From positions 22,473 through 86,472 of the forward strand of contig JAHITV010000035.1 in assembly GCA_018817315.1 (NCBI GenBank): a stretch of 64,000 bases of DNA, written 5' to 3'. Of this stretch, positions 1 through 64,000 are shown in pieces. Under the pieces are notes generated by a model. It worked only from the letters and a program-made list of their open reading frames with translations, did no database searches and was not told the DNA's origin. The position numbers and the translations under genes are program-made. Numbering within the stretch: position 1 is the stretch's first letter; the number at the start of each line of letters is the position of its first letter. This stretch comes from Patescibacteria group bacterium. GTDB taxonomy: Bacteria; Patescibacteriota; Patescibacteriia; UBA1558; UBA10009.

Positions 1-767
1 TTAAGAATAATAAAGGACAAAAATTAATAGGAATTATCCATATCCCTGATAAAAATAAAAAGTATCCGGCGGTGATTATTTGCCACGGCTTTAAACAGAC
101 AAAGGAACAAATCATTCCTCTTGTTCTTTCGCGAAATTTAAGTGTCAATGGATTTGTTGTTTTACGTTTTGATTTTGCTAATTGGGGAGAAAGCGATGGA
201 CATTATTCTGATATGACCTTTAGCCAGGAAATAAAAGATGTTGATTATGCCACTAAATATTTATTAAAACAAAAATTTGTTGCTAAGAAAAAAATTGGCT
301 TGGCTGGTTTAAGTTTAGGCGGAGGAGTAACTTTGATTGCCTCGGCTAACAATCCTGAAATAGTAAAAACTGTTGTGGCTTTTTCACCAGCAGTAGATTT
401 TTATAAAATAATAACTAAGTATTTTGGGAAAAAAGATCAAATAGCAAAATGGAAGAAAGGTGGATACGCTTATATATATGACCAGGGGCGGGACATCTAC
501 TGGAAATTTAATCTCCCTTTTTACTATGACAGTCAAAAAACAAAAGCTTTAGATTATGTTGATAAAATCAAATGTCCTGTTTTAATGATTCAAGGAACAA
601 AGGATAATGCAGTCTCAATTTCTGATAATAAAAAATTTTATAACCTGCTAAAAGCGCCTAAAAAAATTTTACTGATTAAAGGCGGCGATCATCAATATCG
701 CCAGATTAATGCTTTAAACAAGGCAATTATAGAAGCCACTAATTGGTTCAAAAAACATTTGGTCTAA
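1..767 (+). CDS. alpha/beta hydrolase (dienelactone hydrolase-like), 5' end truncated by window edge
   Basis: ORF-track frame remains open back to nt 3 (KNNKGQKLIGIIHIPDKNKKYPAVIICHGF...). Nucleophile elbow GLAGLSLGGG (GxSxG), a conserved D and a C-terminal GGDH motif are typical of DLH/S9-type alpha/beta hydrolases. Confidence 0.6.
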   Translation, partial: KNNKGQKLIGIIHIPDKNKKYPAVIICHGFKQTKEQIIPLVLSRNLSVNGFVVLRFDFANWGESDGHYSDMTFSQEIKDVDYATKYLLKQKFVAKKKIGLAGLSLGGGVTLIASANNPEIVKTVVAFSPAVDFYKIITKYFGKKDQIAKWKKGGYAYIYDQGRDIYWKFNLPFYYDSQKTKALDYVDKIKCPVLMIQGTKDNAVSISDNKKFYNLLKAPKKILLIKGGDHQYRQINALNKAIIEATNWFKKHLV

Positions 768-790
768 AGATTTATTTACCTATAATTATA

Positions 791-1183
791 ATGCAACAAC
801 TTCTTATTAAAACCACTACCGAAAAACAGGTTGTTGATATTACTGACCAAGTTAATGATTTAATCAAAAACATTAAAGAAGGTTGGTGTTATTTATTTCT
901 TACCCACACCACTGCCGCTCTTAGTACTGCCGATTTAGATCAAGGCACAGATCTGGATATGTTAAACGCTTTTAGAGAAATGATACCTAAACTTAATTAC
1001 CGCCATCCGCATAATCCAGAGCATATGCCTGACCATATTTTATCCTCTTTAATCGGCACTTCTTTGATTCTACCCATCAAAGACAATGAATTAATTTTAG
1101 GTAACTGGCAGCGGGTAGTTTTGTTTGAGTTTTCTGGTCCGCGTGAAAGACGAATTATAATAACTATTAACGAATCTAAATAA
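791..1183 (+). CDS. YjbQ/UPF0047 family protein (secondary thiamine-phosphate synthase-like)
   Basis: About 130 aa with the LTHTTAAL motif characteristic of UPF0047. Start chosen at an internal ATG (MQQLLIK) to avoid overlap with the upstream gene. Confidence 0.65.
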   Translation: MQQLLIKTTTEKQVVDITDQVNDLIKNIKEGWCYLFLTHTTAALSTADLDQGTDLDMLNAFREMIPKLNYRHPHNPEHMPDHILSSLIGTSLILPIKDNELILGNWQRVVLFEFSGPRERRIIITINESK

Positions 1184-1232
1184 ATTAGAATAAAAATGGT
1201 ATAATAATAATCTAAATCTTAAATCAAAACTT

Positions 1233-3242
1233 ATGAACAAAGAAATTAGTACTATCTGGGGAATTCTTATTCTCCTGGTTGTTGGCAGCCTTACCTTGCT
1301 TTATTTCACCTTAACCAGTCAACCGCTCACTTCTGACTTGGTGCAATTGAATAACTTGATAAACACAAAAATTTCTGATACTAGCGGAACAATAACCAAT
1401 TTTACTTCTGAACAGGATTTTAAAGATTATTTGGAAGCTACTCCCAGCTACTTATCAATGTTTGGCGGCATGGATCGCGTAGGCGGCGAAGTTGCCGCAT
1501 CCTTATTAGAAGAATCAATGGGTATGGGTACAGCTGATGATTCACTTCAAAAAACTACCACTGATTCAGTGGATAGGGTTTCTGAAACCAATGTCCAGGT
1601 CACAGGAATTGATGAGCCGGATATTGTTAAAACCGACGGCAAAGAAATATATTTTTCCTCACGTTATTACTATGATTATAGATGGGAAGGAGGGATTGGC
1701 TTGCCAGAAATGATTCTTCCCCCTCAAGAAACAAAAAATACTTTTGCCCTTAAAGCTTTTCCGCCAACTAATTTAGCAAAAGACGCAACTATTGATAAAT
1801 ATGGTGAACTGCTACTTAAAGATAATATTCTGATTATTTTTTCTGGAGATAAAATTTACGGCTATAATGTTAGCAATCCTAAAAACCCTATAGAAAAATG
1901 GATAGTAGAGCTTGACGATAGAAATCAGCTAATTGGAACAAGAATGTATCAGGATAAAATTTATCTGATTACCAGAATGGCCATTAACACGCCTCATCCC
2001 TGTCCTATAGAACCTTTAAAAATTGACGGACAATCTTTAACAGTAAGTTGCGTTGATATTTATCACCCTTCAATCAACATACCCGTAGATGTTACTTATA
2101 ATGTCAGTGTACTTGATCCCCGTGAAGGCAAAACCAGTGATAATATTTCCTTTGTAGGATCAGCAAATAATTCCGTAATTTATATGTCGGAAAACGCCAT
2201 TTACTCCACTTATTTTTATTCAGGTGATTTAATTAAATTCATTTTTAATTTTACCAGTCTTAATCAGGATATTTTCCCACCATGGTTAATTGATAAATTA
2301 AGCAAACTGCAAACTTATGATATCAGCGACAATGCAAAATTTACTGAACTTAGCTCAATTATGGAAAAATATTATAGCTCCCTGGATAGCGACGAACGTC
2401 TAAGAATAGAAAATGAATTAACCAATAGAATGCAGGATTATTCTAAAAAACATTTTCGAGAGCTGGAAAACACAGGCATTATTAAAATTAGCGTTGCAGG
2501 ATTAAAAATTTTAGCTAATGGCAGTATACCGGGCAAACTTTTAAATCAGTTTTCTTTGGATGAATATCAAAATCATTTAAGAATAGCTACCACTGTAGGC
2601 GGAAATTGGTTTGGTATAGGTATTGGCAACGGAACTACAGAAAGCGCCAATGATCTTTATGTCCTTGATGAAAACCTGAAATTGACCGGTGCTATTAAAG
2701 ATTTAGGATTAAGCGAAAGAATTTATTCAGCAAGGTTTATTGAAGATAAAGGATATCTAGTTACTTTCAGACGCATTGATCCGTTTTATGTGCTGGATTT
2801 ATCCAATCCCCAAAATCCCCAGTTAAAAGGAGAATTAAAAATTCCTGGTTATTCTTCGTATCTTCATCCTTTAGCTAAAAATAAGATCTTAGGCATTGGA
2901 GAAGAAAATAATAAAGTTAAAATATCTTTGTTTGATGTTACTTCTCCTGCTAATCCCATTGAAATATCTAAATATACTTTAAATGAATATTGGTCTGAAG
3001 TTTCTAGTACTCATCATGCTTTTTTGCAGGATGCCAAACATCAAGTTTTCTTTATGCCTGCCAGCCAAGGAGGTTATATTTTCTCCTATCAAGGAAATGA
3101 ATTAAAATTACAAAAAGCAATCAGTGATATTGTGGCTAAACGCGCTTTATATATTAATGATTATCTTTATATAGTTGGAGAAGATAAATTGGTTGTTTTA
3201 GATGAAACAAACTGGGAAAAAGTAAATCAATTAGAATATTAA
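1233..3242 (+). CDS. hypothetical secreted/membrane-anchored protein, possible beta-propeller fold
   Basis: N-terminal TM/signal anchor (ILILLVVGSLTLLYF). Long C-terminal region has repeated Gly/aromatic-rich beta-strand blocks reminiscent of COG4880-type beta-propeller proteins. Confidence 0.4.
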   Translation: MNKEISTIWGILILLVVGSLTLLYFTLTSQPLTSDLVQLNNLINTKISDTSGTITNFTSEQDFKDYLEATPSYLSMFGGMDRVGGEVAASLLEESMGMGTADDSLQKTTTDSVDRVSETNVQVTGIDEPDIVKTDGKEIYFSSRYYYDYRWEGGIGLPEMILPPQETKNTFALKAFPPTNLAKDATIDKYGELLLKDNILIIFSGDKIYGYNVSNPKNPIEKWIVELDDRNQLIGTRMYQDKIYLITRMAINTPHPCPIEPLKIDGQSLTVSCVDIYHPSINIPVDVTYNVSVLDPREGKTSDNISFVGSANNSVIYMSENAIYSTYFYSGDLIKFIFNFTSLNQDIFPPWLIDKLSKLQTYDISDNAKFTELSSIMEKYYSSLDSDERLRIENELTNRMQDYSKKHFRELENTGIIKISVAGLKILANGSIPGKLLNQFSLDEYQNHLRIATTVGGNWFGIGIGNGTTESANDLYVLDENLKLTGAIKDLGLSERIYSARFIEDKGYLVTFRRIDPFYVLDLSNPQNPQLKGELKIPGYSSYLHPLAKNKILGIGEENNKVKISLFDVTSPANPIEISKYTLNEYWSEVSSTHHAFLQDAKHQVFFMPASQGGYIFSYQGNELKLQKAISDIVAKRALYINDYLYIVGEDKLVVLDETNWEKVNQLEY

Positions 3243-3383
3243 TTAAGCTAAAATAAAAGTAGATCCAGAAAGGGTCTGCTTTTATTTAAATCAAGGAAGT
3301 TAAAATTTGATTGAAAATTTATTTTTAATATAATAAACTAATGTTGTCTAAATAATTAATAAATTGTATAATTAAATTAACTT

Positions 3384-4250
3384 ATGAAAGAAATTCGCAA
3401 AGCAGTTATACCAGTTGCTGGTTTTGGCACAAGGTTCTTACCAGCAACCAAAGCCCAGCCCAAAGAAATGTTGCCGATCGTTGATAAACCGGCTATTCAA
3501 TATATTGTAGAAGGTTGTGTGGCTGCTGGCATCAAAGATATAATCATTGTTACCAGTAGTAATAAACGGGCAGTGGAAGATCATTTTGATTATTCCTCGG
3601 AATTAGAAAAATGGTTGATAAAACAAAAAAAAATCAAACAATTACAGGAAATCAGAAGAATAGCTAAACTGGCCAACTTTATTTATATACGTCAAAAGGG
3701 TCACTTGGGAAATGGTACACCCGTCCTAAATGCCGAAGCAATTATTGGCAATGAACCTTTTGCTGTTTTTTGGGGAGATGAATTTTATCAAGGAAAAACT
3801 TCTTGGATTAAACAAATGATAAAAGTTTATCAGAAATATCATGACCCGGTTTTGGCAGTAACTAAAACAGATGCTGAAGGACAAAAAAGGTATGGCATTA
3901 TTGACGGCCTAGAAGTTGAAAAAAATATCTATCAGATAAAAAGGGTTGTCGAAAAACCCGGTCCCAAACTCGCTCCTTCAAAGTTAGCTATAATCGGCGG
4001 ACAAATTCTCACTCCTGATATTTTCCCTCTTTTGAAAAAATTGAAGCCAGGTAAAAATGGCGAGGTTTGGTTGGTTGATGCTATTCAGCAACTTAGCCAA
4101 AAAAGAACAATTTACGCTAAAAAGATTGAAGGTAAACTTTATGATGCAGGAAACTTAATGGGTTGGCTTAAAGCCAATATAGAATTGTCATTAACCCATC
4201 AAGATATTAAAGAAGAATTTAGAAAATATCTCAAAAAACTTAAAGTTTAG
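3384..4250 (+). CDS. galU: UTP--glucose-1-phosphate uridylyltransferase
   Basis: N-terminal IPVAGFGTRFLPATKAQPKEMLPIVDKP nucleotidyltransferase signature. About 288 aa, typical of GalU. Confidence 0.85.
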   Translation: MKEIRKAVIPVAGFGTRFLPATKAQPKEMLPIVDKPAIQYIVEGCVAAGIKDIIIVTSSNKRAVEDHFDYSSELEKWLIKQKKIKQLQEIRRIAKLANFIYIRQKGHLGNGTPVLNAEAIIGNEPFAVFWGDEFYQGKTSWIKQMIKVYQKYHDPVLAVTKTDAEGQKRYGIIDGLEVEKNIYQIKRVVEKPGPKLAPSKLAIIGGQILTPDIFPLLKKLKPGKNGEVWLVDAIQQLSQKRTIYAKKIEGKLYDAGNLMGWLKANIELSLTHQDIKEEFRKYLKKLKV

Positions 4251-4261
4251 ACCTTAATTTT

Positions 4262-5638
4262 ATGAACTTAATAAAACAAAAAAAGATAATCACTTTAGTT
4301 CTTATAGCGGTCCTAATAATGACTTCTGGTTTATCTTGTAAACTTTTGCCTACCAAAAAACCTCCTTTAAGTTTAACCAAACCTATTGAATTATCTTACT
4401 GGGGAGTGTGGGATAGCAGCGATGATTGGCAACCCCTAATTGATGATTTTAATATCATGCACCCTAACATTAAAATCATTTATAAAAAATTCAGGTATGC
4501 TGAATATGAACAAAAACTATTAGAAGCCTGGGCAGAAGACAGGGGGCCGGATATCTACAGTATTCCTGCTACTTGGCTAAAAAAGTATCAAGAAAGAATA
4601 ACTCCTATGCCCGCCAGTGTTAAATTATCTTTTCGGGAGGTTAAAAAAGTTTTGGGCAAAACCGAAATATCTGATGTCGTAAGACAACTGCCCACTTTTT
4701 CTTTAAATGACATTAAAAATAAATTTGTAGATGTAATTAATGATGATATTATTATGGATGGCCAGATTTATGGCCTACCTTTTAGTGTAGACACCTTAGT
4801 CCTTTATTATAACCGTGATATTTTGGATAGCAATGGCATAGCGGTCCCTCCTGGTAATTGGACTGAGCTTGCTGAAACTGTAAAAAAAATAACCAAAGTG
4901 GATAAAAATAATAACATTATCCAGTCAGCTATAGCTTTAGGCACAGCCAATAATGTCCCTCAAGCCTTTGATATTGTTTCTTTACTAATGATGCAAAACG
5001 GAACACAAATGATAAGCAGTACTGGTCAAGTTAATTTTCATTTATCTCCTACTAAAGAAAGAGATAATCTGCCCGGTCTGCAGGCTTTGCTCTTTTATAC
5101 TGATTTTGCCAACCCTATCAAGGAAGTATATTCTTGGAATGCAGAACAACTAAATGCTTTTGAAGCTTTTATTTCTGGAAAGTTAGCTATGCTTTATGGT
5201 TATTCCTATTATCTGCCCTTAATTAAAACTCAAGCGCCAAAACTGGATGTTGGCATTGCTCCTATGACCCAAATTCAAGGCGCTACCAACCCACTTAATT
5301 ACACTGATTACTGGGTAGAAACTGTTTCCCATAAAACTAAAAGTATTGATGCTAGTTGGGGCTTTTTAACTTTTGCTGCCAGTCAAAATGAAACAGAAAA
5401 ATACTTAGAAAAAACAAAAAAGCCAGCCGCTTTAAGAAATTTAATTACTAAACAAAGAGAAGATCCGGAAATCAGTGTCTTTGCCAACCAAACTTTATCA
5501 GCTACTCACTGGTATAAAGGTAAGGATATTCTAAAAGCAGAAGAAATATTTAAAGAGCTTATTGAGACTTTGCCCAACAGCGCTGAACCTACAAAATTAC
5601 TGGAATTAACTGCTAAAAAAATTAACTTAACTTTATAA
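4262..5638 (+). CDS. extracellular solute-binding protein (ABC transporter family 1 SBP-like)
   Basis: N-terminal signal anchor. YEQKLLEAWAEDRGPDIYS motif and overall length are typical of SBP_bac_1 sugar-binding proteins. Confidence 0.5.
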   Translation: MNLIKQKKIITLVLIAVLIMTSGLSCKLLPTKKPPLSLTKPIELSYWGVWDSSDDWQPLIDDFNIMHPNIKIIYKKFRYAEYEQKLLEAWAEDRGPDIYSIPATWLKKYQERITPMPASVKLSFREVKKVLGKTEISDVVRQLPTFSLNDIKNKFVDVINDDIIMDGQIYGLPFSVDTLVLYYNRDILDSNGIAVPPGNWTELAETVKKITKVDKNNNIIQSAIALGTANNVPQAFDIVSLLMMQNGTQMISSTGQVNFHLSPTKERDNLPGLQALLFYTDFANPIKEVYSWNAEQLNAFEAFISGKLAMLYGYSYYLPLIKTQAPKLDVGIAPMTQIQGATNPLNYTDYWVETVSHKTKSIDASWGFLTFAASQNETEKYLEKTKKPAALRNLITKQREDPEISVFANQTLSATHWYKGKDILKAEEIFKELIETLPNSAEPTKLLELTAKKINLTL

Positions 5639-6309
5639 TGAAACCTAAACCTTCCAGTCTTTTAATTTATTTTCTTATTCTAATTGGCTTGTTGTTTTTA
5701 CCACTGCTGGTTAAAGCGCAAATTTTACCTGCCTGCAGTACTACGGGTAATTGCGGAATCTGTGATTTTTTAGACACTTTTGTTAATATTATCCGTTGGG
5801 TATTGGGTGTGGTAGGAGGCCTGGCTTTATTACTGATGGTCTGGCACGCTTTTGGCTGGCTAACATCAGCAGGTAATGAAGAAAAAATAAAAACTTCGCG
5901 GCAAGGTATAGTACATACTATTTTAGGTGTGGTTATTATTTTAGTGGCCTGGCAGTTAGTTAATATTATTATTGTGCTGTTAGTAAGTCCGCAAGGTGGA
6001 AATGAAATTAAACTTTTTGGAAATAATGGCAAAATCTGGTACAGATACTGTAGTGAAGTAAATGAATGTATTGGCCGGGCAGATGGCAGTCCTTGTGGAG
6101 ATGGTTATTATTGTGAAAATCAAAGCTGTAATAACACCGGAGAAAGTGCTTGTAATTATTGGGCAACCTATAAGGATCCTGCTAAAATGGGCGGTACTAA
6201 TCCTTATGCTGAATACAGATGTTTAACTAAAGATCAATGTGATCCTTATGAAAATTTAGGTCCGGCTTACTGCCCAGGAACAGAAGAAAGCTGTTGTAAA
6301 CCCAAATAA
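5638..6309 (+). CDS. VirB2/TrbC-like pilin family protein, paralog 1, with Cys-rich N- and C-terminal extensions
   Basis: Signal peptide, then conserved two-helix core (ALLLMVWHAFGWLTSAGNEEKIKTSRQGIVHTILGVVIILVAW) shared with 8 downstream paralogs. C-terminal 90 aa contains about 16 Cys. ATG overlaps the upstream stop (TAATG). Confidence 0.55.
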   Translation: MKPKPSSLLIYFLILIGLLFLPLLVKAQILPACSTTGNCGICDFLDTFVNIIRWVLGVVGGLALLLMVWHAFGWLTSAGNEEKIKTSRQGIVHTILGVVIILVAWQLVNIIIVLLVSPQGGNEIKLFGNNGKIWYRYCSEVNECIGRADGSPCGDGYYCENQSCNNTGESACNYWATYKDPAKMGGTNPYAEYRCLTKDQCDPYENLGPAYCPGTEESCCKPK

Positions 6310-6343
6310 CTTAACCCATAAAATTATTTTAAACAAATCTTCT

Positions 6344-6727
6344 ATGAATTTATTTAAAAAAACAGTTGCTCTTATTATTTTTATTTTACTGTTTAATTTA
6401 TTAATCGGATATAATGCTAATTTGGTTTATGCGCAAAACACTAATGAATCTGGTACATATTTAGAAAATCCTTTGGGTTCAGAAAGTTTAACTGCCATTG
6501 ATATTTATGCCCGCCTTATTTATGCTTTTATGGGTTTTACTGGAATTTTAGCGTTAATTATGTTTATTCTTGGCGGTTTTCAGTGGATGACAGCCGGGGG
6601 TAATGCTGAAAAAATCAAAAAGGGCAGAGACACTTTAATTTGGGCTGTTTTGGGTCTAGTTATTATTTTTGCTAGTTACGCTATTCTTAGAGCTGTGTTT
6701 CAAACTTTACAATTTGGCGCAGGATAA
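6344..6727 (+). CDS. VirB2/TrbC-like pilin family protein, paralog 2
   Basis: Signal peptide plus core GGFQWMTAGGNAEKIKKGRDTLIWAVLGLVIIFASYAI. Confidence 0.6.
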   Translation: MNLFKKTVALIIFILLFNLLIGYNANLVYAQNTNESGTYLENPLGSESLTAIDIYARLIYAFMGFTGILALIMFILGGFQWMTAGGNAEKIKKGRDTLIWAVLGLVIIFASYAILRAVFQTLQFGAG

Positions 6728-6888
6728 ACTTATACCTAAAACTAGCTAAAAACAATCAATTATTGTATAATTATATTGATAAATTGGTTTCAAAGTTATC
6801 CACATTATTAATTAATAAATAAAATAATACACTGGAATTTTTATTCTTAAGTGAATATAATTTCCAAACGTGGAAGGGGGTGAAGACA

Positions 6889-7257
6889 ATGAAAAAATTT
6901 TTAACAAAGAAAAATTTAATTGCTCTGGCCGGAGGCCTGTTATGGGCAATCCCTCTAATGGTGGGAGCTCAAGCATCTTTAGGTATAGAGATTGGAGGTT
7001 CTACTGGTTTAGGTAGTCGTGATCTTAAAGAAACCATTGCTTCTGTTTTAAATGTACTTCTTGGTTTCTTGGGTATAATTGCAGTAATTGTTATCCTTCT
7101 AGGTGGTTTTAAATGGATGACAGCCGGGGGTAATGAAGATAAAGTAGCAGAAGCTAAAAAACTTTTAGGCGCGGGTATTATTGGCTTAATAATTATTCTA
7201 GCTGCCTATGCTATTGCTACTTATGTCATTAGTACCATTTCAACCGCCACTCAATAA
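6889..7257 (+). CDS. VirB2/TrbC-like pilin family protein, paralog 3
   Basis: Core GGFKWMTAGGNEDKVAEAKK. ATG at 6889 is preferred over the GTG at 6880 because a GAAGGGGG Shine-Dalgarno sits 6-10 nt upstream. Confidence 0.6.
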   Translation: MKKFLTKKNLIALAGGLLWAIPLMVGAQASLGIEIGGSTGLGSRDLKETIASVLNVLLGFLGIIAVIVILLGGFKWMTAGGNEDKVAEAKKLLGAGIIGLIIILAAYAIATYVISTISTATQ

Positions 7258-7399
7258 TCCCTGCTCCATAATAGTCAGCATTAATAACAAATTTTGTTAA
7301 ATTTACAATTTATACTATATCCCGTCCCGCCATTGGTATGGCGGGATAAGGCATAAATTGTAAGGATTATAAATTATTTATAATTTGAATCTTAAATTA

Positions 7400-7840
7400 A
7401 TGAGCTTTTTATTTAAAAAAAATAAATTATGGCAGTTGGGCTTTGTTGCCCTGTTTTTATTTTTAACCGCTTCTTTTTTATTGCCTTGTTCTCTTTTTGC
7501 TCAAGAAGCTCCGCCTCCTGCCAGTGCGGCCTTAGAAGGATTAGATTTAACTGCCCAAAAAGCTCAAATTAATACGGAAATTACTGCCACGCAAATGGTC
7601 GGTTATATTATAAACTTAATTCTAGGATTTTTAGGCGTTATCTTTTTGGTTTTGGTTATTTATGGCGGTTTTCAGTGGATGACAGCCGGCGGTAATGAGG
7701 AAAAAGTAAAAAAAGGACGTGACATGATTGTTCAAGCAGCTATTGGTCTGGCTATTATTCTCTTTGCTTTTGTTTTAACCAACTTTGTCATCTTCAGATT
7801 ACTTGGCATTGCTGTAGGAAATGGTTCTTCCCCTTATTAA
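7400..7840 (+). CDS. VirB2/TrbC-like pilin family protein, paralog 4
   Basis: Core GGFQWMTAGGNEEKVKKGRD. The ORF track begins at TTG 7385; the first ATG is at 7400. Confidence 0.55.
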   Translation: MSFLFKKNKLWQLGFVALFLFLTASFLLPCSLFAQEAPPPASAALEGLDLTAQKAQINTEITATQMVGYIINLILGFLGVIFLVLVIYGGFQWMTAGGNEEKVKKGRDMIVQAAIGLAIILFAFVLTNFVIFRLLGIAVGNGSSPY

Positions 7841-7849
7841 TTAAGAAAT

Positions 7850-8419
7850 ATGAAAATCAAAATCTTATTTGTAATAATTTTCTTTCTACTAGGATATTTC
7901 TTGTTCCCTAATTTATCTTTTGCTCAAAATATTGATGTTAGTGATACTTGCCCGCCTGGAATGTCTTTGCAGGACTGTATTAGAATGGGTTTAGGCCAAG
8001 TGGGTGATACCAGTGGTTATGGTCCGGCCGGACCCATAGAAGCCACTGCTATTTCCGAAAAAGTTGGTAATATTATTTCTTATGTTCTGGCTTTTTTAGG
8101 CGTTATCTTCTTGGTTATCACTGTTGCTTCTGGTATCCAATGGATGACAGCCGGCGGTAATGAGGAAGTGGTTAAAAAAGCGCGGACTAGACTGGTTAAT
8201 GCTACTGTGGGCTTAATTATTGTAGTAGCTGCCTATGCTATAACCTGGTTTGTAGTTACCAAACTTAGACAAAGTATTGATATAGGTGCTGGTTCTGGGT
8301 CTACCTCTTTGAGTTGTAGTGATCCCATTGACTGTGAAGGTACTAGTTGGGCTAATGAATGTTACAGTAGTGGTGGATCGGTTAATTGTATAGATAACTT
8401 TTGTGCATGTACTTATTAA
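7850..8419 (+). CDS. VirB2/TrbC-like pilin family protein, paralog 5, with Cys-rich C-terminal tail
   Basis: Core SGIQWMTAGGNEEVVKKARTRL. Tail CSDPIDCEGTSWANECYSSGGSVNCIDNFCACTY. Confidence 0.6.
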   Translation: MKIKILFVIIFFLLGYFLFPNLSFAQNIDVSDTCPPGMSLQDCIRMGLGQVGDTSGYGPAGPIEATAISEKVGNIISYVLAFLGVIFLVITVASGIQWMTAGGNEEVVKKARTRLVNATVGLIIVVAAYAITWFVVTKLRQSIDIGAGSGSTSLSCSDPIDCEGTSWANECYSSGGSVNCIDNFCACTY

Positions 8420-8441
8420 TAAAATATTATATTGGATATAA

Positions 8442-8807
8442 ATGAAAAAAATCTTCACAATCATTTTAATATTATTCTTTCTGTTTTTAAGCACTTCTTT
8501 TGTTTTAGCAGCTGATCCTTTGGAAGATAATCTTAAGGCAATCGGCCAAGGCGCTGATTATTCTACCAATGTTGGCGAGGAAACCATTCCTTCTTTTATT
8601 GGCCAAATGGTAGCTATTATCTTGGGTTTTATCGGCTCAATCTTTTTCATTATTGTTGTTTATTCTGGTATTCAGTGGATGACAGCCGGAGGTAATGAAG
8701 AAGTGGTTAAAAAATCACGTACCAGGTTAATTAATAGTATTATTGGACTGGCTATTACAACTGCTGCTTATTTTATTACCCAGCTAATCAGTAGAGCTTT
8801 TATCTAG
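8442..8807 (+). CDS. VirB2/TrbC-like pilin family protein, paralog 6
   Basis: Core SGIQWMTAGGNEEVVKKSRTRL. Shares a 20+ bp identical DNA stretch with paralog 5. Confidence 0.6.
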   Translation: MKKIFTIILILFFLFLSTSFVLAADPLEDNLKAIGQGADYSTNVGEETIPSFIGQMVAIILGFIGSIFFIIVVYSGIQWMTAGGNEEVVKKSRTRLINSIIGLAITTAAYFITQLISRAFI

Positions 8808-8830
8808 ATTATAAACTGCTTTTTAACTCC

Positions 8831-9418
8831 ATGAACAAACTTTCAACTAAGATAGGGCTATTGTTTCTGTCTGTATTAATACTTTTTTGTATTTTACCGA
8901 TAAATACACTGGCCCTAGATATTGATAAATATTCTGATATTATAGCTGAAAGAGGAGGTTATCAAACTGGCGGCGATGTTGAAACTTTTTTTGACACCTT
9001 TATAGGAAGAGTTATTGCTTATGTATTAGGATTTGTCGGCATAATCTTTTTGATTTTGATTATTATTTCCGGCTTTCAGTGGATGACAGCCGGAGGAAAT
9101 GAAGAAAAAGTCGGTATAGCCCGCAAACGGATAGTTAGCGCAGTAATTGGTTTATTTATTATCCTTGCCGCCTATCTTATAACTTATTTTGTCTACACTA
9201 CTATTAAAACTGCCAGCGAAGGGGGAACGCCAGCAAATTTACAAGAGGGCTTTGAATGTCAATATAATACTGATTGCACTGATCCTAGCGAACCTTACTG
9301 TCAGCATTTCCCTACCTGGAGTTTTTGCGCAAGATGTACAGAAGACAGCCATTGCGGACCAGGAGAACAATGTTGTACATCTTTAACTAGTAACTGGTGC
9401 GCTGGCTCTTGTAATTGA
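8831..9418 (+). CDS. VirB2/TrbC-like pilin family protein, paralog 7, with Cys-rich C-terminal tail
   Basis: Core SGFQWMTAGGNEEKVGIARKR. Tail CQYNTDCTDPSEPYCQHF...CARCTEDSHCGPGEQCCTSLTSNWCAGSCN. Confidence 0.6.
   Translation: MNKLSTKIGLLFLSVLILFCILPINTLALDIDKYSDIIAERGGYQTGGDVETFFDTFIGRVIAYVLGFVGIIFLILIIISGFQWMTAGGNEEKVGIARKRIVSAVIGLFIILAAYLITYFVYTTIKTASEGGTPANLQEGFECQYNTDCTDPSEPYCQHFPTWSFCARCTEDSHCGPGEQCCTSLTSNWCAGSCN
9024..9090 (+). repeat. 67-bp segment identical to 9628..9694 (inside paralog 7 core region)
   Basis: Direct read: tattaggatttgtcggcataatctttttgattttgattattatttccggctttcagtggatgacagc is identical in both genes. Confidence 0.85.
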
Positions 9419-9428
9419 TAATAATAAT

Positions 9429-10022
9429 ATGAAACCTGCCAAAAAAATTTGTATAATCATAATTTTTATTTCATTATTGACAATTATTTTTTCCTATCAA
9501 ATAAATAACGCTCTAGCCTTTACTCAAAGTGAAAAATATAAAGGTTATCTTGATATTGCCAGAGAACAAAGCGGCTATAATACAATAAATGATGTTAGTC
9601 AGCTACCTGCTAGAATTATTGTCTTGATATTAGGATTTGTCGGCATAATCTTTTTGATTTTGATTATTATTTCCGGCTTTCAGTGGATGACAGCAAGCGG
9701 CAATGAGGAAAAAATTAGCAGTGCCCGTAAACGAATAATTAATGCTTCTATTGGTCTGGGTATTACTTTATGCGCCTTTATTATCTCTTATGGTATTTTT
9801 AAACTGTTTTATGAACAAACCTTACAAGTACCAAGCGGAGGTATAGAACCGCCGCCAGGGGCAGGAGAAATAATTCCTTGCAGTTCTGATATACAATGTG
9901 AAGATAGATCGCCAAGAATTTATTGTCTTAGTGGAAACTGTGTTGAATGCATAGAAGACGCTCACTGTACTCTTGATAAATATTGTCATCCCAGTTGGCA
10001 TGCCTGCCTGCCTTCTCCTTAA
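9429..10022 (+). CDS. VirB2/TrbC-like pilin family protein, paralog 8, with Cys-rich C-terminal tail
   Basis: Core SGFQWMTASGNEEKISSARKR. Tail CSSDIQCEDRSPRIYCLSGNCVECIEDAHCTLDKYCHPSWHAC. Confidence 0.6.
   Translation: MKPAKKICIIIIFISLLTIIFSYQINNALAFTQSEKYKGYLDIAREQSGYNTINDVSQLPARIIVLILGFVGIIFLILIIISGFQWMTASGNEEKISSARKRIINASIGLGITLCAFIISYGIFKLFYEQTLQVPSGGIEPPPGAGEIIPCSSDIQCEDRSPRIYCLSGNCVECIEDAHCTLDKYCHPSWHACLPSP
9628..9694 (+). repeat. 67-bp segment identical to 9024..9090 (inside paralog 8 core region)
   Basis: Same 67-mer as above. Confidence 0.85.
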
Positions 10023-10042
10023 AGATTATTTATTATACCTAT

Positions 10043-10450
10043 ATGAAAATTATAAATAAAATTAAAATCAAATTAATTCTTTTACTGGCGAGTTTAACTT
10101 TTTTGCCGGCTGAAATTTCTAAAGCCCAAAATCCTCTTGAGCGTTTAAAAAGTACTGCTTCTCAATCCGGCTATGCCACTCAACAGGTTACCCCGGCAGA
10201 AACTGTAGCTACTATTATTATTTATGTGCTGGGATTTATTGGTTTAATTTTTCTGGCAGTTACAATTTTTTCCGGCTTTCAGTGGATGACAGCCGGAGGC
10301 AATGAGGAAAAAATCAGTGAAGCTAAAAAACGTTTGCAGTATGCAGTTATTGGCTTACTAGTAATCTTAGCGGCTTATACTATAACCATCTTTGTTTCTC
10401 GTGCTCTAATTCATTCAACTACCCAATATTATTACGGTCCTTATCCATGA
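10043..10450 (+). CDS. VirB2/TrbC-like pilin family protein, paralog 9
   Basis: Core SGFQWMTAGGNEEKISEAKKR. Start at internal ATG (MKIINKIKIK) rather than the overlapping upstream ATG at 9983. Confidence 0.55.
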   Translation: MKIINKIKIKLILLLASLTFLPAEISKAQNPLERLKSTASQSGYATQQVTPAETVATIIIYVLGFIGLIFLAVTIFSGFQWMTAGGNEEKISEAKKRLQYAVIGLLVILAAYTITIFVSRALIHSTTQYYYGPYP

Positions 10451-10469
10451 AAATATTTATTGATTTATA

Positions 10470-10497
10470 AGAGCCCTGAAAAGTGGCTCTTTTTTAT
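10470..10497 (+). terminator. rho-independent terminator closing the pilin array
   Basis: agagcc-ctgaaaagt-ggctct hairpin followed by TTTTTTATTT. Confidence 0.55.
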
Positions 10498-10525
10498 TTA
10501 AATTAAAATTGATAAAATAGGAATA

Positions 10526-12490
10526 ATGCCAATCTTTCTAAAAAAACATTCTAAAAAAATCCTGTGGCTGGGGATCTTTCTTTATTTTTCTATTTTTTGT
10601 GGAATCTGTATCTGGAAATATTCCCAGTTTGGCTATAATGGCTTGGATTTAGCGATTTTTAATCAGGTTTATTCCAACTCAACTGTTGGGCAACTTTTTC
10701 AATTTACTATTCATCCCCAATCTTATTTAGGCGATCACCTGGCTTTGATTATTATTCCCCTGCTACCGCTTTATTATTTTTTCCGACATCCTCTTTGTTT
10801 ATTAATCATGCAAACCTTGATTATTGCTCTTACTGCTTGGCCTATTTATAAAATCTCTCAAAAATTGTTTGCTGGCTTATGGCCTTTGTTTTTTAGTTTG
10901 GCCTGGCTATTTAATCCTTTTACGCAAAATATTAATATTTTTGAGTTCCATCATCTGCCTTTTGCTGTTTTTTTGATTTTTTGGGCTTTTTATTTTTACC
11001 AAAATAAACGTTTTACTTATTTTATTCTGTTTACTGTACTTAGTTTAATGGTCCGTGAAGATGTTGCTTTGGTAATGGTAATGTTTCCGATTCTGGCTCT
11101 TTTAGAAAAAAGAGGGATTAAATGGATTATCTGGCCTGGTTTAATTTCTCTTGGTTGGTTTTTTGTAGCTATAAAAATAATCTCTTATTTTTCTCCGGAA
11201 AGTCAATATAAATTTCTTTATTACTATTCCTGGCTTGGTCAAAGCTGGACAGAAATAATCATCAATACTTTCGCTCATCCTTTATTAGTGCTTAAACACC
11301 TTGCCACTTGGCATAATTTGATGTTCACCTTGGGGTTAATGCTACCCTTTGCTTATCTTTTAAAAATCAGATATTTATTATTAGGATTTCTGATTTATTT
11401 ACAGCTTATTTTTGGCGGTTCTAGTAATTCCACTATTATTCTTAGTCTTCATTATTCAGCTTTGCTTTTACCAGCGCTTTTTATTGCTTTTATTTATTTT
11501 ATAAAAAATATTACGAAATTATCTCCGCAAAATAAATTAAAGCTTTTTTTAGGCAGAGAAAAATTATTAACTGTCAGTATTATAACTATAGCAATTATTT
11601 ATTCCTGCTTGACCCTTGGTCCCTTACCTGCAGTAATAAAAAATCTGGTTAAACCAACCAAAACAATAGAAATTACTAATGCTAAAAAGGAATTCCTACA
11701 AACTGTATCAGTTAAAAACAGTGTTGTTACTACTTATGAATTTTTAGCACCGCTTTCTAATCGTTCTGATATTTACTCACTTCATTATGCTTTTATTGGC
11801 AAACAACAATTCTCTGATGTTAATTATACTTTGCCTGAAAATTTAGATGTAATGCTTATTGACTTTGATGATTTTCTTACTTATGAATTGCAATTCCCTA
11901 ATATTAAAGCTTGGCAACAATATTATCAAGATGGCGATAATAATATAAGAAAATTAATAAAGGAACGAGACTTTAAAGTAACTAAAGTTTTTGATTCTTT
12001 AGTCCTAATGGAAAAAGATAAGGACTTGGATATAATTTTATATGAAAGAGGAAATAATTTTAATAATATTCAACACCCCAAAAAAATAAATCTTGATAAC
12101 AAGATAAATTTTCTAGGCTGGAATGATAATCAATCAATCTCTGATCAAAATTTAAAATCTTTCAGTTTTTATTGGCAAGCTACTAAAAAACTGGAAGAAA
12201 ATTACCAGCTTAAATTAATTTTAAAAGATGAAAATGATCAGATTATTTATGAAAAAATTTATGCCTTAGCTTATGGTCTTTGCCCTACTACTGAATGGCA
12301 AACCAATGAAGTAATTAAAACAAATTATTGGTTTTATACCCCTCAAAAAATAGCTAATCTTAGCTATAAAATAGAACTTGAATTAGTTGAGTTAAAGGGC
12401 TTTTTAAAACTTGATGGCTTACGTTCTGTTATACCAATAATTACTAAAGAAAATAAATTAACTCCCCATATCAAATTACTTGATAAATAA
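10526..12490 (+). CDS. DUF2079-like polytopic membrane protein
   Basis: More than 12 predicted TM helices. N-terminal YSQFGYNGLDLAIFNQVYSNS motif resembles DUF2079 proteins, with a large C-terminal extracytoplasmic domain. Confidence 0.45.
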   Translation: MPIFLKKHSKKILWLGIFLYFSIFCGICIWKYSQFGYNGLDLAIFNQVYSNSTVGQLFQFTIHPQSYLGDHLALIIIPLLPLYYFFRHPLCLLIMQTLIIALTAWPIYKISQKLFAGLWPLFFSLAWLFNPFTQNINIFEFHHLPFAVFLIFWAFYFYQNKRFTYFILFTVLSLMVREDVALVMVMFPILALLEKRGIKWIIWPGLISLGWFFVAIKIISYFSPESQYKFLYYYSWLGQSWTEIIINTFAHPLLVLKHLATWHNLMFTLGLMLPFAYLLKIRYLLLGFLIYLQLIFGGSSNSTIILSLHYSALLLPALFIAFIYFIKNITKLSPQNKLKLFLGREKLLTVSIITIAIIYSCLTLGPLPAVIKNLVKPTKTIEITNAKKEFLQTVSVKNSVVTTYEFLAPLSNRSDIYSLHYAFIGKQQFSDVNYTLPENLDVMLIDFDDFLTYELQFPNIKAWQQYYQDGDNNIRKLIKERDFKVTKVFDSLVLMEKDKDLDIILYERGNNFNNIQHPKKINLDNKINFLGWNDNQSISDQNLKSFSFYWQATKKLEENYQLKLILKDENDQIIYEKIYALAYGLCPTTEWQTNEVIKTNYWFYTPQKIANLSYKIELELVELKGFLKLDGLRSVIPIITKENKLTPHIKLLDK

Positions 12491-14120
12491 CCACCTCATT
12501 ATTCTGATAAACAGGTTTAAGATAATTTTTTTCTTGCGGATTAAAACTTTCTAAAAATCTTTCTTGCGAACCGTAAAATATATAGTTAATACCCTCATAT
12601 TTTAACCACTCATATTTTTCTTTATCCCCTTTATTGGTTTTAAAAAACCATAATTTGACTTTGAATAATTTGAACATCCAATCGCCTGTCTGATGACCGT
12701 GACCGATATACACTTTATTGGCAGTAACAGCTGGAATTATATTACCGGTTTTTGCACTGCTTAAAATTACCTTATCCTTACTGATGTTATTTTTAAGCCA
12801 AAGCATGGCTTGATATTCTTCTTGTTTGAGATAATAAAGCGGAGGCCTGGTGCTTAAAATCACAATATCTTGACCGACATTATAAAAAGTGGAAGAAATT
12901 AATAAAAACCCCAAACTCATTACTAAAAAAGCGCGAACAGAATAATATTTAAGCATTTCCTGCCAGAAAAATCTTTTATTCAGATAATTAATGACTAAAT
13001 ATAATCCTAAAACTGCAATTATAACCATTGGCAAATGCAGTCCGTTTGATAATCTTCTTTGAAACTGCAAAGGCACAAATAATAAAAACCAACCAACAAT
13101 TGACCAAATGCCCAAGAAACGCCAATAATTATTTTGGCTCTTTACTGCTTTATAAATACCGAATAAATAGAAGATAAAAATCAAACCATAGCCAACAGCA
13201 TAATTAAAAAATCTAGGAGATAAAGTTATATTTTGTACTGCCCAGACTGCAAAAGAGGAATCAGTGAATTTTAACCATAAAAAATATAAAATAGCCAAGC
13301 TGGAAACCACGAATATAACTGCCAGTTTAGAAAACTGTTTCCATGAGATCTTTTTTTGTTTTAGACAATTAACTAAAAACCAGCAACCAACCACAGTATA
13401 AATAATTATCAGATCATAAGGATGAAAAATACCTAAGAATAAAGTTATAAAACTGATAAATATAACAGATAACCAATTAGTTTTGTTTAATCGTTCAATT
13501 AACCACCAAAAAATAAATAAAATGAAAATTTGTGAAAGAATAAATAAAGGTGAATGATATAAAGTTAAAAAAGTATTACCTTCCGAAACCCACATATCTG
13601 TACCAAAAGTATTATACATATTTTCTGCGCTCCAAGGTTTATTAAGAGTAAATACTCCTAAACCTGATCCCAAACAAATAGCAAAAAAACAAACTTTTTT
13701 CCATTTGATTTTATTAAAAAATCTACTAATAAACAGATAAATAAAATATAAAAAAACAGCACCTAGTAAAATTCTGGCAAAATGGAAAATAAATACTTTT
13801 GATAAACCGGTTATTGCCGTCAGCCAACCCAAAACCAGCCAAACCGGCGAAAAAATCTTTGCTACAGCTGCTTCGGAAGTATAAAGATTATGGAATAAAA
13901 GATGGCCTTGCATGGCTTCTTCTATTTGCGAAAAATAAACCATTTTATCTGCTCCGGCAATAACAGTAAAGCCAGTGTAATGTAAATTTGGAGGAGTAGA
14001 AAGCCAGCCATAAATGACTGGTATCACCGAAATTAATAAGGTAAGAAAAATCAGGAAAAAAACAAAATTCTTTTCTTTACCACTGATTGATTTGTGAACT
14101 TCTTTAATAAAAGAAAACAT
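12471..14120 (-). CDS. polytopic membrane protein, putative GT-C fold glycosyltransferase (PMT/ArnT-like)
   Basis: 549 aa with about 12 TM helices, a first-loop acidic motif and a C-terminal soluble domain. Architecture resembles GT39/GT83 enzymes; no motif-level certainty. Confidence 0.4.
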   Translation of the reverse strand: MFSFIKEVHKSISGKEKNFVFFLIFLTLLISVIPVIYGWLSTPPNLHYTGFTVIAGADKMVYFSQIEEAMQGHLLFHNLYTSEAAVAKIFSPVWLVLGWLTAITGLSKVFIFHFARILLGAVFLYFIYLFISRFFNKIKWKKVCFFAICLGSGLGVFTLNKPWSAENMYNTFGTDMWVSEGNTFLTLYHSPLFILSQIFILFIFWWLIERLNKTNWLSVIFISFITLFLGIFHPYDLIIIYTVVGCWFLVNCLKQKKISWKQFSKLAVIFVVSSLAILYFLWLKFTDSSFAVWAVQNITLSPRFFNYAVGYGLIFIFYLFGIYKAVKSQNNYWRFLGIWSIVGWFLLFVPLQFQRRLSNGLHLPMVIIAVLGLYLVINYLNKRFFWQEMLKYYSVRAFLVMSLGFLLISSTFYNVGQDIVILSTRPPLYYLKQEEYQAMLWLKNNISKDKVILSSAKTGNIIPAVTANKVYIGHGHQTGDWMFKLFKVKLWFFKTNKGDKEKYEWLKYEGINYIFYGSQERFLESFNPQEKNYLKPVYQNNEVVIYQVI

Positions 14121-14189
14121 CTCTTATATTTTAATAAAGATTTTAAAATAAACAATGGAAAATTATTAAAGTTATTGCTGGCCTCTTTT

Positions 14190-15758
14190 TTATTTCCATA
14201 AATTAGTTTGCCAATAATAAATTTTGCTTTCTGAATCTTCATATAGCAAAGTAAAGTTAGGGTTTAGTTTTAAAGTATTATCTAGGGTCTGATGTTTTTT
14301 ATCCAAAAAAACATAATCAGCTTTAAACTGTTCTTGAATAATTTTACCTAAATCTATCTGTCTACTGCCTAATGTTATATTAACATACTGCCAATATTTC
14401 TCCTTATTATATTCATACATAAAAGTGGGGTCAAGACCAGTAAGATAATAATTATGATCATTGTAATAAAAAAGGGCGGGAAAATCATCCCAATCAGCAT
14501 GAAATATTACTGAATGAAGCGGCGTATTCTCTCTTAACCAACTACTGGCTTTTTGGTAATGGTTTAAGGGAAATCCTTGCTCCATATCCTTTTTAACTGT
14601 TCTTAAATCATAAGGGATATTAATAATAAGGCCTAGTAAGATTACTGAAAACAATAAGCTAAAGGTCCATTTCCAGGTTCTACTTAAACCTAACCAGAGT
14701 TTTTGCGCTATTCTACTTTTAATGAAATCACTTAAACTAAAAGCAAAGAAAATAACAGTAAAAGGCACATACACCTCAACATAACGGCGGGATTTTAAGG
14801 TTAAAAGAAAAAAAGCTATGCCAAGTACGCCCCATAACCAGGAATAAACTGACTGTTTTTTTAAAGTTAAAATAAAAACGAAAATACCAACTAATAATAA
14901 AGAACAAATCAAAGGAGCGTCAGTTATTAGTTTTAAGAAACCATAAGGATACCATTCACCGCCCACTCCTATAACACGGTGATAATTTATCACAGCAATT
15001 TTTACAAATTGTTGCCAATAAAAAAACAAATTAGCAGGAAAATAAGGATTAATAACAATACCCGCTAAAATACCGCCGCCCAAACATGCTAATTCTGAAG
15101 CAGGAGACAATAATTTTTGATTAGTCTGATGTTTTCTACGAATAATCTTAACTATTTTAACTAAAATAGCATACAATACGCCCATTACTACTATTAAAGG
15201 CCAACCAGCATAAAGCCAAACGGAAGCAAAAGCAATAATAAATAACAGGATTTTCTTTTGATGGGTTAAACAATAAAAAGCTAAAATCATCAGAATTAAA
15301 AAAACTACTGGTACTTTGACTAAACTGATTCTAAAAAGCCAAGGTTGCGCTGCTAATAAAAAACAGATGAAAATAAAAGGCCATTTAATATGATACTGTT
15401 TAAATAACCAATAAATAATTAAAACTAAAAGAGTAGCAAAAATTACAGTAGCAGCTTTTACCCCGACTAGAGGGTTAAAAAAACTCACGACTGGTATTAA
15501 GAGTAAGTGATAAAGAAAATGATGGTCAACAAAAACATCTTTGAGGTTTGTTTCCTGGAGCCAAGGCAGTTGTTTAAGAATTTTTCCTGAACTTAATAAT
15601 TCTGATACTTTAGCATGATAAAAAGAATCTGGTTCAGGCAAGGTCTGGCTTGACTGTAGCCAAAAAAATAAGGTTAAAGCTAAAAGAACCACTAAAAAAT
15701 AGTCAAAAAGATACTTATAATTTATTCTTTCTAGCCATAATTTTAATTCATTAAACAT
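14190..15758 (-). CDS. polytopic membrane protein, putative GT-C fold glycosyltransferase (PMT/ArnT-like)
   Basis: 522 aa and multi-TM. Loop-1 PDSFYHAK resembles the DE/DxxY(H) motif of GT-C mannosyltransferases. C-terminal periplasmic domain. Confidence 0.4.
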   Translation of the reverse strand: MFNELKLWLERINYKYLFDYFLVVLLALTLFFWLQSSQTLPEPDSFYHAKVSELLSSGKILKQLPWLQETNLKDVFVDHHFLYHLLLIPVVSFFNPLVGVKAATVIFATLLVLIIYWLFKQYHIKWPFIFICFLLAAQPWLFRISLVKVPVVFLILMILAFYCLTHQKKILLFIIAFASVWLYAGWPLIVVMGVLYAILVKIVKIIRRKHQTNQKLLSPASELACLGGGILAGIVINPYFPANLFFYWQQFVKIAVINYHRVIGVGGEWYPYGFLKLITDAPLICSLLLVGIFVFILTLKKQSVYSWLWGVLGIAFFLLTLKSRRYVEVYVPFTVIFFAFSLSDFIKSRIAQKLWLGLSRTWKWTFSLLFSVILLGLIINIPYDLRTVKKDMEQGFPLNHYQKASSWLRENTPLHSVIFHADWDDFPALFYYNDHNYYLTGLDPTFMYEYNKEKYWQYVNITLGSRQIDLGKIIQEQFKADYVFLDKKHQTLDNTLKLNPNFTLLYEDSESKIYYWQTNLWK

Positions 15759-15815
15759 ATCACTTTAAACAAAGAAAAAATCCGAGAAAAACGGGCTTTT
15801 AATCTGCAAATATAA

Positions 15816-16838
15816 TCAACTCTTTAACTTGTTTTTTAAATAATCAACCCAAGGAATTTTGTTAGGATCAACTTTATTTATCTTAGCCAATTGATAAGAA
15901 AGTAAACTGCCAAAAACCAACATTTCCATAGCCTGGCTTGTTTTATCACCCTTAAATTCAAGGTTATTGTAAGTTATTTTTTTTCGGTAAAGAATTTTTT
16001 GGGTTATTAAATAACGTTTCTGATTTCTTAAATTATAACTTTTGGAAAAAAAGAAAAGAAAATGTAAAGTTTTCCTGTTACTTTTAGGAAAAGTTAATCC
16101 TTCCAAAAGATGATGGTTTAATTCCGGAATAGCGTAATAACAAGCTAGTTGTTTGGCTGATTCATTAATTTGGTTGGAAATAATATGAGCATTGCCTTGC
16201 AAAAATTCTGATGAGACAATAACAGGAATTTTGTTTACCAGCTTTTGGCTATACTTTTTTATTTGATCAAAATTCTGATATTTAATAAAGGCTTTATTAG
16301 TATATTTGATCATTTTAACTGCTTGATCTTGTGTTAATTTAATGAATTTTAATTTTTCAAGAATTGCTATTACTGAACCAATTAAATAACCAATACCTAT
16401 TCTGGGCTGTCCTGAGGGATTATTAATTGGCTCAAATATATAAAAGGGGATTTGTTTATTTTCAGCAATTTTTGCCAATTTACCATTACTGGTGATAATC
16501 ACCGCTTTTATTTTAAATTTAGTTATTAATTTACTTATAGTTATTACTTCTTCGGTATTACCAGAATAACTTATTAAAAAAACCAAAGTTTTTTTATCAA
16601 CAAATTTAGGCAAATAATAACCCCTTACTTGGGTGATGGGTAATTTTATTTTTTGGCTGAATAAATGACGGACCAAGTCAACTCCCAATTGCGAACCGCC
16701 CACGCCACAAGTTACGATCTTATTAACTTGTTTATAATCATCAGGTAATCTGATTTTTTTAGCTTCAGTATAAGACTGTTCTATTTGACTTCCTAATAAT
16801 TTAATGGATTGTAAATATACAGATTTGGTTTGTCTCAT
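15816..16838 (-). CDS. bifunctional phosphoglucose/phosphomannose isomerase (SIS domain)
   Basis: CGVGGSQLGVDLV SIS-domain phosphosugar-binding motif. About 340 aa, typical of archaeal-type PGI/PMI. Confidence 0.6.
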   Translation of the reverse strand: MRQTKSVYLQSIKLLGSQIEQSYTEAKKIRLPDDYKQVNKIVTCGVGGSQLGVDLVRHLFSQKIKLPITQVRGYYLPKFVDKKTLVFLISYSGNTEEVITISKLITKFKIKAVIITSNGKLAKIAENKQIPFYIFEPINNPSGQPRIGIGYLIGSVIAILEKLKFIKLTQDQAVKMIKYTNKAFIKYQNFDQIKKYSQKLVNKIPVIVSSEFLQGNAHIISNQINESAKQLACYYAIPELNHHLLEGLTFPKSNRKTLHFLFFFSKSYNLRNQKRYLITQKILYRKKITYNNLEFKGDKTSQAMEMLVFGSLLSYQLAKINKVDPNKIPWVDYLKNKLKS

Positions 16839-16998
16839 TAAAAAATTTTAAATTGTTAGTAATTAAATTATATCATAATTAAACACTATTTACGATTTAT
16901 CCAACGCCCTGCTTAGCGAAAGTGTTGGATTGTATAAAATGCTTGATTTTTTCCTTAAAATAAGGTAAAATTATTTATAATTGGGCTAATTTATTTTT

Positions 16999-17703
16999 AT
17001 GTCTGGCCACTCAAAATGGGCTACCACAAAAAGACGAAAAGCAGTTGTAGATGCTAAACGATCCTCTCTCTTTACTAAATTGGCTAATGCTATTTCTGTA
17101 GCGGCACGAGCAGGCAATGATACTGATAGTAACTTTAAATTAAGAATGGCTATTGATAAGGCCAAATCTTTTAGCTTGCCTAAAGATAATATTGAAAAAG
17201 CTGTTAAACGCGGTGCTGATAAACTTGACGGTAGTCAATTAGAAGAATTAATTTATGAAGGATACGGCCCAGAAAAAATTGCCTTAATTATGGAGGTAGT
17301 TACTGATAACAAAAATCGTACTTCACAAGAAATAAAACATCTTTTAACTAAATATGGGGGCACCTTGGCAGGACCAGGCAGTGTTAAATGGCAATTTGAA
17401 TATCAAGGCGTAATTACTTTGGATAAACAAAGTTTAACTGATGAAGAAGAATTAGCTATTATTGATGCCGGCGCAGAAGATATTAAAAATAAAGATGGTA
17501 TTACTATTTATACTAAAGTTGAAAGATTAGAAGAGGTAAAAAAGAAAATTGAAAAATTAAATTTACCGATATTAGATGCTGGGCTAGAATATATTGCCAA
17601 AAATTTAGTTAAACCTAAAAATGAAAACAGTCTTTTAAAACTTTTTGAAGCCCTGGATAAAGTTGATGATATTAGTAATTTTTATTCTAACGCTGATATT
17701 TAA
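16999..17703 (+). CDS. yebC: YebC/PmpR family DNA-binding transcriptional regulator
   Basis: Canonical N-terminus MSGHSKWATTKRRKAVVDAKR. Confidence 0.9.
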   Translation: MSGHSKWATTKRRKAVVDAKRSSLFTKLANAISVAARAGNDTDSNFKLRMAIDKAKSFSLPKDNIEKAVKRGADKLDGSQLEELIYEGYGPEKIALIMEVVTDNKNRTSQEIKHLLTKYGGTLAGPGSVKWQFEYQGVITLDKQSLTDEEELAIIDAGAEDIKNKDGITIYTKVERLEEVKKKIEKLNLPILDAGLEYIAKNLVKPKNENSLLKLFEALDKVDDISNFYSNADI

Positions 17704-18234
17704 ATGTCAAAACTCCTTAAAAAACCTATAATCATTCTGGGGTTGGATCCAGGATTAGCTGACACTGGTTATGGCATAATTAAAAAAAGAGGTCACCAAT
17801 TAAAAATGGTGTCTTATGGCAGTATTAAAACTAAAGCGGGAGAAAATTTTATTAAGCGGCTTGAAAAAATTTATCAAGCATTAACTAAAATAATAAAAAA
17901 ATATCAACCAGATTTAGTGGCGGTGGAACAACTTTTCTTTTGCAAAAATGTTAAAACGGCTCTTTTGGTTGGTCAAGCACGAGGTGTTTGTCTACTAACT
18001 ATTAGCCAACATCAACTACCTTGTTACGAATATACGCCACTGCAAATTAAACAAACTTTAACCGGCTATGGTAGGGCTGAAAAAAAACAGCTTGGCCAGA
18101 TGTTAAAAATTTTACTTAATCTTAAAACTATACCCGAATCTGATGATGCTGTAGACGCCCTGGCTATTGCTATTACCTGTAATCGTTTTTACGAAAATAA
18201 AATTTTGTCTAATTACTTTCCTAAAAAGAATTAA
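17704..18234 (+). CDS. ruvC: crossover junction endodeoxyribonuclease RuvC
   Basis: ILGLDPGLADTGYGII catalytic Asp motif. Sits immediately downstream of yebC, the common arrangement. Confidence 0.85.
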   Translation: MSKLLKKPIIILGLDPGLADTGYGIIKKRGHQLKMVSYGSIKTKAGENFIKRLEKIYQALTKIIKKYQPDLVAVEQLFFCKNVKTALLVGQARGVCLLTISQHQLPCYEYTPLQIKQTLTGYGRAEKKQLGQMLKILLNLKTIPESDDAVDALAIAITCNRFYENKILSNYFPKKN

Positions 18235-18240
18235 ATAATT

Positions 18241-18942
18241 ATGAAAGTGATAGGTTTATCTTCGGATATTTTATATAAAACAGTTCCTCCTACCTCAAAA
18301 AAAATCTTTAAAATATTTCGTAAAATTAACTGCCGCGCCGTTGAAATACATTGTCCTGCCAGCGAATTATCCTCTTTAGAAAGAATTGATCCTGCTGATT
18401 TACAAGGATTTACGCATGTTTCTCTTCATTTACCAAGTAGAGGGATAATTTATGACAATAATTCTAAAACCAAAAGAATTCTTGAACTAATACAAAGAAC
18501 TAAGGAAAAATTAAATTTTAAATGGGTGATAGTTCATCCTCATAAAGTAAAGAATTGGAATATCTTTAAGAATTGTTCATTCACAGTTGCCGTGGAAAAT
18601 ATGGATTATAAAAGAAATTTTGGTAAAAACGTTGAAGATTTAAAAAAAATTTTTAAAAATACTTTTCTAAAATTTATTTTAGATATTAATCATTGTTTTA
18701 CTAACGATAGATCATTAAAGCTAGTGGATGATTTATATAAAAATTTTAAAGATAAATTATGCGAAATCCATGTCAGTGGTTTTATCAAAAACCATGAGCC
18801 ACTACACCTAACCAAACAAAAGAAAATCCTGCAAGCGATTCCTGATTGTACTTGTCCTATTATTATTGAAAGTGTCTGTCTTAACGAAGATCAACTTAAG
18901 AAAGAATTTACCTATATTAATAATTTTTTCCATGCCTCATAA
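18241..18942 (+). CDS. hypothetical protein, possible sugar phosphate isomerase/epimerase (xylose isomerase-like TIM barrel)
   Basis: Spaced VIVHP...AVENMD...LDINHCF...EIHVSG motifs resemble the metal-ligand pattern of AP-endonuclease-2/xylose-isomerase-like TIM barrels. Confidence 0.3.
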   Translation: MKVIGLSSDILYKTVPPTSKKIFKIFRKINCRAVEIHCPASELSSLERIDPADLQGFTHVSLHLPSRGIIYDNNSKTKRILELIQRTKEKLNFKWVIVHPHKVKNWNIFKNCSFTVAVENMDYKRNFGKNVEDLKKIFKNTFLKFILDINHCFTNDRSLKLVDDLYKNFKDKLCEIHVSGFIKNHEPLHLTKQKKILQAIPDCTCPIIIESVCLNEDQLKKEFTYINNFFHAS

Positions 18943-20392
18943 ATTAAAAATTGTTTCTATTGCTTCGGAAGTATACCCTTTTAGTAAAAGCGGTGGTTTA
19001 GCTGATGTCGTGTGTAGCTTGTCTAAAATCCTAAAACAATTAGGCCATGATATAATAGTTATTACCCCTTTTTACGGAGAAATCATTGACCGAAAAAAAT
19101 ATAATCTAAAACCGGTTTTTGAAAATGTCTCTTTGGAAATGGACAAGGAAACAAAAATTAAAGTAAATTATTTACAGGGGTATTTAGATAATGACCTGCC
19201 TATTTATTTTGTGGCAAACGAAAAATTCTTTTCCCGTAAAAAAGAATTATATGGCAGTACTAAAGAAAATAAAAGATTTTACCTTTTTGACGTTGCCGCT
19301 TTAAAACTAATTGATTTGCTTAAATTTAGGGCTAATATTATTCATTGTCATGACTGGCACGCTGGTTTGGTTCCTGAATTATTGCATAAAAATTTTAACA
19401 ATAATAAATATCCTTCTTTAAAAAACAGTAAAACAGTCTTCACTATTCATAATTTAGCTTTTCAATTGGGTTATGATTGGTGGCAGGTGCCTTTAACAGA
19501 GAAAGATTATGGCCGCAAAGCTTTACCTAAATTTTACGATCCTAAAATGGAGTATATTAATTTTGCTAAACGAGCCATTACCCATGCTGATATTATTAAT
19601 ACTGTTTCTGAACAATATGCCGAGGAAATTTTAACCAAAGACTTTGGGCAAGATTTACAGCGAATACTTAACAGTAATAAAAAAAAGCTTTTTGGTATCA
19701 TTAACGGCATTGATGAAAAAGAATATAATCCAGCTACTGATCCAGGATTAGCAAAAAATTACAGCGTTGACAGTCTTTATTTTAAAAAACAAAATAAAGA
19801 AGCTCTGCAAAAACTTTTTAATCTGCCTGTTAAAGACGTTCCGGTTATAGGTATGACCTCGCGTTTAGTTGAACAAAAGGGCTTTAATTTATTAGATAAA
19901 ATTTTAGAAACTTTGTTGTCATTTGATTTGCATTTTATAATTATGGGTGACGGGGATAAAAAATATGTAAGTATAATCAATAAGATGGAAAAAAAATATC
20001 CTAAAAAATTGGCTTATTCTAAGTTTGAACAAAAAATAGAAACTAGTATTTATGCTGGTGGTGACATGCTTTTAATGCCTTCCCGTTTTGAACCTTGTGG
20101 TTTAAACCAGCTTTATGCTCTACGTTATGGCTGTATTCCTATTGTCCATAAAATCGGTGGTTTAGCAGACACGATTACAGAATTTAATCCCAAAACCAAT
20201 AAAGGCAATGGTTTTACTTTTAAACATTATCATGAATATAAATTACTTATGGCTATAACCAGAGCAATGGTAACATATCAACATAAAGATGTCTGGAAAG
20301 GTTTAGTAGAAAAAGCTATGAGAATGTCATCTTTTTGGACATTTTCTGCTAAAAAATATGTTGTTTTATATAAAAAAGTTCTAAAAATTTAA
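18932..20392 (+). CDS. glgA: glycogen (starch) synthase, GT5 family
   Basis: KIVSIASEVYPFSKSGGLADVV N-terminal KxGGL motif. C-terminal GT1-like domain (GGLADTI). Start set at the internal ATG MPHKLKIV. Confidence 0.85.
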   Translation: MPHKLKIVSIASEVYPFSKSGGLADVVCSLSKILKQLGHDIIVITPFYGEIIDRKKYNLKPVFENVSLEMDKETKIKVNYLQGYLDNDLPIYFVANEKFFSRKKELYGSTKENKRFYLFDVAALKLIDLLKFRANIIHCHDWHAGLVPELLHKNFNNNKYPSLKNSKTVFTIHNLAFQLGYDWWQVPLTEKDYGRKALPKFYDPKMEYINFAKRAITHADIINTVSEQYAEEILTKDFGQDLQRILNSNKKKLFGIINGIDEKEYNPATDPGLAKNYSVDSLYFKKQNKEALQKLFNLPVKDVPVIGMTSRLVEQKGFNLLDKILETLLSFDLHFIIMGDGDKKYVSIINKMEKKYPKKLAYSKFEQKIETSIYAGGDMLLMPSRFEPCGLNQLYALRYGCIPIVHKIGGLADTITEFNPKTNKGNGFTFKHYHEYKLLMAITRAMVTYQHKDVWKGLVEKAMRMSSFWTFSAKKYVVLYKKVLKI

Positions 20393-20419
20393 TCTTTTTA
20401 TTAAAAAACAAATAATTTT

Positions 20420-21901
20420 ATGTACTGGGCAAACCTTCTACATATTTACCAACCCCCCAATCAAATACCAGATATTCTGGAAAGGATTGTTAATGAAAGC
20501 TATAGAGCATTGATACATGGTCTTAAAACAAATCCCAAAGCTAAATTGACTTTAAATCTTAATGCTTGTTTAACTGAACTTCTAGCTAGAAAAGGATATC
20601 TTGATGTTATTAAAACATTAAAATTTTTAGCCAAGCGCGGTCAGCTTGAATTTACTGAAACTGCTAAATACCATCCTTTTCTACCAAAGCTACCTGAAAA
20701 AGAAATTGTTAGACAAATAAAATTAAATTATTCAACCAATAAAAAATATTTTGGAGCAACTTATCAACCTCAAGGGTTTTTTTCTCCGGAAATGGCTTAC
20801 AGTAAAAAATTGGCAAAAATTGTCAATGGTTTAGGATATAAATGGCTAATTATTGATGAAATTGCTTATAATGGCAAGAAGGCCAGTATTGATTTTTCTC
20901 AAATATATAAACTAAAAAATAGTAAAAATTTTTACGTTTTTTTCAAAAATGAACGTTACAGTAATCTGATTGCTGGAGCTATAACCCGTTCAGTGCCTTC
21001 TTTTATAAAAGAGCTGGGAAAGGATTATAGTAAAGATAAATATATTATTACAGCTATGGATGGCGAAACTTTCGGACATCACCGCCCTGGTTTAGATGAA
21101 TTTCTTTTTAATCTTTATGCCTCCAAAAAATTCACTTCTATCTTTGTCTCTGAAATACCTAATTATTTTTCTAATCAGGAAATTGTTGATCCCCTGCCTT
21201 CTACCTGGTCTTGTAATACAGAAGATTTAAAAAATAATTTACCCTACAAGCTCTGGTATCAGCCAGATAATCCTATTCATCAGTTACAATGGCAATTTCT
21301 TTATTGGAGCTTGAAAACAGTAGAAAGTCTTAAACCAAAAAATTCTCATCACTATAAAAAAGCTCGGAAGCTTTTAGATGCAGCTTTAAACTCCTGTCAT
21401 TTTTGGTGGGCTTCAAAATACTGGTGGAGTTTGGAAATAATTGAACAAGGGGCTTATGATTTTTATCAAGTGAGTGTAGCTACTAACTCAGCAAAGTTGA
21501 TAAAAAAAGCTAAAGATTATTATCAAAAAATCTTAAGCTTAGCTTTTCAGTGGCAACGTGACGGCACTATTAGAAAATTTCATAAAGATAAGGAATTCTG
21601 GCAAAAAACACCTTTTAAAAACAGAACACCCAAAGAATGGTTTAATCAGATCATCTTAGAATTTGAGGATGAAATGAAAAAAGCAGCTAGCGCGCAAGAA
21701 TATGAAAAAGCTATTAAATGGCGGGATGCTGTTATTAAACTAAAAAGTGGGGTTGATGTTTATGATGTTTTGCATATTGTTAATGAATTAAACACTGTTC
21801 GTAAAATTCCTTCATTAAAACCTTTTCTACAACATAAAAAATTTTCCAAGTTTACCTTAAAATATTTCCAGCCACATCCATATTTAAAAAATAAAAAATG
21901 A
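20420..21901 (+). CDS. glycoside hydrolase family 57 protein with C-terminal UVR domain
   Basis: GH57 motifs are present: H-x-Y-QP near the N-terminus, RGQLEF (GQxE), and TAMDGETFGHH (DGE nucleophile region). The C-terminal EFEDEMKKAASAQEYEKAIKWRDAVIKLK matches the UvrB/UvrC UVR-domain consensus. Confidence 0.7.
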   Translation: MYWANLLHIYQPPNQIPDILERIVNESYRALIHGLKTNPKAKLTLNLNACLTELLARKGYLDVIKTLKFLAKRGQLEFTETAKYHPFLPKLPEKEIVRQIKLNYSTNKKYFGATYQPQGFFSPEMAYSKKLAKIVNGLGYKWLIIDEIAYNGKKASIDFSQIYKLKNSKNFYVFFKNERYSNLIAGAITRSVPSFIKELGKDYSKDKYIITAMDGETFGHHRPGLDEFLFNLYASKKFTSIFVSEIPNYFSNQEIVDPLPSTWSCNTEDLKNNLPYKLWYQPDNPIHQLQWQFLYWSLKTVESLKPKNSHHYKKARKLLDAALNSCHFWWASKYWWSLEIIEQGAYDFYQVSVATNSAKLIKKAKDYYQKILSLAFQWQRDGTIRKFHKDKEFWQKTPFKNRTPKEWFNQIILEFEDEMKKAASAQEYEKAIKWRDAVIKLKSGVDVYDVLHIVNELNTVRKIPSLKPFLQHKKFSKFTLKYFQPHPYLKNKK

Positions 21902-22848
21902 CTCTATTAGAAAAAAATATTAAACAAATTTTAACCAAACATAAACTTACCTCAACCAAAGTTATTCGTTTAAGTAACCGTTTTTTAGTTATCAAAGGAA
22001 AGCTTAAAAGTCAAAAAGTTATTTTTAAAATTTTAATCTCCCAAAATCAGTATGAGCAAGATAAAGCCGGTCAAGCTCTAATCAAAGAAGTAAAATTTTT
22101 AAACTTCTTACAAAATAAAGGAACAAAAATCATAAAACAATCAGTCAACCGAATTATTGATTACCAAAAAAATAAACACAGCTGGTATTTAAAAAATTGG
22201 TTACCTGGTCAGTCTCAAAAAGTTATTGGTAGTGGTTGGTTTTTTAAAGACAATTTTTTTACTACAAAAAATGTTGAGTATTTAAGCTGTTTCTATAATG
22301 ATTTATATCAATTATCAGAATCTTTACCAGCTGATTTACAGAAAATTTTTACACGTTCTAAATTAAGTGATTACGAAAATTTCATTGATTGGAAAAACTT
22401 ATTAATCTTTTTGAGACTAGCCAATCTGCCAATAAAAAAAGATGTTGATAAGATAAAAAAATTTATTATAAGGCACAGAAAAATTTTTGACTCACAACAA
22501 AATGTTATTAATCAATATGAGCCCTACGCTGACCATCTTTTAACCCATAAAAATAAAACTGCTATAATTGACTGGGAAAACGTCAATTTTGGCGATATCG
22601 CCCATGATTTAGCAGTTGTCTGGCTACGTGCTTTTAATCATCCTGACTGGCAGAAATCATTGGTAAATAATTTTAAACACTTACCTTATTTTAAAGAATT
22701 AATGAATCTACAAATTGTCATTCAAAGTGTTTCCAATATTCGTTACTTTTTAGAAACCTCTTATTCAATAGACGAAAAAAACTCCACTAAAATAATAAAA
22801 ATACTTCAAAAATTTGTTAAGCAAGCTTTAAATGACCAAATCATCTAA
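21898..22848 (+). CDS. phosphotransferase family protein (APH/choline-kinase-like fold)
   Basis: LTHKNKTAIIDWENVNFGDIAHDLA carries the catalytic-loop and DFG-like motifs of aminoglycoside-phosphotransferase-like kinases. Confidence 0.5.
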   Translation: MTLLEKNIKQILTKHKLTSTKVIRLSNRFLVIKGKLKSQKVIFKILISQNQYEQDKAGQALIKEVKFLNFLQNKGTKIIKQSVNRIIDYQKNKHSWYLKNWLPGQSQKVIGSGWFFKDNFFTTKNVEYLSCFYNDLYQLSESLPADLQKIFTRSKLSDYENFIDWKNLLIFLRLANLPIKKDVDKIKKFIIRHRKIFDSQQNVINQYEPYADHLLTHKNKTAIIDWENVNFGDIAHDLAVVWLRAFNHPDWQKSLVNNFKHLPYFKELMNLQIVIQSVSNIRYFLETSYSIDEKNSTKIIKILQKFVKQALNDQII

Positions 22849-23737
22849 CAAAAAATTTATTGACCTACATTTCCATTCAGTTTATTCTGATGGTTCTTTA
22901 ACTATTCCTGAATTAATCAATCAATTAAAGAAGTATGATCTTAAAGCAGTTTCTCTAACTGATCATAATACCGTAGCTGGTATTAAAGAATTTTTAAAAA
23001 AAGGCGAAAAAGCAGGCATAAAAATTATTCCGGGCATTGAACTATACACTCATTATAAAAAGTTTGAACTACATATTTTGGGTTATAATTTTGATTACAA
23101 TTATCCGCCTCTGCAAAAAAAATTAGCTATACTTGCAACACAAAGAATTATTGATATTAAAAAATCCTTAAAAATTTTAAAAAAGCAGGGGTTTAAAATA
23201 AATGAAAAACATTTATTCAATGGTCCTTCTAAATATATTGGCTTTGGAGGAATTGTTAAAGAACTTTACCAATTTCCTGAAAATGTTAAAAAGTTACAAA
23301 AAGAAATGAAAACAACGATTCCTCATTTCTTCTCTATTATCAACAAATATTTTAGTAAAAAAAGGCCTGCTTATCTTCCTGAAACTAGCATCCCTATCAA
23401 ACAAGCTGTTGCCTTAATTCACCAAGCCGGAGGATTAGCAATTTTAGCTCATCCGGCTCAACAATTGGGTCGGAAAAGTAAAATTGTTGAAGAGCTTAAA
23501 AAAATAGGCCTAGATGGACTGGAATTACTTTCACCGTATCATCGCTGGCATGATATTGAATATTGGCAAAGGATAGCTAACAGTTTACAATTAATAGTAA
23601 CTGGTGGATCTGATTTCCATTCGACTATTTTTGATCCAAAACAAGCTTTAATAAAAGAACAATGGCAATATCATAAAGTACCTTATCTGATTTATGAGAA
23701 ACTTAAACCATCTTTAAATAAATATAAGAAAAAATAA
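22832..23737 (+). CDS. PHP domain-containing phosphoesterase
   Basis: FIDLHFHSVYSDGSLTIPELI, the N-terminal His-rich PHP motif. Confidence 0.75.
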   Translation: MTKSSNKKFIDLHFHSVYSDGSLTIPELINQLKKYDLKAVSLTDHNTVAGIKEFLKKGEKAGIKIIPGIELYTHYKKFELHILGYNFDYNYPPLQKKLAILATQRIIDIKKSLKILKKQGFKINEKHLFNGPSKYIGFGGIVKELYQFPENVKKLQKEMKTTIPHFFSIINKYFSKKRPAYLPETSIPIKQAVALIHQAGGLAILAHPAQQLGRKSKIVEELKKIGLDGLELLSPYHRWHDIEYWQRIANSLQLIVTGGSDFHSTIFDPKQALIKEQWQYHKVPYLIYEKLKPSLNKYKKK

Positions 23738-23749
23738 TTAATTATTTTA

Positions 23750-25213
23750 ATGGATCGTCAGCTTAAAATCTTATTTGTCGCTAGTGAACTAACTCCTTTG
23801 GCTAAAGTTGGAGGGTTAGCCGATGTTATCGGTTCTCTACCCCAAGCTTTAACTTCTTTAGGGGTTGATGCTAGAGTAGTTATTCCTAAATATGGAATTA
23901 TAGATGAAAAAAAATATTCTCTAAAACTCTTGGCTCAAAAACTTAACACCACTTTTGCTGAAAAAAAAGAAGAGTTTAATATTTACCAAACATATCTTAC
24001 TTCAAGCTCACTTCGCGCTGCTCAAAAAACTCCTCTTTATTTAATAGATCATCAAAAATATTTAGGACAAGGCGGTGTTTATCCTTCACCAGATGCTTCT
24101 TCAGAAGGATCAGCTGAAGAAGCTTATCGTTTTACTTTTTTCACTAAAACAGTTTTAGAAATCTTTAAAGATATTAACTGGCTGCCAGATATTATTCATT
24201 GTCATGACTGGCATGTAGCTATGCTACCGCTACTGGCTAAACAAAGTAAAGAATATTTGCCTACCCTTTTGACTATTCATAACCTTGCTTATCAAGGCGA
24301 TTACCCTGCTGATCTAATAATAAAAATACTTGGTCAACAAATAATCAATTGTCCCTCTATTAGACAAAGGTTAAAAAAATCAGACACTATTAATTACTTG
24401 GAACAAGGAATTTTAAATGCTGATTTAATCAATACTGTTAGTCCAACTTATGCCAGTGAAATACTAACCCCAGAATTTGGTTGTGGCTTGGAAAATGTTT
24501 TGGCTAAACGCAGGCCCTATCTTTTTGGAATCTTAAATGGCATTGATACTAGCCGTTTTAATCCAGAAACTGATCCGGAAATTAATCATAATTATTTAGC
24601 CACTAATTTACAAGGGAAAGTAAAAAATAAAAAGGATTTACAAAATGAATGTGGGCTAAAAATTGAAGAAAACGTTCCGATTATTTCTATGATTTCCCGC
24701 TTAACTGAACAAAAAGGTTTAAATATTCTATTACCCGCTTTAAAAAAACTAATCAAAGAAAAGGCGCAGTTTGTTTTCCTGGGAACGGGCAGTTTAACTT
24801 ATGAAAAAAAGTTAGAACATTTTGCTAAACATAAAAATATTTTTGTAAAAATCGGCTTTGATGCAGCTCTGGCTCAACGTATTTATGCTGGCAGCGACAT
24901 GTTTTTAATGCCTTCTCGTTTTGAACCTTGTGGTTTAGGACAATTAATTAGCTTACGTTACGGCACTATCCCTATTGCCAGGGCTATTGGTGGCCTAAAA
25001 GACACCATTACAGAGCTTGGACCCAATAACGGCAGTGGTTTCCTTTTTTACCCTTATGAAGCGAAAGCGCTGATCAAAACAGTTAAGCGGGCTATCAAGG
25101 TCTTTGCTGACCAAAAAGGCTGGCAACAAGCTCAAAAAAGAGTAATGCAACTGGATTTCTCCTGGATAAAATCAGCAAAAAAATATTTAGAGCTTTATCA
25201 GCGACTTACTTAA
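23750..25213 (+). CDS. glgA: glycogen (starch) synthase, GT5 family, second paralog
   Basis: KILFVASELTPLAKVGGLADVIGSLPQAL. HCHDWH and C-terminal GGLKDTI motifs. Confidence 0.9.
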   Translation: MDRQLKILFVASELTPLAKVGGLADVIGSLPQALTSLGVDARVVIPKYGIIDEKKYSLKLLAQKLNTTFAEKKEEFNIYQTYLTSSSLRAAQKTPLYLIDHQKYLGQGGVYPSPDASSEGSAEEAYRFTFFTKTVLEIFKDINWLPDIIHCHDWHVAMLPLLAKQSKEYLPTLLTIHNLAYQGDYPADLIIKILGQQIINCPSIRQRLKKSDTINYLEQGILNADLINTVSPTYASEILTPEFGCGLENVLAKRRPYLFGILNGIDTSRFNPETDPEINHNYLATNLQGKVKNKKDLQNECGLKIEENVPIISMISRLTEQKGLNILLPALKKLIKEKAQFVFLGTGSLTYEKKLEHFAKHKNIFVKIGFDAALAQRIYAGSDMFLMPSRFEPCGLGQLISLRYGTIPIARAIGGLKDTITELGPNNGSGFLFYPYEAKALIKTVKRAIKVFADQKGWQQAQKRVMQLDFSWIKSAKKYLELYQRLT

Positions 25214-25246
25214 ATATTTAATTTATTTTTAGATAACCAATAATTT

Positions 25247-26194
25247 ATGAAAAAAAATCTTCTGCCAGAAATCCGTAAAGATTATATTCAGGATAAATAT
25301 GTCATTATCGCTCCTCTGCGGACCAAGCGTCCTTTTAATTTAGAAAGGCCCCAACAAAAAAAGCCAGAAACAAAAAAGAAATGTGTTTTTTGTCCTGCCC
25401 AAGTTAATAAAGTTAAAGATAGACTGACTATTTATCAACACCAAAAAAAAGAATGGTTGGTAAAAATTATTCCTAATAAATTTCCGTCAGTTAGCCCTGA
25501 TTACCCTCAAGCTTACGGACTGCAAGATGTGGTTATTGAAACACCTGATCATCAACTGGAATTAGAAGATTTATCAATTGATCATATTGCCAACATTTTA
25601 AAAGCTTATGCTCAAAGAACTTTTGAAATTTCTCAAGATAAAAAAATTGAATATATTCTAATTTTTAAAAATAATGGTGGTAAAGCTGGCGCTTCTATTG
25701 CTCATGCTCACTCTCAAATCTTTGCCACCCACTTTTTACCTCCACATCTCTTTGATAAATCTCAAAAACAACAAGCTTATAAATTAGAACATAACAGCTG
25801 TATCTATTGTAATGTTATTAAAAAGGAATGTAAAGGTCCTAGATGGATTTATGAGAATGGACACGTGGTTTGCTTTACTCCTTATGCTTCTATGCATAAC
25901 TATGAAGTCTGGATTATGCCTAAAAGACATTTAGATAACATTACCTTATTAACTGACGAGGAAAGACATTCTTTTGCTAAAATACTTAAACACTTATTAA
26001 AAAAAATAAATCAATTGGGTTTACCTTATAATTTTTATTTCCATCAGGTTATTAATGATGAAGATCAACATTTATATTTAAAAATAAAACCTCGGGGCAA
26101 TATCTGGGCCGGCGTGGAAATTGGTTCTGGTTTAATTATTAATCCAGTCTTACCAGAAGAAGCTGCAAAATATTATAAACAAGGATTAAAATAA
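25247..26194 (+). CDS. GalT-like nucleotidyltransferase (galactose-1-phosphate uridylyltransferase / ADP-glucose phosphorylase family, HIT superfamily)
   Basis: CVFCPA zinc motif, active-site AHAHSQIFA (HxHxQ) and a second CIYCN motif. Confidence 0.7.
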   Translation: MKKNLLPEIRKDYIQDKYVIIAPLRTKRPFNLERPQQKKPETKKKCVFCPAQVNKVKDRLTIYQHQKKEWLVKIIPNKFPSVSPDYPQAYGLQDVVIETPDHQLELEDLSIDHIANILKAYAQRTFEISQDKKIEYILIFKNNGGKAGASIAHAHSQIFATHFLPPHLFDKSQKQQAYKLEHNSCIYCNVIKKECKGPRWIYENGHVVCFTPYASMHNYEVWIMPKRHLDNITLLTDEERHSFAKILKHLLKKINQLGLPYNFYFHQVINDEDQHLYLKIKPRGNIWAGVEIGSGLIINPVLPEEAAKYYKQGLK

Positions 26195-26200
26195 TAGAAT

Positions 26201-27031
26201 ATGCTTAAAAAACATATTTTAGGAATAGACTTGGGTGGTACCTTCACAAAATTTGGCTTAGTTAATGCTGGGTCAGTTTTGTTAAAATTTGAGGAAGTGC
26301 CCACTCCCGAAAACAAAGAAAAAATTATTGATCTGCTTATTAAAAAAATAAGGTTATATCAAGCAGATATTTCTAAAATTGGTATTGGTATTCCAGGTAT
26401 TGTTAATTCCAAAGACGGGAAAATCTTAACTACACCCAATCTACCTTTAAGCAATTTCTCTTTACTTAGATTTTTGAAAGAAAAGATTAAATTGCCCATC
26501 AAAATTGAAAATGATGTTAATTGTTTTACTTTAGCCGAAGCTTTAATCGGCTCTGCCAGAGCTTATCAAAATGTTATTGGACTGACTTTAGGCACTGGTA
26601 TTGGTGGCGGTATTGTTATTAATAAAAAAATATATCATGGACATGGTTATGCTGGAGAATTCGGTCATCAATTTATTGATTATAAAAACAATAAAGATTT
26701 GGAGGATTTACTAGGAGCTAAAAAGTTAAAACTTGAAGGTTTTGATTATAAAAAACTGGCCAAAGATGCTTTAAGCAAGAAGGTGGTAGCTTTGAATTTT
26801 TGGAAAAATTTAGGAAACGTTCTTGGCTATGGTTGCCTTAATCTTATTCATCTTTTTGATCCTGAAATAATCGTTCTAGGTGGGAAACAAACACAATTTT
26901 TTAATTTATTTTATCCTTCACTTATAAAAACTGTAAAAAAACATTGTCTGGTACCGCTTCCCAAGATTACTAAATCCCGTTTAATTGATAAAGCAGGGGT
27001 TATTGGCGCCTGCCTACTGTTTAAAAAATAA
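26201..27031 (+). CDS. ROK family glucokinase/sugar kinase
   Basis: ILGIDLGGTFTKFGLV ATPase motif. ROK-type central region GIGIPG...CGLGxxGC is degenerate. Confidence 0.7.
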   Translation: MLKKHILGIDLGGTFTKFGLVNAGSVLLKFEEVPTPENKEKIIDLLIKKIRLYQADISKIGIGIPGIVNSKDGKILTTPNLPLSNFSLLRFLKEKIKLPIKIENDVNCFTLAEALIGSARAYQNVIGLTLGTGIGGGIVINKKIYHGHGYAGEFGHQFIDYKNNKDLEDLLGAKKLKLEGFDYKKLAKDALSKKVVALNFWKNLGNVLGYGCLNLIHLFDPEIIVLGGKQTQFFNLFYPSLIKTVKKHCLVPLPKITKSRLIDKAGVIGACLLFKK

Positions 27032-27032
27032 A

Positions 27033-29921
27033 ATGCCTACAAAACTTACTCCTAAAATTTATTCTCCTAGGGATTGGCGCCATGGTCGCACTAGCCGCTT
27101 TTTGTGTAGAACACATCATCAATCAAAAAGTCCTCGCCATTTAAAAAATCCCAAACGTCCTAAAGCTAAAAAAATCTTTCTGCTTTTTAAAAAATTTCTA
27201 CCCCATCTGATTTTTATCGTTTTTATAGGAATACTTTTTCTTATTGGAACCTTTGCTTGGTATTCACGTAGTTTACCCACCCCCGATAGATTACTTGCCC
27301 GTGATATTGCTCAAAGCACAAAAATATATGACCGCACTGGCGAACATTTATTATATGAAATTCACGGCGAACAAAAAAGAACTTTGGTGCCTTTAGAAAA
27401 AATACCAGATTATGCAATTAAAGCCACTTTAGCTTTAGAAGATCAACATTTTTATGAGCATCGTGGCTTTTCTTTATGGGGAACGTTTAGAGGGGTAATT
27501 TTAAGTTTCTTTAGAGGTAAAAGAGCTCAAGGTGGTTCTACTCTTACTCAACAACTGGTTAAAAACGCAATTTTAACCAGTGAAAGAAGTATCAAAAGAA
27601 AAATCAAAGAACTAATTTTATCGTACCAACTAGAAAGAAAATATACTAAAAATCAGATTTTGCAAATGTATTTTAATGAAATTCCTTACGGTTCTACTGC
27701 TTATGGTATTGAAGCGGCTAGCTATAATTATTTTAATAAAAGCACCAAAGAACTTACTATTGCTGAAGCGGCGCTGTTAGCAGCTTTACCCCAAAGACCC
27801 AGTTACCTTTCGCCTTATGGTAGCCATATTGATGAACTTTATGGCCGTCAGCATTACTGTTTAAGCCAAATGGCAAAACTGGGATATATTACAGCAGCAG
27901 AAGCTGAAGCTGCCAAAAATGAAAAAATTGTTTTTAAACAAAAGATTGAAGGTATAACCGCTCCTCATTTTGTCTTTTATGTTAAAGAATTATTAAGTGA
28001 AAAATATGGCGAGAAAATGATTGAGCAGGGTGGCTTAAAAATAATTTCCACGCTTGATTTTGAAATGCAAAAACAGGCCGAAAATATAATTATAGAACAG
28101 GCCGAAAAAAACCAAAAAAACTTTGCTGCTTCTAATGCTGCTTTGGTTTCTCTTGATATTTCAACAGGGCAAATTTTAGCCATGGTTGGCTCTAAAGATT
28201 TTTTTGATGAAACAATTGATGGCCAGGTTAATGTGGCTATTTCACCCAGACAACCGGGTAGTTCTTTTAAACCTATTGTTTATACGGCTGCCTGGCAAAA
28301 GGGTTATGTGCCAGAGACTGTTATTTATGATTTAGAAACGGTTTTTCCTTCACCCCAAAAAGACTATTTTCCTCACAATTATGATTTAGAGGAACGCGGA
28401 CCAGTTTCTCTCCGTCAAGCTTTAGCTGGATCTTTAAATATTCCTGCAGTTAAAATGATTTATCTTGTTGGTATTGACAATGTTTTGAATTTAGCAGAAA
28501 AAATCGGCTACACCACCTTAAAAGATCGCAGCCGCTTTGGTTTATCATTGGTTTTAGGAGGAGGGGAGGTTAAACTTTTAGAACACACCAATGCTTTTGC
28601 TGTTTTTGGCCGGGAAGGTAAATTTTTACCTACGGCTGCTATTTTAAAAATAGAGGATAATAATGGACGTATTATAGAAGAATTTCACACTCAAAGAGGA
28701 GAAAAAATCATGGAACCAGATATAGCCAGAATAACTAATGATGTTTTAAGCGATAATGACGCTCGTACTTTTATTTTTGGTGCTAATAATCACTTAACCC
28801 TAACTAACAGGCCAGTCACAGCTAAAACAGGCACCACTAATGACTATCGTGATGCCTGGACTATTGGTTATACACCTTCCTTGGCTACTGGTGTTTGGGT
28901 GGGTAATAATGATAATTCAGCCATGGAACGTGGGGCAGATGGAAGTGTGGTAGCAGCCCCTATCTGGCAAAAATTCATGAATGAAGTTTTAAAAGATAAA
29001 CCCGTAGAAACTTTTATTAAACCCAGTTATCAAATATCTAATAAACCCATGTTAGGCGGAGATGCCAGTGGTATAAAAGTAAAAATTGATAAAATATCAG
29101 GTCTGTTAGCCACCGAAGAAACTCCAACTCATTTAATAGAGGAAAGACTTTTTAAACAAGTTCATAATATTTTGCATTATTTAGATAAAGATGATCCACT
29201 CGGGCCTATTCCTCAAAATCCTGAAAATGATCCATATTACCAATATTGGGAAGAGTCAGTAACCAAATGGACAGAGGAACAAGGAATAACCAATGAAATT
29301 CCACCAAGCCAAGAAGATAATATTCACCGCACAGATGACAAACCCCAAGTTACTTTTGTTTCTCCTACTGATAATCAAACCATTTCCGAAACTCAATTTC
29401 ATCTAGAAGTTTCTGCTTCTGCCAGGCGAGGCATAACCAGGGTAGAATTTTATCTTGGTGATAATCTTTTAAACACTATTTATCAGGGTCCTTATATTAT
29501 TAATGTTGATATACCGCAAAATATTCTAAACGGCAATTACCAGCTTAAAACCAAAGCTTATGATGATATAGAAAATATGGGAGAAGTACAAATATCTATA
29601 AATTTACAAAGAGAAAATTATATAAATATTACTTGGGTGCAACCCAATATTAGCACTACTCTTGATCAAACATCTTTTCCTTATGACTTAATATTATATA
29701 TAGAAGAAATTGAACGGGTTAATAAAATTGATTTTTATTATCGTTTAGTTGATGATCAGCAATCTAATTGGCTTGGTTTTCTTGATAATGTTTATGACAA
29801 TCTTAATCAATTTACCTGGTCCCAACCCCCTGGCAATGGTATCTACAAAATTTATCCTTTAATTACTGATTATTTAGGAAAGGCTGTTACTGGACCAGAA
29901 ATAACAATAAGCATTGAATAA
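27033..29921 (+). CDS. penicillin-binding protein 1A (bifunctional transglycosylase/transpeptidase) with C-terminal Ig-like extension
   Basis: GT51 motifs ALALEDQHFYEHRGFS and GGSTLTQQLVKN, plus transpeptidase SSFKP and KTGTT. Start set at internal ATG MPTKLTPK just after the upstream stop. Confidence 0.9.
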   Translation: MPTKLTPKIYSPRDWRHGRTSRFLCRTHHQSKSPRHLKNPKRPKAKKIFLLFKKFLPHLIFIVFIGILFLIGTFAWYSRSLPTPDRLLARDIAQSTKIYDRTGEHLLYEIHGEQKRTLVPLEKIPDYAIKATLALEDQHFYEHRGFSLWGTFRGVILSFFRGKRAQGGSTLTQQLVKNAILTSERSIKRKIKELILSYQLERKYTKNQILQMYFNEIPYGSTAYGIEAASYNYFNKSTKELTIAEAALLAALPQRPSYLSPYGSHIDELYGRQHYCLSQMAKLGYITAAEAEAAKNEKIVFKQKIEGITAPHFVFYVKELLSEKYGEKMIEQGGLKIISTLDFEMQKQAENIIIEQAEKNQKNFAASNAALVSLDISTGQILAMVGSKDFFDETIDGQVNVAISPRQPGSSFKPIVYTAAWQKGYVPETVIYDLETVFPSPQKDYFPHNYDLEERGPVSLRQALAGSLNIPAVKMIYLVGIDNVLNLAEKIGYTTLKDRSRFGLSLVLGGGEVKLLEHTNAFAVFGREGKFLPTAAILKIEDNNGRIIEEFHTQRGEKIMEPDIARITNDVLSDNDARTFIFGANNHLTLTNRPVTAKTGTTNDYRDAWTIGYTPSLATGVWVGNNDNSAMERGADGSVVAAPIWQKFMNEVLKDKPVETFIKPSYQISNKPMLGGDASGIKVKIDKISGLLATEETPTHLIEERLFKQVHNILHYLDKDDPLGPIPQNPENDPYYQYWEESVTKWTEEQGITNEIPPSQEDNIHRTDDKPQVTFVSPTDNQTISETQFHLEVSASARRGITRVEFYLGDNLLNTIYQGPYIINVDIPQNILNGNYQLKTKAYDDIENMGEVQISINLQRENYINITWVQPNISTTLDQTSFPYDLILYIEEIERVNKIDFYYRLVDDQQSNWLGFLDNVYDNLNQFTWSQPPGNGIYKIYPLITDYLGKAVTGPEITISIE

Positions 29922-29939
29922 TTTTATACAAAAAAGAGT

Positions 29940-29967
29940 CTTTTAAAACGGCTCTTTTTATTATTAA
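29940..29967. terminator. bidirectional terminator hairpin between convergent PBP1A and SemiSWEET genes
   Basis: aaaagagtc-ttttaaaac-ggctcttttt: stem with one G-U, A-run upstream and T-run downstream. Confidence 0.45.
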
Positions 29968-29973
29968 ATTTTA

Positions 29974-30228
29974 CTATTTATATCTAATCTTCAAATATAG
30001 AATTGAAATTGCTATAATAAGCCCTACAAAATTCATTAAAGCTACAGGGTTATTTTTTATAATAACCGCATAAATTATCCAAAGAATTAATCCGATAATA
30101 TATATAATATACCTCCATAATGAAATATTTGTTGTTGATTTTGTTTTCCAGCTTTTAATTAATTGGGGTAGTAAAGATATAACCACTAAAATTCCTGCTA
30201 TATAACCAAGAGTATCTATATAATCCAT
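29974..30228 (-). CDS. SemiSWEET sugar transporter (PQ-loop / MtN3 family, 3-TM)
   Basis: 84 aa and 3 TM. ISLLPQLIKSWKTKST...ISLWRY...GLILWIIY...P reproduces the PQ motif and overall pattern of bacterial SemiSWEETs. Confidence 0.7.
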   Translation of the reverse strand: MDYIDTLGYIAGILVVISLLPQLIKSWKTKSTTNISLWRYIIYIIGLILWIIYAVIIKNNPVALMNFVGLIIAISILYLKIRYK

Positions 30229-30246
30229 AAGTTAATATTTTTAAAC

Positions 30247-31356
30247 TTACTGCCTGATAGGCATCACTAAATATAAATAATTATTGTTATCTGCTGGTTT
30301 TAAAATTCCTGGCACCCTGTCTCCTACCATTTCTAATATTGCTTCACTGGTTCCTAAATTATTTAAACCATCCAAAAGATAGCGGTAATTAAAAACCATT
30401 TCATTCTCTTCGCCCTCTATTTGTATGGGTAAAGTAATGGTGTTTTCTCCCACTCCACTATTAGTTGCTGAAATTACTAACTGATTTTTTGCCGAATTTA
30501 ACACTAATTTTACATCATTAATTCCTGGTTTACAAAAAAGAGCGGCGCTTTTTATTATTCGCGACAACTCTGCTACATTAATTTTTGTTTGGGTTTTATG
30601 TTTATCAGGAATAATTTGCTGATAATCAGGATATTGCCCTTCAATTAAACGAGAAATTAATTCTGTTTCTCCGTTAATCAAGAAAAGTATTTGATTTTCA
30701 TTAATATAAATCGTGGTATCAGATTCATCATTATCTTCTAAAATCCTAAAAACTTCTTGTAAAGTTCTTAAAGGTACAACCACTTTATACTCACTATTTA
30801 TTGTTTCGTTTAGGGTAATTCTTTTTTCTGCCAAACGATAACTATCAGTACCAACCAAAGTTAAGGTTTTATTATTTATAAAAAATAGTGCTCCGCTAAT
30901 TTCTGGTCTAGATTCATCTAAAGTAATAGCAAATATAACCTGGCTTAGGGCTTGTTTTAAATCATTGCTTTTTATTAAAATGGGTTGTTTTCTCTCTATT
31001 TCAGGAATTACCGGAAAATCATTAGCTTCCATACCCTTAATATAAGTTTGGTGGTTTTCACAATTTATATAAAGGTTTTGCTCTTTTAATTCAACCTCGA
31101 TGTTTTTTTTAGGTAAAAGAGAAATATAATCAGTAATTAATTTTGCTTGGGTGGTGAAAATACCCTCTTTTTCTACTTTACCCCTTAATTGTGTATTAAC
31201 ACCAATTTCTAAGTTAGTAGCGCTTAAATTAATTAATCCTTTTTTAGCCTGGATGAGAACATTATTTAAAATAGGTAAAGCAGTGCTACGACCAGCAATA
31301 TGACTCACAACCAACAAAGCTTTATTAAAATTTTCTTGTGTACAAATAAATTTCAT
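30247..31356 (-). CDS. dnaN: DNA polymerase III subunit beta (sliding clamp)
   Basis: MKFICTQENFNKALLVVSHIAG N-terminus. 369 aa, immediately downstream of dnaA. Confidence 0.9.
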   Translation of the reverse strand: MKFICTQENFNKALLVVSHIAGRSTALPILNNVLIQAKKGLINLSATNLEIGVNTQLRGKVEKEGIFTTQAKLITDYISLLPKKNIEVELKEQNLYINCENHQTYIKGMEANDFPVIPEIERKQPILIKSNDLKQALSQVIFAITLDESRPEISGALFFINNKTLTLVGTDSYRLAEKRITLNETINSEYKVVVPLRTLQEVFRILEDNDESDTTIYINENQILFLINGETELISRLIEGQYPDYQQIIPDKHKTQTKINVAELSRIIKSAALFCKPGINDVKLVLNSAKNQLVISATNSGVGENTITLPIQIEGEENEMVFNYRYLLDGLNNLGTSEAILEMVGDRVPGILKPADNNNYLYLVMPIRQ

Positions 31357-31613
31357 ATATATATTTATTTATTAGTTATTAATAATAAAGGAAGTGTAAA
31401 TGTTGAAAAGATTATTTTTTCTTTGTTGTTTAGCCAAATTTTTAATTCTATTAGGTGTGAAAAACCTGCTAATCATTTTTTAATAAACAGGGTAAAAGTA
31501 ACAATAATAGTTTAAAAGGTAAAATGTTTGTGGATATTTATTTGTTTAATCAACAGTTAATACAGTTGTTTTTCTAAAACTTATTTCAAACCTTTACCCA
31601 ACTTATTAAAAGT

Positions 31614-32975
31614 TTATTGGTATAATTTTTGTTTTATTAAACCCAGATCATTCTTCATTTTTTCATCTTTCTCTAAAAACCTAATTATTTTATTACAAGC
31701 ATGAATAGCTGTAGTATGATCTCTACCTCCTAATTCTTGTCCTATTGAAGGATAAGATGATTTAATTTCTTCTCTCATTAAATACATTACTATTTGGCGC
31801 GGTATTACCAACTCTTTACGTCGGCAATTACCAATTAAACTTTCTATACTTATATCAAAATACTCTGAAACAATTTTAATTATTTTTTTGGGGGTTAAAT
31901 TACCCTTTAAAGAGCTGGCAGCTAAATTATCTATAATTTGTTTAGTAGACTCTAGGGTTATTTCAGTTTTATTAAGTTGATAATGAGCAATAATACGGTT
32001 TAGAGCCCCTTCTAATTCTCTGATGTTATTTTGGATGTTTTTAGCTAAATATTCAATAATTTCCGGCTTTAGGGTAATGTTTTTTTCGTGACTTTTAGCC
32101 TCTAAAATGGCAATTCTAGTTTCTAAATCCGGAGAAGAAATATCAGCAATCATTCCCCATTCAAATCTGGAAACAAGCCTTTGTTCAATATCAGGAATAG
32201 CTTTAGGTGGTCGGTCAGAACTTAAAACAATCTGTTTATTATTTTGATGAAGAGCGTTAAAGGTATGAAAAAATTCCTCTTGGGTTTGTTCTTTGCCGGA
32301 AATAAAATGAATGTCGTCAATTAATAGAACATCAACTTGTCGGTAGGTGTTTTTAAACTTTTCGGTTTGGCCGCTTTTAATAGCTTGTATATAATCATTA
32401 GTAAACTTTTCACTGGTAACAAATAAAATTTTATTTTTAAGTTTTTTTTCCAAAAGGTAGTTACCAATAGCTTGCACTAAATGGGTTTTACCTAAACCTA
32501 CGCCGCCATATATAAAAAGTGGATTATAGGAAAATCCTGGTTTTTCCGCTACTGCTTTAGCGGCAGCATTAGCAAGCTCATTACCTTTACCAACCACAAA
32601 AGTATCAAAAGCGTATTTTTTATTTAAACCAAACTCATTTAATTTAACTTTTTCTATAATTTTTTCTTCGTCTAAAACTGCAGAACGAGGAGTAATAGCA
32701 TCTATCTTTAATCTACTTATTGTTTTACTGGTTTCTACTATGTATTCTATATGCTCAATAGTTCCGCTTGTTATATTTTTTAAAGCTTGAAGTATTTGAT
32801 CGCTGTATTTTTTTTCCAACCAAGCTTTGGTAAAGGCATTGGGCGTTCCAATAATTACCTTACTATTTTCCAAAGAGCTGATAAAAGTGTTTTTAAACCA
32901 AGTGGTAAAATTTGCTTTACTGATTAAAAGTTCTAGTTCGCCCAGGGTGACTTGCCAAAGTTGTTCGTTGGTCAT
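31614..32975 (-). CDS. dnaA: chromosomal replication initiator protein DnaA
   Basis: Walker A GGVGLGKTHL, Walker B LLIDDIHF, and the C-terminal DNA-binding signature IGQELGGRDHTTAIHACNKI. Confidence 0.95.
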   Translation of the reverse strand: MTNEQLWQVTLGELELLISKANFTTWFKNTFISSLENSKVIIGTPNAFTKAWLEKKYSDQILQALKNITSGTIEHIEYIVETSKTISRLKIDAITPRSAVLDEEKIIEKVKLNEFGLNKKYAFDTFVVGKGNELANAAAKAVAEKPGFSYNPLFIYGGVGLGKTHLVQAIGNYLLEKKLKNKILFVTSEKFTNDYIQAIKSGQTEKFKNTYRQVDVLLIDDIHFISGKEQTQEEFFHTFNALHQNNKQIVLSSDRPPKAIPDIEQRLVSRFEWGMIADISSPDLETRIAILEAKSHEKNITLKPEIIEYLAKNIQNNIRELEGALNRIIAHYQLNKTEITLESTKQIIDNLAASSLKGNLTPKKIIKIVSEYFDISIESLIGNCRRKELVIPRQIVMYLMREEIKSSYPSIGQELGGRDHTTAIHACNKIIRFLEKDEKMKNDLGLIKQKLYQ

Positions 32976-33167
32976 ATTTATTTTAGTAGTTTTTAAAGTA
33001 ATTGAATCTTATCACAAAAAAAAGTTTGTCAAAATACCCATAATTAACAAATAAATGTTTATAAATTGTGCATAGAATTGGGATAACATTTAATAATTGA
33101 CATAAAAAATAAAAATTGTTAGAATTATTACGCTTAATTAAAAAAACTTCATAGTACATTCACTTTT

Positions 33168-33305
33168 ATGCCTAAAAGAACTTACCAACCGAAAAAAAGG
33201 AAAAGATCAAAAAAACACGGTTTTAGAAAAAGAATGGCCAGTAAAAATGGCAAGAAAATTTTAAAAAGAAGACGTGCTAAGAAACGAACCAGATTATCTC
33301 ATTAG
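33168..33305 (+). CDS. rpmH: 50S ribosomal protein L34
   Basis: Hand translation gives [45 protein letters not shown] (45 aa). It is absent from the ORF track because of the length cutoff. Canonical position upstream of rnpA and divergent from dnaA. Confidence 0.85.
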
Positions 33306-33369
33306 TTAAATTTTGCCCTAGTGATTATAATTTTAGAGCAGTAATTATTAATTAGGGCAATTTTATTTT

Positions 33370-33708
33370 ATGATTCCTAAAACCAATCGTCTTTTAAAAG
33401 AAAAAAACTTTAAAAGAGTGGCTAAAAACGGGAAGTATTTTTTTGGCCGAACTTTAGTTTTAAAAGTAATTAAATCACCATTAACAGTAACTCGTTTAGC
33501 TATTATTGTTTCTGCAAAAGTTTCAAAAAAAGCAGTTGAGCGTAATAAAATAAAACGTCGTTTAAGGGAAGTTATCCGTTTAAATTTACCTAATCTAAAA
33601 AAAGGTTTTGATGTTATGATTTTAGTAAAACCCTTGGCTAAAGAAAAAAATTCCGCCGAATTATCCCAAATTTTAGAAGAGTTATTTAAAAAAGCTAATT
33701 TATGTTAA
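33370..33708 (+). CDS. rnpA: ribonuclease P protein component
   Basis: Basic 112 aa with [25 protein letters not shown], downstream of rpmH. Confidence 0.85.
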
Positions 33709-33938
33709 AGAAAGCAATCCTAAAATTAATTTTAATATACCAAAAAACTTTATCTCCTGATACTGGTTGGTTAGCTATAAAACATCCACATGGCTTTTGT
33801 CGTTATTATCCTACTTGTTCAAGTTATAGTTATCAAGCTATAAAAAGACACGGTTTGGTCAAAGGTTTTTTAAAATCTTTAATAAGAATATTAAAATGTA
33901 ACCCTTTTTCTAAAGGTGGTTATGATCCTTTAAAATAA
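33702..33938 (+). CDS. yidD: membrane protein insertion efficiency factor YidD
   Basis: [11 protein letters not shown]...[19 protein letters not shown], the conserved YidD motif. Confidence 0.85.
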
Positions 33939-33941
33939 TAT

Positions 33942-34667
33942 ATGTTAACCACAATCTATCACACTATTCTTTATCAGCCAATTTTAAATTTATTAGTCTT
34001 TTTTTATAATATTATTCCTGGTAATGATCTGGGTTTAGCCATAATTCTTTTAACTATTGTTATTAAAATTATCTTTTCTCCCCTTTTTGTTCAGTCAATC
34101 AAGGCGCAACGCGCCATGCAGGCCATTCAACCGAAATTAAATGCTTTAAAAGAAAAATATAAAGATAATAAAGAAAAAATGGGCGTAGCCACCATGGATC
34201 TTTATAAACAAGAAAAGGTTAATCCCCTTTCTTCATGTTTGCCTTTGCTTATTCAACTTCCTTTTTTAATTGCAGTTTATCAAGTTTTTAGAACTGGTTT
34301 AACGGGTGAACATTTAGATTTACTTTATTCTTTTATTTATAATCCTGGTTCCTTAAATCCTATTTCATTTGGTATTCTAAATTTAAGTAAAGCAAGTATA
34401 GTGATGGCACTTTTAGCAGGACTGGCTCAGTTTTGGCAATCAAAGACAATGTTAGGGAAGCAGCAAAAAACCAACGGCAAAGAAGTTAGTTTAGCCAATA
34501 CTATGACAAGACAAATGACTTATATGATGCCCGTTTTAACCGTTGTTATTGGTGCTTCTTTACCTGCTGGTTTAACTTTATACTGGTTTTTAGTAACTAT
34601 CTTAGGGGCCTTGCAACAGTTTATTATTTTTAAAAGAATGGATAAAAGAGTACCTTCCTCTTCTTAA
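33942..34667 (+). CDS. yidC: YidC/Oxa1 family membrane protein insertase (short form)
   Basis: Five-TM core with conserved LPLLIQLPFLIAVY and C-terminal GLTLYW motifs, in the rpmH-rnpA-yidD-yidC context. Confidence 0.85.
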   Translation: MLTTIYHTILYQPILNLLVFFYNIIPGNDLGLAIILLTIVIKIIFSPLFVQSIKAQRAMQAIQPKLNALKEKYKDNKEKMGVATMDLYKQEKVNPLSSCLPLLIQLPFLIAVYQVFRTGLTGEHLDLLYSFIYNPGSLNPISFGILNLSKASIVMALLAGLAQFWQSKTMLGKQQKTNGKEVSLANTMTRQMTYMMPVLTVVIGASLPAGLTLYWFLVTILGALQQFIIFKRMDKRVPSSS

Positions 34668-34677
34668 AATACAAGAT

Positions 34678-34956
34678 ATGTATATTCTTTCTAAAAAATT
34701 AAAGAATTTACCGGTTTACACTAAAAGTAAGGAATATTTAGGTAAAATTCAAGAAATAGAAATTGATTTAGATAATCAAAATATTGTCCGATATCTAGTA
34801 AAGAGTAATCAGATGGTTAAAAGACTGGTTGGCAAACAGTTAATTATCAAACCTCCTCAAGTATTAAGTTTAGATGAAGAGAAAATGGTTGTTGAGGATA
34901 ATATTATTAAAGAAAAAAAAGCAGGCTTGGTTAGAGAACCAGCCACTCTTTCATAA
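34678..34956 (+). CDS. PRC-barrel domain protein (YlmC/YmxH-like)
   Basis: 92 aa. The LGKIQEIEIDLDNQNIVRYLV pattern resembles PRC-barrel proteins. Confidence 0.4.
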   Translation: MYILSKKLKNLPVYTKSKEYLGKIQEIEIDLDNQNIVRYLVKSNQMVKRLVGKQLIIKPPQVLSLDEEKMVVEDNIIKEKKAGLVREPATLS

Positions 34957-34982
34957 TTTTCTGTTTTTAGTGTAAAGTCAGT

Positions 34983-35744
34983 TTAAAATTGTCTTTTACT
35001 GCCCACAATTACATTTAATTTTTGTGGAGCGATACTAACCTCTACAGGTGTTTTAAAGATCGCTTGTTGATCAATAGTAATGGTGGCTGGCCCACCCTCA
35101 CTGTTTATCCTTACTTTTTTAAAAGAAAAAATGCTTTGTTGAGCAGTTTTTTTTAGTTTATTCAACAAACCACCTTTGGTTTGTTCTACCACTACCTCTA
35201 AAAGTCCATCAGTAGGGTTAGAAATGTTTCTGTAAATTTGAGGACTACTGGTTAGAAGTCCAAGGTTACAAATACTGATTAAAGAGTCTTTAAAAAGAGG
35301 AGTGATTTTATATTTGTTAAATTCTAAAGTAACCGGTGAATGAGTGATGATGGCTGAATCAATAAAATATTGTTGATTGATTTTACCTAAATCAATTTTT
35401 TTTATTAAGCGTTGAGCTAAAATATCACAAGCGTTTTCTGCTGGGGGTACACCAAGAATTTGAGCAATTTTACTTTTATTACTAACAGGTATTAAACCCA
35501 AAGTAATATTTAGATCAACAATAATATTAATCATTTTGCTAAAAGTTTGATCGTCTCCTACTACCACAATAGTTTTAACTCCCTGTTTTATCCCCTCTTC
35601 AACCATCTCTTTCATATTTTTTAAGATGTTCAGACGGTAAATTTTTCCTTTAATTTCCAGATCTGTTAAACGGTTTTCTATTCTGTTTAAAATGCCAGCA
35701 AATTTTTTATTATTTAAAAAAGTGTCGTAAATATAAAGATACAT
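34983..35744 (-). CDS. NAD kinase / DAGK-catalytic-domain family protein with degenerate GGDGT motif
   Basis: IVVVGDDQTFSKMINII aligns to the GGDGT loop of ATP-NAD kinases and YegS-type lipid kinases. About 253 aa. Confidence 0.4.
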   Translation of the reverse strand: MYLYIYDTFLNNKKFAGILNRIENRLTDLEIKGKIYRLNILKNMKEMVEEGIKQGVKTIVVVGDDQTFSKMINIIVDLNITLGLIPVSNKSKIAQILGVPPAENACDILAQRLIKKIDLGKINQQYFIDSAIITHSPVTLEFNKYKITPLFKDSLISICNLGLLTSSPQIYRNISNPTDGLLEVVVEQTKGGLLNKLKKTAQQSIFSFKKVRINSEGGPATITIDQQAIFKTPVEVSIAPQKLNVIVGSKRQF

Positions 35745-35746
35745 AA

Positions 35747-36151
35747 TTAATTATTTTTTTCACTCATTTTAACAGAGGGCTTTGGTTGTTGATCAGCCGC
35801 CTGTAGGTCCATAGTAACCCTGCCGTTTAAATAAGCACCTTTTTCCACTGCTAGTTGTTTGGTTTCAACATCACCAGTAATTTTGGCTGTAGCAGTAAGT
35901 TCTAAACTTTCTTTAATAGTTAAGTTACCAGTAATTTCACCGGCTACATAGGCATTTAAAGCTTCTACGTCAGCTTTGATTTTAGCGTCTTTGCCAACAC
36001 GTAAAAAGTTTTTAGTTTTTAAATTACCCAGAACAATTCCTTCTATAATCATATCTCCGTTCCCTGCAAAATCACCTTCCACTTTTACTGAAGGACCAAT
36101 TATTGTTTCTACATTTTGAGACTGTTTTGTTTTATCCTCTGATTTGAACAT
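35747..36151 (-). CDS. bactofilin family cytoskeletal protein
   Basis: Repetitive beta-helical DUF583 pattern (IEGIVLGNLKTKNFLRVGKDAKIKADVEALNAYVAGEITGNLTI...) with Pro/Lys-rich termini. Confidence 0.75.
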   Translation of the reverse strand: MFKSEDKTKQSQNVETIIGPSVKVEGDFAGNGDMIIEGIVLGNLKTKNFLRVGKDAKIKADVEALNAYVAGEITGNLTIKESLELTATAKITGDVETKQLAVEKGAYLNGRVTMDLQAADQQPKPSVKMSEKNN

Positions 36152-36614
36152 AAGTTTATTTGTTATGATTTGAATAGTTAAATTTTAAGGAAAAGTTTAA
36201 TAAAAGTCAAAAAATTTAGACAATAAGCCCAAATTGTATTATATTATGAAATAAACGTAAAATAAAGTTTTTTAAACATTAATTAACCAAAGATGGAAAA
36301 GAAATATATAAAGAGAGATTTTATAAAGATATTTGTTTTAGCGTTTTCTTTTACTGCCTTTTTAATTCTATTGGCTATTTGGGATAAAAATTCCCAAGTA
36401 TTACAGAAAATAGCAGAGAATTGGATAAATTAATATTTTGCGACGCAATAATATAGCTTAATATAGCGAAATTCTGTTAAAATTTCTTAAAAAACTACTA
36501 AATTGTTCCACGTGGAACACTACATGTTCCGTGAAATAATTTCTAAATAGTAAGAATATCAACCTAAATTTATTATCCCCGTAGTTCAATGGATACCTGC
36601 CTGACTTACCTAAC

Positions 36615-36689
36615 GTCCCTGTAGTTCAATGGATAGAACAAGAGACTCCTAAGCTCTGGATAGAGGTTCAATTCCTCTCAGGGACACCA
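36615..36689 (+). tRNA. tRNA-Arg (anticodon CCT), CCA encoded
   Basis: Hand-folded cloverleaf: acceptor gtccctg/cagggac, D-arm gttc-aatggata-gaac, anticodon loop cTCCTaa, T-arm agagg-ttcaatt-cctct, then A-CCA. Confidence 0.85.
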
Positions 36690-36690
36690 T

Positions 36691-36767
36691 GGGCCGTTAG
36701 CTTAGTTGGCTAGAGCGCTACATTCGCATTGTAGAGGTCGCCGGTTCGACTCCGGCACGGTCCACCA
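36691..36767 (+). tRNA. tRNA-Ala (anticodon CGC), CCA encoded
   Basis: Acceptor gggccgt/acggtcc with the G3-U70 alanine identity pair. Anticodon stem ctaca/tgtag, loop ttCGCat. T-arm gccgg-ttcgact-ccggc. Confidence 0.85.
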
Positions 36768-36802
36768 AATCCACTTTAAACTATTCATATCTACGTATAT
36801 CT

Positions 36803-37123
36803 ATGGGAAATTATTGGAGAAAGCTTCTTAAAAAGAATCTGATGAAAGATCCTACCTATTACAGTGATGATAAAATATATAGGCACGAACATAGAAATGA
36901 CTTTTTTACACCAGAGAACCTCATAATAACCATTAAAACCAAAGTGAAACATTATAGTTTTGGCGGTCCCGTATACAGCGCTGTCGTTAATCTTTATAAG
37001 GAAGAAGTTCGGATTACATTTGTTCCGCCTAGATATAAAGGTGCCCAACAATATGAGATTAAATGGGATAAAATTTTAGAGGTAGACTTCCATTTTTTCC
37101 CCAAGGTTTCAAGAATAAAATAA
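36803..37123 (+). CDS. hypothetical protein
   Basis: 106-aa ORF between tRNA genes with no recognisable motifs. A partially overlapping antisense ORF (36791..37051) is equally uninformative. Confidence 0.3.
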   Translation: MGNYWRKLLKKNLMKDPTYYSDDKIYRHEHRNDFFTPENLIITIKTKVKHYSFGGPVYSAVVNLYKEEVRITFVPPRYKGAQQYEIKWDKILEVDFHFFPKVSRIK

Positions 37124-37256
37124 TTTGGTTCCAACTGGCACAGACGGTATCCACCATAGTCAAATTATAAATTATAATAAGATAGTTTCTACCAAAGGCG
37201 GACAATCCTTTGTGTTTCCACTAAACTAAGAATTATTGATAAATATTCATTTATTC

Positions 37257-37285
37257 TTGACTTTTTGCTAAAATTGGCTTATATT
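37257..37285 (+). promoter_or_regulatory. sigma70-like promoter for tRNA-Ala(GGC)
   Basis: TTGACT (37257-62), 17-bp spacer, TATATT (37280-85). The tRNA 5' end lies 15 nt downstream. Confidence 0.45.
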
Positions 37286-37299
37286 AGTATAAAATTGTA

Positions 37300-37376
37300 G
37301 GGGATATAGCTCAGTTGGCTAGAGCGTCTGCATGGCATGCAGAAGGTCGAGGGTTCAAGCCCCTCTATCTCCACCA
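37300..37376 (+). tRNA. tRNA-Ala (anticodon GGC), CCA encoded
   Basis: Acceptor ggggata/tatctcc with G3-U70. Anticodon stem tctgc/gcaga, loop atGGCat. T-arm gaggg-ttcaagc-ccctc. Confidence 0.85.
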
Positions 37377-37504
37377 CTTGATTCGCCCCTCATTACATTC
37401 GGAGCTTACTCGTGGTCGATGACTAAAATATAAATATAGCAAATAAGTTTTAGAGTGTCCTGAGCTTGCCGAGGGGCAAATAAAATAATTTAAAAAACAA
37501 AGAT

Positions 37505-38416
37505 ATGAAAAAAATTATAATCATCGGTTCTGGTCCAGCTGGTTTAACTGCAGCTATTTATGGAGCAAGAGATAGTTTTGAAATATTAGTTATTGAAGGG
37601 TCTCAACCAGGCGGACAATTAACCACTACTACAATTGTTGAAAATTATCCTGGTTTTGAAGAGGGTGTAAATGGGGTGGAATTAATTCAAAAAATGAAGA
37701 AACAAGCCCAAAAATATGGTGCTTCTTTTATTTCTGAATCAGTAAAATCAGTTAATTTTAGCCAAAAACCTTTTAAAATTGTTACTAATTCTAGTGAATA
37801 TTCAGCCGATGTTGTAATTATTGCTACTGGAGCAAGATCAAGAAGTTTGGAATTGCCTAATGAAAAGGCGTTTTGGGGTAAAGGTATTCATACTTGTGCT
37901 ACTTGTGATGGTTATTTTTATAAAGATAAAAAAGTGATAGTTGTTGGTGGTGGTGATTCAGCCATGGAAGAAGCAGGTTTTTTGGCAAAATTTGCTGAAA
38001 AAGTTATGCTTATACACCGAAAAAATATCTTTACTGCCTCAAAAATTTTACAGGAACGTATTTTAAATAATCCTAAAATTGAGGCGTTTTGGGATACAGA
38101 AATCAAGGAATATCTGGGTAAAGACAGAATAAATGCTGTTAAATTGATTAATAACAAAAATAATCAGGAATCAAAAATGTTAATAGATGGCATATTTATG
38201 GCCATTGGACATATACCTAATACAGAATTCTTAAAAAATCAGCTAAAATTAGGCAAAAATAATTATATTGAGCCGATTAATAATGTTTATACAGAAATAA
38301 AAGGTGTTTTTGTAGCTGGTGATGTGGCTGACTGGAGATATCGTCAAGCGATTACAGCTGCTGGATTTGGTTGTATGGCAGTTTTAGCAGCTGAAAAATA
38401 TTTAGATGAAAGGTAG
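37505..38416 (+). CDS. trxB: thioredoxin-disulfide reductase
   Basis: FAD motif IIIGSGPAGLTAAIYGAR, redox-active CATCDG, NADPH motif VVGGGDSAMEEA. Confidence 0.9.
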   Translation: MKKIIIIGSGPAGLTAAIYGARDSFEILVIEGSQPGGQLTTTTIVENYPGFEEGVNGVELIQKMKKQAQKYGASFISESVKSVNFSQKPFKIVTNSSEYSADVVIIATGARSRSLELPNEKAFWGKGIHTCATCDGYFYKDKKVIVVGGGDSAMEEAGFLAKFAEKVMLIHRKNIFTASKILQERILNNPKIEAFWDTEIKEYLGKDRINAVKLINNKNNQESKMLIDGIFMAIGHIPNTEFLKNQLKLGKNNYIEPINNVYTEIKGVFVAGDVADWRYRQAITAAGFGCMAVLAAEKYLDER

Positions 38417-38493
38417 ATAAGAATTAGAATCTATAAATATTCCAACTAATTCAAATTGTTTTCAGAAACGTCAAATGTTCTCTGGAACGTTAA

Positions 38494-38520
38494 ATGTTCC
38501 ACGTGGAACATTTTTTGTTT
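38494..38520 (+). terminator. intrinsic terminator downstream of trxB (palindrome ATGTTCCACGTGGAACAT + T-run)
   Basis: Perfect 18-bp palindrome followed by TTTTTTGTTTATTTT. A degenerate copy lies 19 nt upstream at 38475-38490. Confidence 0.55.
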
Positions 38521-38661
38521 ATTTTATAATTAAAAATGAGAAATAGTACTAATTTTAGCATAAATTAAGTGTCGCAAAACAGATTATATTTATAAATTAG
38601 ACACTTAACTATAAATGGATTATAATGTATTTACTTCTTTAATTATTAAATTCAAGAAAAT

Positions 38662-38985
38662 ATGGCAGAAGTAAATTTAACTGATCAAAATTTTGAAAAA
38701 GAGGTTTTAAAATCAGATAAACTTGTTTTGGTTGATTTTTTCGCCATTTGGTGTGGCCCCTGCCAAATACAATCTCCTATTATTGAGGAATTAGCAAAAG
38801 AATATAAGGATAAGGTAAAAATTGTAGTGATGGATGTGGATGAAAGTTCTGCTACTGCTGGAAAACTTCAGATTTCCAGTATTCCTACTTTGATTATATT
38901 TAATAAAGGGAAAGAAGCAGAAAGATTAATGGGCTTACAACAAAAACCAGTTCTTAAGGAAAAATTGGATAATTATCTTAAATAA
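38662..38985 (+). CDS. trxA: thioredoxin
   Basis: WCGPCQ active site, 107 aa. Confidence 0.9.
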   Translation: MAEVNLTDQNFEKEVLKSDKLVLVDFFAIWCGPCQIQSPIIEELAKEYKDKVKIVVMDVDESSATAGKLQISSIPTLIIFNKGKEAERLMGLQQKPVLKEKLDNYLK

Positions 38986-39084
38986 TAAATTAACTATAAA
39001 CTTTTAAAATATTGCTAAGATCTAGCAATATTTTAAATAAATCCAGCCCCTGCTTAGCGGGACTGGATAAAAATAAAATTATCA

Positions 39085-40356
39085 ATGACTAATTTATTTC
39101 AAAACAGTGTTAGCCAACTTGAAAAAGTAGCAGAACTCTTAAAGTTAGATAAAAAGACAGTAAAAAAGTTAATTACTCCTCAACGAGTTTTATCTAAGAA
39201 AATTACAGTAACCATGGATGATGGCTCAAGGAAGAAATATGATGCTTATCGGGTACAATTTAATAATGCCAGAGGACCTTTTAAAGGTGGTATTCGTTTT
39301 CATCCTCAAACCGATTTAGATGAAATTAAAACTTTAGCCTTTTTAATGGCCATAAAATGTGCAGTAGTGGATATTCCTATGGGCGGGGCAAAAGGCGGCG
39401 TTACTATTAATCCCAAAAAGTTAAGCATTAAAGAGTTAGAAAATTTATCCAGAAACTGGGTTAAAGTTTTCAAAGATTATCTTGGGCCAACCAAAGATGT
39501 GCCTGCTCCAGATGTTTATACCACACCTCAAATCATGGACTGGATGATGGATGAGTACAGTAAGTTAGTTGGTCGTCATGAGCCGGCAGTAATTACTGGT
39601 AAGTCTTTAAAACAAGGAGGTTCTCAAGGAAGAGACACAGCCACTGCTCAAGGAGCAATGTATGTTTTGGAAGAAGCCGTAAAAAAATTAAAATTGGATC
39701 CCAAAAAAGCCAAAGTTGCTGTGCAGGGTTTTGGCAATGCCGGCTATAACATAGCAGAACTTGTTTATAAAGCCGGTTATAAAATTATTGGCCTTTCTGA
39801 TTCCCAAGGTGGGATTAGCGATTTAAGAAACAGCGGTATGGATCCTAAAAAAGTTTTAAAGACCAAAAAAGCTGAAGGGCAAATTCATAGCTGTTATTGT
39901 ATCGGTACAGTTTGTGATTGCGTCAATTATAAAAAAATCACTAATCAGGAGATTTTAGAATTACCGACTGATATTTTAATTCCGGCGGCACTGGAAAATC
40001 AGATAACAGAAAAAAATGTTCATAAAATAAAAACTAAATTAATTTTGGAAATAGCTAACGGCGCAATTGATCCGTCTGTCAGCGAAATTTTAAAAAGAAA
40101 GAATATTATGGTTATACCAGATATTTTGGCTAATGCCGGCGGTGTAACTGTTTCTTGTTTTGAATGGTATCAAAACAGGCATAAAGAAAATTGGTCAAAA
40201 CAAAAAGTGTTTAAAAAGCTTAAAGAAAAAATGATGAAAAGTTTTAATCATCTTTGGTTGATTAAGGATAATTATAAAACAGATTTAAGAACTGCTGCTT
40301 ATATTTTAGCTGTTGGCCGAATAATTGAAGCAATGAAATCAAAAGGAAGAATATAA
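39085..40356 (+). CDS. gdh: Glu/Leu/Phe/Val dehydrogenase (glutamate dehydrogenase)
   Basis: Catalytic-lysine motif PMGGAKGGVTINPKK and NAD(P) Rossmann motif VQGFGNAGYN. Confidence 0.9.
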   Translation: MTNLFQNSVSQLEKVAELLKLDKKTVKKLITPQRVLSKKITVTMDDGSRKKYDAYRVQFNNARGPFKGGIRFHPQTDLDEIKTLAFLMAIKCAVVDIPMGGAKGGVTINPKKLSIKELENLSRNWVKVFKDYLGPTKDVPAPDVYTTPQIMDWMMDEYSKLVGRHEPAVITGKSLKQGGSQGRDTATAQGAMYVLEEAVKKLKLDPKKAKVAVQGFGNAGYNIAELVYKAGYKIIGLSDSQGGISDLRNSGMDPKKVLKTKKAEGQIHSCYCIGTVCDCVNYKKITNQEILELPTDILIPAALENQITEKNVHKIKTKLILEIANGAIDPSVSEILKRKNIMVIPDILANAGGVTVSCFEWYQNRHKENWSKQKVFKKLKEKMMKSFNHLWLIKDNYKTDLRTAAYILAVGRIIEAMKSKGRI

Positions 40357-40380
40357 TTTAGAATTATTTGTTATTTAGAG

Positions 40381-40406
40381 ATGTTCCACATGGAACATTT
40401 TTGTTT
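40381..40406 (+). terminator. intrinsic terminator downstream of gdh (palindrome ATGTTCCACATGGAACAT + T-run)
   Basis: 18-bp palindrome, one centre change relative to the copy at 38494, followed by TTTTTGTTTTAT. Confidence 0.55.
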
Positions 40407-40418
40407 TATAATTAAATA

Positions 40419-41066
40419 ATGGAATATCCTAAATTCACTTTAGAAAAAAAGCTTTTTCAAGAAGGTTATCAAAATATTGTGAGTATTGATGAAGCAGGCA
40501 GGGGCGCTTTAGCGGGGCCATTAGTGGCAGCGGCAGTGATTTTAAATCAAAAGCAGACATCAATCATCAAAAGTATAAATAATTTAAAAATTAGAGAATC
40601 AAAGTTGTTAACTGAAAATTTAAGAGAAAAGTTATTTGATCAATTATCAGGCAAGTTAAACTGGTCTTTAGGTATAGTCAGCCATAAAGAAATTGATAGA
40701 ATAGGCATTACCAGAGCCAATATCTTAGTGTTTAAAAGAGCTTTAAAAAATTTTAAAAACGAAGTTGATTATTTGTTGCTGGATTATGTTTATGGATTTA
40801 AACATTCTAAACCATACGATTTAATCAAAAAGGGTGACCGAGAAATTTTATCAGTTGCTATAGCTTCAATCCTGGCAAAAGTTTCCCGGGATAGAATAAT
40901 GAGGCAATATCATCAAAAATTTCCTCAATATTTTTTTAATAACCATAAAGGTTATGGTACAAAATTACATCATAGTTGTTTAAAAAAACATGGAGTCTGT
41001 AAAATTCACAGATTAAGTTATGGACAAGTTAATATTTCTTATCAAGATGAAGAATCAACAAACTGA
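40419..41066 (+). CDS. rnhB: ribonuclease HII
   Basis: IVSIDEAGRGALAGPLVAAAVIL active-site DEAGRG motif. Confidence 0.9.
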   Translation: MEYPKFTLEKKLFQEGYQNIVSIDEAGRGALAGPLVAAAVILNQKQTSIIKSINNLKIRESKLLTENLREKLFDQLSGKLNWSLGIVSHKEIDRIGITRANILVFKRALKNFKNEVDYLLLDYVYGFKHSKPYDLIKKGDREILSVAIASILAKVSRDRIMRQYHQKFPQYFFNNHKGYGTKLHHSCLKKHGVCKIHRLSYGQVNISYQDEESTN

Positions 41067-41144
41067 ATAACTTTAAATTGATATTGTAATTAGTCATTGT
41101 TTACTGTTATAATTATAATAAGAAACTTATCATTTCATTAATTT

Positions 41145-41705
41145 ATGAACAATCAACGAATCGCTGGCGGCAATGAATTACTAAACCCAGAACATTTATT
41201 AAAAAATATTTTGAAGATAGCTTACCAATCTAAGGTGGCTGATTTAGGATGCGGTTCCATGGGTTTTTTTACTTTACAAGCAGCTAAACTAATTGGTGAT
41301 AAAGGCACAGTATATGCCGTTGATATATTAAGAGAAGTCCTTTCCAGTATAGAAAGCAGATCAAGACAGGAAGGTTTATATAACATTAAAACTATTTGGT
41401 CTAATTTGGAAATAGTAGGAGCAACTAAGATTCCTCAAGAAAGTCTGGATTATACTATTTTAGTTAATACTTTGTTTCAAACACAAAAACATAGAGAAGT
41501 GTTGGCAGAATCTTTTAATTTATTAAAAGCAGGAGGCAGGCTTTTAGTAGTAGAATGGAAAACTTCTGGCGGTCCTATTGGACCCACGCAAGAGATGCGC
41601 ATCAGTCTTGAAGAAGTTAAACAATTATCCATTGAACTAGGTTTTAAAATAGAAAGAGAATTTGTAGCCGGTGATAATCATTACGGAATTATTTTTATAA
41701 AATAA
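41145..41705 (+). CDS. class I SAM-dependent methyltransferase
   Basis: Motif I VADLGCGSMGFFT, post-I acidic residue, motif IV LKAGGRLLVVEW. Confidence 0.7.
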   Translation: MNNQRIAGGNELLNPEHLLKNILKIAYQSKVADLGCGSMGFFTLQAAKLIGDKGTVYAVDILREVLSSIESRSRQEGLYNIKTIWSNLEIVGATKIPQESLDYTILVNTLFQTQKHREVLAESFNLLKAGGRLLVVEWKTSGGPIGPTQEMRISLEEVKQLSIELGFKIEREFVAGDNHYGIIFIK

Positions 41706-41780
41706 AAATATTATAGATAATAGTCTTTTTTTCTTGACTATTTTTAATTGATTAATTATACTGCTGGATAAATAGATAAA

Positions 41781-42182
41781 ATGTTAGAGAATATTTTAAA
41801 AACTGATTATTGGTTCGCTACTAAACCTTTGGCTTTTAATCCTTTGATTTTAAAGATTCTTTTAGTGGTGTTTATTGTAATCATAATTTTGGCGATAATA
41901 TCTTCACTTTTATTTTTAAAAAAACCAAAGGACAAATTATCCAAAAAAATATGGTCCAAACTTACTAACTGGCTTTATGCTTTTGGAATTGTTAATTTGA
42001 TTTTTGTCTTTTTTAGACAGGAAAGAATTCCTTATTTAAGTATGAGATTGATAATGTTTTTATGGTTATTGGCAAGCTTTATTTGGTTAATATTTATTTT
42101 AAGGTTTATGTTTTTGAAAATTCCAAAAGTAAAGAGAGAACAGACGCAAAAAGAAGAGCTGGAAAAATATCTTCCTAAATAA
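41781..42182 (+). CDS. hypothetical small membrane protein
   Basis: 133 aa with three predicted TM helices and no recognisable motifs. Confidence 0.35.
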   Translation: MLENILKTDYWFATKPLAFNPLILKILLVVFIVIIILAIISSLLFLKKPKDKLSKKIWSKLTNWLYAFGIVNLIFVFFRQERIPYLSMRLIMFLWLLASFIWLIFILRFMFLKIPKVKREQTQKEELEKYLPK

Positions 42183-42269
42183 AATATTTTAAAATATTCA
42201 ATAAAAAACAGGGTTTACAGAAACCTTGTTTTTTAAATAGATAATAATGGATAATCAAAAAAGTTTTGA

Positions 42270-42312
42270 TTAGTAGGATAAAAAAAGGCCGAGGAATTTG
42301 ATGTCTTCCTCG
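42270..42312 (-). terminator. GC-rich intrinsic terminator for the minus-strand repeat-protein gene
   Basis: ggccgaggaa-loop-ttcctcggc (9-bp stem). On the minus strand it is followed by TTTTTTT. Confidence 0.55.
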
Positions 42313-42347
42313 GCATGTAGAGAATGCGATTTTGTTGCAGAAAGTTG

Positions 42348-42917
42348 TTAGTCGCCCTTTTGTTGATCGCGCAATGTTTTTAGGTGGGTGATCACGCCTT
42401 GTTTAGCAAGGTTAAACATCCAGATCATTGTTGAATCTTCGGTAAATATATGGCCATTGAACCTCGCGTTGTTGCAGTTGAAATCCCTAAACGTCGCTCC
42501 TTTGCAGTCGAAATCGTTACAGTGAAACTCCCCATTAAACGTCGCTTCGCTGCATTCGAAAATCCCATTAAACGTCGCTTTGTGGCAGTAAAACTCCCCA
42601 TTAAACGTCGCTTTTTTGCAGTTGAAATCCTCGAACGTCGCTCCGTGGCAGAAGAAGCTTTCATTAAACGTCGCTTCGCCGCAGTCGAAATTTTTTGTGA
42701 ATCGTGCTTTTTGGCAAAGGAAATGTCCTGAAACCTCCAGGTTACCACACGAGAAATCTTTCTCGAAGATGGTATTAGCCAACTCAATACCATGAGCAAA
42801 AGTCATCGAAGAAAGAGAGACATCCTTGGTAACAATCAAATTTTCTGGGAGCTGACCGTTATTCTTTTCCAGGAGTTCAAAGAACTCCTTAGCAGTTATT
42901 CGTTTACTTTCAGACAT
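42348..42917 (-). CDS. Cys/Phe-rich tandem-repeat protein (11-aa repeat xCxxATFNGEF), pentapeptide-repeat-like
   Basis: Start ATG at 42917 has an AGGAAA SD 8 nt upstream; the longer ORF-track start at 43034 is unsupported. Protein carries at least 7 repeats (FDCGEATFNES/FFCHGATFEDF/NCKKATFNGEF/YCHKATFNGIF/ECSEATFNGEF...). The region is visibly more GC-rich than its flanks. Confidence 0.5.
   Translation of the reverse strand: MSESKRITAKEFFELLEKNNGQLPENLIVTKDVSLSSMTFAHGIELANTIFEKDFSCGNLEVSGHFLCQKARFTKNFDCGEATFNESFFCHGATFEDFNCKKATFNGEFYCHKATFNGIFECSEATFNGEFHCNDFDCKGATFRDFNCNNARFNGHIFTEDSTMIWMFNLAKQGVITHLKTLRDQQKGD
42455..42720. repeat. tandem 33-bp imperfect DNA repeats (about 7 units) inside the repeat-protein gene
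   Basis: Repeated unit ccccattaaacgtcgcttNNNNgcagtNgaaatNN, e.g. at 42488, 42535, 42568, 42601, 42634 and 42667. Confidence 0.8.
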
Positions 42918-43072
42918 TGTTTTCCTACTTTCTTTTTTCTTTGTTTTTTTTGTTGCATTTGTCAAAAAATCGATTAATGTATAATAATAGCATATTTTAA
43001 TATTTTTGTCAAGTATTTTAGATATAAATAACAAAACTATTTATATATTTGGCTAATATTAGCTAAAAAATT

Positions 43073-43438
43073 ATGAAAAATAATCAAAAAACAGCTAAAC
43101 TTGGCGAAGATTTAGCTTGCCAGTATTTAATCAGGAAAAAATATCAGATTTTAGGTAGAAATATTAAGTATAGAGAAGGTGAAATTGATATTATTGCCCA
43201 AAAAGACAAGCAACTTATCTTTATAGAAGTAAAAACCCGGACAAATTTTAGATTTGGTTATGGAGAGCAGTCTTTTGATTTAAGGAAGAGGCAAAAATTG
43301 GAAAAAGCCATTTTAAAATATATTTATCAACATAATTATCAGGGTGCATGGCGCGTGGATCTAATAACTATTGAAATCAATAATAAAAAAGCTTGGTTAC
43401 GTCATTATTTATCACAAGAGCTTGGGCATGAATATTAA
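43073..43438 (+). CDS. YraN family (UPF0102) putative endonuclease
   Basis: GEDLACQYLIRKKYQILGRNIKYREGEIDIIAQKD...FIEVKTR, a PD-(D/E)xK core typical of YraN. 121 aa. Confidence 0.75.
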   Translation: MKNNQKTAKLGEDLACQYLIRKKYQILGRNIKYREGEIDIIAQKDKQLIFIEVKTRTNFRFGYGEQSFDLRKRQKLEKAILKYIYQHNYQGAWRVDLITIEINNKKAWLRHYLSQELGHEY

Positions 43439-43504
43439 CTTATTTTCCATAGTTTATACACAATTTTTCATATTGATTTTTAAAATGAATAAAGTTAAGT
43501 TAGA

Positions 43505-44524
43505 GTGGCGAAAATAAGTTTTTATTCTATGTTTAAAAGAATATATTTATTGATTGGTGTAGTTATTTTTGTTTTTTTAGGGATCTTTTTTAAAGCACAA
43601 ACCATCCAAGCAGACGAAGGTCAATGTCATTTAAAACATTGTTTGGTGCCTGCACCAACAATTGTCATGCCGGAGATTAATACAGAAGTGACATCATTTC
43701 GCCCAGCTATTAGAGGTTTAACTTGGAAGACTACGGTTGTTAAAGTTTATTTAGATGGTAAAGAACTTACTAATATAGAACAAAGAAAGCATGAGGATTA
43801 TTATGCCAGTTTTTTTGTGGTACCAGATTATGATTTAACAGCTGGGGAGCATTACCTTTATACTATTGCTCATTCTGAAAAGCCAGGTTGGTATGATCAA
43901 AGTAAAGAGTCTTTATATATTTATTTTAAAGTTGTTCGTCCGCCGACTAAGATTCCAGAAAAAACCGTTTCCCCCAAAGAACCTCAAACTGAAGTTAAAG
44001 AAGAGGTGACGGAATCTGTGAATATAGAAAAAGAGCTGCAAGAGCTTTATCAACAAACCAATAAACTGGAAATTGTTCCCACTACACCTGATTATTCTAT
44101 TTTTGTTAAAGAAAAATCTACGACTATCCTACAACAACAAGAGGCAGCTGGTTTAAGTGATTTAGGGGAAATATTAAAAAAAGAGCTTATTAAAGAAAGT
44201 TATAAAGATAAACAAAAAAAGAATCGCTTTATTGGCTTGGTGATATTAGGTGTTATTTTGGCGATAATAGCTTTACAGAAAATAATTGAAATAAACTTTA
44301 GAATAAAAAAAGATAAAGTAATGGATGATCAAGGAGAATTACCGCCGCCGCCTCAACCGCCCAAAAAAGACAAACTTTCTTTAGAAGATTTAGAAAAGGT
44401 AAAACAAGAAATTTTAGGTGATTATAGTGATTCTGTTGGGGAAAAAATTGATGAAATAATATCAACACCAGAGTCTAAGATTGTTGCCGAAGAAGAATCT
44501 GATGAACAGGATAAGTTAATCTAA
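43505..44524 (+). CDS. hypothetical exported protein with C-terminal TM anchor and acidic tail
   Basis: Signal peptide, about 130-aa beta-rich domain, low-complexity linker, one TM (FIGLVILGVILAIIAL), then a Pro/Glu-rich C-terminus. Confidence 0.35.
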   Translation: MAKISFYSMFKRIYLLIGVVIFVFLGIFFKAQTIQADEGQCHLKHCLVPAPTIVMPEINTEVTSFRPAIRGLTWKTTVVKVYLDGKELTNIEQRKHEDYYASFFVVPDYDLTAGEHYLYTIAHSEKPGWYDQSKESLYIYFKVVRPPTKIPEKTVSPKEPQTEVKEEVTESVNIEKELQELYQQTNKLEIVPTTPDYSIFVKEKSTTILQQQEAAGLSDLGEILKKELIKESYKDKQKKNRFIGLVILGVILAIIALQKIIEINFRIKKDKVMDDQGELPPPPQPPKKDKLSLEDLEKVKQEILGDYSDSVGEKIDEIISTPESKIVAEEESDEQDKLI

Positions 44525-44624
44525 ATACATTCTTGATTTGACTTAATTGATAATTTGTTATATTCTATGATAGTAAGCTAGTGTTAATACACTAGCTTTT
44601 TATGATAATTTAAACTAAAAATAT

Positions 44625-45866
44625 ATGTCTGATTTAGAAACAGCCATCCAACAAATTTGCGATGAAAAAAATATACCCATTGAAGCTGTTTTAGAAACCA
44701 TTGAAACAGCTTTAGCCGCTGCCTACAGGAAAGATTTTGGGCAGAAAAACCAGAACATTAAGGTTAAATTTGATATTGTTACCCAGAATATGGAGGTTTA
44801 TGATGTCAAAACTGTGGTTGAGGATATGGATTTAGAGGAGTTAGAGAAACAACGAGAAGAACTAGAAGCTAAAAAACTCGCCGGTGAAGAAATTGATGAA
44901 TCCCAACTAAAAAGATTTAATCCCAAGACAGAAATCATGCTTACAGAAGCCAAGGAACTTGACCCTAAAGCAGAAATTGATCAGGAAATAAAAACTAAAT
45001 TGGAAGTGCCTACTGAATTTGGCCGAATGGCTGCCCAAACCGCTAAACAAGTTATTATTCAAAAGTTAAGAGAAGCTGAACGTGATATTATTTATAGTGA
45101 GTTCAAGGAAAAAGAAGGACAATTGGTTAATGCAGTAGTGCAGCGCCGTGAAGGCAGAATTGTTTATTTAGATATTGGTCACACTTTAGCTATTTTGCCT
45201 TATGAAGAGCAGGCAACTAATGAAAAATATGTTTCGGGCCAACGTTTAAAAATTATCATAGTTTCGGTGAACTTAACCCCTAAAGGACCAGAAATAATTG
45301 TTTCGCGTGCGCGGTCAGCTTTATTGGAAGAATTATTTAAAGCCGAAGTTCCAGAAATAAATTCAGGTATTGTAGAAATTAAGACCATAGCCAGAGAAGC
45401 AGGTTTACGGTCAAAAATTGCAGTTCTTTCTCATCAGGAAAGTATTGATCCCATTGGTTCTTGCGTGGGTCAGCGCGGTACACGCGTTCAAACAATTATT
45501 AATGAATTAGGAGGTGAAAAAATTGATATTGTTGAATGGAGTGAAGATCCGGAAAAATTTATTATTAATGCTTTGTCACCAGCTAAGGTTACTTCTTTAA
45601 AATTAAATGATGAAAATAATTCAGTTTTAGTTAAAGTTGCCGAAGATCAACTATCTTTAGCTATTGGAAAATCTGGACAGAATGTTCGGCTAGCCGCTAA
45701 ATTAACTAACAGAAAAATTGATATTGAAGGAGTAGAAAAAGTAAAACAAGAGACTGAAACAGAAGCAGAAAAAAGTAAAGAAGAAGAGAAAGACTCTAAA
45801 GATGTTACTAAAAATCAGGATACCCCAAGGATAGATAGCAAAGAAAATAAGGAAAATAAATCCTAA
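44625..45866 (+). CDS. nusA: transcription termination/antitermination factor NusA
   Basis: N-terminal domain, S1 domain and two KH domains (IGSCVGQRGTRVQTIINELGGEKIDIVEW), plus a C-terminal acidic/Lys-rich tail. Confidence 0.9.
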   Translation: MSDLETAIQQICDEKNIPIEAVLETIETALAAAYRKDFGQKNQNIKVKFDIVTQNMEVYDVKTVVEDMDLEELEKQREELEAKKLAGEEIDESQLKRFNPKTEIMLTEAKELDPKAEIDQEIKTKLEVPTEFGRMAAQTAKQVIIQKLREAERDIIYSEFKEKEGQLVNAVVQRREGRIVYLDIGHTLAILPYEEQATNEKYVSGQRLKIIIVSVNLTPKGPEIIVSRARSALLEELFKAEVPEINSGIVEIKTIAREAGLRSKIAVLSHQESIDPIGSCVGQRGTRVQTIINELGGEKIDIVEWSEDPEKFIINALSPAKVTSLKLNDENNSVLVKVAEDQLSLAIGKSGQNVRLAAKLTNRKIDIEGVEKVKQETETEAEKSKEEEKDSKDVTKNQDTPRIDSKENKENKS

Positions 45867-45951
45867 ATTCCGTTCGGCCTGTCTCGATGCCGAATCGACA
45901 CGGAGGTGAGCTCACAGCCGAAGGCTAAACAAATTTTAATAATATAAATTT

Positions 45952-47946
45952 ATGTCAACAGGATTAATCTTTTCTTTAATAGCAGCTGTAACTGCTTTAA
46001 TTTACGGAGTGATTTTAATCAGCTTAGTTTTTAAGAAACCTAAAGGTTCTCCTAAAATGCAAGAAATCGCCGGTGCAATTCAGCAGGGAGCCAAAGCATA
46101 TTTAAATCGTCAATACAAAACAATTGCAGTTATTGCCATTGTTTTATTTTTTCTTCTTTGGGTGGTTTTAGGTTTTAAGATTGCTTTAGGATTTATAATC
46201 GGAGCTATCCTTTCTGCTTTAGCCGGTTATATTGGTATGAATGTTTCTGTTAGAGCCAATGTAAGAACTTGTGAAGCTGCTAAAACTGGCTTAGCTCCTG
46301 CCTTAAAAATAGCAGTTAATGGCGGGGCAGTAACCGGACTTTTAGTGGTAGGTTTGGGACTATTGGGCGTTGCTGGTTTTTATGCCTTAACCGGTGATGT
46401 TAAAGCTTTAATCGGTCTTGGTTTTGGCGGAAGTTTAATTTCGATTTTTGCTCGTTTGGGTGGCGGTATTTTTACCAAAGCCGCTGATGTGGGCGCAGAT
46501 TTGGTAGGTAAAGTTGAAGCCGGTATTCCAGAGGATGATCCCAGAAATCCAGCAGTTATTGCAGATAACGTTGGTGATAATGTAGGAGATTGTGCTGGTA
46601 TGGCCGCTGATTTGTTTGAAACATATGTAGTCACTTTAGTGGCAGCCATGCTTTTGGGTCTTTTAACCTTTGGTTTGTATCCCAATGCTTTGGTTTACCC
46701 TTTGGTTATTGGCGGTGTTTCCATTTTAACTTCCATTATCGGCGTTTGGTTTATTAGACTTGGTAAAAAGAATAATATTATGGGAGCTTTGTATAAAGGT
46801 TTACTGGTCAGTGGAATTCTGGCTGCTATTATTTTTTATCCTGTAACTCGTTGGTTAATGAGCGAGACTGGGCAATATTCAATTTTACCTTTATATCTGG
46901 TTTCTTTGATTGGTTTAGTGGTTACAGCTTTAATGGTAATTATTACTGAATATTATACTTCTACTAAATATCAACCAGTTAAATCTATTGCTAAAGCTTC
47001 TCAATCAGGTTCTGGTCCTAATATTATTATTGGTTTGGCTGTGTCTTTAAGGTCAACAGTCTGGCCTATTGTAGTGATTGGTGCAGCAATTCTTGCTAGT
47101 TATGAATTAGCCGGACTTTACGGTATAGCTATTGCTGCTATGAGTATGTTGTCTTTGGCTGGGATTATTGTAACTATTGATTCTTATGGTCCGATTACTG
47201 ATAATGCCGGAGGTATTGCTGAAATGGCAGGTTTGGATGAATCAGTAAGAAAAGTGACTGATCCTTTGGATGCCGTTGGAAATACCACTAAAGCAGTTAC
47301 TAAAGGTTATGCTATTGCTTCTGCAGGACTGGCTACTTTGGTTTTATTTGCTTCTTATGTTCAAGAATTTGCTAACCGTGGTATTAGTTTGGATTTTCCT
47401 TTGGACAACCCCTTAGTTTTAGTCGGTTTGTTTATTGGAGGAGTTTTGCCTTATATTTTCGCTTCTTTTGCCATGGGTGCTGTAGGTAAAACTGCGGGCG
47501 CTGTAGTAACTGAAGTGCGCAGGCAGTTTAAGGAAATAGCGGGAATTATGGAAGGAACCGCTAAGCCGAATTATTCTAAAACCGTGGATATTGTTACTAA
47601 AGCTGCTTTAAAACAAATGATTCTCCCCTCTTTGATTCCGGTAGTTATTCCAGTTTTAGTTGGTTTTATTTTAGGACCTATTGCTTTGGGCGGAGTTTTG
47701 GTGGGCAGTATTATTACCGGATTATTTGTGGCAATTTCTATGACTTCTGGCGGCGGTGCTTGGGATAATGCTAAAAAATATATTGAAGAAGGTAATTACG
47801 GCGGCAAAGGTTCAGCAGCGCATAAAGCTGCAGTTGTCGGTGATACAGTTGGTGATCCTTATAAAGATACAGCCGGCCCTGCTATTAATCCGATGATCAA
47901 AATATTGAATATTGTGGCTTTGTTGTTGGTGGCGTTGTTGATATAA
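45952..47946 (+). CDS. hppA: H+-translocating (V-type) inorganic pyrophosphatase
   Basis: [18 protein letters not shown] and [11 protein letters not shown] motifs. 16 TM and 664 aa. GNTTKA (Lys, not Ala) suggests the K+-independent subtype. Confidence 0.9.
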
Positions 47947-47986
47947 TTTAGTTGTTTAGGCCTAAATAAATACTACCAATAATTCT

Positions 47987-48928
47987 ATGGACAAAACATT
48001 AGGTAAAATAACCAAAGTTGATTTAAGAAAGGCTTGGAAAAATGAAGAATATGATTTTTCAGCTTGGCTTAGTGAAGAGGTTAATCTAGCTTTACTTAGT
48101 GAGGAGATAGGAATTGATATTAGATTGATGAAAAAAGAAGCCGAGGTAGGTAAATATAGCTTAGACATTTTAGCCGAAGAAGAAGCTACGGGCAGGAAAA
48201 TAGTTATTGAAAATCAATTGGAAACCACAAACCATGACCATTTAGGAAAAATTATCACTTATGCCGCCGGATACGACGCTGATATTATTATCTGGATTTT
48301 TAGAGAAATTCGTGAGGAACATCGCCAAGCAATTGATTGGTTAAATGAGAACACAAACGAGGATGTTGCTTTTTTTGCCGTAAAATTAGAGTTATGGCAG
48401 ATAGATAATTCAGTCCCAGCACCTAAATTCCAAATTATTAGTAGCCCAAACGAATGGGCAAAAATCCTCAAGCAAGGTGGTAATAAAGATGAATTAACTG
48501 ATACTAAACTTAAGCAGCTTGATTTTTGGACAAAATTAAAAACCTATGCTCAAGAGCAAAAATCACCAATCAAATTTCAAACTCCACGACCCCAACATTG
48601 GTATGATGTTAGTATTGGTTTTTCAGAAGCTCATATTCTATTGACCGTTAACACAAGAGATAATTTTATTAGTTGTGGACTCTATGTAAGTAATGATAAA
48701 AAATTATATACTGATTTAAAGGATAAAGAAATTTTCATCGAAAAGGAACTTAATGTTAAATTAGAGTGGCGGGACAGAGATGTTGCGTCGTTAATTATTG
48801 ATAAGAAAGATGGTTTTGATATTCAGGATGAACAAAATATGCAGGAATATTTTAACTGGCTAATTGAAAGGACTTTGGCTTTTAGTAAAGTGTTTGGGAA
48901 ACTGATTAAAGAATATAAAAAATATTAG
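47987..48928 (+). CDS. hypothetical protein with PD-(D/E)xK nuclease-like N-terminal core
   Basis: LDILAEEE...KIVIENQLETTNHDHLGKIITYAA resembles a restriction-endonuclease-like D...E-x-K/Q core; no family assignment possible. Confidence 0.3.
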   Translation: MDKTLGKITKVDLRKAWKNEEYDFSAWLSEEVNLALLSEEIGIDIRLMKKEAEVGKYSLDILAEEEATGRKIVIENQLETTNHDHLGKIITYAAGYDADIIIWIFREIREEHRQAIDWLNENTNEDVAFFAVKLELWQIDNSVPAPKFQIISSPNEWAKILKQGGNKDELTDTKLKQLDFWTKLKTYAQEQKSPIKFQTPRPQHWYDVSIGFSEAHILLTVNTRDNFISCGLYVSNDKKLYTDLKDKEIFIEKELNVKLEWRDRDVASLIIDKKDGFDIQDEQNMQEYFNWLIERTLAFSKVFGKLIKEYKKY

Positions 48929-48930
48929 CA

Positions 48931-48953
48931 TTTTCGTAACAGCGAGCCGTGCT
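48931..48953 (+). terminator. GC-rich hairpin after the 47987..48928 gene
   Basis: aacagcgagc-cgt-gctcgctgtt, a 10-bp perfect stem. The downstream T-run is weak. Confidence 0.4.
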
Positions 48954-48976
48954 CGCTGTTGCCGTTATCAATAATT

Positions 48977-50254
48977 ATGCAATTTCAAAAAAATCAACTT
49001 AAAGAGTCAGAAATTCAGTTTACGATTGAAATTACACCCCAAGAATATCAACCTTTTTTAGAAAAAGCTGCCAAGAAACTTTCTAAGGAAATAAAAATTG
49101 AAGGATTTAGACCAGGTAATGCTCCTTATTCAGTGGTTAAACAAGAGGTTGGTGAGATGAAAATTTATGAAGCAGCCCTAGAAGAGCTTATTACGCATTT
49201 TTATTGGCAAGTAGTTACGCAGGAGAAAGTAAACACGGTGGGTCAACCAAAGATTGAAATTGAAAAACTAGCGCCAGGAAATCCTCTTGTTTTTAAAACC
49301 ACCACTGCTTTAATGCCTCAAGTTAAACTGGCAAACTATAAATCAGTAAAAGTAAAGAAAAAGCAGGTGAATATTGAAGAGAAAGAAATTGCTAAAACTA
49401 TTGAAAATCTAAGAAAAATGCAAGCTAAGGAAACCTTGGAAGATAAATTTATAGAAAAAGGCGATCGGACAGAAATTGATTTTACTGTTTCTTTAAATAA
49501 AGTAGTGATTGAGCACGGAGTAGGTAAAAAATATTCGGTGGTAATAGGTGATAATTTTATGATTCCAGGGTTTGAAGATCAGCTTTTAGGCATGAAAAAG
49601 GATAAGGAGAAAGAGTTTCAGTTAACTTTTCCCCAAAATTATCAGGATAAAATGGTAGCTGGCAAAAATTGCGATTTTAAGGTAAAGGTACTGGCAGTTT
49701 ACAAACGCCAATTGCCACAAGTTGATGATGAATGGGCCAAAACCCTTGGTTCAAATAATTTAGCTGATTTAAAAGAAAGGATCAAAAAGAATCTTGAGGA
49801 CGAAAGAAAGTTTCAGGAAGAGCAACGGACAGAAATTGAAATGTTACAGGAAATTGTTAAGCTTTGCGAATTTTCAGAAATCCCAGAAATTTTAATAGAT
49901 AACGAAGTTCAGCGCATGCTTTATGAATTTGAAGATAACATTTCTCATCAAGGTTTAAAATTTGAAGACTATTTATTGAGTATTAAAAAAGAGCGTAAGG
50001 ATTTGGAAAATGAATTCAGACCAAAAGCCAAAGAACGGGTTCAGACCTCGCTGGTTATCAGAGAAATTGCCGAAACTGAAAATGTTAGTGTCAGCGAAGA
50101 GGAAGTTAATCAGGAGATTGAGAAAATCATTAATCAATTACCAGATGAAGAAGCCAAGAAAAATACTCGTTCAGCCGGTTATAAGCAGTATGTTAGCAAT
50201 ATTTTAAGGAATCAGAAGGTGATTGAAAAATTGAAGAAAGAATGTATAATTTGA
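48977..50254 (+). CDS. tig: trigger factor
   Basis: N-terminal ribosome-binding domain (GFRPGNAPYSVVKQ signature region). Central FKBP-type PPIase (PGFEDQLLGMKKDKEKEF). C-terminal arm domain. Confidence 0.8.
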   Translation: MQFQKNQLKESEIQFTIEITPQEYQPFLEKAAKKLSKEIKIEGFRPGNAPYSVVKQEVGEMKIYEAALEELITHFYWQVVTQEKVNTVGQPKIEIEKLAPGNPLVFKTTTALMPQVKLANYKSVKVKKKQVNIEEKEIAKTIENLRKMQAKETLEDKFIEKGDRTEIDFTVSLNKVVIEHGVGKKYSVVIGDNFMIPGFEDQLLGMKKDKEKEFQLTFPQNYQDKMVAGKNCDFKVKVLAVYKRQLPQVDDEWAKTLGSNNLADLKERIKKNLEDERKFQEEQRTEIEMLQEIVKLCEFSEIPEILIDNEVQRMLYEFEDNISHQGLKFEDYLLSIKKERKDLENEFRPKAKERVQTSLVIREIAETENVSVSEEEVNQEIEKIINQLPDEEAKKNTRSAGYKQYVSNILRNQKVIEKLKKECII

Positions 50255-50288
50255 CCACAATTCCATTTTAGAGTATTATAATGTTGTT

Positions 50289-50645
50289 ATGGATTTTATA
50301 TATAGACTCTTTAAGAAAAAACAGTTATCTCAAGAAGCATTTGATGCTTATTTTAATCGTTTGCCCGATATAATCCAAGTTGAATGGTTCAGGGACGGCA
50401 AGTTTATTATTGGCAAGATTAATGCTGAAGGAGAAGAATTTTTAACCCAAGCATTTTCAGCTGAAGAATTTGTTAAAATGGTTAATGATACTCTTTTAGC
50501 AGTTTATGAAATTCCGAAAGAGTATTTTGATGTTCTTTTAAAGGTAAAAAGGTTTGTACCAGATGAAGATCAATATAAAAGGTTGAATGATGTTGCTATT
50601 ATAAAATCGAATATTGATTTTGAAAAAAAGTTAGTGAAAGCTTAA
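50289..50645 (+). CDS. hypothetical protein
   Basis: 118-aa soluble ORF with no motifs recognised. Confidence 0.35.
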   Translation: MDFIYRLFKKKQLSQEAFDAYFNRLPDIIQVEWFRDGKFIIGKINAEGEEFLTQAFSAEEFVKMVNDTLLAVYEIPKEYFDVLLKVKRFVPDEDQYKRLNDVAIIKSNIDFEKKLVKA

Positions 50646-50848
50646 TTATTATTGTATATGGCTGGGTATGCGAATGTGAAGAGATGTATATACAGTAAAA
50701 TATTTCCTTTGGAACCGCCCTTATCCTGTTCCATTTAAACACAACGAAATTAATAAGTTTATTGTTAAAGAATTAGTAAAAAAATTAATAGATTCAGAGA
50801 TTTGTACAAAAAAAGAAATTGAAGAAAAGTTAAAATAAATTAAAAATT

Positions 50849-50872
50849 CGGGAGCAAAAATCCCGATTTTTT
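50849..50872 (+). terminator. intrinsic terminator
   Basis: cggga-gcaaaaa-tcccg followed by ATTTTTT. Confidence 0.5.
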
Positions 50873-50891
50873 GATATAATGAAAGTCAGGT

Positions 50892-50963
50892 ATCGGTAAT
50901 CAGTAATTAGTAACCAGGAAATTTTCTTCCTGATTACTAATTACTAATTACTGATTACTTTTT
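50892..50963 (+). promoter_or_regulatory. about 30-bp near-perfect hairpin (29 of 31 pairs) plus U-run in the nfo leader, containing (TAATTAC)3
   Basis: Paired by hand: 50892-50920 with 50927-50955, two mismatches and a 6-nt loop. TTTTT at 50959-63. The nfo ATG is at 50966, so the start region lies immediately 3' of the hairpin. A TATAAT sits at 50875-80. Confidence 0.5.
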
Positions 50964-50965
50964 CA

Positions 50966-51814
50966 ATGTTTTTTGGAGCTCATGTTTCAGCGGCCGGCGG
51001 AATTGATAAAGCGCCGGCAAATGCCCGCGCTATTGGTTGCGAGGTTTTTCAGATGTTTTCACGCCCGCCTCAAGGTGGTCCGGCTAAACTAATAACGCCG
51101 GCGCTGATTAAAAGTTTTAAATCAGCAATGATCAAAAATAAACAGGCCGAATGTTACATTCATACTCCTTATTATATTAATTTAGCTTCTACTAATAATC
51201 GCATTCGCTACGGTTCAATCAAAGTTATCCGTGAAGAATTAGAACGAGGCTCGCTTATTGGCGTAAAATATATGATGACGCATTTAGGCAGTGCCAATAA
51301 TTTACCAAGAAACAAAGCAATTAAAAAGGTGATTGAGGGAGTAAAAAAAATTTTGGAAGGATACAATAACTCAACCATGTTTTTAATAGAAAATTCCGCA
51401 GGTAGCGGGAATATAATCGGCGATCAATTTGAAGAAATAAGAGCGATTATCAAGGGGGTCCCTCGGCAAGCTCGGGACAGACTTGCAGTCTGTTTTGATA
51501 CCTGTCATGCTTTTTCTTCCAATTATGATTTAAGAAATAAAAAAGCGATTGATCAAACCTTAAAGAAATTTAATCAGCTTATTGGTTTGGATAAATTAAA
51601 GTTAATCCATATTAATGATTCTAAAACTGATTTAGGTTCTCACATTGATCGTCATGAGCACATTGGTTTAGGTAAAATTGGCCTTAAAGGATTTAAAGAA
51701 TTAATCAATCATCCAAAATTAAAAAAGACTAACATGATTTTAGAAACACCAATTGATGGACGCGGTGGGCAGGAAGATGATTTAAAAAAGATTAAAAAAT
51801 TAAGAAGAGCTTAA
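50966..51814 (+). CDS. nfo: deoxyribonuclease IV (endonuclease IV)
   Basis: MFFGAHVSAAGG N-terminus. Metal-binding His/Glu/Asp pattern of the Nfo TIM barrel. 282 aa. Confidence 0.9.
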   Translation: MFFGAHVSAAGGIDKAPANARAIGCEVFQMFSRPPQGGPAKLITPALIKSFKSAMIKNKQAECYIHTPYYINLASTNNRIRYGSIKVIREELERGSLIGVKYMMTHLGSANNLPRNKAIKKVIEGVKKILEGYNNSTMFLIENSAGSGNIIGDQFEEIRAIIKGVPRQARDRLAVCFDTCHAFSSNYDLRNKKAIDQTLKKFNQLIGLDKLKLIHINDSKTDLGSHIDRHEHIGLGKIGLKGFKELINHPKLKKTNMILETPIDGRGGQEDDLKKIKKLRRA

Positions 51815-51822
51815 TTAAAACA

Positions 51823-52392
51823 ATGGAAATAAGCAAAGAACAAATAAAAAAAATTGAAAAATTTGTTTCCCAAAAATTAACTTCTTTAATTTGGTATCAC
51901 ACACAGGCAATTCGTCCTCTGGCTAAAAAGTTAGCTGGTTTGGAAAAAGCCGATAAAGAGATTGTTGATGCAGCGATTTTATTTCATGATATAGGTTATG
52001 TCAAAGGCGGCAGCAATGATCACGCTCAAAGAAGTGCGGAAATCGCCAGAAAGTTTTTAGAAAAAGAAGGATTTGAACAGAAATTTATTGAAGAGGTGGT
52101 GTATTGTATTTTAGTTCATAGTGCACCTTGGGAAAATCAGTCAAATTTAGTTAAAACAATTGAAGCAAAAGTTGTGTTTGATGCTGACATGATTCAACAA
52201 TTATCAGAATTTGGCATTATTAAACATACACTTCTTTACCAGGAGACAATACTAAAAGATTTCATTAAAGGAATTATTCAGTCTCGTGATCAGTTTTTTA
52301 AAGCTTATAACTTAATTATTACCCAAAATGGTCGTAAACTTGCAGAAGAAGGTTATAAATATGTTAAAAATTTTTATAAGGAGTTATTATGA
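51823..52392 (+). CDS. HD domain-containing phosphohydrolase
   Basis: AILFHDIGY (H...HD) motif. Confidence 0.7.
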   Translation: MEISKEQIKKIEKFVSQKLTSLIWYHTQAIRPLAKKLAGLEKADKEIVDAAILFHDIGYVKGGSNDHAQRSAEIARKFLEKEGFEQKFIEEVVYCILVHSAPWENQSNLVKTIEAKVVFDADMIQQLSEFGIIKHTLLYQETILKDFIKGIIQSRDQFFKAYNLIITQNGRKLAEEGYKYVKNFYKELL

Positions 52393-53141
52393 AAATAACT
52401 ATTTTAGGTTCAGGGGCCAGTCGAATTAATCTAAAAAGAAGCTCACCCGCTTATTTATTAGAGGTAAACAGTAAGAATATTTTAATAGACGCCGGTCCAG
52501 GTTGCGTTAAACAATTACTTAAGATTAAAAAAACCGTTTTTGATATTGACGCTATTTTATTTACTCATTTTCATAAGGATCATTATTTGGACTTACCGGT
52601 AATTTTAGGCGAATTACATCATCAAAAAGATCGGCCGGAATTAGGTTGTTATCCAAAATTGAAGATCGGCAAAATAAAAATTTATGGTCCAGCTGCTTTA
52701 AAGAAAATCGTAGCTCCAATTAAAAGAGATTTACCTTTAGAGACCAGAGTTATAGGAAATAGTAAATTCAAGCTCTTTGGTCTAAAAATTAGCTCATTAT
52801 TATTAGAACATATGGGGGAAATAATTGGTTATAAAATAGAAAATGGTAAAAGGAATTTTACTTTCACTTCTGATTCAAAATATTGTAAAAATTCCATTGA
52901 ACTTGCAAAGAATACTGATGTTTTAATTCATTCAGTGGGTCTGCCGAAAAAATTTAAAGTAACCTCGGCTCATCCAACGCTAATAGATGTAGGCAAAGTA
53001 GCTGATCAAGCCAAAGTAAAAAAATTAGTTTTAACCCATTTTTATCCGGTAATGGATAAATATAATTATCTTAAAGATGTAAGAAAGAATTATAAAGGAC
53101 CGATTATAGCAGCTAAAGATTTAATGAAAATAAATATATGA
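52389..53141 (+). CDS. MBL-fold metallo-hydrolase (RNase Z/ElaC-like)
   Basis: FTHFHKDHYLD (HxHxDH) motif. 250 aa. Confidence 0.7.
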   Translation: MKITILGSGASRINLKRSSPAYLLEVNSKNILIDAGPGCVKQLLKIKKTVFDIDAILFTHFHKDHYLDLPVILGELHHQKDRPELGCYPKLKIGKIKIYGPAALKKIVAPIKRDLPLETRVIGNSKFKLFGLKISSLLLEHMGEIIGYKIENGKRNFTFTSDSKYCKNSIELAKNTDVLIHSVGLPKKFKVTSAHPTLIDVGKVADQAKVKKLVLTHFYPVMDKYNYLKDVRKNYKGPIIAAKDLMKINI

Positions 53142-53641
53142 AAATCGCTATCATTTCTGATATTCATGATAATGTGCCAAATTTGGAAAAGGCCTTAAAT
53201 TGGCTGAAACAGAATAAAATTGAACAACTTATTTTTTGCGGAGATTTATGCGCTCCTTCAATTTTAGCTAAAGTTTTGGCGCCAAATTTTTCTGGGCCGA
53301 TTCATATGGTGTTTGGGAATGTTGAAGACCGGAATTTATTACCTAAAATGGTAGCTAGCTTCCCCCAGGTTCAGCATTATGGCGATCAAGGTGAAATTGA
53401 GCTTGAAAATAAAAAAATTGCTTTTGTCCATTTTCCCAAGCAAGCCAGAAGATTGGCAGAATCACAAAAATATGATTTGGTTTTTTACGGTCATGATCAT
53501 AAACCCTGGGAAGAAAAGATTAAACAAACCAGATTAGTTAATCCCGGAACTTTAGGCGGCTTATTTTCTTTGGCTACTTTTGCAGTTTATGATACAGTCT
53601 CTGATAATTTAGAATTAAAAATTTTACATACTTTAAAATAA
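53138..53641 (+). CDS. metallophosphoesterase (YfcE-like phosphodiesterase)
   Basis: IAIISDIHDN...CGDL...GNVED...GHDH, the calcineurin-like motif series. Confidence 0.7.
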   Translation: MKIAIISDIHDNVPNLEKALNWLKQNKIEQLIFCGDLCAPSILAKVLAPNFSGPIHMVFGNVEDRNLLPKMVASFPQVQHYGDQGEIELENKKIAFVHFPKQARRLAESQKYDLVFYGHDHKPWEEKIKQTRLVNPGTLGGLFSLATFAVYDTVSDNLELKILHTLK

Positions 53642-53647
53642 TTTTTT

Positions 53648-54436
53648 ATGATTAATTTGATCAAAGAAAAAAGATTAGCCAAAAAAGTGGCACTAGAAGC
53701 CGGCCAACTGTTAAAGAAGAATTTTAATAGTTTTGATCGTTCCAAGGGCTACAAAATGAAGTCTAAAAGACAGATCCAAACCTGGTTGGATCGGGCAGCT
53801 GAAAAAATAATTTTACAGCAAATTAAAAAAAATTTTCCTTCCCATCATATTTTAAGCGAAGAAGCAGGAGAAAATCAAAAAGTTTCTGATTATTTTTGGA
53901 TTATTGATCCTTTGGATGGTACAACTAATTACACCATGCATTTGCCTGCTTATGGAGTTTCTATTGCTTTAGCTTATAAAGAAAAGATAGTTTTAGGCGT
54001 TACTTATATTCCTGAACTTAATGAATTAACAGTGGCAGAAAAATGCCAGGGTGCTTTTAAAAACGGAAAAAAAATAAAGGTTTCAAAAAAGAAAGATATT
54101 AATAAGTCGCTTTTAACTTTTTGTCATGGCAGTATGTATGATGGCGTAGGAAGAGCAATTAAGTTATATGCTAAGTTTAAACTTAAAGCGCTTGATTATC
54201 GTCAGATTGGCAGTGCTGTAGTAGAATTCAACTTTGTCGCTACTGGCCGGACCGAAGCCATTATGTTGCCCGGTGCCAATCTTTATGATGTGGCAGCAGG
54301 CGCTTTAATTATTAGGGAAGCAGGCGGCAAAGTCACTGATTTTAATAACAAAGAATGGACAATTAAATCAAGAGATATTTTAGCATCTAATGGTTTAGTC
54401 CATAAACAAGTTTTGAAAATCATTAATGAAAATTAA
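53648..54436 (+). CDS. inositol monophosphatase family protein
   Basis: WIIDPLDGTTNY motif and C-terminal DxxAGxxI motif. Confidence 0.8.
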   Translation: MINLIKEKRLAKKVALEAGQLLKKNFNSFDRSKGYKMKSKRQIQTWLDRAAEKIILQQIKKNFPSHHILSEEAGENQKVSDYFWIIDPLDGTTNYTMHLPAYGVSIALAYKEKIVLGVTYIPELNELTVAEKCQGAFKNGKKIKVSKKKDINKSLLTFCHGSMYDGVGRAIKLYAKFKLKALDYRQIGSAVVEFNFVATGRTEAIMLPGANLYDVAAGALIIREAGGKVTDFNNKEWTIKSRDILASNGLVHKQVLKIINEN

Positions 54437-54656
54437 GGTTAAAGTCATTACTTGTTCCAGTCAGCCGGGCATTGAAAAAGATTCAATCGTTGATTTAAAA
54501 GTCAGGTTAAAATCTGCTCCGGTTGAAGGTAAAGCTAATCAAGAGCTTATTCGTTATTTAGCTGATTATTTTAAAACAACTAAAAGTAATATAGAAATCA
54601 TTAAAGGAAAAAATTTCAAAAATAAGATCATTGAAATAAAGAAGGAGGAAAGTTAA
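54426..54656 (+). CDS. DUF167 (YggU) family protein
   Basis: GKANQELIRYLADYFKTTKSNIEIIKGKNFKNKII, typical of DUF167. 76 aa. Confidence 0.6.
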   Translation: MKIKVKVITCSSQPGIEKDSIVDLKVRLKSAPVEGKANQELIRYLADYFKTTKSNIEIIKGKNFKNKIIEIKKEES

Positions 54657-54745
54657 TTCTTCCTTGATGTCTTTACAAAATTATTCTATTTGATATAATC
54701 CTTAAGAATTAAAAAATAAATAGTAATATAATAATATTTATTTGA

Positions 54746-54820
54746 GCGGGAGTAGCTTAGTGGTAGAGCGCTTCCTTGCCAAGGAAGAGGTCGCGGGTTC
54801 GATCCCCGTTTCCCGCTCCA
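54746..54820 (+). tRNA. tRNA-Gly (anticodon GCC), CCA encoded
   Basis: Acceptor gcgggag/ttcccgc. Anticodon stem cttcc/ggaag, loop ttGCCaa. T-arm gcggg-ttcgatc-cccgt. Confidence 0.85.
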
Positions 54821-54870
54821 CCCCTCGACAAGCTCGGGGTGTCACGTTGGATTCTAAAAAATATCAATTT

Positions 54871-54957
54871 GCTGGAGTGGCGGAACTGGTATACGCGACG
54901 GACTTAAAATCCGTTGTCCGTAAGGACTTGTGGGTTCGAGTCCCACCTCCAGCACCA
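54871..54957 (+). tRNA. tRNA-Leu (anticodon TAA), class II long variable arm, CCA encoded
   Basis: Acceptor gctggag/ctccagc. Anticodon stem acgga/tccgt, loop ctTAAaa. Variable-arm hairpin gtcc-gtaa-ggac. T-arm gtggg-ttcgagt-cccac. Confidence 0.85.
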
Positions 54958-55490
54958 TCCTAAATAAATTTTAAATAGAAATTCCTCACATCTTTTGATA
55001 GGAGGAATTTTAGTTTGACAAAAATTTTGACTTTGCTAGGATTTAAAGAGAAAGTAGTGACGGCTCTAAAATGTGCGCCGTCACAATAAAGCAGTAATAC
55101 CTTCTTTTTAGCTAATTTATCAATAAATATCTGCTTGCCGTCACTATTATTAGTTAAAAAAGAATAAGGTATATCTTGGGTAAAATATAAAAAAGCTTAT
55201 AAATTAGCCAAAAATCAATTATATGTTAATTAAAGTAAAGAAAATAAGTCAGTTTCTAATAAGAAAGAAGTATTTGAACAGAATGATTAAAGAGGTGAAT
55301 CAGGGTGTAAAAAAACCAAAACCCGCCGAATGGGCGGATCTTGGCGAAAAGCGATTTTGATGGCGTAATCTACCTACCCCGTTTGACGGGGGGAGATAAA
55401 TAGCCTTCAATCACCATCATATATATGAAATAATAGCTTGTCAAGTAGGGGTGAATTAAAAATTAAGTTCCATAAAGAAAATTAAACTTT

Positions 55491-55925
55491 ATGGAAAAAA
55501 GAAAGGCGATTTATATGGACGTTAATAAAGTGATTTTACTGGGCAGATTAGTTAAAGACCCAGTGGCTAAAGCTTTATCTTCGGGTCAGGAAATTTCCCG
55601 TTTTACTTTAGCGACTAATTATCTGTATAAAGACTCTAAGACAAAAGAAAAGAAGGAAAATGTAGATTTTCATTCTATTGTGGCTTGGGGTAAGATTGCA
55701 CAGATTTCTAATAAATATCTTACTCAAGGAAGTAAAATTTATATAGAAGGCCGTTTAAACAATAGGAATTGGGAAGATAAAAATAAGCAAAAGCATTACC
55801 GGACTGAAATAGTTGTTTCTGAACTTAATATGCTTGGAGGAGGCAAGAAAAAAGAAGAAACCAAACAGGAAGAGTTAGCACAAGAGGAAATTACAGTTGA
55901 GGAAGTTCCAGTAAATAATAACTAG
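55491..55925 (+). CDS. ssb: single-stranded DNA-binding protein
   Basis: OB-fold signature (VILLGRLVKDPV...IVAWGKIAQ...YIEGRL) and acidic C-terminal tail. The true start may be the internal ATG at 55515. Confidence 0.75.
   Translation: MEKRKAIYMDVNKVILLGRLVKDPVAKALSSGQEISRFTLATNYLYKDSKTKEKKENVDFHSIVAWGKIAQISNKYLTQGSKIYIEGRLNNRNWEDKNKQKHYRTEIVVSELNMLGGGKKKEETKQEELAQEEITVEEVPVNNN

Positions 55926-64000: not shown

Follow-up and report, generated by a model that had tools for sequence, protein, structure and literature searches.

A conserved array of nine VirB2-like pilin paralogues next to galU and a solute-binding lipoprotein gene in a Patescibacteria chromosome

Nine consecutive open reading frames on the forward strand of a patescibacterial chromosome, all intact, probably encode VirB2-like pilins of the Patescibacteria type IV secretion system (T4SS), and they appear to be old paralogues among which roles have been divided. 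They span positions 5638-10450 of the 64,000-nucleotide stretch of DNA that was analysed, referred to here as the window. Judged by sequence comparison, its members are positional orthologues of ancient origin that keep their order, and no recent expansion gave rise to them. On the same footing, the array belongs to what is probably a conserved galU / solute-binding-lipoprotein / pilin operon of class ABY1, a class label that refers to those of 80 orthologous loci checked against Table S1 of PMC12102498. The source record reads "Patescibacteria group bacterium", and the nearest relatives belong to GTDB class ABY1. The array lies within about 21 kb of dnaA. Its extent, strand and gene count are as the original prediction gave them; the starts of W3, W4 and W9 were corrected, using gene calls on identical public contigs together with ribosome-binding and signal-peptide context. 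Features are listed in Table 1.

Table 1. Genes of the array and its neighbourhood, with associated signals, in window coordinates.
Feature	Position	Strand	Length	Remarks
galU (UTP-glucose-1-phosphate uridylyltransferase)	3384..4250	+		NCBIfam TIGR01099, 339 bits; Pfam NTP_transferase
Orphan solute-binding protein (SBP_bac_1)	4262..5638	+		Pfam PF01547 and PF13416
W1 pilin paralogue	5638..6309	+	223 aa	PF18895, 35.3 bits
W2 pilin paralogue	6344..6727	+	127 aa	PF18895, 39.0 bits
TATAAT hexamer, TG before it	6766..6771	+		Promoter-like; putative, read in the sequence
W3 pilin paralogue, core only	6889..7257	+	122 aa	PF18895, 43.5 bits (best of nine); corrected start
Strong RNA hairpin 3' of W3	7302..7364	+		Inverted repeat I1
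W4 pilin paralogue	7400..7840	+	146 aa	PF18895, 33.5 bits; corrected start, as called on the identical contig
W5 pilin paralogue	7850..8419	+	189 aa	PF18895, 29.1 bits
W6 pilin paralogue	8442..8807	+	121 aa	PF18895, 29.3 bits
W7 pilin paralogue	8831..9418	+	195 aa	PF18895, 36.3 bits
W8 pilin paralogue, 8-Cys tail	9429..10022	+	197 aa	PF18895, 34.9 bits
W9 pilin paralogue	10043..10450	+	135 aa	PF18895, 37.5 bits; corrected start
Intrinsic-terminator-like hairpin and T-run	10469..10499	+		AGAGCCCTGAAAAGTGGCTCTTTTTTATTT

Each protein runs from a signal peptide through a variable stretch and a conserved two-helix hairpin to a variable tail, an architecture already described from the sequence and upheld in all nine by hydropathy and alignment. 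A signal-peptide-like hydrophobic segment occupies every N-terminus. Two further hydrophobic helices follow in 8 of the 9 at the hydropathy threshold used; the second helix of W6 falls just under that threshold, yet aligns with those of the other copies. The loop between the helices is nearly invariant (W-M-T-A-G-G-N-E-E-K), with a divergent form in W1 (WLTSAGNEEK), and its net charge ranges from 0 to +2. Mean pairwise identity among the copies is 35% (range 20-43%), with 45% in the core versus 24% outside it. Cysteine counts in the outside segments are even. W1 has 14 cysteines, 3 of them N-terminal and 11 in a Cys-rich tail of 103 residues, W5 has two in its N-terminal variable part and six in its tail, and W7 ends in a mini-domain with ten.

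Matches to the Pfam family PF18895 (T4SS_pilin) were obtained for all nine proteins, at 29.1-43.5 bits against a gathering cut-off of 26.6 bits (E-values from 1e-6 to 3e-11), which is far beyond chance; precomputed matches on identical public proteins agree. The proposed VirB2/TrbC-like affiliation is thus borne out through PF18895, while PF04956 (TrbC/VirB2), the second model put forward for this check, reached its gathering score of 27.9 bits for none of the nine. Sub-threshold PF04956 matches covering most of the profile occur in seven: W3 is the best, at 23.7 bits (E-value 5.6e-5, profile positions 4-97 of 98), six other copies score 14-17 bits, and two copies have no match. A PF04956 match is nonetheless present in many homologues at 40-60% identity, and many of the close ones match both families. 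Homologues are named "pilin" or "type IV secretory pathway VirB2 component" in their sources, and NCBI already applies "pilin" to at least two array genes, W8 and W9, the latter identical to MBU1037114.1; W7 is 100% identical to MBU1037112.1. The NCBIfam model NF045849 finds all nine proteins over nearly its whole length of 80 positions, at 25.1-38.4 bits, all below its 40-bit cut-off. The family is large: clustering at 50% identity leaves about 79,000 representatives.

An AF2 model of W3 (mean pLDDT 81, about 95 in the hairpin) places helices at 46-78 and 83-121. The corresponding helices of W7 are modeled at 51-86 and 91-130, followed by a tail (140-195) with pLDDT 73-88 and four short strands. 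A Foldseek search of the PDB with the W3 model returned nothing at E-values of 0.001 or below; its top matches are generic helical hairpins, the best being ATP synthase c subunit (E-value 0.86). As a fold, a hairpin of two helices discriminates poorly. Searching PDB sequences with a family profile retrieved no solved VirB2 or TraA structure and gave one chance match (E-value 5.8), in a Cys-rich region; solved conjugative pilin structures have no detectable match to the array proteins. That the genes might instead encode small holin-like or bacteriocin-immunity-like membrane proteins, or be functionless, decaying duplicates, is effectively refuted. Holin_9 and Holin_SPP1 match weakly (E-values 0.04-0.2) and fall far short of their cut-offs, whereas every copy passes PF18895, and the window holds no phage or bacteriocin context around the array. 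All nine frames are intact and have conserved orthologues, so the possibility of pseudogenes raised at the outset falls away.

Array size was compared across 80 related loci, as had been proposed, and ranges from 1 to 16 copies with a median of 5. Array members in other genomes map to W1 through W9 in the same order, across deeply diverged genomes, and orthologues reach 83% identity versus about 35% for paralogues. This collinear order, with orthologues closer than paralogues, indicates copies that are old, ordered and individually conserved. The W1 type is kept as the first gene of the array: position-1 genes map to W1 in the 14 loci shown, and 68 related pilins score as this type, by a median margin of 20 bits. 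W2 is the conserved position-2 type, with positional orthologues at 41-75% identity.

The original prediction suggested that the array may be a dedicated diversification locus. On this view, a form of antigenic variation, surface specificity would change as different pilins were expressed or recombined, as proposed for the VirB2 paralogues of Anaplasma and Bartonella. We judge this improbable, as the preservation of member order and identity runs against it. It does accord with variable exposed N- and C-terminal segments around a constant core, with copy numbers of the W4-W9 types that differ between genomes, and with host-range adaptation, raised as a possibility in the literature (PMC12102498). 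It also draws on an exact 67-nt tract shared by W7 (9024-9090) and W8 (9628-9694), which lies in DNA otherwise 47-60% identical and is a gene-conversion tract; this conversion, however, homogenises the core and not the variable parts. Moreover, every copy is full-length with its own start site inside one terminated unit, the array contains no silent cassettes, and no inverted repeats flank its genes except for the hairpin 3' of W3.

galU and the lipoprotein gene upstream of the array probably form one transcription unit with it. The stop codon of the solute-binding protein (SBP) gene overlaps the start codon of W1 by 4 bp (ATGA), and of 70 related loci eligible for the comparison, 62 have an SBP homologue on the same strand immediately before the first pilin, often at a gap of -3. 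The SBP has the lipobox SGLSC and only weak carbohydrate-SBP matches in NCBIfam. Of 63 related loci eligible here, 53 have a galU homologue within the 3.5 kb that precede the array; galU itself (TIGR01099 cut-off, 326.8 bits) is the probable first gene of the unit, with promoter-like sites at 3307-3372, upstream of it and after a terminator-like hairpin. Downstream of W9, a terminator-like hairpin and T-run would end transcription (fold of 10451-10510, MFE -12.7 kcal/mol, z = -2.9; hairpin alone by centroid, -11.7). The overlap, the conserved adjacency and this terminator together form the basis for reading the unit as an operon.

Within the unit, W3 is punctuated separately. The promoter-like hexamer sits in a 161-nt gap upstream of it, and a strong ribosome-binding site, GGAAGGGGG, precedes its ATG at 6889. 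The hairpin after the gene folds stably (90-nt stretch 7296-7385, MFE -31.3 kcal/mol, z = -5.4). Structures of -25 kcal/mol or stronger in the 100 nt that follow the stop occur in 70% of 50 W3 orthologues, versus 0-30% for other types. The hairpin matches no Rfam family (tRNAs are the only Rfam matches in the window); candidate roles are those of terminator, attenuator or mRNA-stabilising element. W3 is also the most conserved member: its orthologues in the nearest loci are 67-83% identical to it, and the median over 61 is 55%. The core-only make-up of W3, its conservation and the signals around it (promoter-like site, strong ribosome-binding site, conserved 3' hairpin) make it the probable major subunit.

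A division of roles among the copies is suggested by collinear orthology, by the conservation of W3 and by its conserved hairpin. W1 and W2 would be conserved, specialised subunits alongside W3, and W4-W9 a more plastic set, several with small disulfide-rich display domains. Each precursor would be exported by Sec and its predicted signal peptide removed. The protein would then insert into the membrane as a helical hairpin, its N-terminal variable segment and C-terminal tail outside and the near-invariant basic loop (WMTAGGNEEK..K.AR) facing the cytoplasm, a topology to which hydropathy, loop charge, the even outside cysteine counts and the AF2 model point. Relatives with C-terminal fusions to extra domains, up to 5006 aa, likewise suggest that the C-terminus is exposed. 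By analogy only with VirB2/TraA pili, a machine that contains VirB4 and has its genes at another chromosomal site may extract and polymerise the hairpins into a pilus-like filament or conduit towards a host cell, with the invariant loop lining the lumen and the variable ends decorating the outside.

No machinery genes lie near the array, as the original prediction had stated for a shorter interval. No VirB4, VirB6 or VirD4 Pfam match was found among window open reading frames of 120 aa or more, nor in gene calls of overlapping public contigs, which reach 4 kb beyond the window on its upstream side and 10 kb on its downstream side. T4SS genes are absent from about 78 kb, from ~9.7 kb upstream to ~63 kb downstream of the array, with VirB3 likewise lacking next to it in the interval from window position -4 kb to +74 kb. 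None of the 80 orthologous loci has T4SS genes within 10 kb of its array, and no VirB4-like frame (at least 450 aa, with a Walker A motif) was found in them, the Walker A frames there being only UvrA, FtsK, SMC, DnaA, PilB/GspE-type, ABC and FtsH-like. Eight of eight orthologous-array relatives listed in Table S1 of PMC12102498 are VirB4-positive and of class ABY1. Since no T4SS gene lies near the array or its orthologues, the link to the T4SS is one of homology and co-occurrence only. The scores below the TrbC gathering threshold, the lack of a match to solved pilin structures and the glycan and SBP character of the conserved neighbours also weigh against the pilin reading.

These neighbourhoods are what gives weight to another reading, in which the hairpin serves only as a membrane anchor. 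The proteins would then not polymerise but act in surface display or in the envelope, together with the SBP and glycan enzymes and with no part played by a T4SS. Conserved near the array are galU, the SBP gene and GT-C-like or Wzx/Wzy-type genes, never T4SS genes; relatives carry the core 2-8 times in one chain or at the N-terminus of proteins of 2,184-5,006 aa, as an anchor might be; and the fold search was non-specific. We nevertheless consider this reading unlikely, for the family cross-matches TrbC/VirB2 and in other Patescibacteria classes sits inside T4SS clusters, with which it is essential. Conservation also peaks in the short cytoplasmic or lumenal loop and not in the helices, which suggests a common partner or assembly interface.

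A bolder extension of the pilin reading is doubtful on present evidence: the galU/SBP/pilin array of ABY1 could be a self-contained surface module, with the SBP as dedicated pilin partner and the nine pilins as a fixed heteromer in which W3 is the major subunit, W1 and W2 are conserved minor ones and other copies are display-domain variants. The SBP might then capture host-derived sugars at the filament or conduit, or serve as an assembly factor. If true, this would provide the first concrete handle on the function of the Patescibacteria T4SS pilus. Only one species of Patescibacteria has been tested for its need of the T4SS and the pilins, which proved essential there; this locus leaves that picture unchanged. 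The conserved gene order, the probable major pilin with its 3' hairpin, the translationally coupled SBP lipoprotein and the disulfide-rich tails could guide experiments, both in the choice of a subunit for tagging or imaging and in deciding if the SBP belongs to the system.

Comparison with characterised systems gives partial likenesses. The array proteins resemble VirB2/TrbC pilins (PF04956; T-pilus VirB2, RP4 TrbC, F TraA) in small size, in a long signal peptide followed by two hydrophobic helices with a short charged loop, and, for W3, in sub-threshold similarity over nearly the whole TrbC model. Unlike those diderm pilins, they come from a monoderm host, score below the PF04956 gathering threshold, are not encoded beside virB3 or virB4, and in several copies have extra Cys-rich C-terminal domains. 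The virB2 clusters of Anaplasma phagocytophilum and Bartonella also comprise several diverged tandem copies, for which surface-variation roles have been proposed (as cited in PMC12102498). Those are alphaproteobacterial PF04956 pilins of diderm, effector-translocating T4SSs in animal pathogens, whereas the present array, from a lineage of monoderm episymbionts, is made up of positional orthologues of great age. Mbov_0395 / MMCAP2_0565 of Mycoplasma ICEs (NF045849) are likewise monoderm-type, pilin-like two-helix proteins, but are single-copy and lie within an ICE conjugation module. As analogy only, type IV pilus operons share the pattern of a conserved, separately punctuated gene among less conserved subunits with a common assembly core; their fold and machinery are unrelated, and the array proteins have no prepilin-peptidase motif.

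The closest match is to the VirB2-like arrays of Patescibacteria themselves, and the novelty implied by the original prediction does not hold. Quinonero-Coronel et al. 2025 (PMC12102498) describe 441 arrays of 2-11 genes, defined as two or more PF04956/PF18895 genes in tandem or one gene apart in a Patescibacteria genome; copies average 25% identity, with a maximum of 54%. Pilins lie away from virB4 in about 40% of assemblies, and near it in 1,135 of 1,948 VirB4-positive assemblies with VirB2-like pilins. Nine adjacent, same-strand, highly divergent PF18895 genes from a Patescibacteria source, apart from virB4, fall within that description, which makes the locus an ordinary representative of a common and previously described type. 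The Saccharibacteria array lies within an essential T4SS cluster (Wang et al. 2023, PMC10633639; FEMS review), and the same study showed the array of Southlakia epibionticum ML1 to be essential itself. By its location, the galU-SBP-pilin unit found here and at the 80 orthologous loci, with no T4SS gene within 10 kb, stands in contrast to that cluster. No pilus has been seen on any Patescibacterium (FEMS review), which also counts against the pilin reading. New here are the positional orthology, the galU/SBP/pilin operon in ABY1, the punctuation of W3 and the W7/W8 conversion tract; positional orthology, W3 hairpin, Cys-rich tails and SBP linkage are all absent from the description in PMC12102498. 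Related loci also reach 12-16 copies, against the published maximum of 11.

The array consists of nine consecutive open reading frames on the + strand, W1 through W9. The original prediction had described a nine-gene, same-strand array encoding a signal peptide, variable region, two-helix core and variable tail, with pseudogenes as a concern; all nine frames are intact, and each protein shows this layout. The starts of three members were corrected (see the table) by reference to the genes called on identical public contigs, to signal-peptide logic and to NCBI protein lengths. An N-terminal signal-peptide-like segment with an A-x-A/Q-type site at its end leads into a variable stretch of 15-45 residues, followed by two hydrophobic helices bridged by a near-invariant loop, W-M-T-A-G-G-N-E-E-K, and a C-terminal tail of 2-103 residues. 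The second helix of W6 lies just under the hydropathy threshold used, yet aligns with the other copies. Pairwise protein identity averages 35% (range 20-43%), the core being at 45% and the remainder at 24%; DNA identity among copies is 60-78% in the core.

Coordinates, in the window, of the pilin array and associated features
Feature	Position	Strand
Terminator-like hairpin and promoter-like sites	3251-3372	
galU and orphan SBP lipoprotein gene	3384-5638	
Pilin array W1-W9	5638-10450	+
W1 Cys-rich tail	6100-6309	+
W3 corrected start	6889	
RNA hairpin 3' of W3	7302-7364	
W4 corrected start	7400	
W5 Cys-rich tail	8290-8419	+
W7 copy of exact 67-nt tract	9024-9090	
W7 Cys-rich tail	9250-9418	+
W8 copy of exact 67-nt tract	9628-9694	
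W8 Cys-rich tail	9860-10022	+
W9 corrected start	10043	
Intrinsic terminator 3' of array	10469-10499	
Three polytopic membrane proteins	10526-15758	
dnaN and dnaA	30.2-33.0 kb	
dnaN, dnaA, yidC cluster	30247-34667	
Cumulative GC skew minimum	~30-38 kb	
2,548-aa Rhs/Tc-toxin-like protein	56053-63699	

Pfam profile searches, proposed with the original prediction as its check, place all nine proteins above the gathering cut-off of PF18895 (T4SS_pilin; 29.1-43.5 bits against 26.6). TrbC/VirB2 (PF04956) matches seven of the nine, all below threshold; the best match, W3, has an E-value of 5.6e-5 and spans positions 4-97 of 98. The Mycoplasma ICE pilin-like family NF045849 gives sub-threshold matches to all nine. 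The 109 relatives recovered by homology search all carry PF18895, many also carry PF04956, and the source annotation of some reads 'pilin' or 'type IV secretory pathway VirB2 component'; NCBI already names W9 'pilin', and its neighbor W7 matches MBU1037112.1, from a MAG recorded as 'Patescibacteria group bacterium', at 100% identity. The pilin family is very large: at E <= 1e-3 its profile matches 78,845 representatives of clusters formed at 50% identity. The AF2 model of W3 is a confident helical hairpin, with pLDDT of about 95 for helices 46-78 and 83-121, but this is a non-discriminating fold. A Foldseek search of the model against PDB returned nothing at E <= 0.001, with an ATP synthase c subunit ranked first, and a profile search of the family against PDB sequences found nothing. 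Kinship with the solved VirB2/TraA pilins thus rests on Pfam-level sequence similarity rather than on structure.

The array is real and was correctly classified, but features of this kind are already in print, including a comparison with Anaplasma, like the one to Anaplasmataceae that accompanied the classification, and with Bartonella. A survey of 3,035 Patescibacteria genomes that used PF04956 and PF18895 as probes (Quinonero-Coronel et al. 2025, PMC12102498) reported 441 VirB2 arrays of 2-11 genes each in 383 assemblies, with copies sharing a mean of 25% and a maximum of 54% identity.

Species-representative genomes were scanned with an alignment of the W1-W9 paralogues, yielding 80 related loci, all from CPR lineages; the eight whose genomes appear in Table S1 of PMC12102498 belong to GTDB class ABY1. 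Searched with an HMM built from W1-W9, nearly all 80 show tandem arrays, with a median of 5 copies and a range of 1-16. Nine copies is high, as predicted, but unexceptional, since 13 loci reach or exceed that number. In L003-L006, the closest loci, members follow W1, W2, W3, W4 through W9 in order, and orthologues reach 83% identity (W3) against about 35% among paralogues. Positions 1-3 are held by W1-, W2- and W3-type genes in most loci examined, and the number of W4-W9-type genes differs among loci. This collinearity, with orthologues far closer than paralogues, indicates an ancient and ordered array, which in turn argues for divided roles of its members over ongoing diversification. The positional orthology also speaks against classical antigenic variation through the array, and disfavors the dedicated diversification locus originally proposed. 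One local exchange is indicated between adjacent genes: W7 and W8 share an exact 67-nt tract over helix 1 amid DNA only 47-60% identical, which points to a short gene conversion homogenizing the core. Their L003 orthologues share only 17 nt.

No VirB4, VirB6 or VirD4 match was found by Pfam among window ORFs of at least 120 aa, and identical public contigs extend this T4SS negative by 4 kb beyond the upstream end of the window and by 10 kb beyond its downstream end. The earlier statement that no machinery lies within at least 5 kb thus holds over a much larger span. A VirB4-like gene is absent within 10 kb in all 80 related loci, yet all eight related-locus genomes listed in Table S1 are VirB4-positive, so that pilin operon and T4SS machinery are unlinked as a rule in this lineage, and the lack of linked machinery at W1-W9 is typical. 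Published data place pilin genes close to virB4 in only 1,135 of 1,948 assemblies (PMC12102498).

W3 is the core-only and most conserved member of the array. The 161-nt gap 5' of it contains a TATAAT hexamer as well as the ribosome-binding site GGAAGGGGG, and a strong RNA hairpin follows it (-31.3 kcal/mol, z = -5.4), matching no Rfam family. Strong 3' hairpins occur in 70% of 50 W3 orthologues, compared with 0-30% for other pilin types, and across related arrays the second and third genes are systematically followed by longer intergenic gaps than the other members. By its conservation and these punctuation signals W3 looks like the major subunit; the rest would be specialized or minor.

In 62 of 70 eligible loci, the gene immediately 5' of the first pilin has the same orientation and encodes an SBP_bac_1 (solute-binding protein) lipoprotein; it often overlaps the pilin gene by 4 bp, as it does in the window. 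Upstream of the array, galU is found in 53 of 63 eligible loci; both genes precede the array here and in most related genomes (L003-L082). PMC12102498 makes no mention of SBP or galU linkage to pilin arrays. The transcription unit seems to begin past the terminator-like hairpin and promoter-like sites ahead of it and to end at the intrinsic terminator 3' of the array. The conserved SBP-pilin operon and the major/minor organization, both of which we infer, are the only leads beyond the literature consulted.

Recurrent neighbors of the arrays are envelope-glycan genes, namely DUF2079, two GT-C-like membrane proteins, Wzx, Wzy_C, GT2 and GT87, and putative pilin glycosylation is a possibility. 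Three large polytopic membrane proteins are encoded just 3' of W9. One is DUF2079; the other two have no Pfam family assigned, and one of these shows a weak STT3-like oligosaccharyltransferase match (E 4e-5). Homologues of the three adjoin arrays in 18-27 related loci. Other related loci add genes for Wzx, Wzy_C (O-antigen ligase/O-oligosaccharyltransferase family), GT2 and GT87. The main alternative to a pilin would make the hairpin a mere membrane anchor for surface proteins working with the SBP and glycan genes. It is disfavored on two grounds: conservation is highest in the loop rather than in the helices, and in other classes members of this family sit within essential T4SS clusters; a pilin series in the T4SS cluster of Southlakia epibionticum is essential (Wang et al. 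2023, PMC10633639).

As pilins, the proteins would be exported by Sec and their signal peptides cleaved, judging from sequence. Once inserted in the membrane, the hairpin would leave its two ends outside and keep its basic loop on the inner side, a topology predicted from the sequence, the charge of the loop, Cys parity and the AF2 model. By analogy, a VirB4-type machine encoded elsewhere may extract and polymerize the pilins into a filament or conduit; in such a structure the variable ends would face outward and the invariant loop inward. According to a 2025 review, no Patescibacterial pilus has been observed so far, the Patescibacterial T4SS is the sole monoderm one with VirB2-like pilins, and a pilus-like conduit has been speculated.

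The variable ends, with the fusions seen in relatives, fit an exposed C-terminus. Tails of W1, W5, W7 and W8 are Cys-rich, and Cys totals in the predicted outside segments are even (W1 3+11, W5 2+6, W7 10, W8 8). In relatives the core is fused 2-8 times per chain or stands N-terminal in proteins of 2,184-5,006 aa (loci L008, L010, L015, L019, L045, L072, L073, L081; proteins P0072, P0112, P0198, P0202). In W1, 3 Cys precede the hairpin and 11 follow it, which hints at a disulfide joining the N- and C-terminal exposed segments. The W7 tail is modeled by AF2 as a compact beta-rich mini-domain (pLDDT 73-88). The four tails have a loose C-x2-[ND]-x-[DEQ]-C ... C-[LI]-x-D-x-x-C pattern in common with homologues P0002-P0005 and P0011. 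In L073 and L081 the fused or giant forms make up a locus of a second type, additional to the ordinary array of the same genome.

The window is chromosomal and of housekeeping content, including glycogen and sugar metabolism genes, ruvC, yebC, a class A PBP, yidC, nusA, H+-PPase, trigger factor and ssb. The replication origin probably lies near 30-38 kb, given the dnaN/dnaA/yidC cluster and the lowest cumulative GC skew. The array is about 21 kb from dnaA, in agreement with PMC12102498, where T4SS genes are often close to dnaA. Many GTDB-representative records with clearly CPR-type loci (L004, L007, L012, L013, L015 and others) are titled 'uncultured Gammaproteobacteria bacterium' (MAG TPA_asm), apparently a labeling error that runs systematically through these source entries. 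Toward the end of the window, this reduced CPR genome encodes a polymorphic toxin of Rhs/Tc-toxin-like type, a 2,548-aa protein with SpvB, TcdB_toxin_midN, FG-GAP and RHS-repeat domains.

Follow-up and report, generated by a model that had tools for sequence, protein, structure and literature searches.

The window, that is, the whole 64-kb stretch of DNA that was analysed, contains nine tandem ORFs on the + strand (5638-10450), all of which passed the gathering score of the T4SS_pilin family PF18895 (cut-off 26.6 bits) in a Pfam profile search. The array lies approximately 20 kb from dnaA and is arranged with its neighbouring genes as follows:

4262..5638, + strand: solute-binding-protein-family gene (PF01547, PF13416)
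5638..6309, + strand: pilin paralog 1 (P1), 223 aa; PF18895 35.3 bits
6344..6727, + strand: pilin paralog 2, 127 aa, tail-less, no Cys; PF18895 39.0 bits
6880..7257, + strand: pilin paralog 3, 125 aa, tail-less, no Cys; PF18895 43.5 bits
7385/7400..7840, + strand: pilin paralog 4, 146-151 aa, short Cys-free tail; PF18895 33.5 bits
7850..8419, + strand: pilin paralog 5 (P5), 189 aa; PF18895 29.1 bits
8442..8807, + strand: pilin paralog 6, 121 aa, tail-less, no Cys; PF18895 29.3 bits
8831..9418, + strand: pilin paralog 7 (P7), 195 aa; PF18895 36.3 bits
9429..10022, + strand: pilin paralog 8 (P8), 197 aa; PF18895 34.9 bits
10043..10450, + strand: pilin paralog 9, 135 aa from ATG, no Cys; PF18895 37.5 bits
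10526..12490, + strand: DUF2079 membrane protein gene (PF09852)

The stop codon of the solute-binding-protein gene overlaps the start codon of P1 by one base. A wider survey covered 83 related loci of species-representative genomes, with 597 pilin ORFs in total. A solute-binding-protein gene immediately preceded the array in at least 42 of these loci and is a conserved partner of such arrays; the DUF2079 gene, a conserved neighbour on the other side, followed the array in 15 loci, L001 and L004 among them. Paralog 3 was the most conserved: its whole-alignment identity to the positional orthologues in L001 and L004 was 62-64%, and the best tblastn segment of locus L007 reached 83%. For paralog 9, an alternative TTG start at 9983 would overlap P8; its C-terminus is Tyr/Pro-rich (TQYYYGPYP), and similar Tyr-rich ends were present on the last array genes of L001 and L004.

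All nine pilins showed a signal-peptide-like segment followed by two hydrophobic helices, with three or four Lys/Arg residues in the inter-helix loop. By the positive-inside rule this loop would be cytoplasmic, so that both mature termini would face outwards, and from this topology prediction we infer that any C-terminal extension is located outside the cell. The same order of signal peptide, two-helix hairpin and positive loop is found in VirB2, TraA, TrbC and TrhA, and in the archaeal CedA1 and TedC. Solved structures of conjugative pili have the inter-helix loop on the luminal side and the N- and C-termini next to each other at the opposite end (PMC11722321). The label 'VirB2-type' given in the earlier note holds as far as the PF18895 matches and weak matches to TrbC (PF04956) carry it, the best of the latter, in paralog 3, scoring 23.7 bits under a cut-off of 27.9. 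Proteins of PF18895 have neither a solved structure nor a sequence relative in the PDB, and the formation of a pilus is therefore assumed.

Four paralogs, P1, P5, P7 and P8, end in Cys-rich tails fused in frame to the pilin core, with 11, 6, 10 and 8 Cys, respectively, whereas the mature forms of the other five (2, 3, 4, 6 and 9) have none, the single Cys of paralog 4 being located in its signal peptide. This division had been proposed in the earlier note, and the end sequences quoted there for P5, P7 and P8 were exact; its count of about 16 Cys in 90 aa for P1 was too high. In P1, the signal peptide and two transmembrane helices are followed by a tail of 86 residues (138-223, nt 6049-6306) that contains 11 Cys, and three more (C33, C39 and C42) in the N-terminal ectodomain motif LPACSTTGNCGICDF (nt 5734-5763) bring the total to 14. 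The tail of P5 (34 residues, nt 8315-8416) follows a Gly/Ser linker and has the spacing C-5-C-8-C-8-C-4-C-1-C, with two additional Cys (C34 and C43) in the N-terminal ectodomain. The P7 tail has 53 residues (nt 9257-9415), and that of P8 has 47 (nt 9879-10019), preceded by a Pro/Gly linker; the latter can be read as two four-Cys units, C151-C157-C166-C171 and C174-C180-C186-C193. The coordinates 6030-10022 of the earlier note extend from where the P1 tail begins to the P8 stop codon. Against a background of 0.92% Cys among the residues of window ORFs of at least 150 aa, the tail counts had binomial p values of 5e-10 (P1), 7e-7 (P5), 6e-11 (P7) and 1e-8 (P8), and are not due to chance.

Disorder of the tails had been considered beforehand, and structure prediction with AlphaFold2 gave instead pLDDT values of 71-92 for the P1 tail. 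In the P8 tail, which is predicted to contain two beta-hairpins, residues 151-190 had values of 84-90 and the last block had 78, whereas residues 130-138 of the linker stayed below 50, and the linkers ahead of the tails were of low confidence in general. The tails are, consequently, predicted to be folded behind a flexible linker. Fold searches returned helical-hairpin matches only, and the tails matched no knottin or colipase family. In two homologues a pair of Cys was lost together, which points to a 1-3/2-4 pairing within the four-Cys unit, in which case a knot could not form within such a unit. A search of the window revealed no thiol oxidase of the DsbA, DsbB or VKOR type.

The tail Cys were invariant, or nearly so, in orthologues at 32-57% identity. 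Among 22 homologues of the P1 family, 9 of the 14 Cys were invariant and the remaining five were kept in at least 90%. All eight Cys of P8 were invariant in 13 orthologues (32-55% identity; 218-318 aa), which retain the fusion of pilin and tail and whose loops can be longer by up to about 20 residues. Identity at non-Cys positions of the tails was 33-34%, versus 58-59% in the pilin core; the Cys scaffold is fixed while the rest of the tail diverges faster than the core. The P5 orthologue in L001 (13133-13720) has the spacing C-5-C-7-C-8-C-11-C-1-C together with two N-terminal Cys, and the P7 orthologue in L007 (11119-11712) has a nearly identical Cys spacing to that of P7. P7 itself shares 43% identity with P8 across 92% of its length. 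Orthologous tails reach 140-180 aa with several modules.

Position within the array is also conserved. The P1 family, where present (10 loci), was always the first gene, and in L001 and L004, whose arrays of 11 genes are syntenic, the tailed paralogs share ordinal positions 1, 5, 6, 8 and 9; tailed paralogs hold fixed ordinal positions in syntenic arrays. In the whole survey, with a Cys-rich tail defined by at least four Cys in the C-tail, 77 of the 597 pilin ORFs carried one, and the sets of tails varied between related genomes, a comparison that the earlier note had proposed. The number of tail Cys was even in 69 of the 77 (binomial p = 1.6e-13). Of the eight odd-count tails, at least four belong to P1-like proteins (the window, L001, L004 and L009), in which the three N-terminal Cys make the total even; minimal P1-like proteins that lack the big tail retain exactly one Cys at the C-terminus along with the three N-terminal ones.

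No curated family covers the tails, all scores being below cut-off. With the P8 tail, TIGR04201 (Myxo_Cys_RPT; cut-off 25 bits) gave 14.2 bits, and the orthologue in L004 gave 20.3 for TIGR04201, 18.5 for DUF7107 and 16.2 for Dumpy_DPY. The Dickkopf-like character expected from the earlier note was recovered only as a sub-threshold Dickkopf_N (PF04706) match of the second P8 unit (19.2 bits; cut-off 25). The matches to Dickkopf_N, DUF7107 and Dumpy_DPY, three eukaryotic families, share a common short Cys motif, and none extends over much more than half of its Pfam model (positions 1-25 of 51 for Dickkopf_N); Dickkopf_N has 10 Cys, more than the four per unit found here. A profile of the P8 tail retrieved pilins and multi-repeat surface proteins; among the latter that were scanned, several pass TIGR04201 (library-wide E-values between 1e-10 and 2e-7), one of them together with Dickkopf_N and DUF7107. 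The spacing motif C-V-x-C-x2-D-x-[DN]-C is also shared with TIGR04201. The P7/P8 unit is related distantly, below threshold, to the four-Cys repeat of TIGR04201 and to Dickkopf_N, the former being the closer. The TIGR04201 repeat has been proposed as the rigid stalk of the Myxococcus TraA receptor (PMC3325183), where it is extracellular, as the P7 and P8 tails are by prediction. However, the tails here have only two units, and about six at most in orthologues, and are fused to a pilin hairpin, whereas the TraA repeats accompany a PA14 domain and a MYXO-CTERM tag; neither the P1 nor the P5 tail is related to this family.

Tandem arrays of VirB2-like (PF18895) pilins are already known in Patescibacteria (PMC10633639, PMC12102498, PMC12857230): 441 arrays of 2-11 divergent genes have been described (Quinonero-Coronel et al. 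2025, PMC12102498), and that of Southlakia epibionticum is essential (Wang et al. 2023, PMC10633639). The present array resembles them in Pfam family, tandem order and phylum, and in its near-origin location (PMC12102498), but it does not adjoin virB4, and the pilins of those arrays were treated as small, sequence-divergent subunits (PMC10633639, PMC12102498). These two papers make no mention of Cys-rich domains at either terminus, fixed ordinal positions or an upstream solute-binding-protein gene. Cys-rich tails on such pilins are new, and no paper on them was found in the searchable literature, in agreement with the earlier note. Known conjugative pilins are small and have no extra domain, their adhesins being separate proteins. 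Some are trimmed C-terminally on maturation (PMC11722321) or, among conjugative and archaeal pilins, backbone-cyclised; in the P1 family a disulfide would link the N- and C-terminal segments instead. A functional analogy can be drawn with minor pilins and tip adhesins such as VirB5 and the type IV minor pilins with PilY1/PilC, where subunits that differ from one another are encoded at fixed positions and some of them do the binding; these are unrelated in sequence, and in the present array it is the VirB2-type subunit itself that bears the putative binding module.

The tails could be artefacts of a frameshift, of read-through or of a separate overlapping gene, and short alternative-frame ORFs do overlap them (6062-6226 and 9189-9386 on the + strand, 8213-8494 and 9822-10001 on the - strand). 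However, the fusions are in frame with no intervening stop and are kept in orthologues, the fused architecture with invariant Cys recurs in dozens of independent assemblies, and identical protein sequences are deposited at NCBI as 'pilin'. These conserved in-frame fusions effectively refute that explanation, to which we give almost no weight, and the tails of P1, P5, P7 and P8 are genuine, conserved C-terminal modules of pilin-family proteins. Binding of metal by the Cys clusters, zinc-ribbon-like or Fe-S, without disulfides, is highly improbable: C-x2-C spacings are present in P8 (CVEC), P7 (CARC) and P1 (CGIC), and many Patescibacteria inhabit anoxic groundwater, but the tails are predicted outside the cell and have few conserved His, and metal sites have no need of the even Cys number seen in most of the tails. 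Their nearest relatives, moreover, are extracellular Cys repeats predicted to be oxidised (PMC3325183).

A role of the tails as cleaved pro-domains, or as released Cys-rich peptides such as signals, toxins or defensin-like molecules, is improbable. TrbC and TrhA do lose 27 and 5 C-terminal residues on maturation (PMC11722321), a flexible Gly/Ser/Pro linker precedes each tail, and modules of 34-86 aa are typical in size for secreted Cys-rich peptides. Nevertheless, no TraF/TrhF-like peptidase was seen at the locus, the linkers have no evident conserved cleavage motif, multi-module orthologous tails are unlike a leader or pro-peptide, and the putative N-to-C disulfide of the P1 family would hold the tail on the pilin despite backbone cleavage. 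Less easily set aside, though still unlikely, is that the hairpin is only a membrane anchor and the tailed paralogs are unpolymerised cell-surface proteins, possibly of an envelope, uptake or glycosylation system, not a T4SS, with the co-transcribed solute-binding protein and DUF2079/GT-C-like membrane proteins. VirB4, VirB6 and VirD4 genes are absent from the window, the solute-binding-protein gene overlaps the start of P1, and Cys-tailed pilins concentrate in arrays linked to such a gene (28 of 53 loci versus 3 of 30 without it, p = 1e-4); also, no PF18895 filament structure exists. The sampled arrays without this gene are almost all tail-less, and none of them adjoins T4SS genes either. On the other hand, the five tail-less paralogs (121-151 aa) of this operon-like array, with little beyond the hairpin, suit filament subunits better than anchors that would have no cargo, and the family adjoins virB4 in 1135 of 1948 Patescibacteria assemblies (PMC12102498) and is essential in S. 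epibionticum (PMC10633639).

Very probably, then, the tails are extracytoplasmic disulfide-rich modules that form an integral part of the pilin-family proteins. Their display on a pilus for adhesion or recognition is put forward tentatively, and the overall reading that blends both, of outward, disulfide-stabilised modules displayed on a VirB2-like pilin, appears reasonably probable. In this model, the outward C-terminus of P1, P5, P7 and P8 is extended by a flexible Gly/Pro/Ser linker and then a small domain, most likely held by five (P1), three (P5), five (P7) or four (P8) disulfides; in P1, a further disulfide would probably staple C138, the first tail Cys, to the N-terminal C-x5-C-x2-C motif. 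The modules would be exposed along the outside of the filament or at its tip, or, for a subunit that stays unpolymerised, on the cell surface, and may serve as rigid spacers, as host-cell binding surfaces, or as both, with a constant Cys scaffold and loops and module numbers that differ between species. Such tails may give the host-dependent, ultra-small Patescibacteria a sticky or host-specific pilus.

All nine tandem paralogs of the pilin array (P1-P9, plus strand, window 5638-10450) passed the T4SS_pilin model PF18895 with 29.1-43.5 bits (Pfam gathering score 26.6), as did most of the orthologues scanned from the related loci L001 and L004; one L004 gene (12389-13288) stayed below it with 24.1 bits. 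P1-P9 did not reach the cut-off of the TrbC/VirB2 model PF04956 (27.9 bits; best P3 with 23.7, the rest 14-17 or undetected) or that of NF045849, the Mbov_0395 pilin-like conjugal transfer protein (25.1-38.4 bits, cut-off 40). By hydropathy and charge analysis, every paralog has a Lys-rich N-terminus, a hydrophobic signal-peptide-like segment ending in an Ala-x-Ala/Gln-type site and two long hydrophobic helices, the latter also present in AlphaFold2 models of P1 and P8. Between the helices, all nine carry the motif G-F-Q-W-M-T-A-G-G-N-E-E-K followed by three to four Lys/Arg. According to the positive-inside rule, this loop would be cytoplasmic, and therefore both mature ends would lie outside.

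Four of the paralogs (P1, P5, P7 and P8) continue after this two-helix core into a Cys-rich tail. The tail sequences quoted in the earlier note matched the window translation exactly, and its figure of about 16 Cys in 90 residues for P1 had to be corrected to 11 in the tail (residues 138-223) which, with 3 in the N-terminal ectodomain, make 14.

Cysteine residues in the nine pilin paralogs
P1: 11 in the tail; 3 N-terminal
P5: 6 in the tail; 2 N-terminal
P7: 10 in the tail; 1 in the signal peptide
P8: 8 in the tail; 1 in the signal peptide and 1 in helix 2
P4: none in the tail; 1 in the signal peptide
P2, P3, P6 and P9: none

With a Cys background of 0.92% in the long ORFs of the window, the tails are enriched more than 10-fold, and binomial p values of 7e-7 to 6e-11 ruled out chance clustering. 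Conserved, Cys-free, Tyr/Pro-rich ends (TQYYYGPYP, TPGYYSFFPWP, TSGYYSYPP, VQQNYGYN) were also found on the final one or two genes of each array, located as follows:

Window 10424-10447, end of P9
L001 16277-16690
L004 14287-15104

The orthologues of P8 (218-318 aa), which come from independent metagenomes, kept the pilin-tail fusion, most of them with extra Cys modules. When the first two units of P8 were aligned in 13 sequences, the eight Cys were all invariant at 32-55% identity, and one loop accommodated as many as about 20 inserted residues; in at least 22 sequences of the P1 family 9 of the 14 Cys were invariant and the other 5 were kept in at least 90%. Mean identity was 33-34% at the non-Cys positions of the tails versus 58-59% in the two-helix core. 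Such fast divergence around invariant Cys is the pattern that would be expected of a disulfide scaffold with variable exposed loops. AlphaFold2 models, built from shallow alignments, gave pLDDT values of 71-92 for the P1 tail, with an average of 55-61 for the linker (residues 111-140); for P8 the values were 84-90 at residues 151-190 and 78 in the last block, with two beta-hairpins, and below 50 in the linker (130-138). Therefore, neither tail was predicted as disordered. A frameshift or a separate overlapping gene, the latter raised in the earlier note as a possible source of the Cys-rich segments, was rejected because the orthologues retain the same in-frame fusion.

When the tails alone and the longer orthologous tails were scanned against Pfam and NCBIfam, no model was matched at threshold. 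The proposed likeness to Dickkopf proteins held only for the second unit of P8, which matched Dickkopf_N (PF04706) with 19.2 bits against a cut-off of 25 and over model positions 1-25 of 51; the tails of P1, P5 and P7 gave no match to this model. Dickkopf_N is a 10-Cys domain. The suggested colipase likeness was not borne out, as no colipase family was matched when the tails were scanned with Pfam and E values as high as 10 were allowed. The 22-residue repeat TIGR04201 (Myxo_Cys_RPT, cut-off 25) scored 14.2 bits with P8 and 20.3 bits with an L004 orthologue (13298-14197), and an orthologue also gave sub-threshold scores with DUF7107 (18.5 bits) and Dumpy DPY (16.2 bits).

When 1.84 billion representative proteins were searched with a profile of the P8-type tail, only 39 reached E ≤0.001, and these were pilin orthologues and proteins with many matched repeat stretches. 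Among the repeat proteins that were scanned, which were some of the set, P0063, P0067, P0068 and P0069 passed TIGR04201, and P0063 passed Dickkopf_N and DUF7107 as well. The retrieval of these proteins by the tail profile indicates that the unit shared by P7 and P8 (C-x2-C-x5-C-x5..20-C) is probably a distant relative of the TIGR04201 repeat class, the P8 tail being linked to it indirectly, through the proteins found by the profile, whereas its direct score is sub-threshold. The TIGR04201 repeat of the Myxococcus TraA receptor has been proposed to form an oxidised, rigid stalk (PMC3325183).

In the homologues P0013 and P0014, C151 and C166 are lost together, which suggests a 1-3/2-4 pairing inside the 4-Cys unit of P8. 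A knottin requires six Cys in three disulfides, knotted as I-IV, II-V and III-VI; the suggested pairing would exclude a cystine knot in this unit, so that the P8 tail is probably not a knottin. Fold searches were silent on the tails because the transmembrane hairpin dominates the models. A PDB sequence profile search with the P8-type tail gave no significant match, and its best ones (E = 0.19 and 0.32), a histone-lysine methyltransferase chain and the Ascaris carboxypeptidase inhibitor, were not counted. With the P1 tail alone as query, a word-indexed homologue search yielded no candidates, which is a limitation of the method and no sign of absence.

The distribution of tails was followed by an HMM search of all ORFs in 80 further loci from species-representative genomes together with the window, L001 and L004. 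The 83 loci contained 597 pilin ORFs, of which 110 had a tail longer than 30 residues and 77 (13%) at least four tail Cys. The Cys count was even in 69 of these 77 tails (p = 1.6e-13). Of the eight odd ones, at least four are P1-like (window, L001, L004 and L009), in which three N-terminal Cys restore an even total. BLAST sorted the 77 tails into 44 groups, the largest with 20 tails including P7 and P8, and the P1 tails formed a group of five. By this grouping, the tails are many different Cys-rich modules and not one domain. At equivalent positions, tails are 47-66 residues long in the window versus 140-175 in L001 and L004. The question, left by the earlier note, of whether related arrays carry different modules is answered in the affirmative.

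In some PF18895 pilins it is the N-terminal ectodomain that is Cys-rich instead (the database homologues P0028 and P0030, and many first or second array genes of L021-L086), and about 51 of the 597 ORFs have at least three Cys before helix 1, subject to uncertain ORF starts. Evidently, either outward-facing end of the pilin can carry a module. The records of L009, L011, L013 and others are titled 'uncultured Gammaproteobacteria bacterium' despite clear Patescibacteria-type pilin arrays, probably a labelling problem in MAG submission.

In the P1-like proteins, helix 1 is immediately preceded by the motif L-P-x-C-x5-C-x2-C-D (window 5734-5763), in which C-x5-C-x2-C-D is invariant, and a P1-like gene was the first of the array in all ten loci that have one. 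Three minimal members without the large tail (L008 6993-7457, L010 6935-7369 and L012 6961-7401) keep exactly one C-terminal Cys, within W-[YNT]-x-[YVS]-C (W-Y-E-Y-C in L010), which corresponds to C138 of the window P1 (nt 6049-6051). From the Cys parity of these minimal members, we infer that a disulfide may join the N-terminal motif to the C-terminal Cys and so close the pilin; as this would use one tail Cys, ten Cys, or five disulfides, would remain for the tail domain of the window P1. Such a bond is in keeping with the closeness of the two termini in conjugative pilins and would do by redox chemistry what TrhA and TrbC achieve by cyclising their backbone (PMC11722321).

The gene order in L001/L002 (GCA_018818425.1) and in L004 is NTP_transferase, solute-binding protein (SBP), eleven pilins and DUF2079, with Cys-tailed pilins at ordinal positions 1, 5, 6, 8 and 9 and the others bare. 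In the window the array has nine genes, and those in positions 1, 5, 7 and 8 are tailed. Across genera (window 5638-10450, L001 10001-16690, L004 8359-15104 and L007), the paralogs correspond one-to-one as orthologues in matching positions; for instance, P3 is 62-64% identical over the whole alignment to its counterparts, third in the arrays of L001 and L004, and 83% to L007 in the best tblastn segment. This orthology and the fixed tail positions argue against the antigenic variation proposed in the literature.

The SBP gene (PF01547, window 4262-5638) overlaps the start codon of P1 at 5638, and in at least 42 of the 83 loci the gene immediately preceding the pilin array (-7 to +114 nt) encodes an SBP. 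Cys-tailed pilins were present in 28 of 53 SBP-linked loci versus 3 of 30 others (Fisher p = 1e-4). The conserved block comprises NTP_transferase, SBP, pilins, DUF2079 and two large multi-transmembrane proteins, and could have a pilin glycosylation or an uptake function. In the window, the last two are:

12471-14120, minus strand, large multi-transmembrane protein, no Pfam match
14190-15758, minus strand, large multi-transmembrane protein, no Pfam match

A promoter and terminator scan of 3200-10700 detected 6 terminator-like sites (6.0 expected) and 37 promoter-like sites (28.7 ± 5.0 expected), and singled out no paralog as the major subunit. A second kind of array, made up of 5-8 genes and nearly devoid of Cys tails, was seen in L016, L018, L024, L030 and L045; the flanks sampled contained PBP1A (L018, L045) and NusA, H+-pyrophosphatase and trigger factor (L045). 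The window has these neighbour genes (26985-29921 and 44625-50254), and the HMM found no pilin array beside them.

The window is a low-GC chromosomal segment (about 29-39% when taken in 2-kb steps) and includes:

30247-32975, minus strand, dnaN and dnaA, about 20 kb from the pilin array

This distance agrees with the report that, in Patescibacteria, genes for T4SS and pilins tend to be located near the replication origin (PMC12102498). The window also encodes a 2548-aa protein (56053-63699) with SpvB, TcdB_toxin_midN, RHS-repeat, FG-GAP and Ig domains, which in a reduced genome is a giant surface protein of the Tc-toxin or polymorphic-toxin type, and a glycogen/sugar-metabolism cluster (18866-27031) with two GT5 starch-synthase-like proteins, GH57, galactose-1-phosphate uridylyltransferase, a ROK kinase, PHP and an APH-like protein.

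The best-supported interpretation of the tails is that they are extracytoplasmic, disulfide-stabilised modules joined through a flexible linker to VirB2-like subunits at their C-terminus, the end that faces outward. Solved pili have the inter-helix loop on the lumen side and the two termini next to each other at the far end of the subunit (PMC11722321). If the present pilins are packed likewise into a filament, the modules would be displayed on its surface or at its tip. The constancy of array positions and of the Cys scaffold, together with the variation in loops and in the number of modules, suggests a structural or recognition role (stalk, spacer, host binding) and not a set of interchangeable antigenic variants.

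A wider reading, rather unlikely when all its parts are taken jointly, is that the SBP-linked arrays encode a heteropolymeric VirB2-type surface filament with a fixed structural position for each paralog, in which host-recognition or stalk domains are built onto the subunits as disulfide-rich C-terminal modules without a separate adhesin, and the first subunit, of the P1 family, is closed by an N-C disulfide. This filament might operate apart from a canonical T4SS. The filament interpretation is weakened in that VirB4, VirB6 and VirD4 were not found within the 64-kb window and that PF18895 has no solved structure or filament; a PDB sequence profile search with the pilin core gave no match. That the pilins are instead non-polymerised membrane anchors working with the SBP and DUF2079 seems unlikely. 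It is distinctly improbable that the tails are cleaved off, as in TrbC/TrhA maturation, and metal binding by the tails is more improbable still, whereas an artefact is scarcely credible, as the in-frame fusion is conserved in orthologues.

VirB2-like pilin arrays in Patescibacteria have already been published, one of them being essential in Southlakia (PMC10633639, PMC12102498, PMC12857230), and the texts describing them do not mention Cys-rich pilin domains. The tailed proteins are also public at NCBI, filed under 'Patescibacteria group bacterium' on a contig of 123,711 bp and named simply 'pilin'. A full-text literature search combining pilin/VirB2, cysteine-rich/disulfide and Patescibacteria/CPR found no description either, in agreement with the earlier view that such tails had not been described for VirB2-type pilins. 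Therefore, what is new is the Cys-rich tails, the arrays themselves being known.

The tails challenge the view of conjugative-type pilins as minimal 70-residue subunits, because 50-180 extra residues per subunit are hard to reconcile with filament packing. Combined with the one-to-one correspondence of paralog positions between genera, they favour a division of labour among the paralogs over simple antigenic variation. Patescibacteria are host-dependent, and a VirB2-like pilin array is essential in the one genetically tractable species; folded, fast-evolving, disulfide-scaffolded domains at fixed array positions are thus a concrete candidate for the host-contact surface and, being small, would lend themselves to expression and to binding assays with host envelopes. 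If the filament reading is true in all its parts, it would represent an unrecognised way for a host-dependent bacterium with a single membrane to build a conjugative-type pilus that is adhesive.

Follow-up and report, generated by a model that had tools for sequence, protein, structure and literature searches.

A 67-bp tract of identity between adjacent, diverged VirB2-like pilin genes points to short-tract gene conversion in a Patescibacteria tandem array

Results

Two neighbouring genes of a tandem pilin array in a Patescibacteria MAG, diverged along most of their length, carry an identical 67-bp block, which very probably originated in a single short-tract gene conversion event of ~67 bp between them after this genome had split from its nearest sequenced relatives. 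In the window (the whole stretch of DNA analysed here, 64 kb), the array consists of nine tandem genes on the + strand encoding VirB2-like "T4SS_pilin" (PF18895) proteins. All nine ORFs scored between 29.1 and 43.5 bits against PF18895, for which the Pfam gathering cut-off is 26.6, and their matches to PF04956 (TrbC/VirB2) fell below the cut-off of that model. Every gene is complete, with a start codon and an N-terminal hydrophobic leader, and the genes lie 9–152 nt apart. The array, its flanks and the two copies of the block are listed below (reciprocal best hits refer to four related genomes, L001, L002, L003 and L005).

4262..5638, + strand: extracellular solute-binding protein (SBP_bac_1, Pfam), upstream syntenic flank
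5638..6309, + strand: p1, divergent first pilin paralog, PF18895 at 35.3 bits
6344..6727, + strand: p2, pilin paralog, PF18895, reciprocal best hits
6880..7257, + strand: p3, pilin paralog, PF18895 at 43.5 bits
7385..7840, + strand: p4, pilin paralog, PF18895, start TTG 7385 with an alternative ATG at 7400
7850..8419, + strand: p5, pilin paralog with Cys-rich tail, PF18895, reciprocal best hits
8442..8807, + strand: p6, pilin paralog, PF18895, reciprocal best hits in L001, L002, L003 and L005
8831..9418, + strand: p7, VirB2-like T4SS_pilin paralog, PF18895 at 36.3 bits (cut-off 26.6)
9024..9090, + strand: putative conversion tract, p7 copy, exact 67-mer
9429..10022, + strand: p8, VirB2-like T4SS_pilin paralog, PF18895 at 34.9 bits
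9628..9694, + strand: putative conversion tract, p8 copy, exact 67-mer in register with the p7 copy
10043..10450, + strand: p9, pilin paralog, PF18895
10526..12490, + strand: DUF2079 membrane protein (Pfam), downstream syntenic flank

The first gene, p1, carries the motif in the form WLTSAGNEEK, has a long Cys-rich tail, overlaps with its ATG the stop codon of the solute-binding protein gene upstream, and has rank-1 reciprocal best hits in L002, L003 and L005. The most conserved member is p3 (start GTG 6880, alternative ATG 6889), with 81–83% identity to its L001 and L003 orthologs. The start of p9 is placed at ATG 10043, the mechanical ORF start at TTG 9983 falling inside p8. The product of p7 (195 aa, NCBI entry KKF32_03685, hypothetical protein, Patescibacteria group bacterium) ends in a Cys-rich C-terminal tail, and that of p8 (197 aa) in a Cys-rich tail unlike that of p7. 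From p4 to p9 the spacing is tight (9–23 nt), suggesting that these genes are co-transcribed; a promoter and terminator scan of the array gave a site count no higher than in shuffled sequences. Among the 19 larger ORFs of the 64-kb window that were scanned, none corresponded to a T4SS component and no recognisable virB4 was found beside the array. An Rfam scan of the window returned five tRNAs and nothing else.

In the AF2 model of p7 (mean pLDDT 78), a helix at residues 3–21 is followed by a helix at 53–86, a loop at 87–90 (AGGN) and a helix at 91–129, so that the predicted fold matches the T4SS_pilin layout of an N-terminal leader helix and two long hydrophobic helices joined by a short loop. 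A Foldseek search of this model against the PDB gave no hit at E<=0.001 and a profile of 70 homologs gave zero matches to PDB sequences, helical hairpins being poorly discriminated by such tools.

The block itself, TATTAGGATT...GGATGACAGC, is present in the window in two copies and no more, both on the + strand and with 0 mismatches, an exactness that derives from a single MAG consensus. No further copy with <=3 mismatches was detected in the window, and shuffled sequences produced 0 matches. The two copies lie 604 bp apart in adjacent ORFs, the seventh and eighth of the nine. In p7 the block encodes residues ~65–87, (V)LGFVGIIFLILIIISGFQWMTA, which correspond to the C-terminal two-thirds of the AF2-modelled helix alpha1 and the beginning of WMTAGGN, the conserved motif of the loop. 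All of its full codons (21/21) are identical between p7 and p8. By contrast, the adjoining 30-nt segments match at only 12/30 positions (40%) on the 5' side and 19/30 (63%) on the 3' side; with both flanks diverged, the block is a patch and not the product of a crossover yielding a hybrid gene. Outside the block the two genes share 31–41% protein and 46–53% DNA identity, depending on the alignment, and in the core neither of them has a closer paralog than the other (0.685 nucleotide identity). Recomputation thus bore out the preliminary description, which had reported an exact 67-bp block, with its two copies within 9024–9694, common to two otherwise diverged paralogs.

An assembly or consensus artefact, in which merely similar copies would have been made identical by bubble popping or by the consensus of a strain mixture, is in our estimation improbable, even though the source is a MAG with one contig on record and exact-protein contig look-ups for p7 found no second assembly on record. 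Two full genes with unique flanks remain, whereas a collapse would have removed one copy or fused the two. Ordinary short reads are longer than a repeat of 67 nt, so that each copy should have been spanned together with its unique flanks, and bubble popping requires shared k-mers at both ends, which would mean that most of the block was truly identical anyway. Moreover, comparable tracts of 46–63 nt between adjacent diverged paralogs were found in independent assemblies, in a cross-locus list filtered to remove physically overlapping ORF calls: 63 nt in L029, 60 nt in L014 and 46 nt in L034, all MAGs from unrelated projects, with contigs named in different styles ('NODE_...', 'BS-150m-C76' and 'BWX82_contig', respectively). 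In L014, the conserved residues directly 5' of the tract are encoded by different codons.

A nucleotide-level functional element (an RNA structure, a regulatory site or a translational pause) kept by selection in both genes appears less probable still. In p7, p9 and p6 the FQWMT codons are enclosed by a 7–9 bp hairpin, UCCGGCU-N13-AGCCGGA, built from codons that are rare locally; the 107-nt context in p7 folds with z=-2.15, and codons at positions -4 and +3 match more often than elsewhere, in comparisons between genomes as well. However, the 67-mer alone folds no better than its shuffles (z=-0.2), and in p8 the hairpin is disrupted and the context gives z=+0.95. Across 569 genes the hairpin arms show no covariation, 4.05 of 6 positions pairing within a gene as against 4.01 of 6 with arms taken from other genomes. 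Furthermore, nucleotide identity in the block between the p7 and p8 orthologs of the four related genomes is only 0.59–0.71, and such a hairpin would leave the 45 nt on its 5' side unexplained. We therefore rejected the RNA-structure explanation on the grounds of the ordinary fold of the 67-mer, the absence of the motif hairpin from p8 and the lack of covariation.

Purifying selection on the protein combined with a shared codon bias, or chance, is hardly credible as the source of the identity. The block does hold the most conserved motif of the family, in which W and M have a single codon, and exact matches of 25–34 nt exist between unrelated genomes (94 pairs). Most of the block, however, encodes helix alpha1, which differs in all other paralogs (64–77% amino acid identity to the block), and it includes codons that are rare in usage (GTC 0.09, TCC 0.09, ATC 0.14, TTG 0.16). 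Degenerate codons for the same residue match at 19/19 positions inside the tract as compared to 33/62 outside (Fisher p=5e-5), and the chance of identical codon choice throughout the tract, calculated from the usage of this genome, lies between 4e-10 and 7e-8. By the NG86 method, 0 differences fall on the 13.3 synonymous sites of the block (pS 0.20 as the 95% upper bound), against a pS of 0.64 and a dS of 1.43 in the rest of the core and a pS of 0.64–0.66 and a dS of about 1.4–1.6, near saturation, outside the block overall; the probability of zero synonymous differences in the block is 1.3e-6. In a GENECONV-style permutation test, p7 and p8 showed 47 consecutive matching polymorphic sites, with a maximum of 21 in 5000 permutations. 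These two analyses, permutation and dS, had been suggested as checks in the preliminary description and both favour its reading. When the codons of the real proteins were redrawn according to the usage of the genome or of the pilins, the longest run averaged 22 nt and reached at most 44 nt, as against the observed 67. In a between-genome control of 159,667 pilin pairs the longest match was 41 nt, no diverged pair sharing >=45 nt, whereas 4/1863 pairs within arrays do so. Taken together, selection and chance are refuted at P of about 1e-6 or lower.

The same contrast emerged at the level of whole arrays, where tracts of 46–67 nt were present in 4/80 arrays and in 0/159,667 between-genome pairs. 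Tracts of >=30 nt were enriched 9.8-fold in adjacent pairs (p=4e-9).

Shorter shared blocks were also observed. The sequence TGGATGACAGC is present in p2–p9 and the 17-mer CAGTGGATGACAGCCGG in five array genes; p7 and p9 have 31 nt in common (9066–9096 = 10269–10299; 19 polymorphic sites, global permutation p=0.0016), and p8 and p9 25 nt. Overall, 12 array pairs share >=20 nt, compared to 1.3 expected under the codon-redraw null, and an excess of 20–31 nt blocks over this null was found in the window, L001, L005, L014 and L029. The blocks of 20–30 bp announced in the preliminary description thus exist and exceed expectation, but the consensus given there, cagtggatgacagccggNggtaatgaNgaa, is inexact in p3, p5, p7, p8 and p9. 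Any single block of 20–31 nt is within reach of motif conservation and codon usage, as the 94 between-genome pairs with exact matches of 25–34 nt illustrate. Motif codons can be array-specific: ACA is used in 9/9 genes of the window array, although its usage in the genome is 0.22. As the cause of such within-array uniformity, selection acting universally on the codons of the motif was rejected, the Thr codons ACT/ACC/ACA/ACG being used 85/75/66/61 times across genomes.

We compared the array with those of the four related genomes, in which the same syntenic array is found with separate p7- and p8-type genes, adjacent to each other and with matching tails. In L001, for example, the p7 ortholog (8218–8808) and the p8 ortholog (8968–9867) share 48% and 44% identity with their counterparts, along with the tail type. 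Reciprocal best hits of p1–p9 are collinear across L001, L002, L003 and L005, and the flanking genes occupy the same positions (solute-binding protein, 56–66% identity in all four; DUF2079, 46–55% identity in L002, L003 and L005). We conclude that p7 and p8 stem from an ancient duplication, within an array of nine genes that is itself deeply conserved. A very recent duplication, after which everything except the core would rapidly have diverged, has in its favour that p7 and p8 are adjacent, both have Cys-rich tails and are closest paralogs in the core, but it carries next to no weight in view of the side-by-side, collinear orthologs with matching tails and the near-saturated synonymous sites, and is refuted by the orthology topology described below (100% bootstrap).

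Outside the block, amino acid identity is 0.49 between p7 and its ortholog, 0.43 between p8 and its ortholog and 0.31 between p7 and p8. Inside the block, p7 and p8 are 1.00 identical in amino acids and 0.98 in nucleotides, whereas the corresponding pairs of the four related genomes reach 0.36–0.68 and 0.59–0.71, respectively. In a quartet bootstrap with L001, the closest genome, the orthology topology received 100% support outside the block and the within-genome topology 99% inside it; with the more distant L002, L003 and L005, support for the orthology topology was lower (83%, 57% and 35%). Because the flanks group by ortholog and the tract by genome, the conversion would postdate speciation. 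As to which gene was donor and which recipient, the block is slightly closer to the p7 orthologs (GFVG; 0.70–0.74 nucleotide identity) than to the p8 orthologs (0.65–0.67), a gap that is within noise. Codon identity, permutation, codon redraw, the between-genome control and ortholog incongruence therefore agree in favouring recent segmental conversion over purifying selection, as had initially been proposed.

Discussion

The p7/p8 tract is best understood as the trace of non-reciprocal homologous recombination, in which ~67 bp would have been copied from one of the two genes into the other. During repair or replication of the packed array, a strand of one gene may have paired with its neighbour, probably nucleating at the 3' edge of the tract, where CAGTGGATGACAGC(CGG) encodes the FQWMTAGG motif; these codons form the sole stretch of near-perfect identity among the paralogs. 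The heteroduplex would then have run about 50 bp in the 5' direction into helix alpha1 before being resolved or repaired as a patch. As a result, the membrane-embedded core for subunit packing would have been homogenised locally, while p7 and p8 each kept an exposed N-terminal segment and a Cys-rich tail of their own. Such exchange is probably a general, low-frequency process in arrays of this kind, involving neighbouring genes for the most part.

Two elements of the preliminary description are not borne out. Conversion had been called "ongoing", but only one event can be dated and strain-level variants are absent from the databases: a metagenome scan with a 40-mer of the block gave 0 hits, a protein-level metagenome scan returned only relatives at <=52% identity and no strain-level variants, and in a homolog search all relatives of p7 were at <=49% identity. 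Nor is a diversifying role in generating pilin mosaics supported. Since the tract lies in the conserved alpha1/loop core and the paralogs are stable, collinear one-to-one orthologs, what can be seen is homogenisation on a local scale.

Concerted evolution by gene conversion is known between other bacterial paralogs such as tufA/tufB and the rRNA operons, where non-reciprocal copying within a genome is seen as tracts of synonymous identity and as tree incongruence. In classic concerted evolution whole genes are homogenised and stay nearly identical. The p7/p8 case resembles these examples in its presumed non-reciprocal copying, synonymous identity tract and paralog/ortholog tree incongruence, but differs in that one patch of ~67 bp is found in genes that are saturated elsewhere (dS about 1.4–1.6), which indicates that conversion here is rare and short relative to divergence.

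Pilin genes can also undergo programmed antigenic variation by gene conversion, as in the pilE/pilS system of Neisseria, which acts on type IV pili, built from an unrelated family of proteins. Anaplasma msp2/msp3 likewise vary antigenically by gene conversion, according to work cited in PMC3556328. Common to these systems and the present case is segmental conversion that makes a mosaic of a gene encoding a surface protein or filament. However, the window array has nine complete genes and no silent truncated donor cassettes, its tract lies in the conserved core, leaving the variable N-terminal region and the Cys-rich tails untouched, and rapid cassette turnover is absent, p1–p9 being collinear although the flanking solute-binding proteins are just 56–66% identical. 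We saw no sign in the window array of a high conversion frequency. With silent cassettes, hypervariable shuffling and rapid turnover all missing, the array does not resemble a programmed antigenic-variation cassette system.

Tandem virB2 paralogs have been described in Anaplasma phagocytophilum (8–15 copies) and likewise in Bartonella (PMC3556328; cited in PMC12102498). Those families, too, consist of VirB2-type pilins whose two helices are hydrophobic and whose variability is concentrated towards both termini, but they belong to another phylum and Pfam model, and their copy number varies between strains, unlike the collinear array reported here. Closer counterparts are the 441 VirB2-like pilin arrays of Patescibacteria (PF18895/PF04956), with 2–11 genes each, described in PMC12102498, which places the pilin genes apart from virB4 in about 40% of assemblies. 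In Ca. Southlakia epibionticum ML1, the one species amenable to genetics, a series of predicted pilins within a T4SS cluster is essential (PMC10633639). The window array agrees with the Patescibacteria arrays in Pfam family, tandem layout and low paralog identity, its copy number also falls within the published range, and it differs in having no recognisable virB4 or other T4SS gene within 64 kb. The accessible text of PMC12102498 calls the arrays highly variable, makes no mention of recombination between members and uses the term 'gene conversion' 0 times; we found no earlier report of gene conversion in these pilin arrays. Conversion tracts and deep collinear orthology are thus additions to the published array descriptions. 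Both the mechanism and the gene array are known, and this is an ordinary case of conversion between tandem paralogs; taken alone, a single case of such textbook conversion changes little.

More tentatively, and with doubt outweighing confidence, short tracts anchored at WMTAGGN might be a recurrent general feature of Patescibacteria VirB2-like arrays, re-homogenising the alpha1/loop core of neighbouring paralogs as their termini diverge freely. Hints in this direction come from the tracts of 46–67 nt in 4/80 arrays, the enrichment in adjacent pairs, the array-specific motif codons and the excess of 20–31 nt blocks; an exact-match search favours the most conserved residues, however, which accounts in part for the clustering of tracts at the motif. 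If this were true, the core would be co-adapted, so that different pilins might co-assemble in one filament or use one assembly machine. For annotation and phylogenetics, conversion can mislead trees that are built from the conserved pilin core. At least in this clade, the paralogs of the array form a collinear set, deeply conserved and with each member retained individually, and occasionally exchange short core patches. Their collinear retention speaks against a model of fast-turnover antigenic variation for this array and suggests that the different pilins are non-redundant parts with a common constrained core.

Genomic context of the pilin array

The window (GC ~33%, low) derives from a Patescibacteria (CPR) metagenome-assembled genome and carries nine tandem genes, p1-p9, at 5638-10450 (+). 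All nine exceed the Pfam gathering cut-off for PF18895 (T4SS_pilin), and their matches to PF04956 (TrbC/VirB2) fall below cut-off only. They share the core ...LGF.G.IF(hydrophobic)...GFQWMTAGGNEEK...(hydrophobic)... and are tightly packed, with gaps from p1 to p9 of 34, 152, 127, 9, 22, 23, 10 and 20 nt. Cys-rich tails are present in four of the nine (p1, p5, p7, p8). p7 is an exact match to NCBI 'hypothetical protein KKF32_03685 [Patescibacteria group bacterium]' (123,711-bp contig) and was modelled with AlphaFold (70-sequence alignment, mean pLDDT 78).

Features of the array and its flanks, and of the p7 model
4262-5638, solute-binding-protein gene (SBP), array flank
about 6000-6306 (+), Cys-rich tail of p1
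about 8290-8416 (+), Cys-rich tail of p5
9206-9415 (+), Cys-rich tail of p7
9820-10019 (+), Cys-rich tail of p8
10526-12490, DUF2079 membrane-protein gene, array flank
p7 residues 3-21, leader helix (AlphaFold model)
p7 residues 53-86, long helix (AlphaFold model)
p7 residues 87-90, four-residue loop AGGN (AlphaFold model)
p7 residues 91-129, second long helix (AlphaFold model)
p7 residues 156-191, small Cys-rich beta domain (AlphaFold model)

The p7 tail is predicted to form a small beta-rich domain (pLDDT 83-95 in the same model); the best Foldseek match of p7, to a chain of a trypsin/half-SLPI complex, fell short of significance (E=1.5). The mechanical ORF of p9 begins at TTG 9983, within the end of p8, and ATG 10043, 20 nt from p8, matches the family N-terminus (MKII..); p3 (GTG start) and p4 (TTG start) both have in-frame ATGs shortly downstream. 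The 19 larger ORFs scanned in the window include no T4SS machinery gene.

Elsewhere in the window, dnaA (31614-32975, -) lies ~21 kb from the array, as does the likely replication origin, with cumulative GC skew reaching its minimum at about 30-36 kb; PMC12102498 describes Patescibacteria T4SS genes as often near dnaA. At 56053-63699 (+), a 2548-aa ORF of this ultrasmall CPR genome has a Tc/Rhs-type polymorphic-toxin architecture, with SpvB, TcdB_toxin_midN, FG-GAP and Ig domains alongside RHS-repeat domains. The region 18866-25213 holds a cluster of two starch/glycogen-synthase genes, one GH57 glycoside hydrolase gene and one PHP-domain gene, and an H+-pyrophosphatase gene is found at 45952-47946.

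An identical tract in two diverged pilin genes

The 67-bp block previously attributed to gene conversion is exact and occurs at two sites only, 9024-9090 in p7 and 9628-9694 in p8, in register between the two genes; no third copy was detected at up to 3 mismatches, nor any in shuffles. Its edges are sharp: only 12 of the 30 nt directly 5' and 19 of the 30 nt directly 3' are identical, and sliding-window identity forms an abrupt 100% plateau over a 25-55% background.

Over a 74-codon core, the 36 pairs among p1-p9 show 46-69% DNA identity and dS of 0.8-2.4, and p7 and p8 are indeed diverged outside the block (0.31 aa identity). All 21 full codons of the tract are identical, 19 of them degenerate, as compared to 33 of 62 degenerate same-residue codons outside (Fisher p=5e-5). 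The block includes rare codons (GTC 0.09, TCC 0.09, ATC 0.14, TTG 0.16), and under this genome's usage equal choices would arise by chance with a probability of 4e-10 for the specific codons or 7e-8 for any matching ones. By the Nei-Gojobori method, its 13.3 synonymous sites hold no difference (P=1.3e-6; 95% upper bound of pS 0.20), against pS 0.64 and dS 1.43 in the rest of the core. In 5000 GENECONV-style column permutations of the nine genes, the longest run reached 21 matching polymorphic sites, as compared to 47 for p7-p8. Column permutation is blind to the clustering of conserved sites, and two further nulls respecting it were therefore applied. When codons were redrawn on the real proteins from genome or pilin-gene usage (2 x 3000 simulations), the longest in-register run averaged 22 nt and never exceeded 44; in a comparison of 569 pilin genes drawn from 80 arrays, no diverged between-genome pair (159,667 pairs) shared at least 45 nt (maximum 41 nt). 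Together, the codon, synonymous-site, permutation, redraw and between-genome tests exclude selection, codon bias or chance as the cause of the 67-mer.

An RNA or DNA element conserving the block is unlikely as well: the 67-mer folds no better than its shuffles (z=-0.2), in p8 the motif hairpin of p6, p7 and p9 is broken (z=+0.95), and this hairpin shows zero covariation over the 569 pilin genes. The hairpin (7-9 bp) corresponds to an inverted repeat, TCCGGCT-N13-AGCCGGA, made up of locally rare codons and flanking the FQWMT codons on both sides, at 9068-9096 (p7), 10271-10299 (p9) and about 8665-8692 (p6); position-specific codon preferences probably produced it as a side effect.

Age of the duplication and of the tract

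Such arrays were recovered at 79 loci in a scan limited to a single genome for each species, and four of these loci match the architecture of the window: L001 (Parcubacteria GW2011_GWF2_45_11), L002 and L005 (Ca. Komeilibacteria) and L003.

Syntenic loci, SBP -> p1..p9 -> DUF2079
L002, L003 and L005: about 4.0-10.5 kb each
L001: 4.5-9.9 kb, contig stopping before DUF2079

Identity to the window is 56-66% for SBP in all four and 46-55% for DUF2079 in L002, L003 and L005. Reciprocal best hits of p1-p9 are one-to-one and collinear in the four loci, the relatives carrying 1-3 additional members, and conservation is highest by a wide margin in p3, which shares 81-83% identity with its orthologs in L001 and L003. 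Each locus has adjacent, separate p7-type and p8-type genes with the corresponding Cys-rich tail type; the tail of the p8 ortholog L001:8968-9867 extends ~100 residues further and contains many more Cys.

Outside the block, p7 and p8 are closer to their L001 orthologs (0.49 and 0.43 aa identity) than to each other; inside, they reach 1.00 aa and 0.98 nt identity, as compared to 0.36-0.68 aa and 0.59-0.71 nt between the corresponding orthologs in the four other genomes. In quartet bootstraps with L001, support outside the block was 100% for the orthology topology, and inside it 99% for the within-genome topology; orthology support drops with the more distant L002 (83%), L003 (57%) and L005 (35%). 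From the separate orthologs and the topology switch it follows that the duplication is older than these speciations and the block identity younger. A recent p7/p8 duplication is thus ruled out, as is an unequal-crossover hybrid, since divergence flanks the patch on both sides. Ortholog incongruence and this two-sided divergence support the reading of the patch as the signature of a lineage-specific, short-tract gene conversion between p7 and p8.

The block leans marginally to the p7 orthologs (0.70-0.74 nt identity, versus 0.65-0.67 for those of p8), its GFVG codons being common to the L001 p7 ortholog, and the 3' flank of the tract in p7 continues a consensus common to p9; this lean is insufficient to name the donor. 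The 3' edge falls in CAGTGGATGACAGC, within the sole stretch where 11-17 exact nucleotides are common to most paralogs, and for this reason we infer that pairing would have nucleated there, the heteroduplex then growing ~50 nt upstream into helix alpha1.

Tracts in other arrays

Once physically overlapping ORF calls were removed, 4 of 1863 within-array pairs were diverged and shared at least 45 nt.

Tracts of at least 45 nt in diverged within-array pairs (aa identity outside tract)
Window, p7/p8: 67 nt (0.41)
L029:10345-10407 / 10727-10789: 63 nt (0.27)
L014, genes 8678-9103 and 9111-9515: 60 nt (0.46)
L034, genes 9716-10138 and 10144-10584: 46 nt (0.41)

All four join adjacent genes and overlap the WMT motif, and the last three are independent, conversion-like tracts. 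In L014, codons differ at the conserved residues directly preceding the tract, after which 19-20 codons are identical. Tracts of at least 30 nt are enriched 9.8-fold among adjacent pairs (22/30 vs 401/1833; p=4e-9). That an assembly artefact made the p7/p8 block identical is improbable, as most of the block would have to be truly identical regardless and the analogous tracts in unrelated projects' assemblies would be left unexplained.

Long matches in L007, L068, L078, L005 and L071 were rejected as conversion tracts: these are young single-gene tandem duplicates, with exact matches of 58-339 nt and 77-87% nt identity elsewhere (70% for L007, from very few aligned codons), and these arrays therefore still gain copies occasionally.

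Young duplicates
L007: 99-467 vs 601-1056
L068: 6149-6511 vs 6620-7000
L005: 5163-5549 vs 5591-5980

Several loci (L003, L007, L009, L015 and many more) come from dozens of TPA MAG records titled 'uncultured Gammaproteobacteria bacterium', which carry typical Patescibacteria-type PF18895 arrays, L003 being a full syntenic locus; the label looks like a placeholder or mislabel.

Shorter shared blocks

The 20-30 bp blocks recurring across the paralogs had also been noted. Motif conservation could account for any one block of 20-31 nt (blocks of 25-34 nt are common to 94 between-genome pairs), but in the window array 5 pairs share at least 25 nt against 0.2 expected (P=3e-4) and 12 share at least 20 nt against 1.3; the excess is comparable in L001, L005, L014 and L029. 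For the Thr of the WMT motif, 9/9 window genes use ACA (e.g. 9086-9088, 9690-9692; genome usage 0.22), 8/11 array genes of L002 use ACG (usage 0.20) and 7/11 of L029 use ACT (usage 0.24), the four Thr codons being used roughly equally at the motif over all genomes. Such array-specific choice suggests array-wide homogenisation of the motif. Pooling all arrays leaves a modest effect, with observed/expected codon matching within arrays of 1.17 at the motif versus 1.10 elsewhere (1.05 versus 1.01 between genomes), consistent with, and no proof of, motif-centred micro-conversion at a low background level.

Relation to known systems

It has long been known that bacterial paralogs undergo gene conversion. 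Nothing relevant came from a full-text literature search combining 'gene conversion' and 'Patescibacteria'. The available excerpts of PMC12102498, describing 441 tandem VirB2-like pilin arrays in Patescibacteria (2-11 genes, mean aa identity 25%), and of PMC10633639, where a pilin series is essential in Ca. Southlakia epibionticum, make no mention of recombination between array members. Programmed pilin antigenic variation is defined by features that the window array lacks: silent cassettes are absent, the tract sits in the conserved core and the paralogs are stable orthologs. That conversion is 'ongoing', as the preliminary description had it, is unproven, and so is a mosaic-generating function, which the tract position rather contradicts. 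The p7/p8 patch adds a new instance of a known mechanism, in a gene array of a type already described; of modest interest is the hint that motif-anchored conversion recurs across such arrays.

Follow-up and report, generated by a model that had tools for sequence, protein, structure and literature searches.

Introduction

In group IV Pseudomonas aeruginosa, the gene of the pilin arabinofuranosyltransferase TfpW lies directly beside pilA, which encodes the pilin that the enzyme modifies (bioRxiv 10.1101/2020.04.19.049825). TfpW is a polytopic protein of the GT-C type whose loop 1 is periplasmic and whose C-terminal domain is large; its substrates are type IV pilins of a diderm, it polymerises D-Araf and it uses as donors lipid-carrier-linked sugars of cytoplasmic origin (bioRxiv 10.1101/2020.04.19.049825). 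Among the oligosaccharyltransferases (OSTs) of family GT66, to which STT3, AglB and PglB belong, AglB, in archaea, adds glycans to pilins, archaellins and S-layer proteins (PMC5131992). Patescibacteria are known to carry arrays of 2-11 divergent genes for VirB2-like pilins, often near dnaA, where their T4SS genes also lie, and for one such array an essential role in epibiotic growth has been reported (PMC12102498). A search of its text by term gave "glycosidases" as the sole word in "glycos-", and no link to glycosyltransferases was seen. Across the literature searched, the DUF2079, GT-C, PGI, SBP and GalU genes that flank such arrays are apparently undescribed, and we found no prior description of an OST or GT-C enzyme in CPR bacteria, of pilin glycosylation in Patescibacteria, or of DUF2079.

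Two other kinds of system build on GT-C enzymes. Three-component systems combine a GT2 polyprenyl-phosphate sugar synthase, a GtrA-type flippase and a GT-C transferase, as in GtrABC, ArnC/ArnT, CsbB/GtcA/YfhO and the Pgf system of S. mutans. In mycobacteria and corynebacteria, sets of GT-C enzymes (AftA-D, EmbA-C, MptA/B and PimE, with the Ppm1 synthase) build arabinogalactan and lipoarabinomannan, neither of which, to our knowledge, is known in Patescibacteria. Variable glycan loci are, in addition, often flanked by unrelated conserved genes.

Results

The window, that is the whole stretch of 64,000 nucleotides analysed, comes from a MAG of Patescibacteria (CPR) near Komeilibacteria, and dnaA/dnaN are some 15-20 kb away from the locus, in surroundings whose gene order is conserved. 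At one end, as the first-pass annotation had it, GalU and a solute-binding protein precede a pilin array. GalU is a UTP-glucose-1-phosphate uridylyltransferase (3384..4250, plus strand; TIGR01099, E 1.8e-101, 339 bits against a cutoff of 326.8), and the family-1 extracellular solute-binding protein, hereafter SBP (4262..5638, plus strand; SBP_bac_1 E 1.9e-24, SBP_bac_8 E 1.6e-23), has a signal or lipoprotein-like leader at its N-terminus.

The array itself (5638..10450, plus strand) holds nine VirB2/TrbC-like paralogues, with ORFs at 5638-6309, 6344-6727, 6880-7257, 7385-7840, 7850-8419, 8442-8807, 8831-9418, 9429-10022 and 9983-10450, the ninth probably starting at an internal ATG near 10043. 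We took as T4SS_pilin a protein that scores above the PF18895 gathering cutoff and has two hydrophobic helices with a short charged loop between them; all four ORFs scanned exceeded the threshold (E 1e-8 to 3e-11, 35-43 bits, cutoff 26.6), and a loop motif of the WMTAGGNEEK type is common to 9/9. Type IV pilins are rejected as the identity of the array.

The four genes that follow have exactly the boundaries previously assigned to them. M1 (10526..12490, plus strand, 654 aa) is separated from the ninth pilin gene by 75 bp and encodes a polytopic DUF2079 protein, as had been proposed: it matches PF09852 with E 3.4e-53 and 181.8 bits (cutoff 28.2) over residues 34-487 and profile positions 4-452 of 459. 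It ends in a non-membrane domain of about 170 aa, and D41 in the first loop and R177-E178-D179 are invariant across five orthologues. M2 (12471..14120, minus strand, 549 aa), M3 (14190..15758, minus strand, 522 aa) and PGI (15816..16838, minus strand, 340 aa) form a minus-strand unit that converges on M1 and the array. The three membrane genes are thus adjacent to the array, as had been noted, but only M1 shares its strand; each of the three products possesses an extracytoplasmic C-terminal domain, as had been noted for M2 and M3. A scan for promoters and terminators performed at chance level and was uninformative on operons.

Pfam scans matched neither M2 nor M3, and in 61 members of the M3 family they returned scattered noise matches only, without a single match to PF02516 (STT3). 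AlphaFold (AF2) models gave both a clear GT-C fold, with pLDDT of 96.1 for M2 and 94.5 for M3. The closest folds to M2 were AftA and STT3, and in Foldseek the top 15 matches of M3 were all OST subunits (E 1e-9 to 1e-7), ahead of ArnT (8e-6) and PMT (4e-3 or worse), so that STT3, AglB and PglB are the nearest folds to M3 and PMT/ArnT can be rejected as its closest family. The first-pass annotation had described both proteins as PMT/ArnT-like; they are indeed GT-C enzymes, but this label is imprecise because their nearest folds are STT3, AglB and AftA. Among the profiles then considered relevant (GT39, GT83 and DUF2079), DUF2079 was recovered for M1, but neither PMT (GT39; a Pfam match plus MIR domains in a large luminal loop) nor ArnT (GT83; the PMT_2/ArnT sequence model) was recovered for M2 or M3. 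A transporter identity was rejected as well: one distant match of M2 is labelled TRAP permease (P0068), but the fold is unambiguously GT-C, and with GT-C folds for M2 and M3 and a GT-C-like DUF2079 for M1, none of the three belongs to an unrelated transporter family.

M2 and M3 are distant paralogues in an STT3/AglB-related branch of the GT-C fold (97.5% between their profiles in hhalign). Their C-terminal globular domains are both of the AglB type. That of M2 reached 91% against an AglB C-terminal profile which is thin, since its AglB-S2 seed fragment recovered a single 131-aa protein; M3 gave no meaningful alignment to this same profile, unlike M2. Searches of PDB sequences with single proteins and family profiles were empty apart from a weak match of M2 to the C-terminal domain of AglB-S2. 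M3 matches TIGR04154, the archaeal STT3 model, with E 4e-5 and 22 bits, the cutoff being 450. M1 is more remote (hhalign 80%, E 1.4e-5 against M2; 60%, E 9e-5 over 290 columns against M3), and DUF2079, which Pfam presumably places in the GT-C clan, weakly matches (E 2.8e-4) a family named "cell surface glycopolymer formation protein". Judged by sequence, M1 is a predicted GT-C-like glycosyltransferase.

In both M3 and M2 the first outer loop has an acidic residue that is invariant, as expected of GT-C enzymes. In M3 this is D44, in a [DE]PDSFYH motif just after TM1, which is invariant in 61 sequences and is the candidate catalytic acid. E268, in a later outer loop, is conserved and R325 invariant. 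The WWDYG motif of OSTs is absent from M3, which has instead a loop H-[SA]-D-W-D-[DE]-F-P, with W423 invariant and D424 nearly so; through chained alignments this loop falls within 1-2 residues of WWDYG, of which D-W-D is possibly a functional analogue. M2 has S-A-K at that position and nothing like WWD. M3 thus shares with GT66 enzymes an acidic first-loop motif and, together with M2, the AglB-type C-terminal domain, but it differs from them in the D-W-D-[DE]-F motif, in the lack of a Pfam STT3 match, in its much shorter length (522 aa) and in a gene context that suggests single sugars linked to a monophosphate carrier rather than en bloc transfer of an oligosaccharide.

PGI, which lies 57 bp upstream of M3, belongs as a phosphoglucose isomerase to the archaeal-type PGI/PMI family, with a bact-PGI_C domain (E 5e-27) and a SIS domain. 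It may be the bifunctional PGI/PMI of the first-pass annotation: family and domains agree, and the NCBIfam models for such enzymes match with E 4e-57, but every curated cutoff is missed (193.7, 191 and 182 bits against 471, 295 and 213.9). Given these sub-cutoff equivalog scores and the glycogen cluster that it adjoins, PGI may be the glycolytic PGI of the cell. The window holds neither ManB/ManC nor a polyprenyl-phosphate sugar synthase, so the mannosylation suggested by the first-pass annotation is not supported, and the supply of mannose by this isomerase is rejected as an evidenced step. O-linkage of the glycan is likewise not supported. Nor were a GT2 synthase or a GtrA-like flippase found in the window.

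At 50% identity the M3 family falls into about 3500 clusters; it is without a Pfam model, and our searches found it almost only in Patescibacteria. Relatives of M3 occur in at least 587 species genomes, and we read the gene order in the best 80. The recurrent order is RuvC-YebC, then PGI-M3-[variable GT2/GT-C cassette]-M2, then, convergent with this, DUF2079-pilin array-SBP-GalU, and the window, without a GT2, is a minimal form of this block, conserved in many Patescibacteria of the Parcubacteria group. Its conserved anchor is M3, single-copy and the first gene after PGI, which lies directly upstream of it in 48/70 loci; M2 is present in relatives in 1-3 tandem copies. The pilin array is a strongly conserved neighbour: of the 25 species loci in which that side can be seen, 24 have a pilin gene next after DUF2079, and in 34/51 loci pilin genes are found no more than 10 kb away from M3. 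Further out, SBP is kept between the array and GalU, coming after the pilins in more than 20 related loci, and GalU forms the outer conserved flank, beyond SBP and the array (in L011, L039, L040, L045, L049, L053, L071, L077, L085 and L086, among others). On the other side, the adjacency of YebC-RuvC to PGI is conserved as well, with dnaA/dnaN nearby.

The cassettes of the relatives contain 2-8 GT-C genes (MptA_B family, PMT_2, DUF6311 and copies of M2), 1-4 GT2 genes and methyltransferases. The gene after M3 is a GT2 or an MptA/B-type GT-C in 51/73 loci, and the best matches of the cassette GT2s are polyprenyl- or dolichyl-phosphate sugar synthases (AglJ, ArnC, PgfS, PpgS). This pairing of M3 with a small GT2 recalls three-component systems, in which sugars are likewise activated in the cytoplasm and transferred at the outer face; but GtrA-like genes are rare in M3 loci (3/~90; one locus has the order M3-GtrA-GT2), the window has neither GT2 nor GtrA, and the GT-C enzymes belong to unclassified families. 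The loci of M3 contain no initiating phosphoglycosyltransferase and no flippase of the Wzx/PglK type.

A paralogous subfamily, M3b, is 45-50% identical to M3 and in 5/5 loci is the gene that comes straight after a type IV major pilin gene, in clusters of PilB, PilC and prepilin-peptidase genes. In one of them (L091) it stands among type IV pilin genes with no other glycosyltransferase nearby. The placement of M3b is an independent link of this enzyme family to pilins. A metagenome scan seeded with M3b returned itself and one fragment only. The layout, pilA and then the transferase, is the one of TfpW, to which M3b can be likened by layout and description. M3 in the window is unlike TfpW in having VirB2-like pilins next to it, a fold nearest to STT3/AglB, and additional GT-C genes (M2, DUF2079) around it.

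Discussion

We propose that this locus encodes a module for glycosylation on the outer face of the membrane, with polyprenyl-phosphate sugars as donors and pilin-type surface proteins as the most likely acceptors, a reading to which we give a probability of about 0.5. Glycosylation of surface filaments is the best guess because GT-C genes stand beside a pilin array and dozens of species share this gene order. The donors would be polyprenyl-phosphate monosaccharides made by small GT2 synthases, which are encoded in the cassettes of the relatives and would here be encoded elsewhere in the genome. M3, the invariant single-copy member, would put the first sugar on the acceptor as the probable initiating transferase, and M2, a probable extending transferase, and the DUF2079 protein would then lengthen or diversify the glycan. 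PGI and GalU, the conserved flanks, could supply hexose phosphates and UDP-glucose. As acceptors we favor the exported proteins of pilin type from the neighbouring genes, in this window the nine VirB2-like ones, on account of the tight adjacency of pilin and DUF2079 genes and of the position of the sister subfamily M3b after the type IV major pilin gene. The first-pass annotation had spoken of exported pilins or other envelope proteins, and the GT-C module and its synteny agree with this, with the pilins as candidate acceptors.

Several observations count against this reading. Sequons (N-x-S/T and D/E-x-N-x-S/T) were counted in the outer segments of VirB2-like pilins, in sets of 132 and 55 with shuffled controls, and neither motif exceeded the controls (for N-x-S/T, z -0.9 and -0.5). 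As housekeeping genes are kept in the block too (YebC, RuvC, with dnaA/dnaN nearby), vertical inheritance of gene order could explain the adjacency of the pilins. The window has no GT2 or GtrA gene; M3 has no true WWDYG and no Pfam STT3 match; the large cassettes, some with as many as eight GT-C genes, resemble the assembly of a polymer more than the simple decoration of proteins; and three loci with the order PGI-M3-GT2-M2 (L025, L027, L036) have no recognisable pilin within 8 kb.

The main rival, possible in our eyes at well below even odds, is that the module builds or decorates a glycopolymer or lipoglycan of the cell envelope, lipomannan/arabinan-like or teichoic-like, in which case the GT-C enzymes would add polyprenyl-phosphate sugars stepwise, and pilins, SBP, GalU and PGI would be mere conserved neighbours. 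The cassettes, with their many GT-C genes, their GT2s and methyltransferases, do resemble the assembly of mycobacterial LM/LAM or arabinogalactan, and the weak glycopolymer match of DUF2079 and the lack of sequon enrichment point the same way, as does the fact that unrelated genes are also kept in order: with YebC and RuvC in the conserved block, synteny alone proves nothing on the acceptor. However, the M3 locus differs from the mycobacterial and corynebacterial sets in being tied to pilin arrays. The presence of M3b among type IV pilin genes in all five of its loci, alone in L091, is hard to explain for a wall-polymer enzyme, the closest folds to M3 are protein-modifying OSTs, and M3 still abuts the array in five loci where M2 and DUF2079 are missing (L032, L059, L064, L085, L086).

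It is unlikely, in our view, that the module performs general protein O-glycosylation with no special tie to pilins, or that the genes have no functional link and stay together by phylogenetic inertia near the replication origin. Such inertia would fit the proximity of dnaA/dnaN, the conserved gene order of the region, the T4SS genes found near dnaA in Patescibacteria (PMC12102498) and the persistence of YebC-RuvC next to PGI. But the flanks beyond RuvC vary by species, with a glycogen cluster in some and TyrRS/PBP in others, the block from M3 to the pilins persists despite heavy turnover of the cassette, and the duplicated copy M3b has landed beside another kind of pilin gene. Least probable of all is that M3 is a true but very divergent N-oligosaccharyltransferase moving a preassembled glycan from a polyprenyl diphosphate to Asn residues of surface proteins, for in spite of its structural matches to AglB, STT3 and PglB, the weak TIGR04154 hit, the invariant [DE]PD loop, E268, R325 and the D-W-D near the position of WWDYG, it lacks WWDYG itself, an STT3 match in 61 members and any hit in the PDB profile search, its loci lack the initiating enzyme and flippase, their GT2s are of the polyprenyl-monophosphate type with GtrA in one case, and N-x-S/T is not enriched in the pilins.

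Returning to the modification of pilins by a GT-C module, we would tentatively go further, although we hold this as less likely than the module reading itself, and suggest that the M3 family is a bacterial offshoot of the STT3/AglB lineage that turned into a dedicated pilin glycosyltransferase, one subfamily serving VirB2-like arrays and its sister type IV pilins, with D-W-D replacing WWDYG as a peptide-binding motif and with polyprenyl-monophosphate donors. If M3 were indeed a pilin transferase, VirB2-type pilins would have their first glycosylation system, and the surfaces of episymbiotic CPR bacteria would owe much of their variation to it. The lifestyle of Patescibacteria is one of attachment to host cells, and pili and VirB2-like arrays belong to the small number of surface systems connected with it. 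Were the filaments glycosylated by a conserved module with a strain-variable glycosyltransferase cassette, that module would rank among the chief factors behind host recognition, phage resistance and the diversity of surfaces, in a section of bacterial diversity that is very large and mostly uncultured. The reading also offers a testable function for two large unannotated families (M2 and M3) and for DUF2079, and M2 and M3 point to a bacterial branch of the oligosaccharyltransferase fold beyond the PglB enzymes of the Campylobacter type.

The nine-gene array in the window fits the 2-11 gene arrays described for Patescibacteria (PMC12102498), and several of its pilins carry Cys-rich C-terminal extensions.

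Two GT-C-type membrane proteins and a probable third beside a pilin array

Downstream of an array of pilin genes, the window encodes M1, a DUF2079 membrane protein and probable GT-C-type enzyme (10526-12490, plus strand, 654 aa), and M2 and M3, two unannotated membrane proteins of GT-C type (12471-14120 and 14190-15758, minus strand, 549 and 522 aa), followed by a sugar-phosphate isomerase, PGI (15816-16838, minus strand, 340 aa). An ORF check returned exactly the coordinates that the first-pass annotation had assigned to all four. Upstream of M1, the plus strand carries GalU (3384-4250, TIGR01099 above cutoff), a family-1 solute-binding protein (SBP, 4262-5638) and nine small paralogous pilin genes (5638-10450), each with a WMTAGGNEEK-type loop. 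M1 begins 75 bp past the array and alone among the module genes shares its direction; M2, M3 and PGI form a unit convergent to M1, which they overlap by 20 bp at their 3' end. The proteins recorded as identical to M2 and M3 are hypothetical (KKF32_03705 and KKF32_03710), and the closest named relatives are Komeilibacteria (Parcubacteria group).

M1, suspected to be DUF2079-like, is a clear member of that family (Pfam, E 3.4e-53). Sequence searches of Pfam, NCBIfam and PDB gave no match of any weight for M2 and M3; against an archaeal STT3 model M3 gets no further than E 4e-5. Homologues were gathered and aligned (A1, A2), and structures were predicted with very high confidence for both proteins (pLDDT 96.1, M2; 94.5, M3). 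Foldseek places 1-15 for M3 are all catalytic subunits of oligosaccharyltransferases (OSTs: yeast and human STT3, AglB, PglB; E 1e-9 to 1e-7, TM 0.60-0.68), with ArnT (8e-6) and PMT (4e-3 or worse) further down; the M2 model scores 20.1 against AftA, 19.2 against STT3B and 18.1 against AglB. Profile comparison identifies M2 as a distant paralogue of M3 (hhalign 97.5%) and aligns its C-terminal domain with AglB-S2 (91%, E 1e-6); similarity to DUF2079 is weaker (80% to M2, 60% to M3). In all three families an acidic residue directly past transmembrane helix 1 is invariant (M1 D41, M2 D58, M3 D44). A further conserved feature of M3 is the motif D-W-D-[DE]-F (W423 invariant), in a loop that aligns within one or two residues of the OST WWDYG; at that position M2 reads S-A-K. 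Fold matches, profile alignments and acidic residues thus bear out the first-pass view of GT-C-like proteins with an outer C-terminal domain, but its PMT/ArnT-like label is not the best one, because both M2 and M3 lie on the STT3/AglB/AftA side of the fold. By sequence criteria, neither qualifies for GT66. The M2 family is small (70 matches in the homologue search) and that of M3 large, with 3486 clusters at 50% identity at E <= 1e-3, 1489 at E <= 1e-30, and its two signature peptides in at least 587 species genomes; no Pfam domain is found among the members listed.

All four array ORFs scanned, out of nine, pass the T4SS_pilin threshold (PF18895), so these are VirB2/TrbC-like rather than type IV pilins. 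Such arrays have previously been described in Patescibacteria (PMC12102498). Four of the nine (5638-6309, 7850-8419, 8831-9418 and 9429-10022) bear Cys-rich C-terminal extensions of 60-110 residues, which look like small disulfide-bonded display domains; the C-terminal outer segments of relatives' pilins contain 10.9% cysteine.

Conservation of the gene order

The first-pass annotation read the neighborhood as a candidate pilin glycosylation module, and synteny with pilins is clearly conserved in the best 80 species-level loci (M3 identity 33-56%), whose neighborhoods were mapped using HMMs derived from the window and from its first relatives. The recurring order is RuvC and YebC leftward, then PGI, M3, a variable cassette and M2 rightward, then DUF2079, pilin array, SBP and GalU leftward, with one to three copies of M2 and 1-11 pilin genes visible within the fetched flank. 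It is seen in genomes labelled Komeili-, Kerfeld-, Buchanan-, Falkow-, Kuenen- and Veblenbacteria. The cassette holds small GT2s, GT-C genes of MptA/B and PMT_2 type, methyltransferases and unannotated membrane proteins of 430-570 aa; the window has the minimal version, M3, M2 and DUF2079 without cassette. M3 has PGI as its immediate upstream neighbor in 48/70 loci, and a pilin gene comes next after DUF2079 in 24 of the 25 loci with that side visible, one M2-like gene intervening in the other. Of 51 full-flank loci, 34 have pilin genes no more than 10 kb past M3 on its downstream side, the cassette mostly extending past the fetched flank in the other 17; L025, L027 and L036 have none within ~8 kb. 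In five loci without M2 and DUF2079 (L032, L059, L064, L085, L086), the array abuts M3 directly. In the first three, M3 is a tandem duplicate (~8.5-11.5 kb in L032 and L064, 1.0-4.1 kb in L059), both copies abutting a mixed-orientation array. Several Kerfeldbacteria-like loci have a 214-aa UbiE-type methyltransferase directly after M3 (L006 11614-12258, L007 11619-12263, and others), which could act on the sugar or its carrier. Many third-party MAGs carrying the locus are titled "uncultured Gammaproteobacteria bacterium" (L009, L036, L038, L039, L045 and others), probably a labelling error given a locus typical of Patescibacteria.

YebC and RuvC are retained in the block and dnaN/dnaA lie 13-16 kb off, so conserved order alone is no proof of shared function. 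In the window, dnaN, dnaA and yidC (30247-32975, minus; 33942-34667, plus) and a cumulative GC skew that is flat or minimal at ~30-36 kb and then rises put the module ~15 kb away from where replication probably starts; T4SS genes of Patescibacteria are likewise reported near the origin (PMC12102498).

A sister subfamily beside type IV pilins

P0099, an additional copy of M3 in one MAG, and its four closest relatives (P0098, P0100-P0102), each looked up individually, form a paralogous subfamily, M3b, 45-50% identical to M3. In all five loci (L088 4131-5798, L091 1249-2826, L093 2179-3762, L094 504-2117, L095 531-2144) a type IV major pilin gene, with the leader KGFTLIELLVVIAIIGLL, lies immediately upstream of M3b, and contigs that are long enough also encode PilB, PilC, minor pilins or prepilin peptidase. 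A PMT_2-type GT-C gene follows M3b in four; in L091, M3b is by itself, with pilin genes on either side. The duplicate of M3 has thus come to neighbor filament subunits of another, structurally unrelated class, and this is the strongest argument for the family acting on pilins. The layout resembles pilA-tfpW of Pseudomonas aeruginosa, where the pilin is glycosylated by a GT-C enzyme (bioRxiv 10.1101/2020.04.19.049825). It also weakens an alternative favored by the cassettes with many GT-C genes, namely that the module assembles a cell-envelope glycopolymer or lipoglycan with the pilins as bystanders, which we consider possible but doubtful.

Sugar donors and the isomerase

In three-component glycosylation, a sugar is attached to polyprenyl phosphate in the cytoplasm, flipped across the membrane, and transferred outside by a GT-C enzyme, and the donor-side gene set follows this logic. 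The relatives' cassette GT2s score best, always under curated cutoffs, against polyprenyl- or dolichyl-phosphate sugar synthases (AglJ, dolichyl-phosphate hexose transferase, ArnC, PgfS, PpgS), and the next recognized gene past M3 is a GT2 or MptA/B-type GT-C in 51/73 loci. L014 (9980-17807) has, after its M3 orthologue, GtrA-like, GT2 and GT4 genes and further on PMT_2, with no PGI, YebC or pilin genes in view, which looks like a free-standing three-component arrangement of Gtr type. The window has no GT2 synthase or GtrA, so the donor would be made elsewhere in the genome.

PGI was first taken for a bifunctional PGI/PMI that can supply mannose-6-phosphate, and mannose for the likely sugar. 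The isomerase has the SIS and bact-PGI_C architecture and matches such models (E 4e-57), but misses every curated cutoff, which leaves mannose-6-phosphate activity putative. Co-directional adjacency to M3 is conserved (57 bp apart in the window, 4-15 bp in relatives). Just across the divergent YebC-RuvC pair sits a glycogen-type cluster (18866-27031, plus strand: two GT5 starch-synthase-like genes, GH57, APH-like kinase, PHP, GalT-like, ROK kinase), whose genes recur beside RuvC in several relatives. This glycogen or alpha-glucan-type cluster may explain the location of PGI, which may be no more than the ordinary isomerase of the cell. No ManB, ManC or Dpm1-type genes occur in the window; MptA/B-family matches hint at mannose in relatives and are silent on the window's genome.

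A possible division of labor

Beyond the DUF2079 identity of M1, the family relationships of M2 and M3, the conserved block and the position of M3b beside pilA, which are established, M3 would be the acceptor-directed transferase, as the invariant, single-copy, OST-like member. M2, an AftA-like protein of varying copy number and without the M3 motif, would extend or vary the glycan, as would DUF2079, probably co-transcribed with the pilins. Sugars would be placed on the N- and C-terminal segments that the VirB2-like pilins expose outside, and perhaps also on SBP or further exported proteins. A system glycosylating proteins in general, or the absence of any functional link, is unlikely. That M3 is a true N-OST is very improbable. 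The N-x-S/T enrichment looked for in the pilins was not found, which is neutral for O-linkage and counts mildly against classical N-linkage.

Neither GT-C enzymes as such nor three-component glycosylation is new. Apparently new are two families on the STT3/AglB branch of GT-C that have no annotation, the constant association of both, and of DUF2079, with pilin arrays in many CPR lineages, and a sister subfamily beside type IV pilin genes; no description of these turned up in the literature searched.

Other genes in the window

Although the CPR genome is a reduced one, the window encodes a giant protein of 2548 aa (56053-63699, plus strand) that resembles Tc/Rhs-type toxins and has SpvB, TcdB middle/N, FG-GAP and RHS-repeat domains. 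A membrane H+-pyrophosphatase (45952-47946, plus strand, E 9e-270) occupies the most GC-rich stretch of the window (0.388, against ~0.32 elsewhere).
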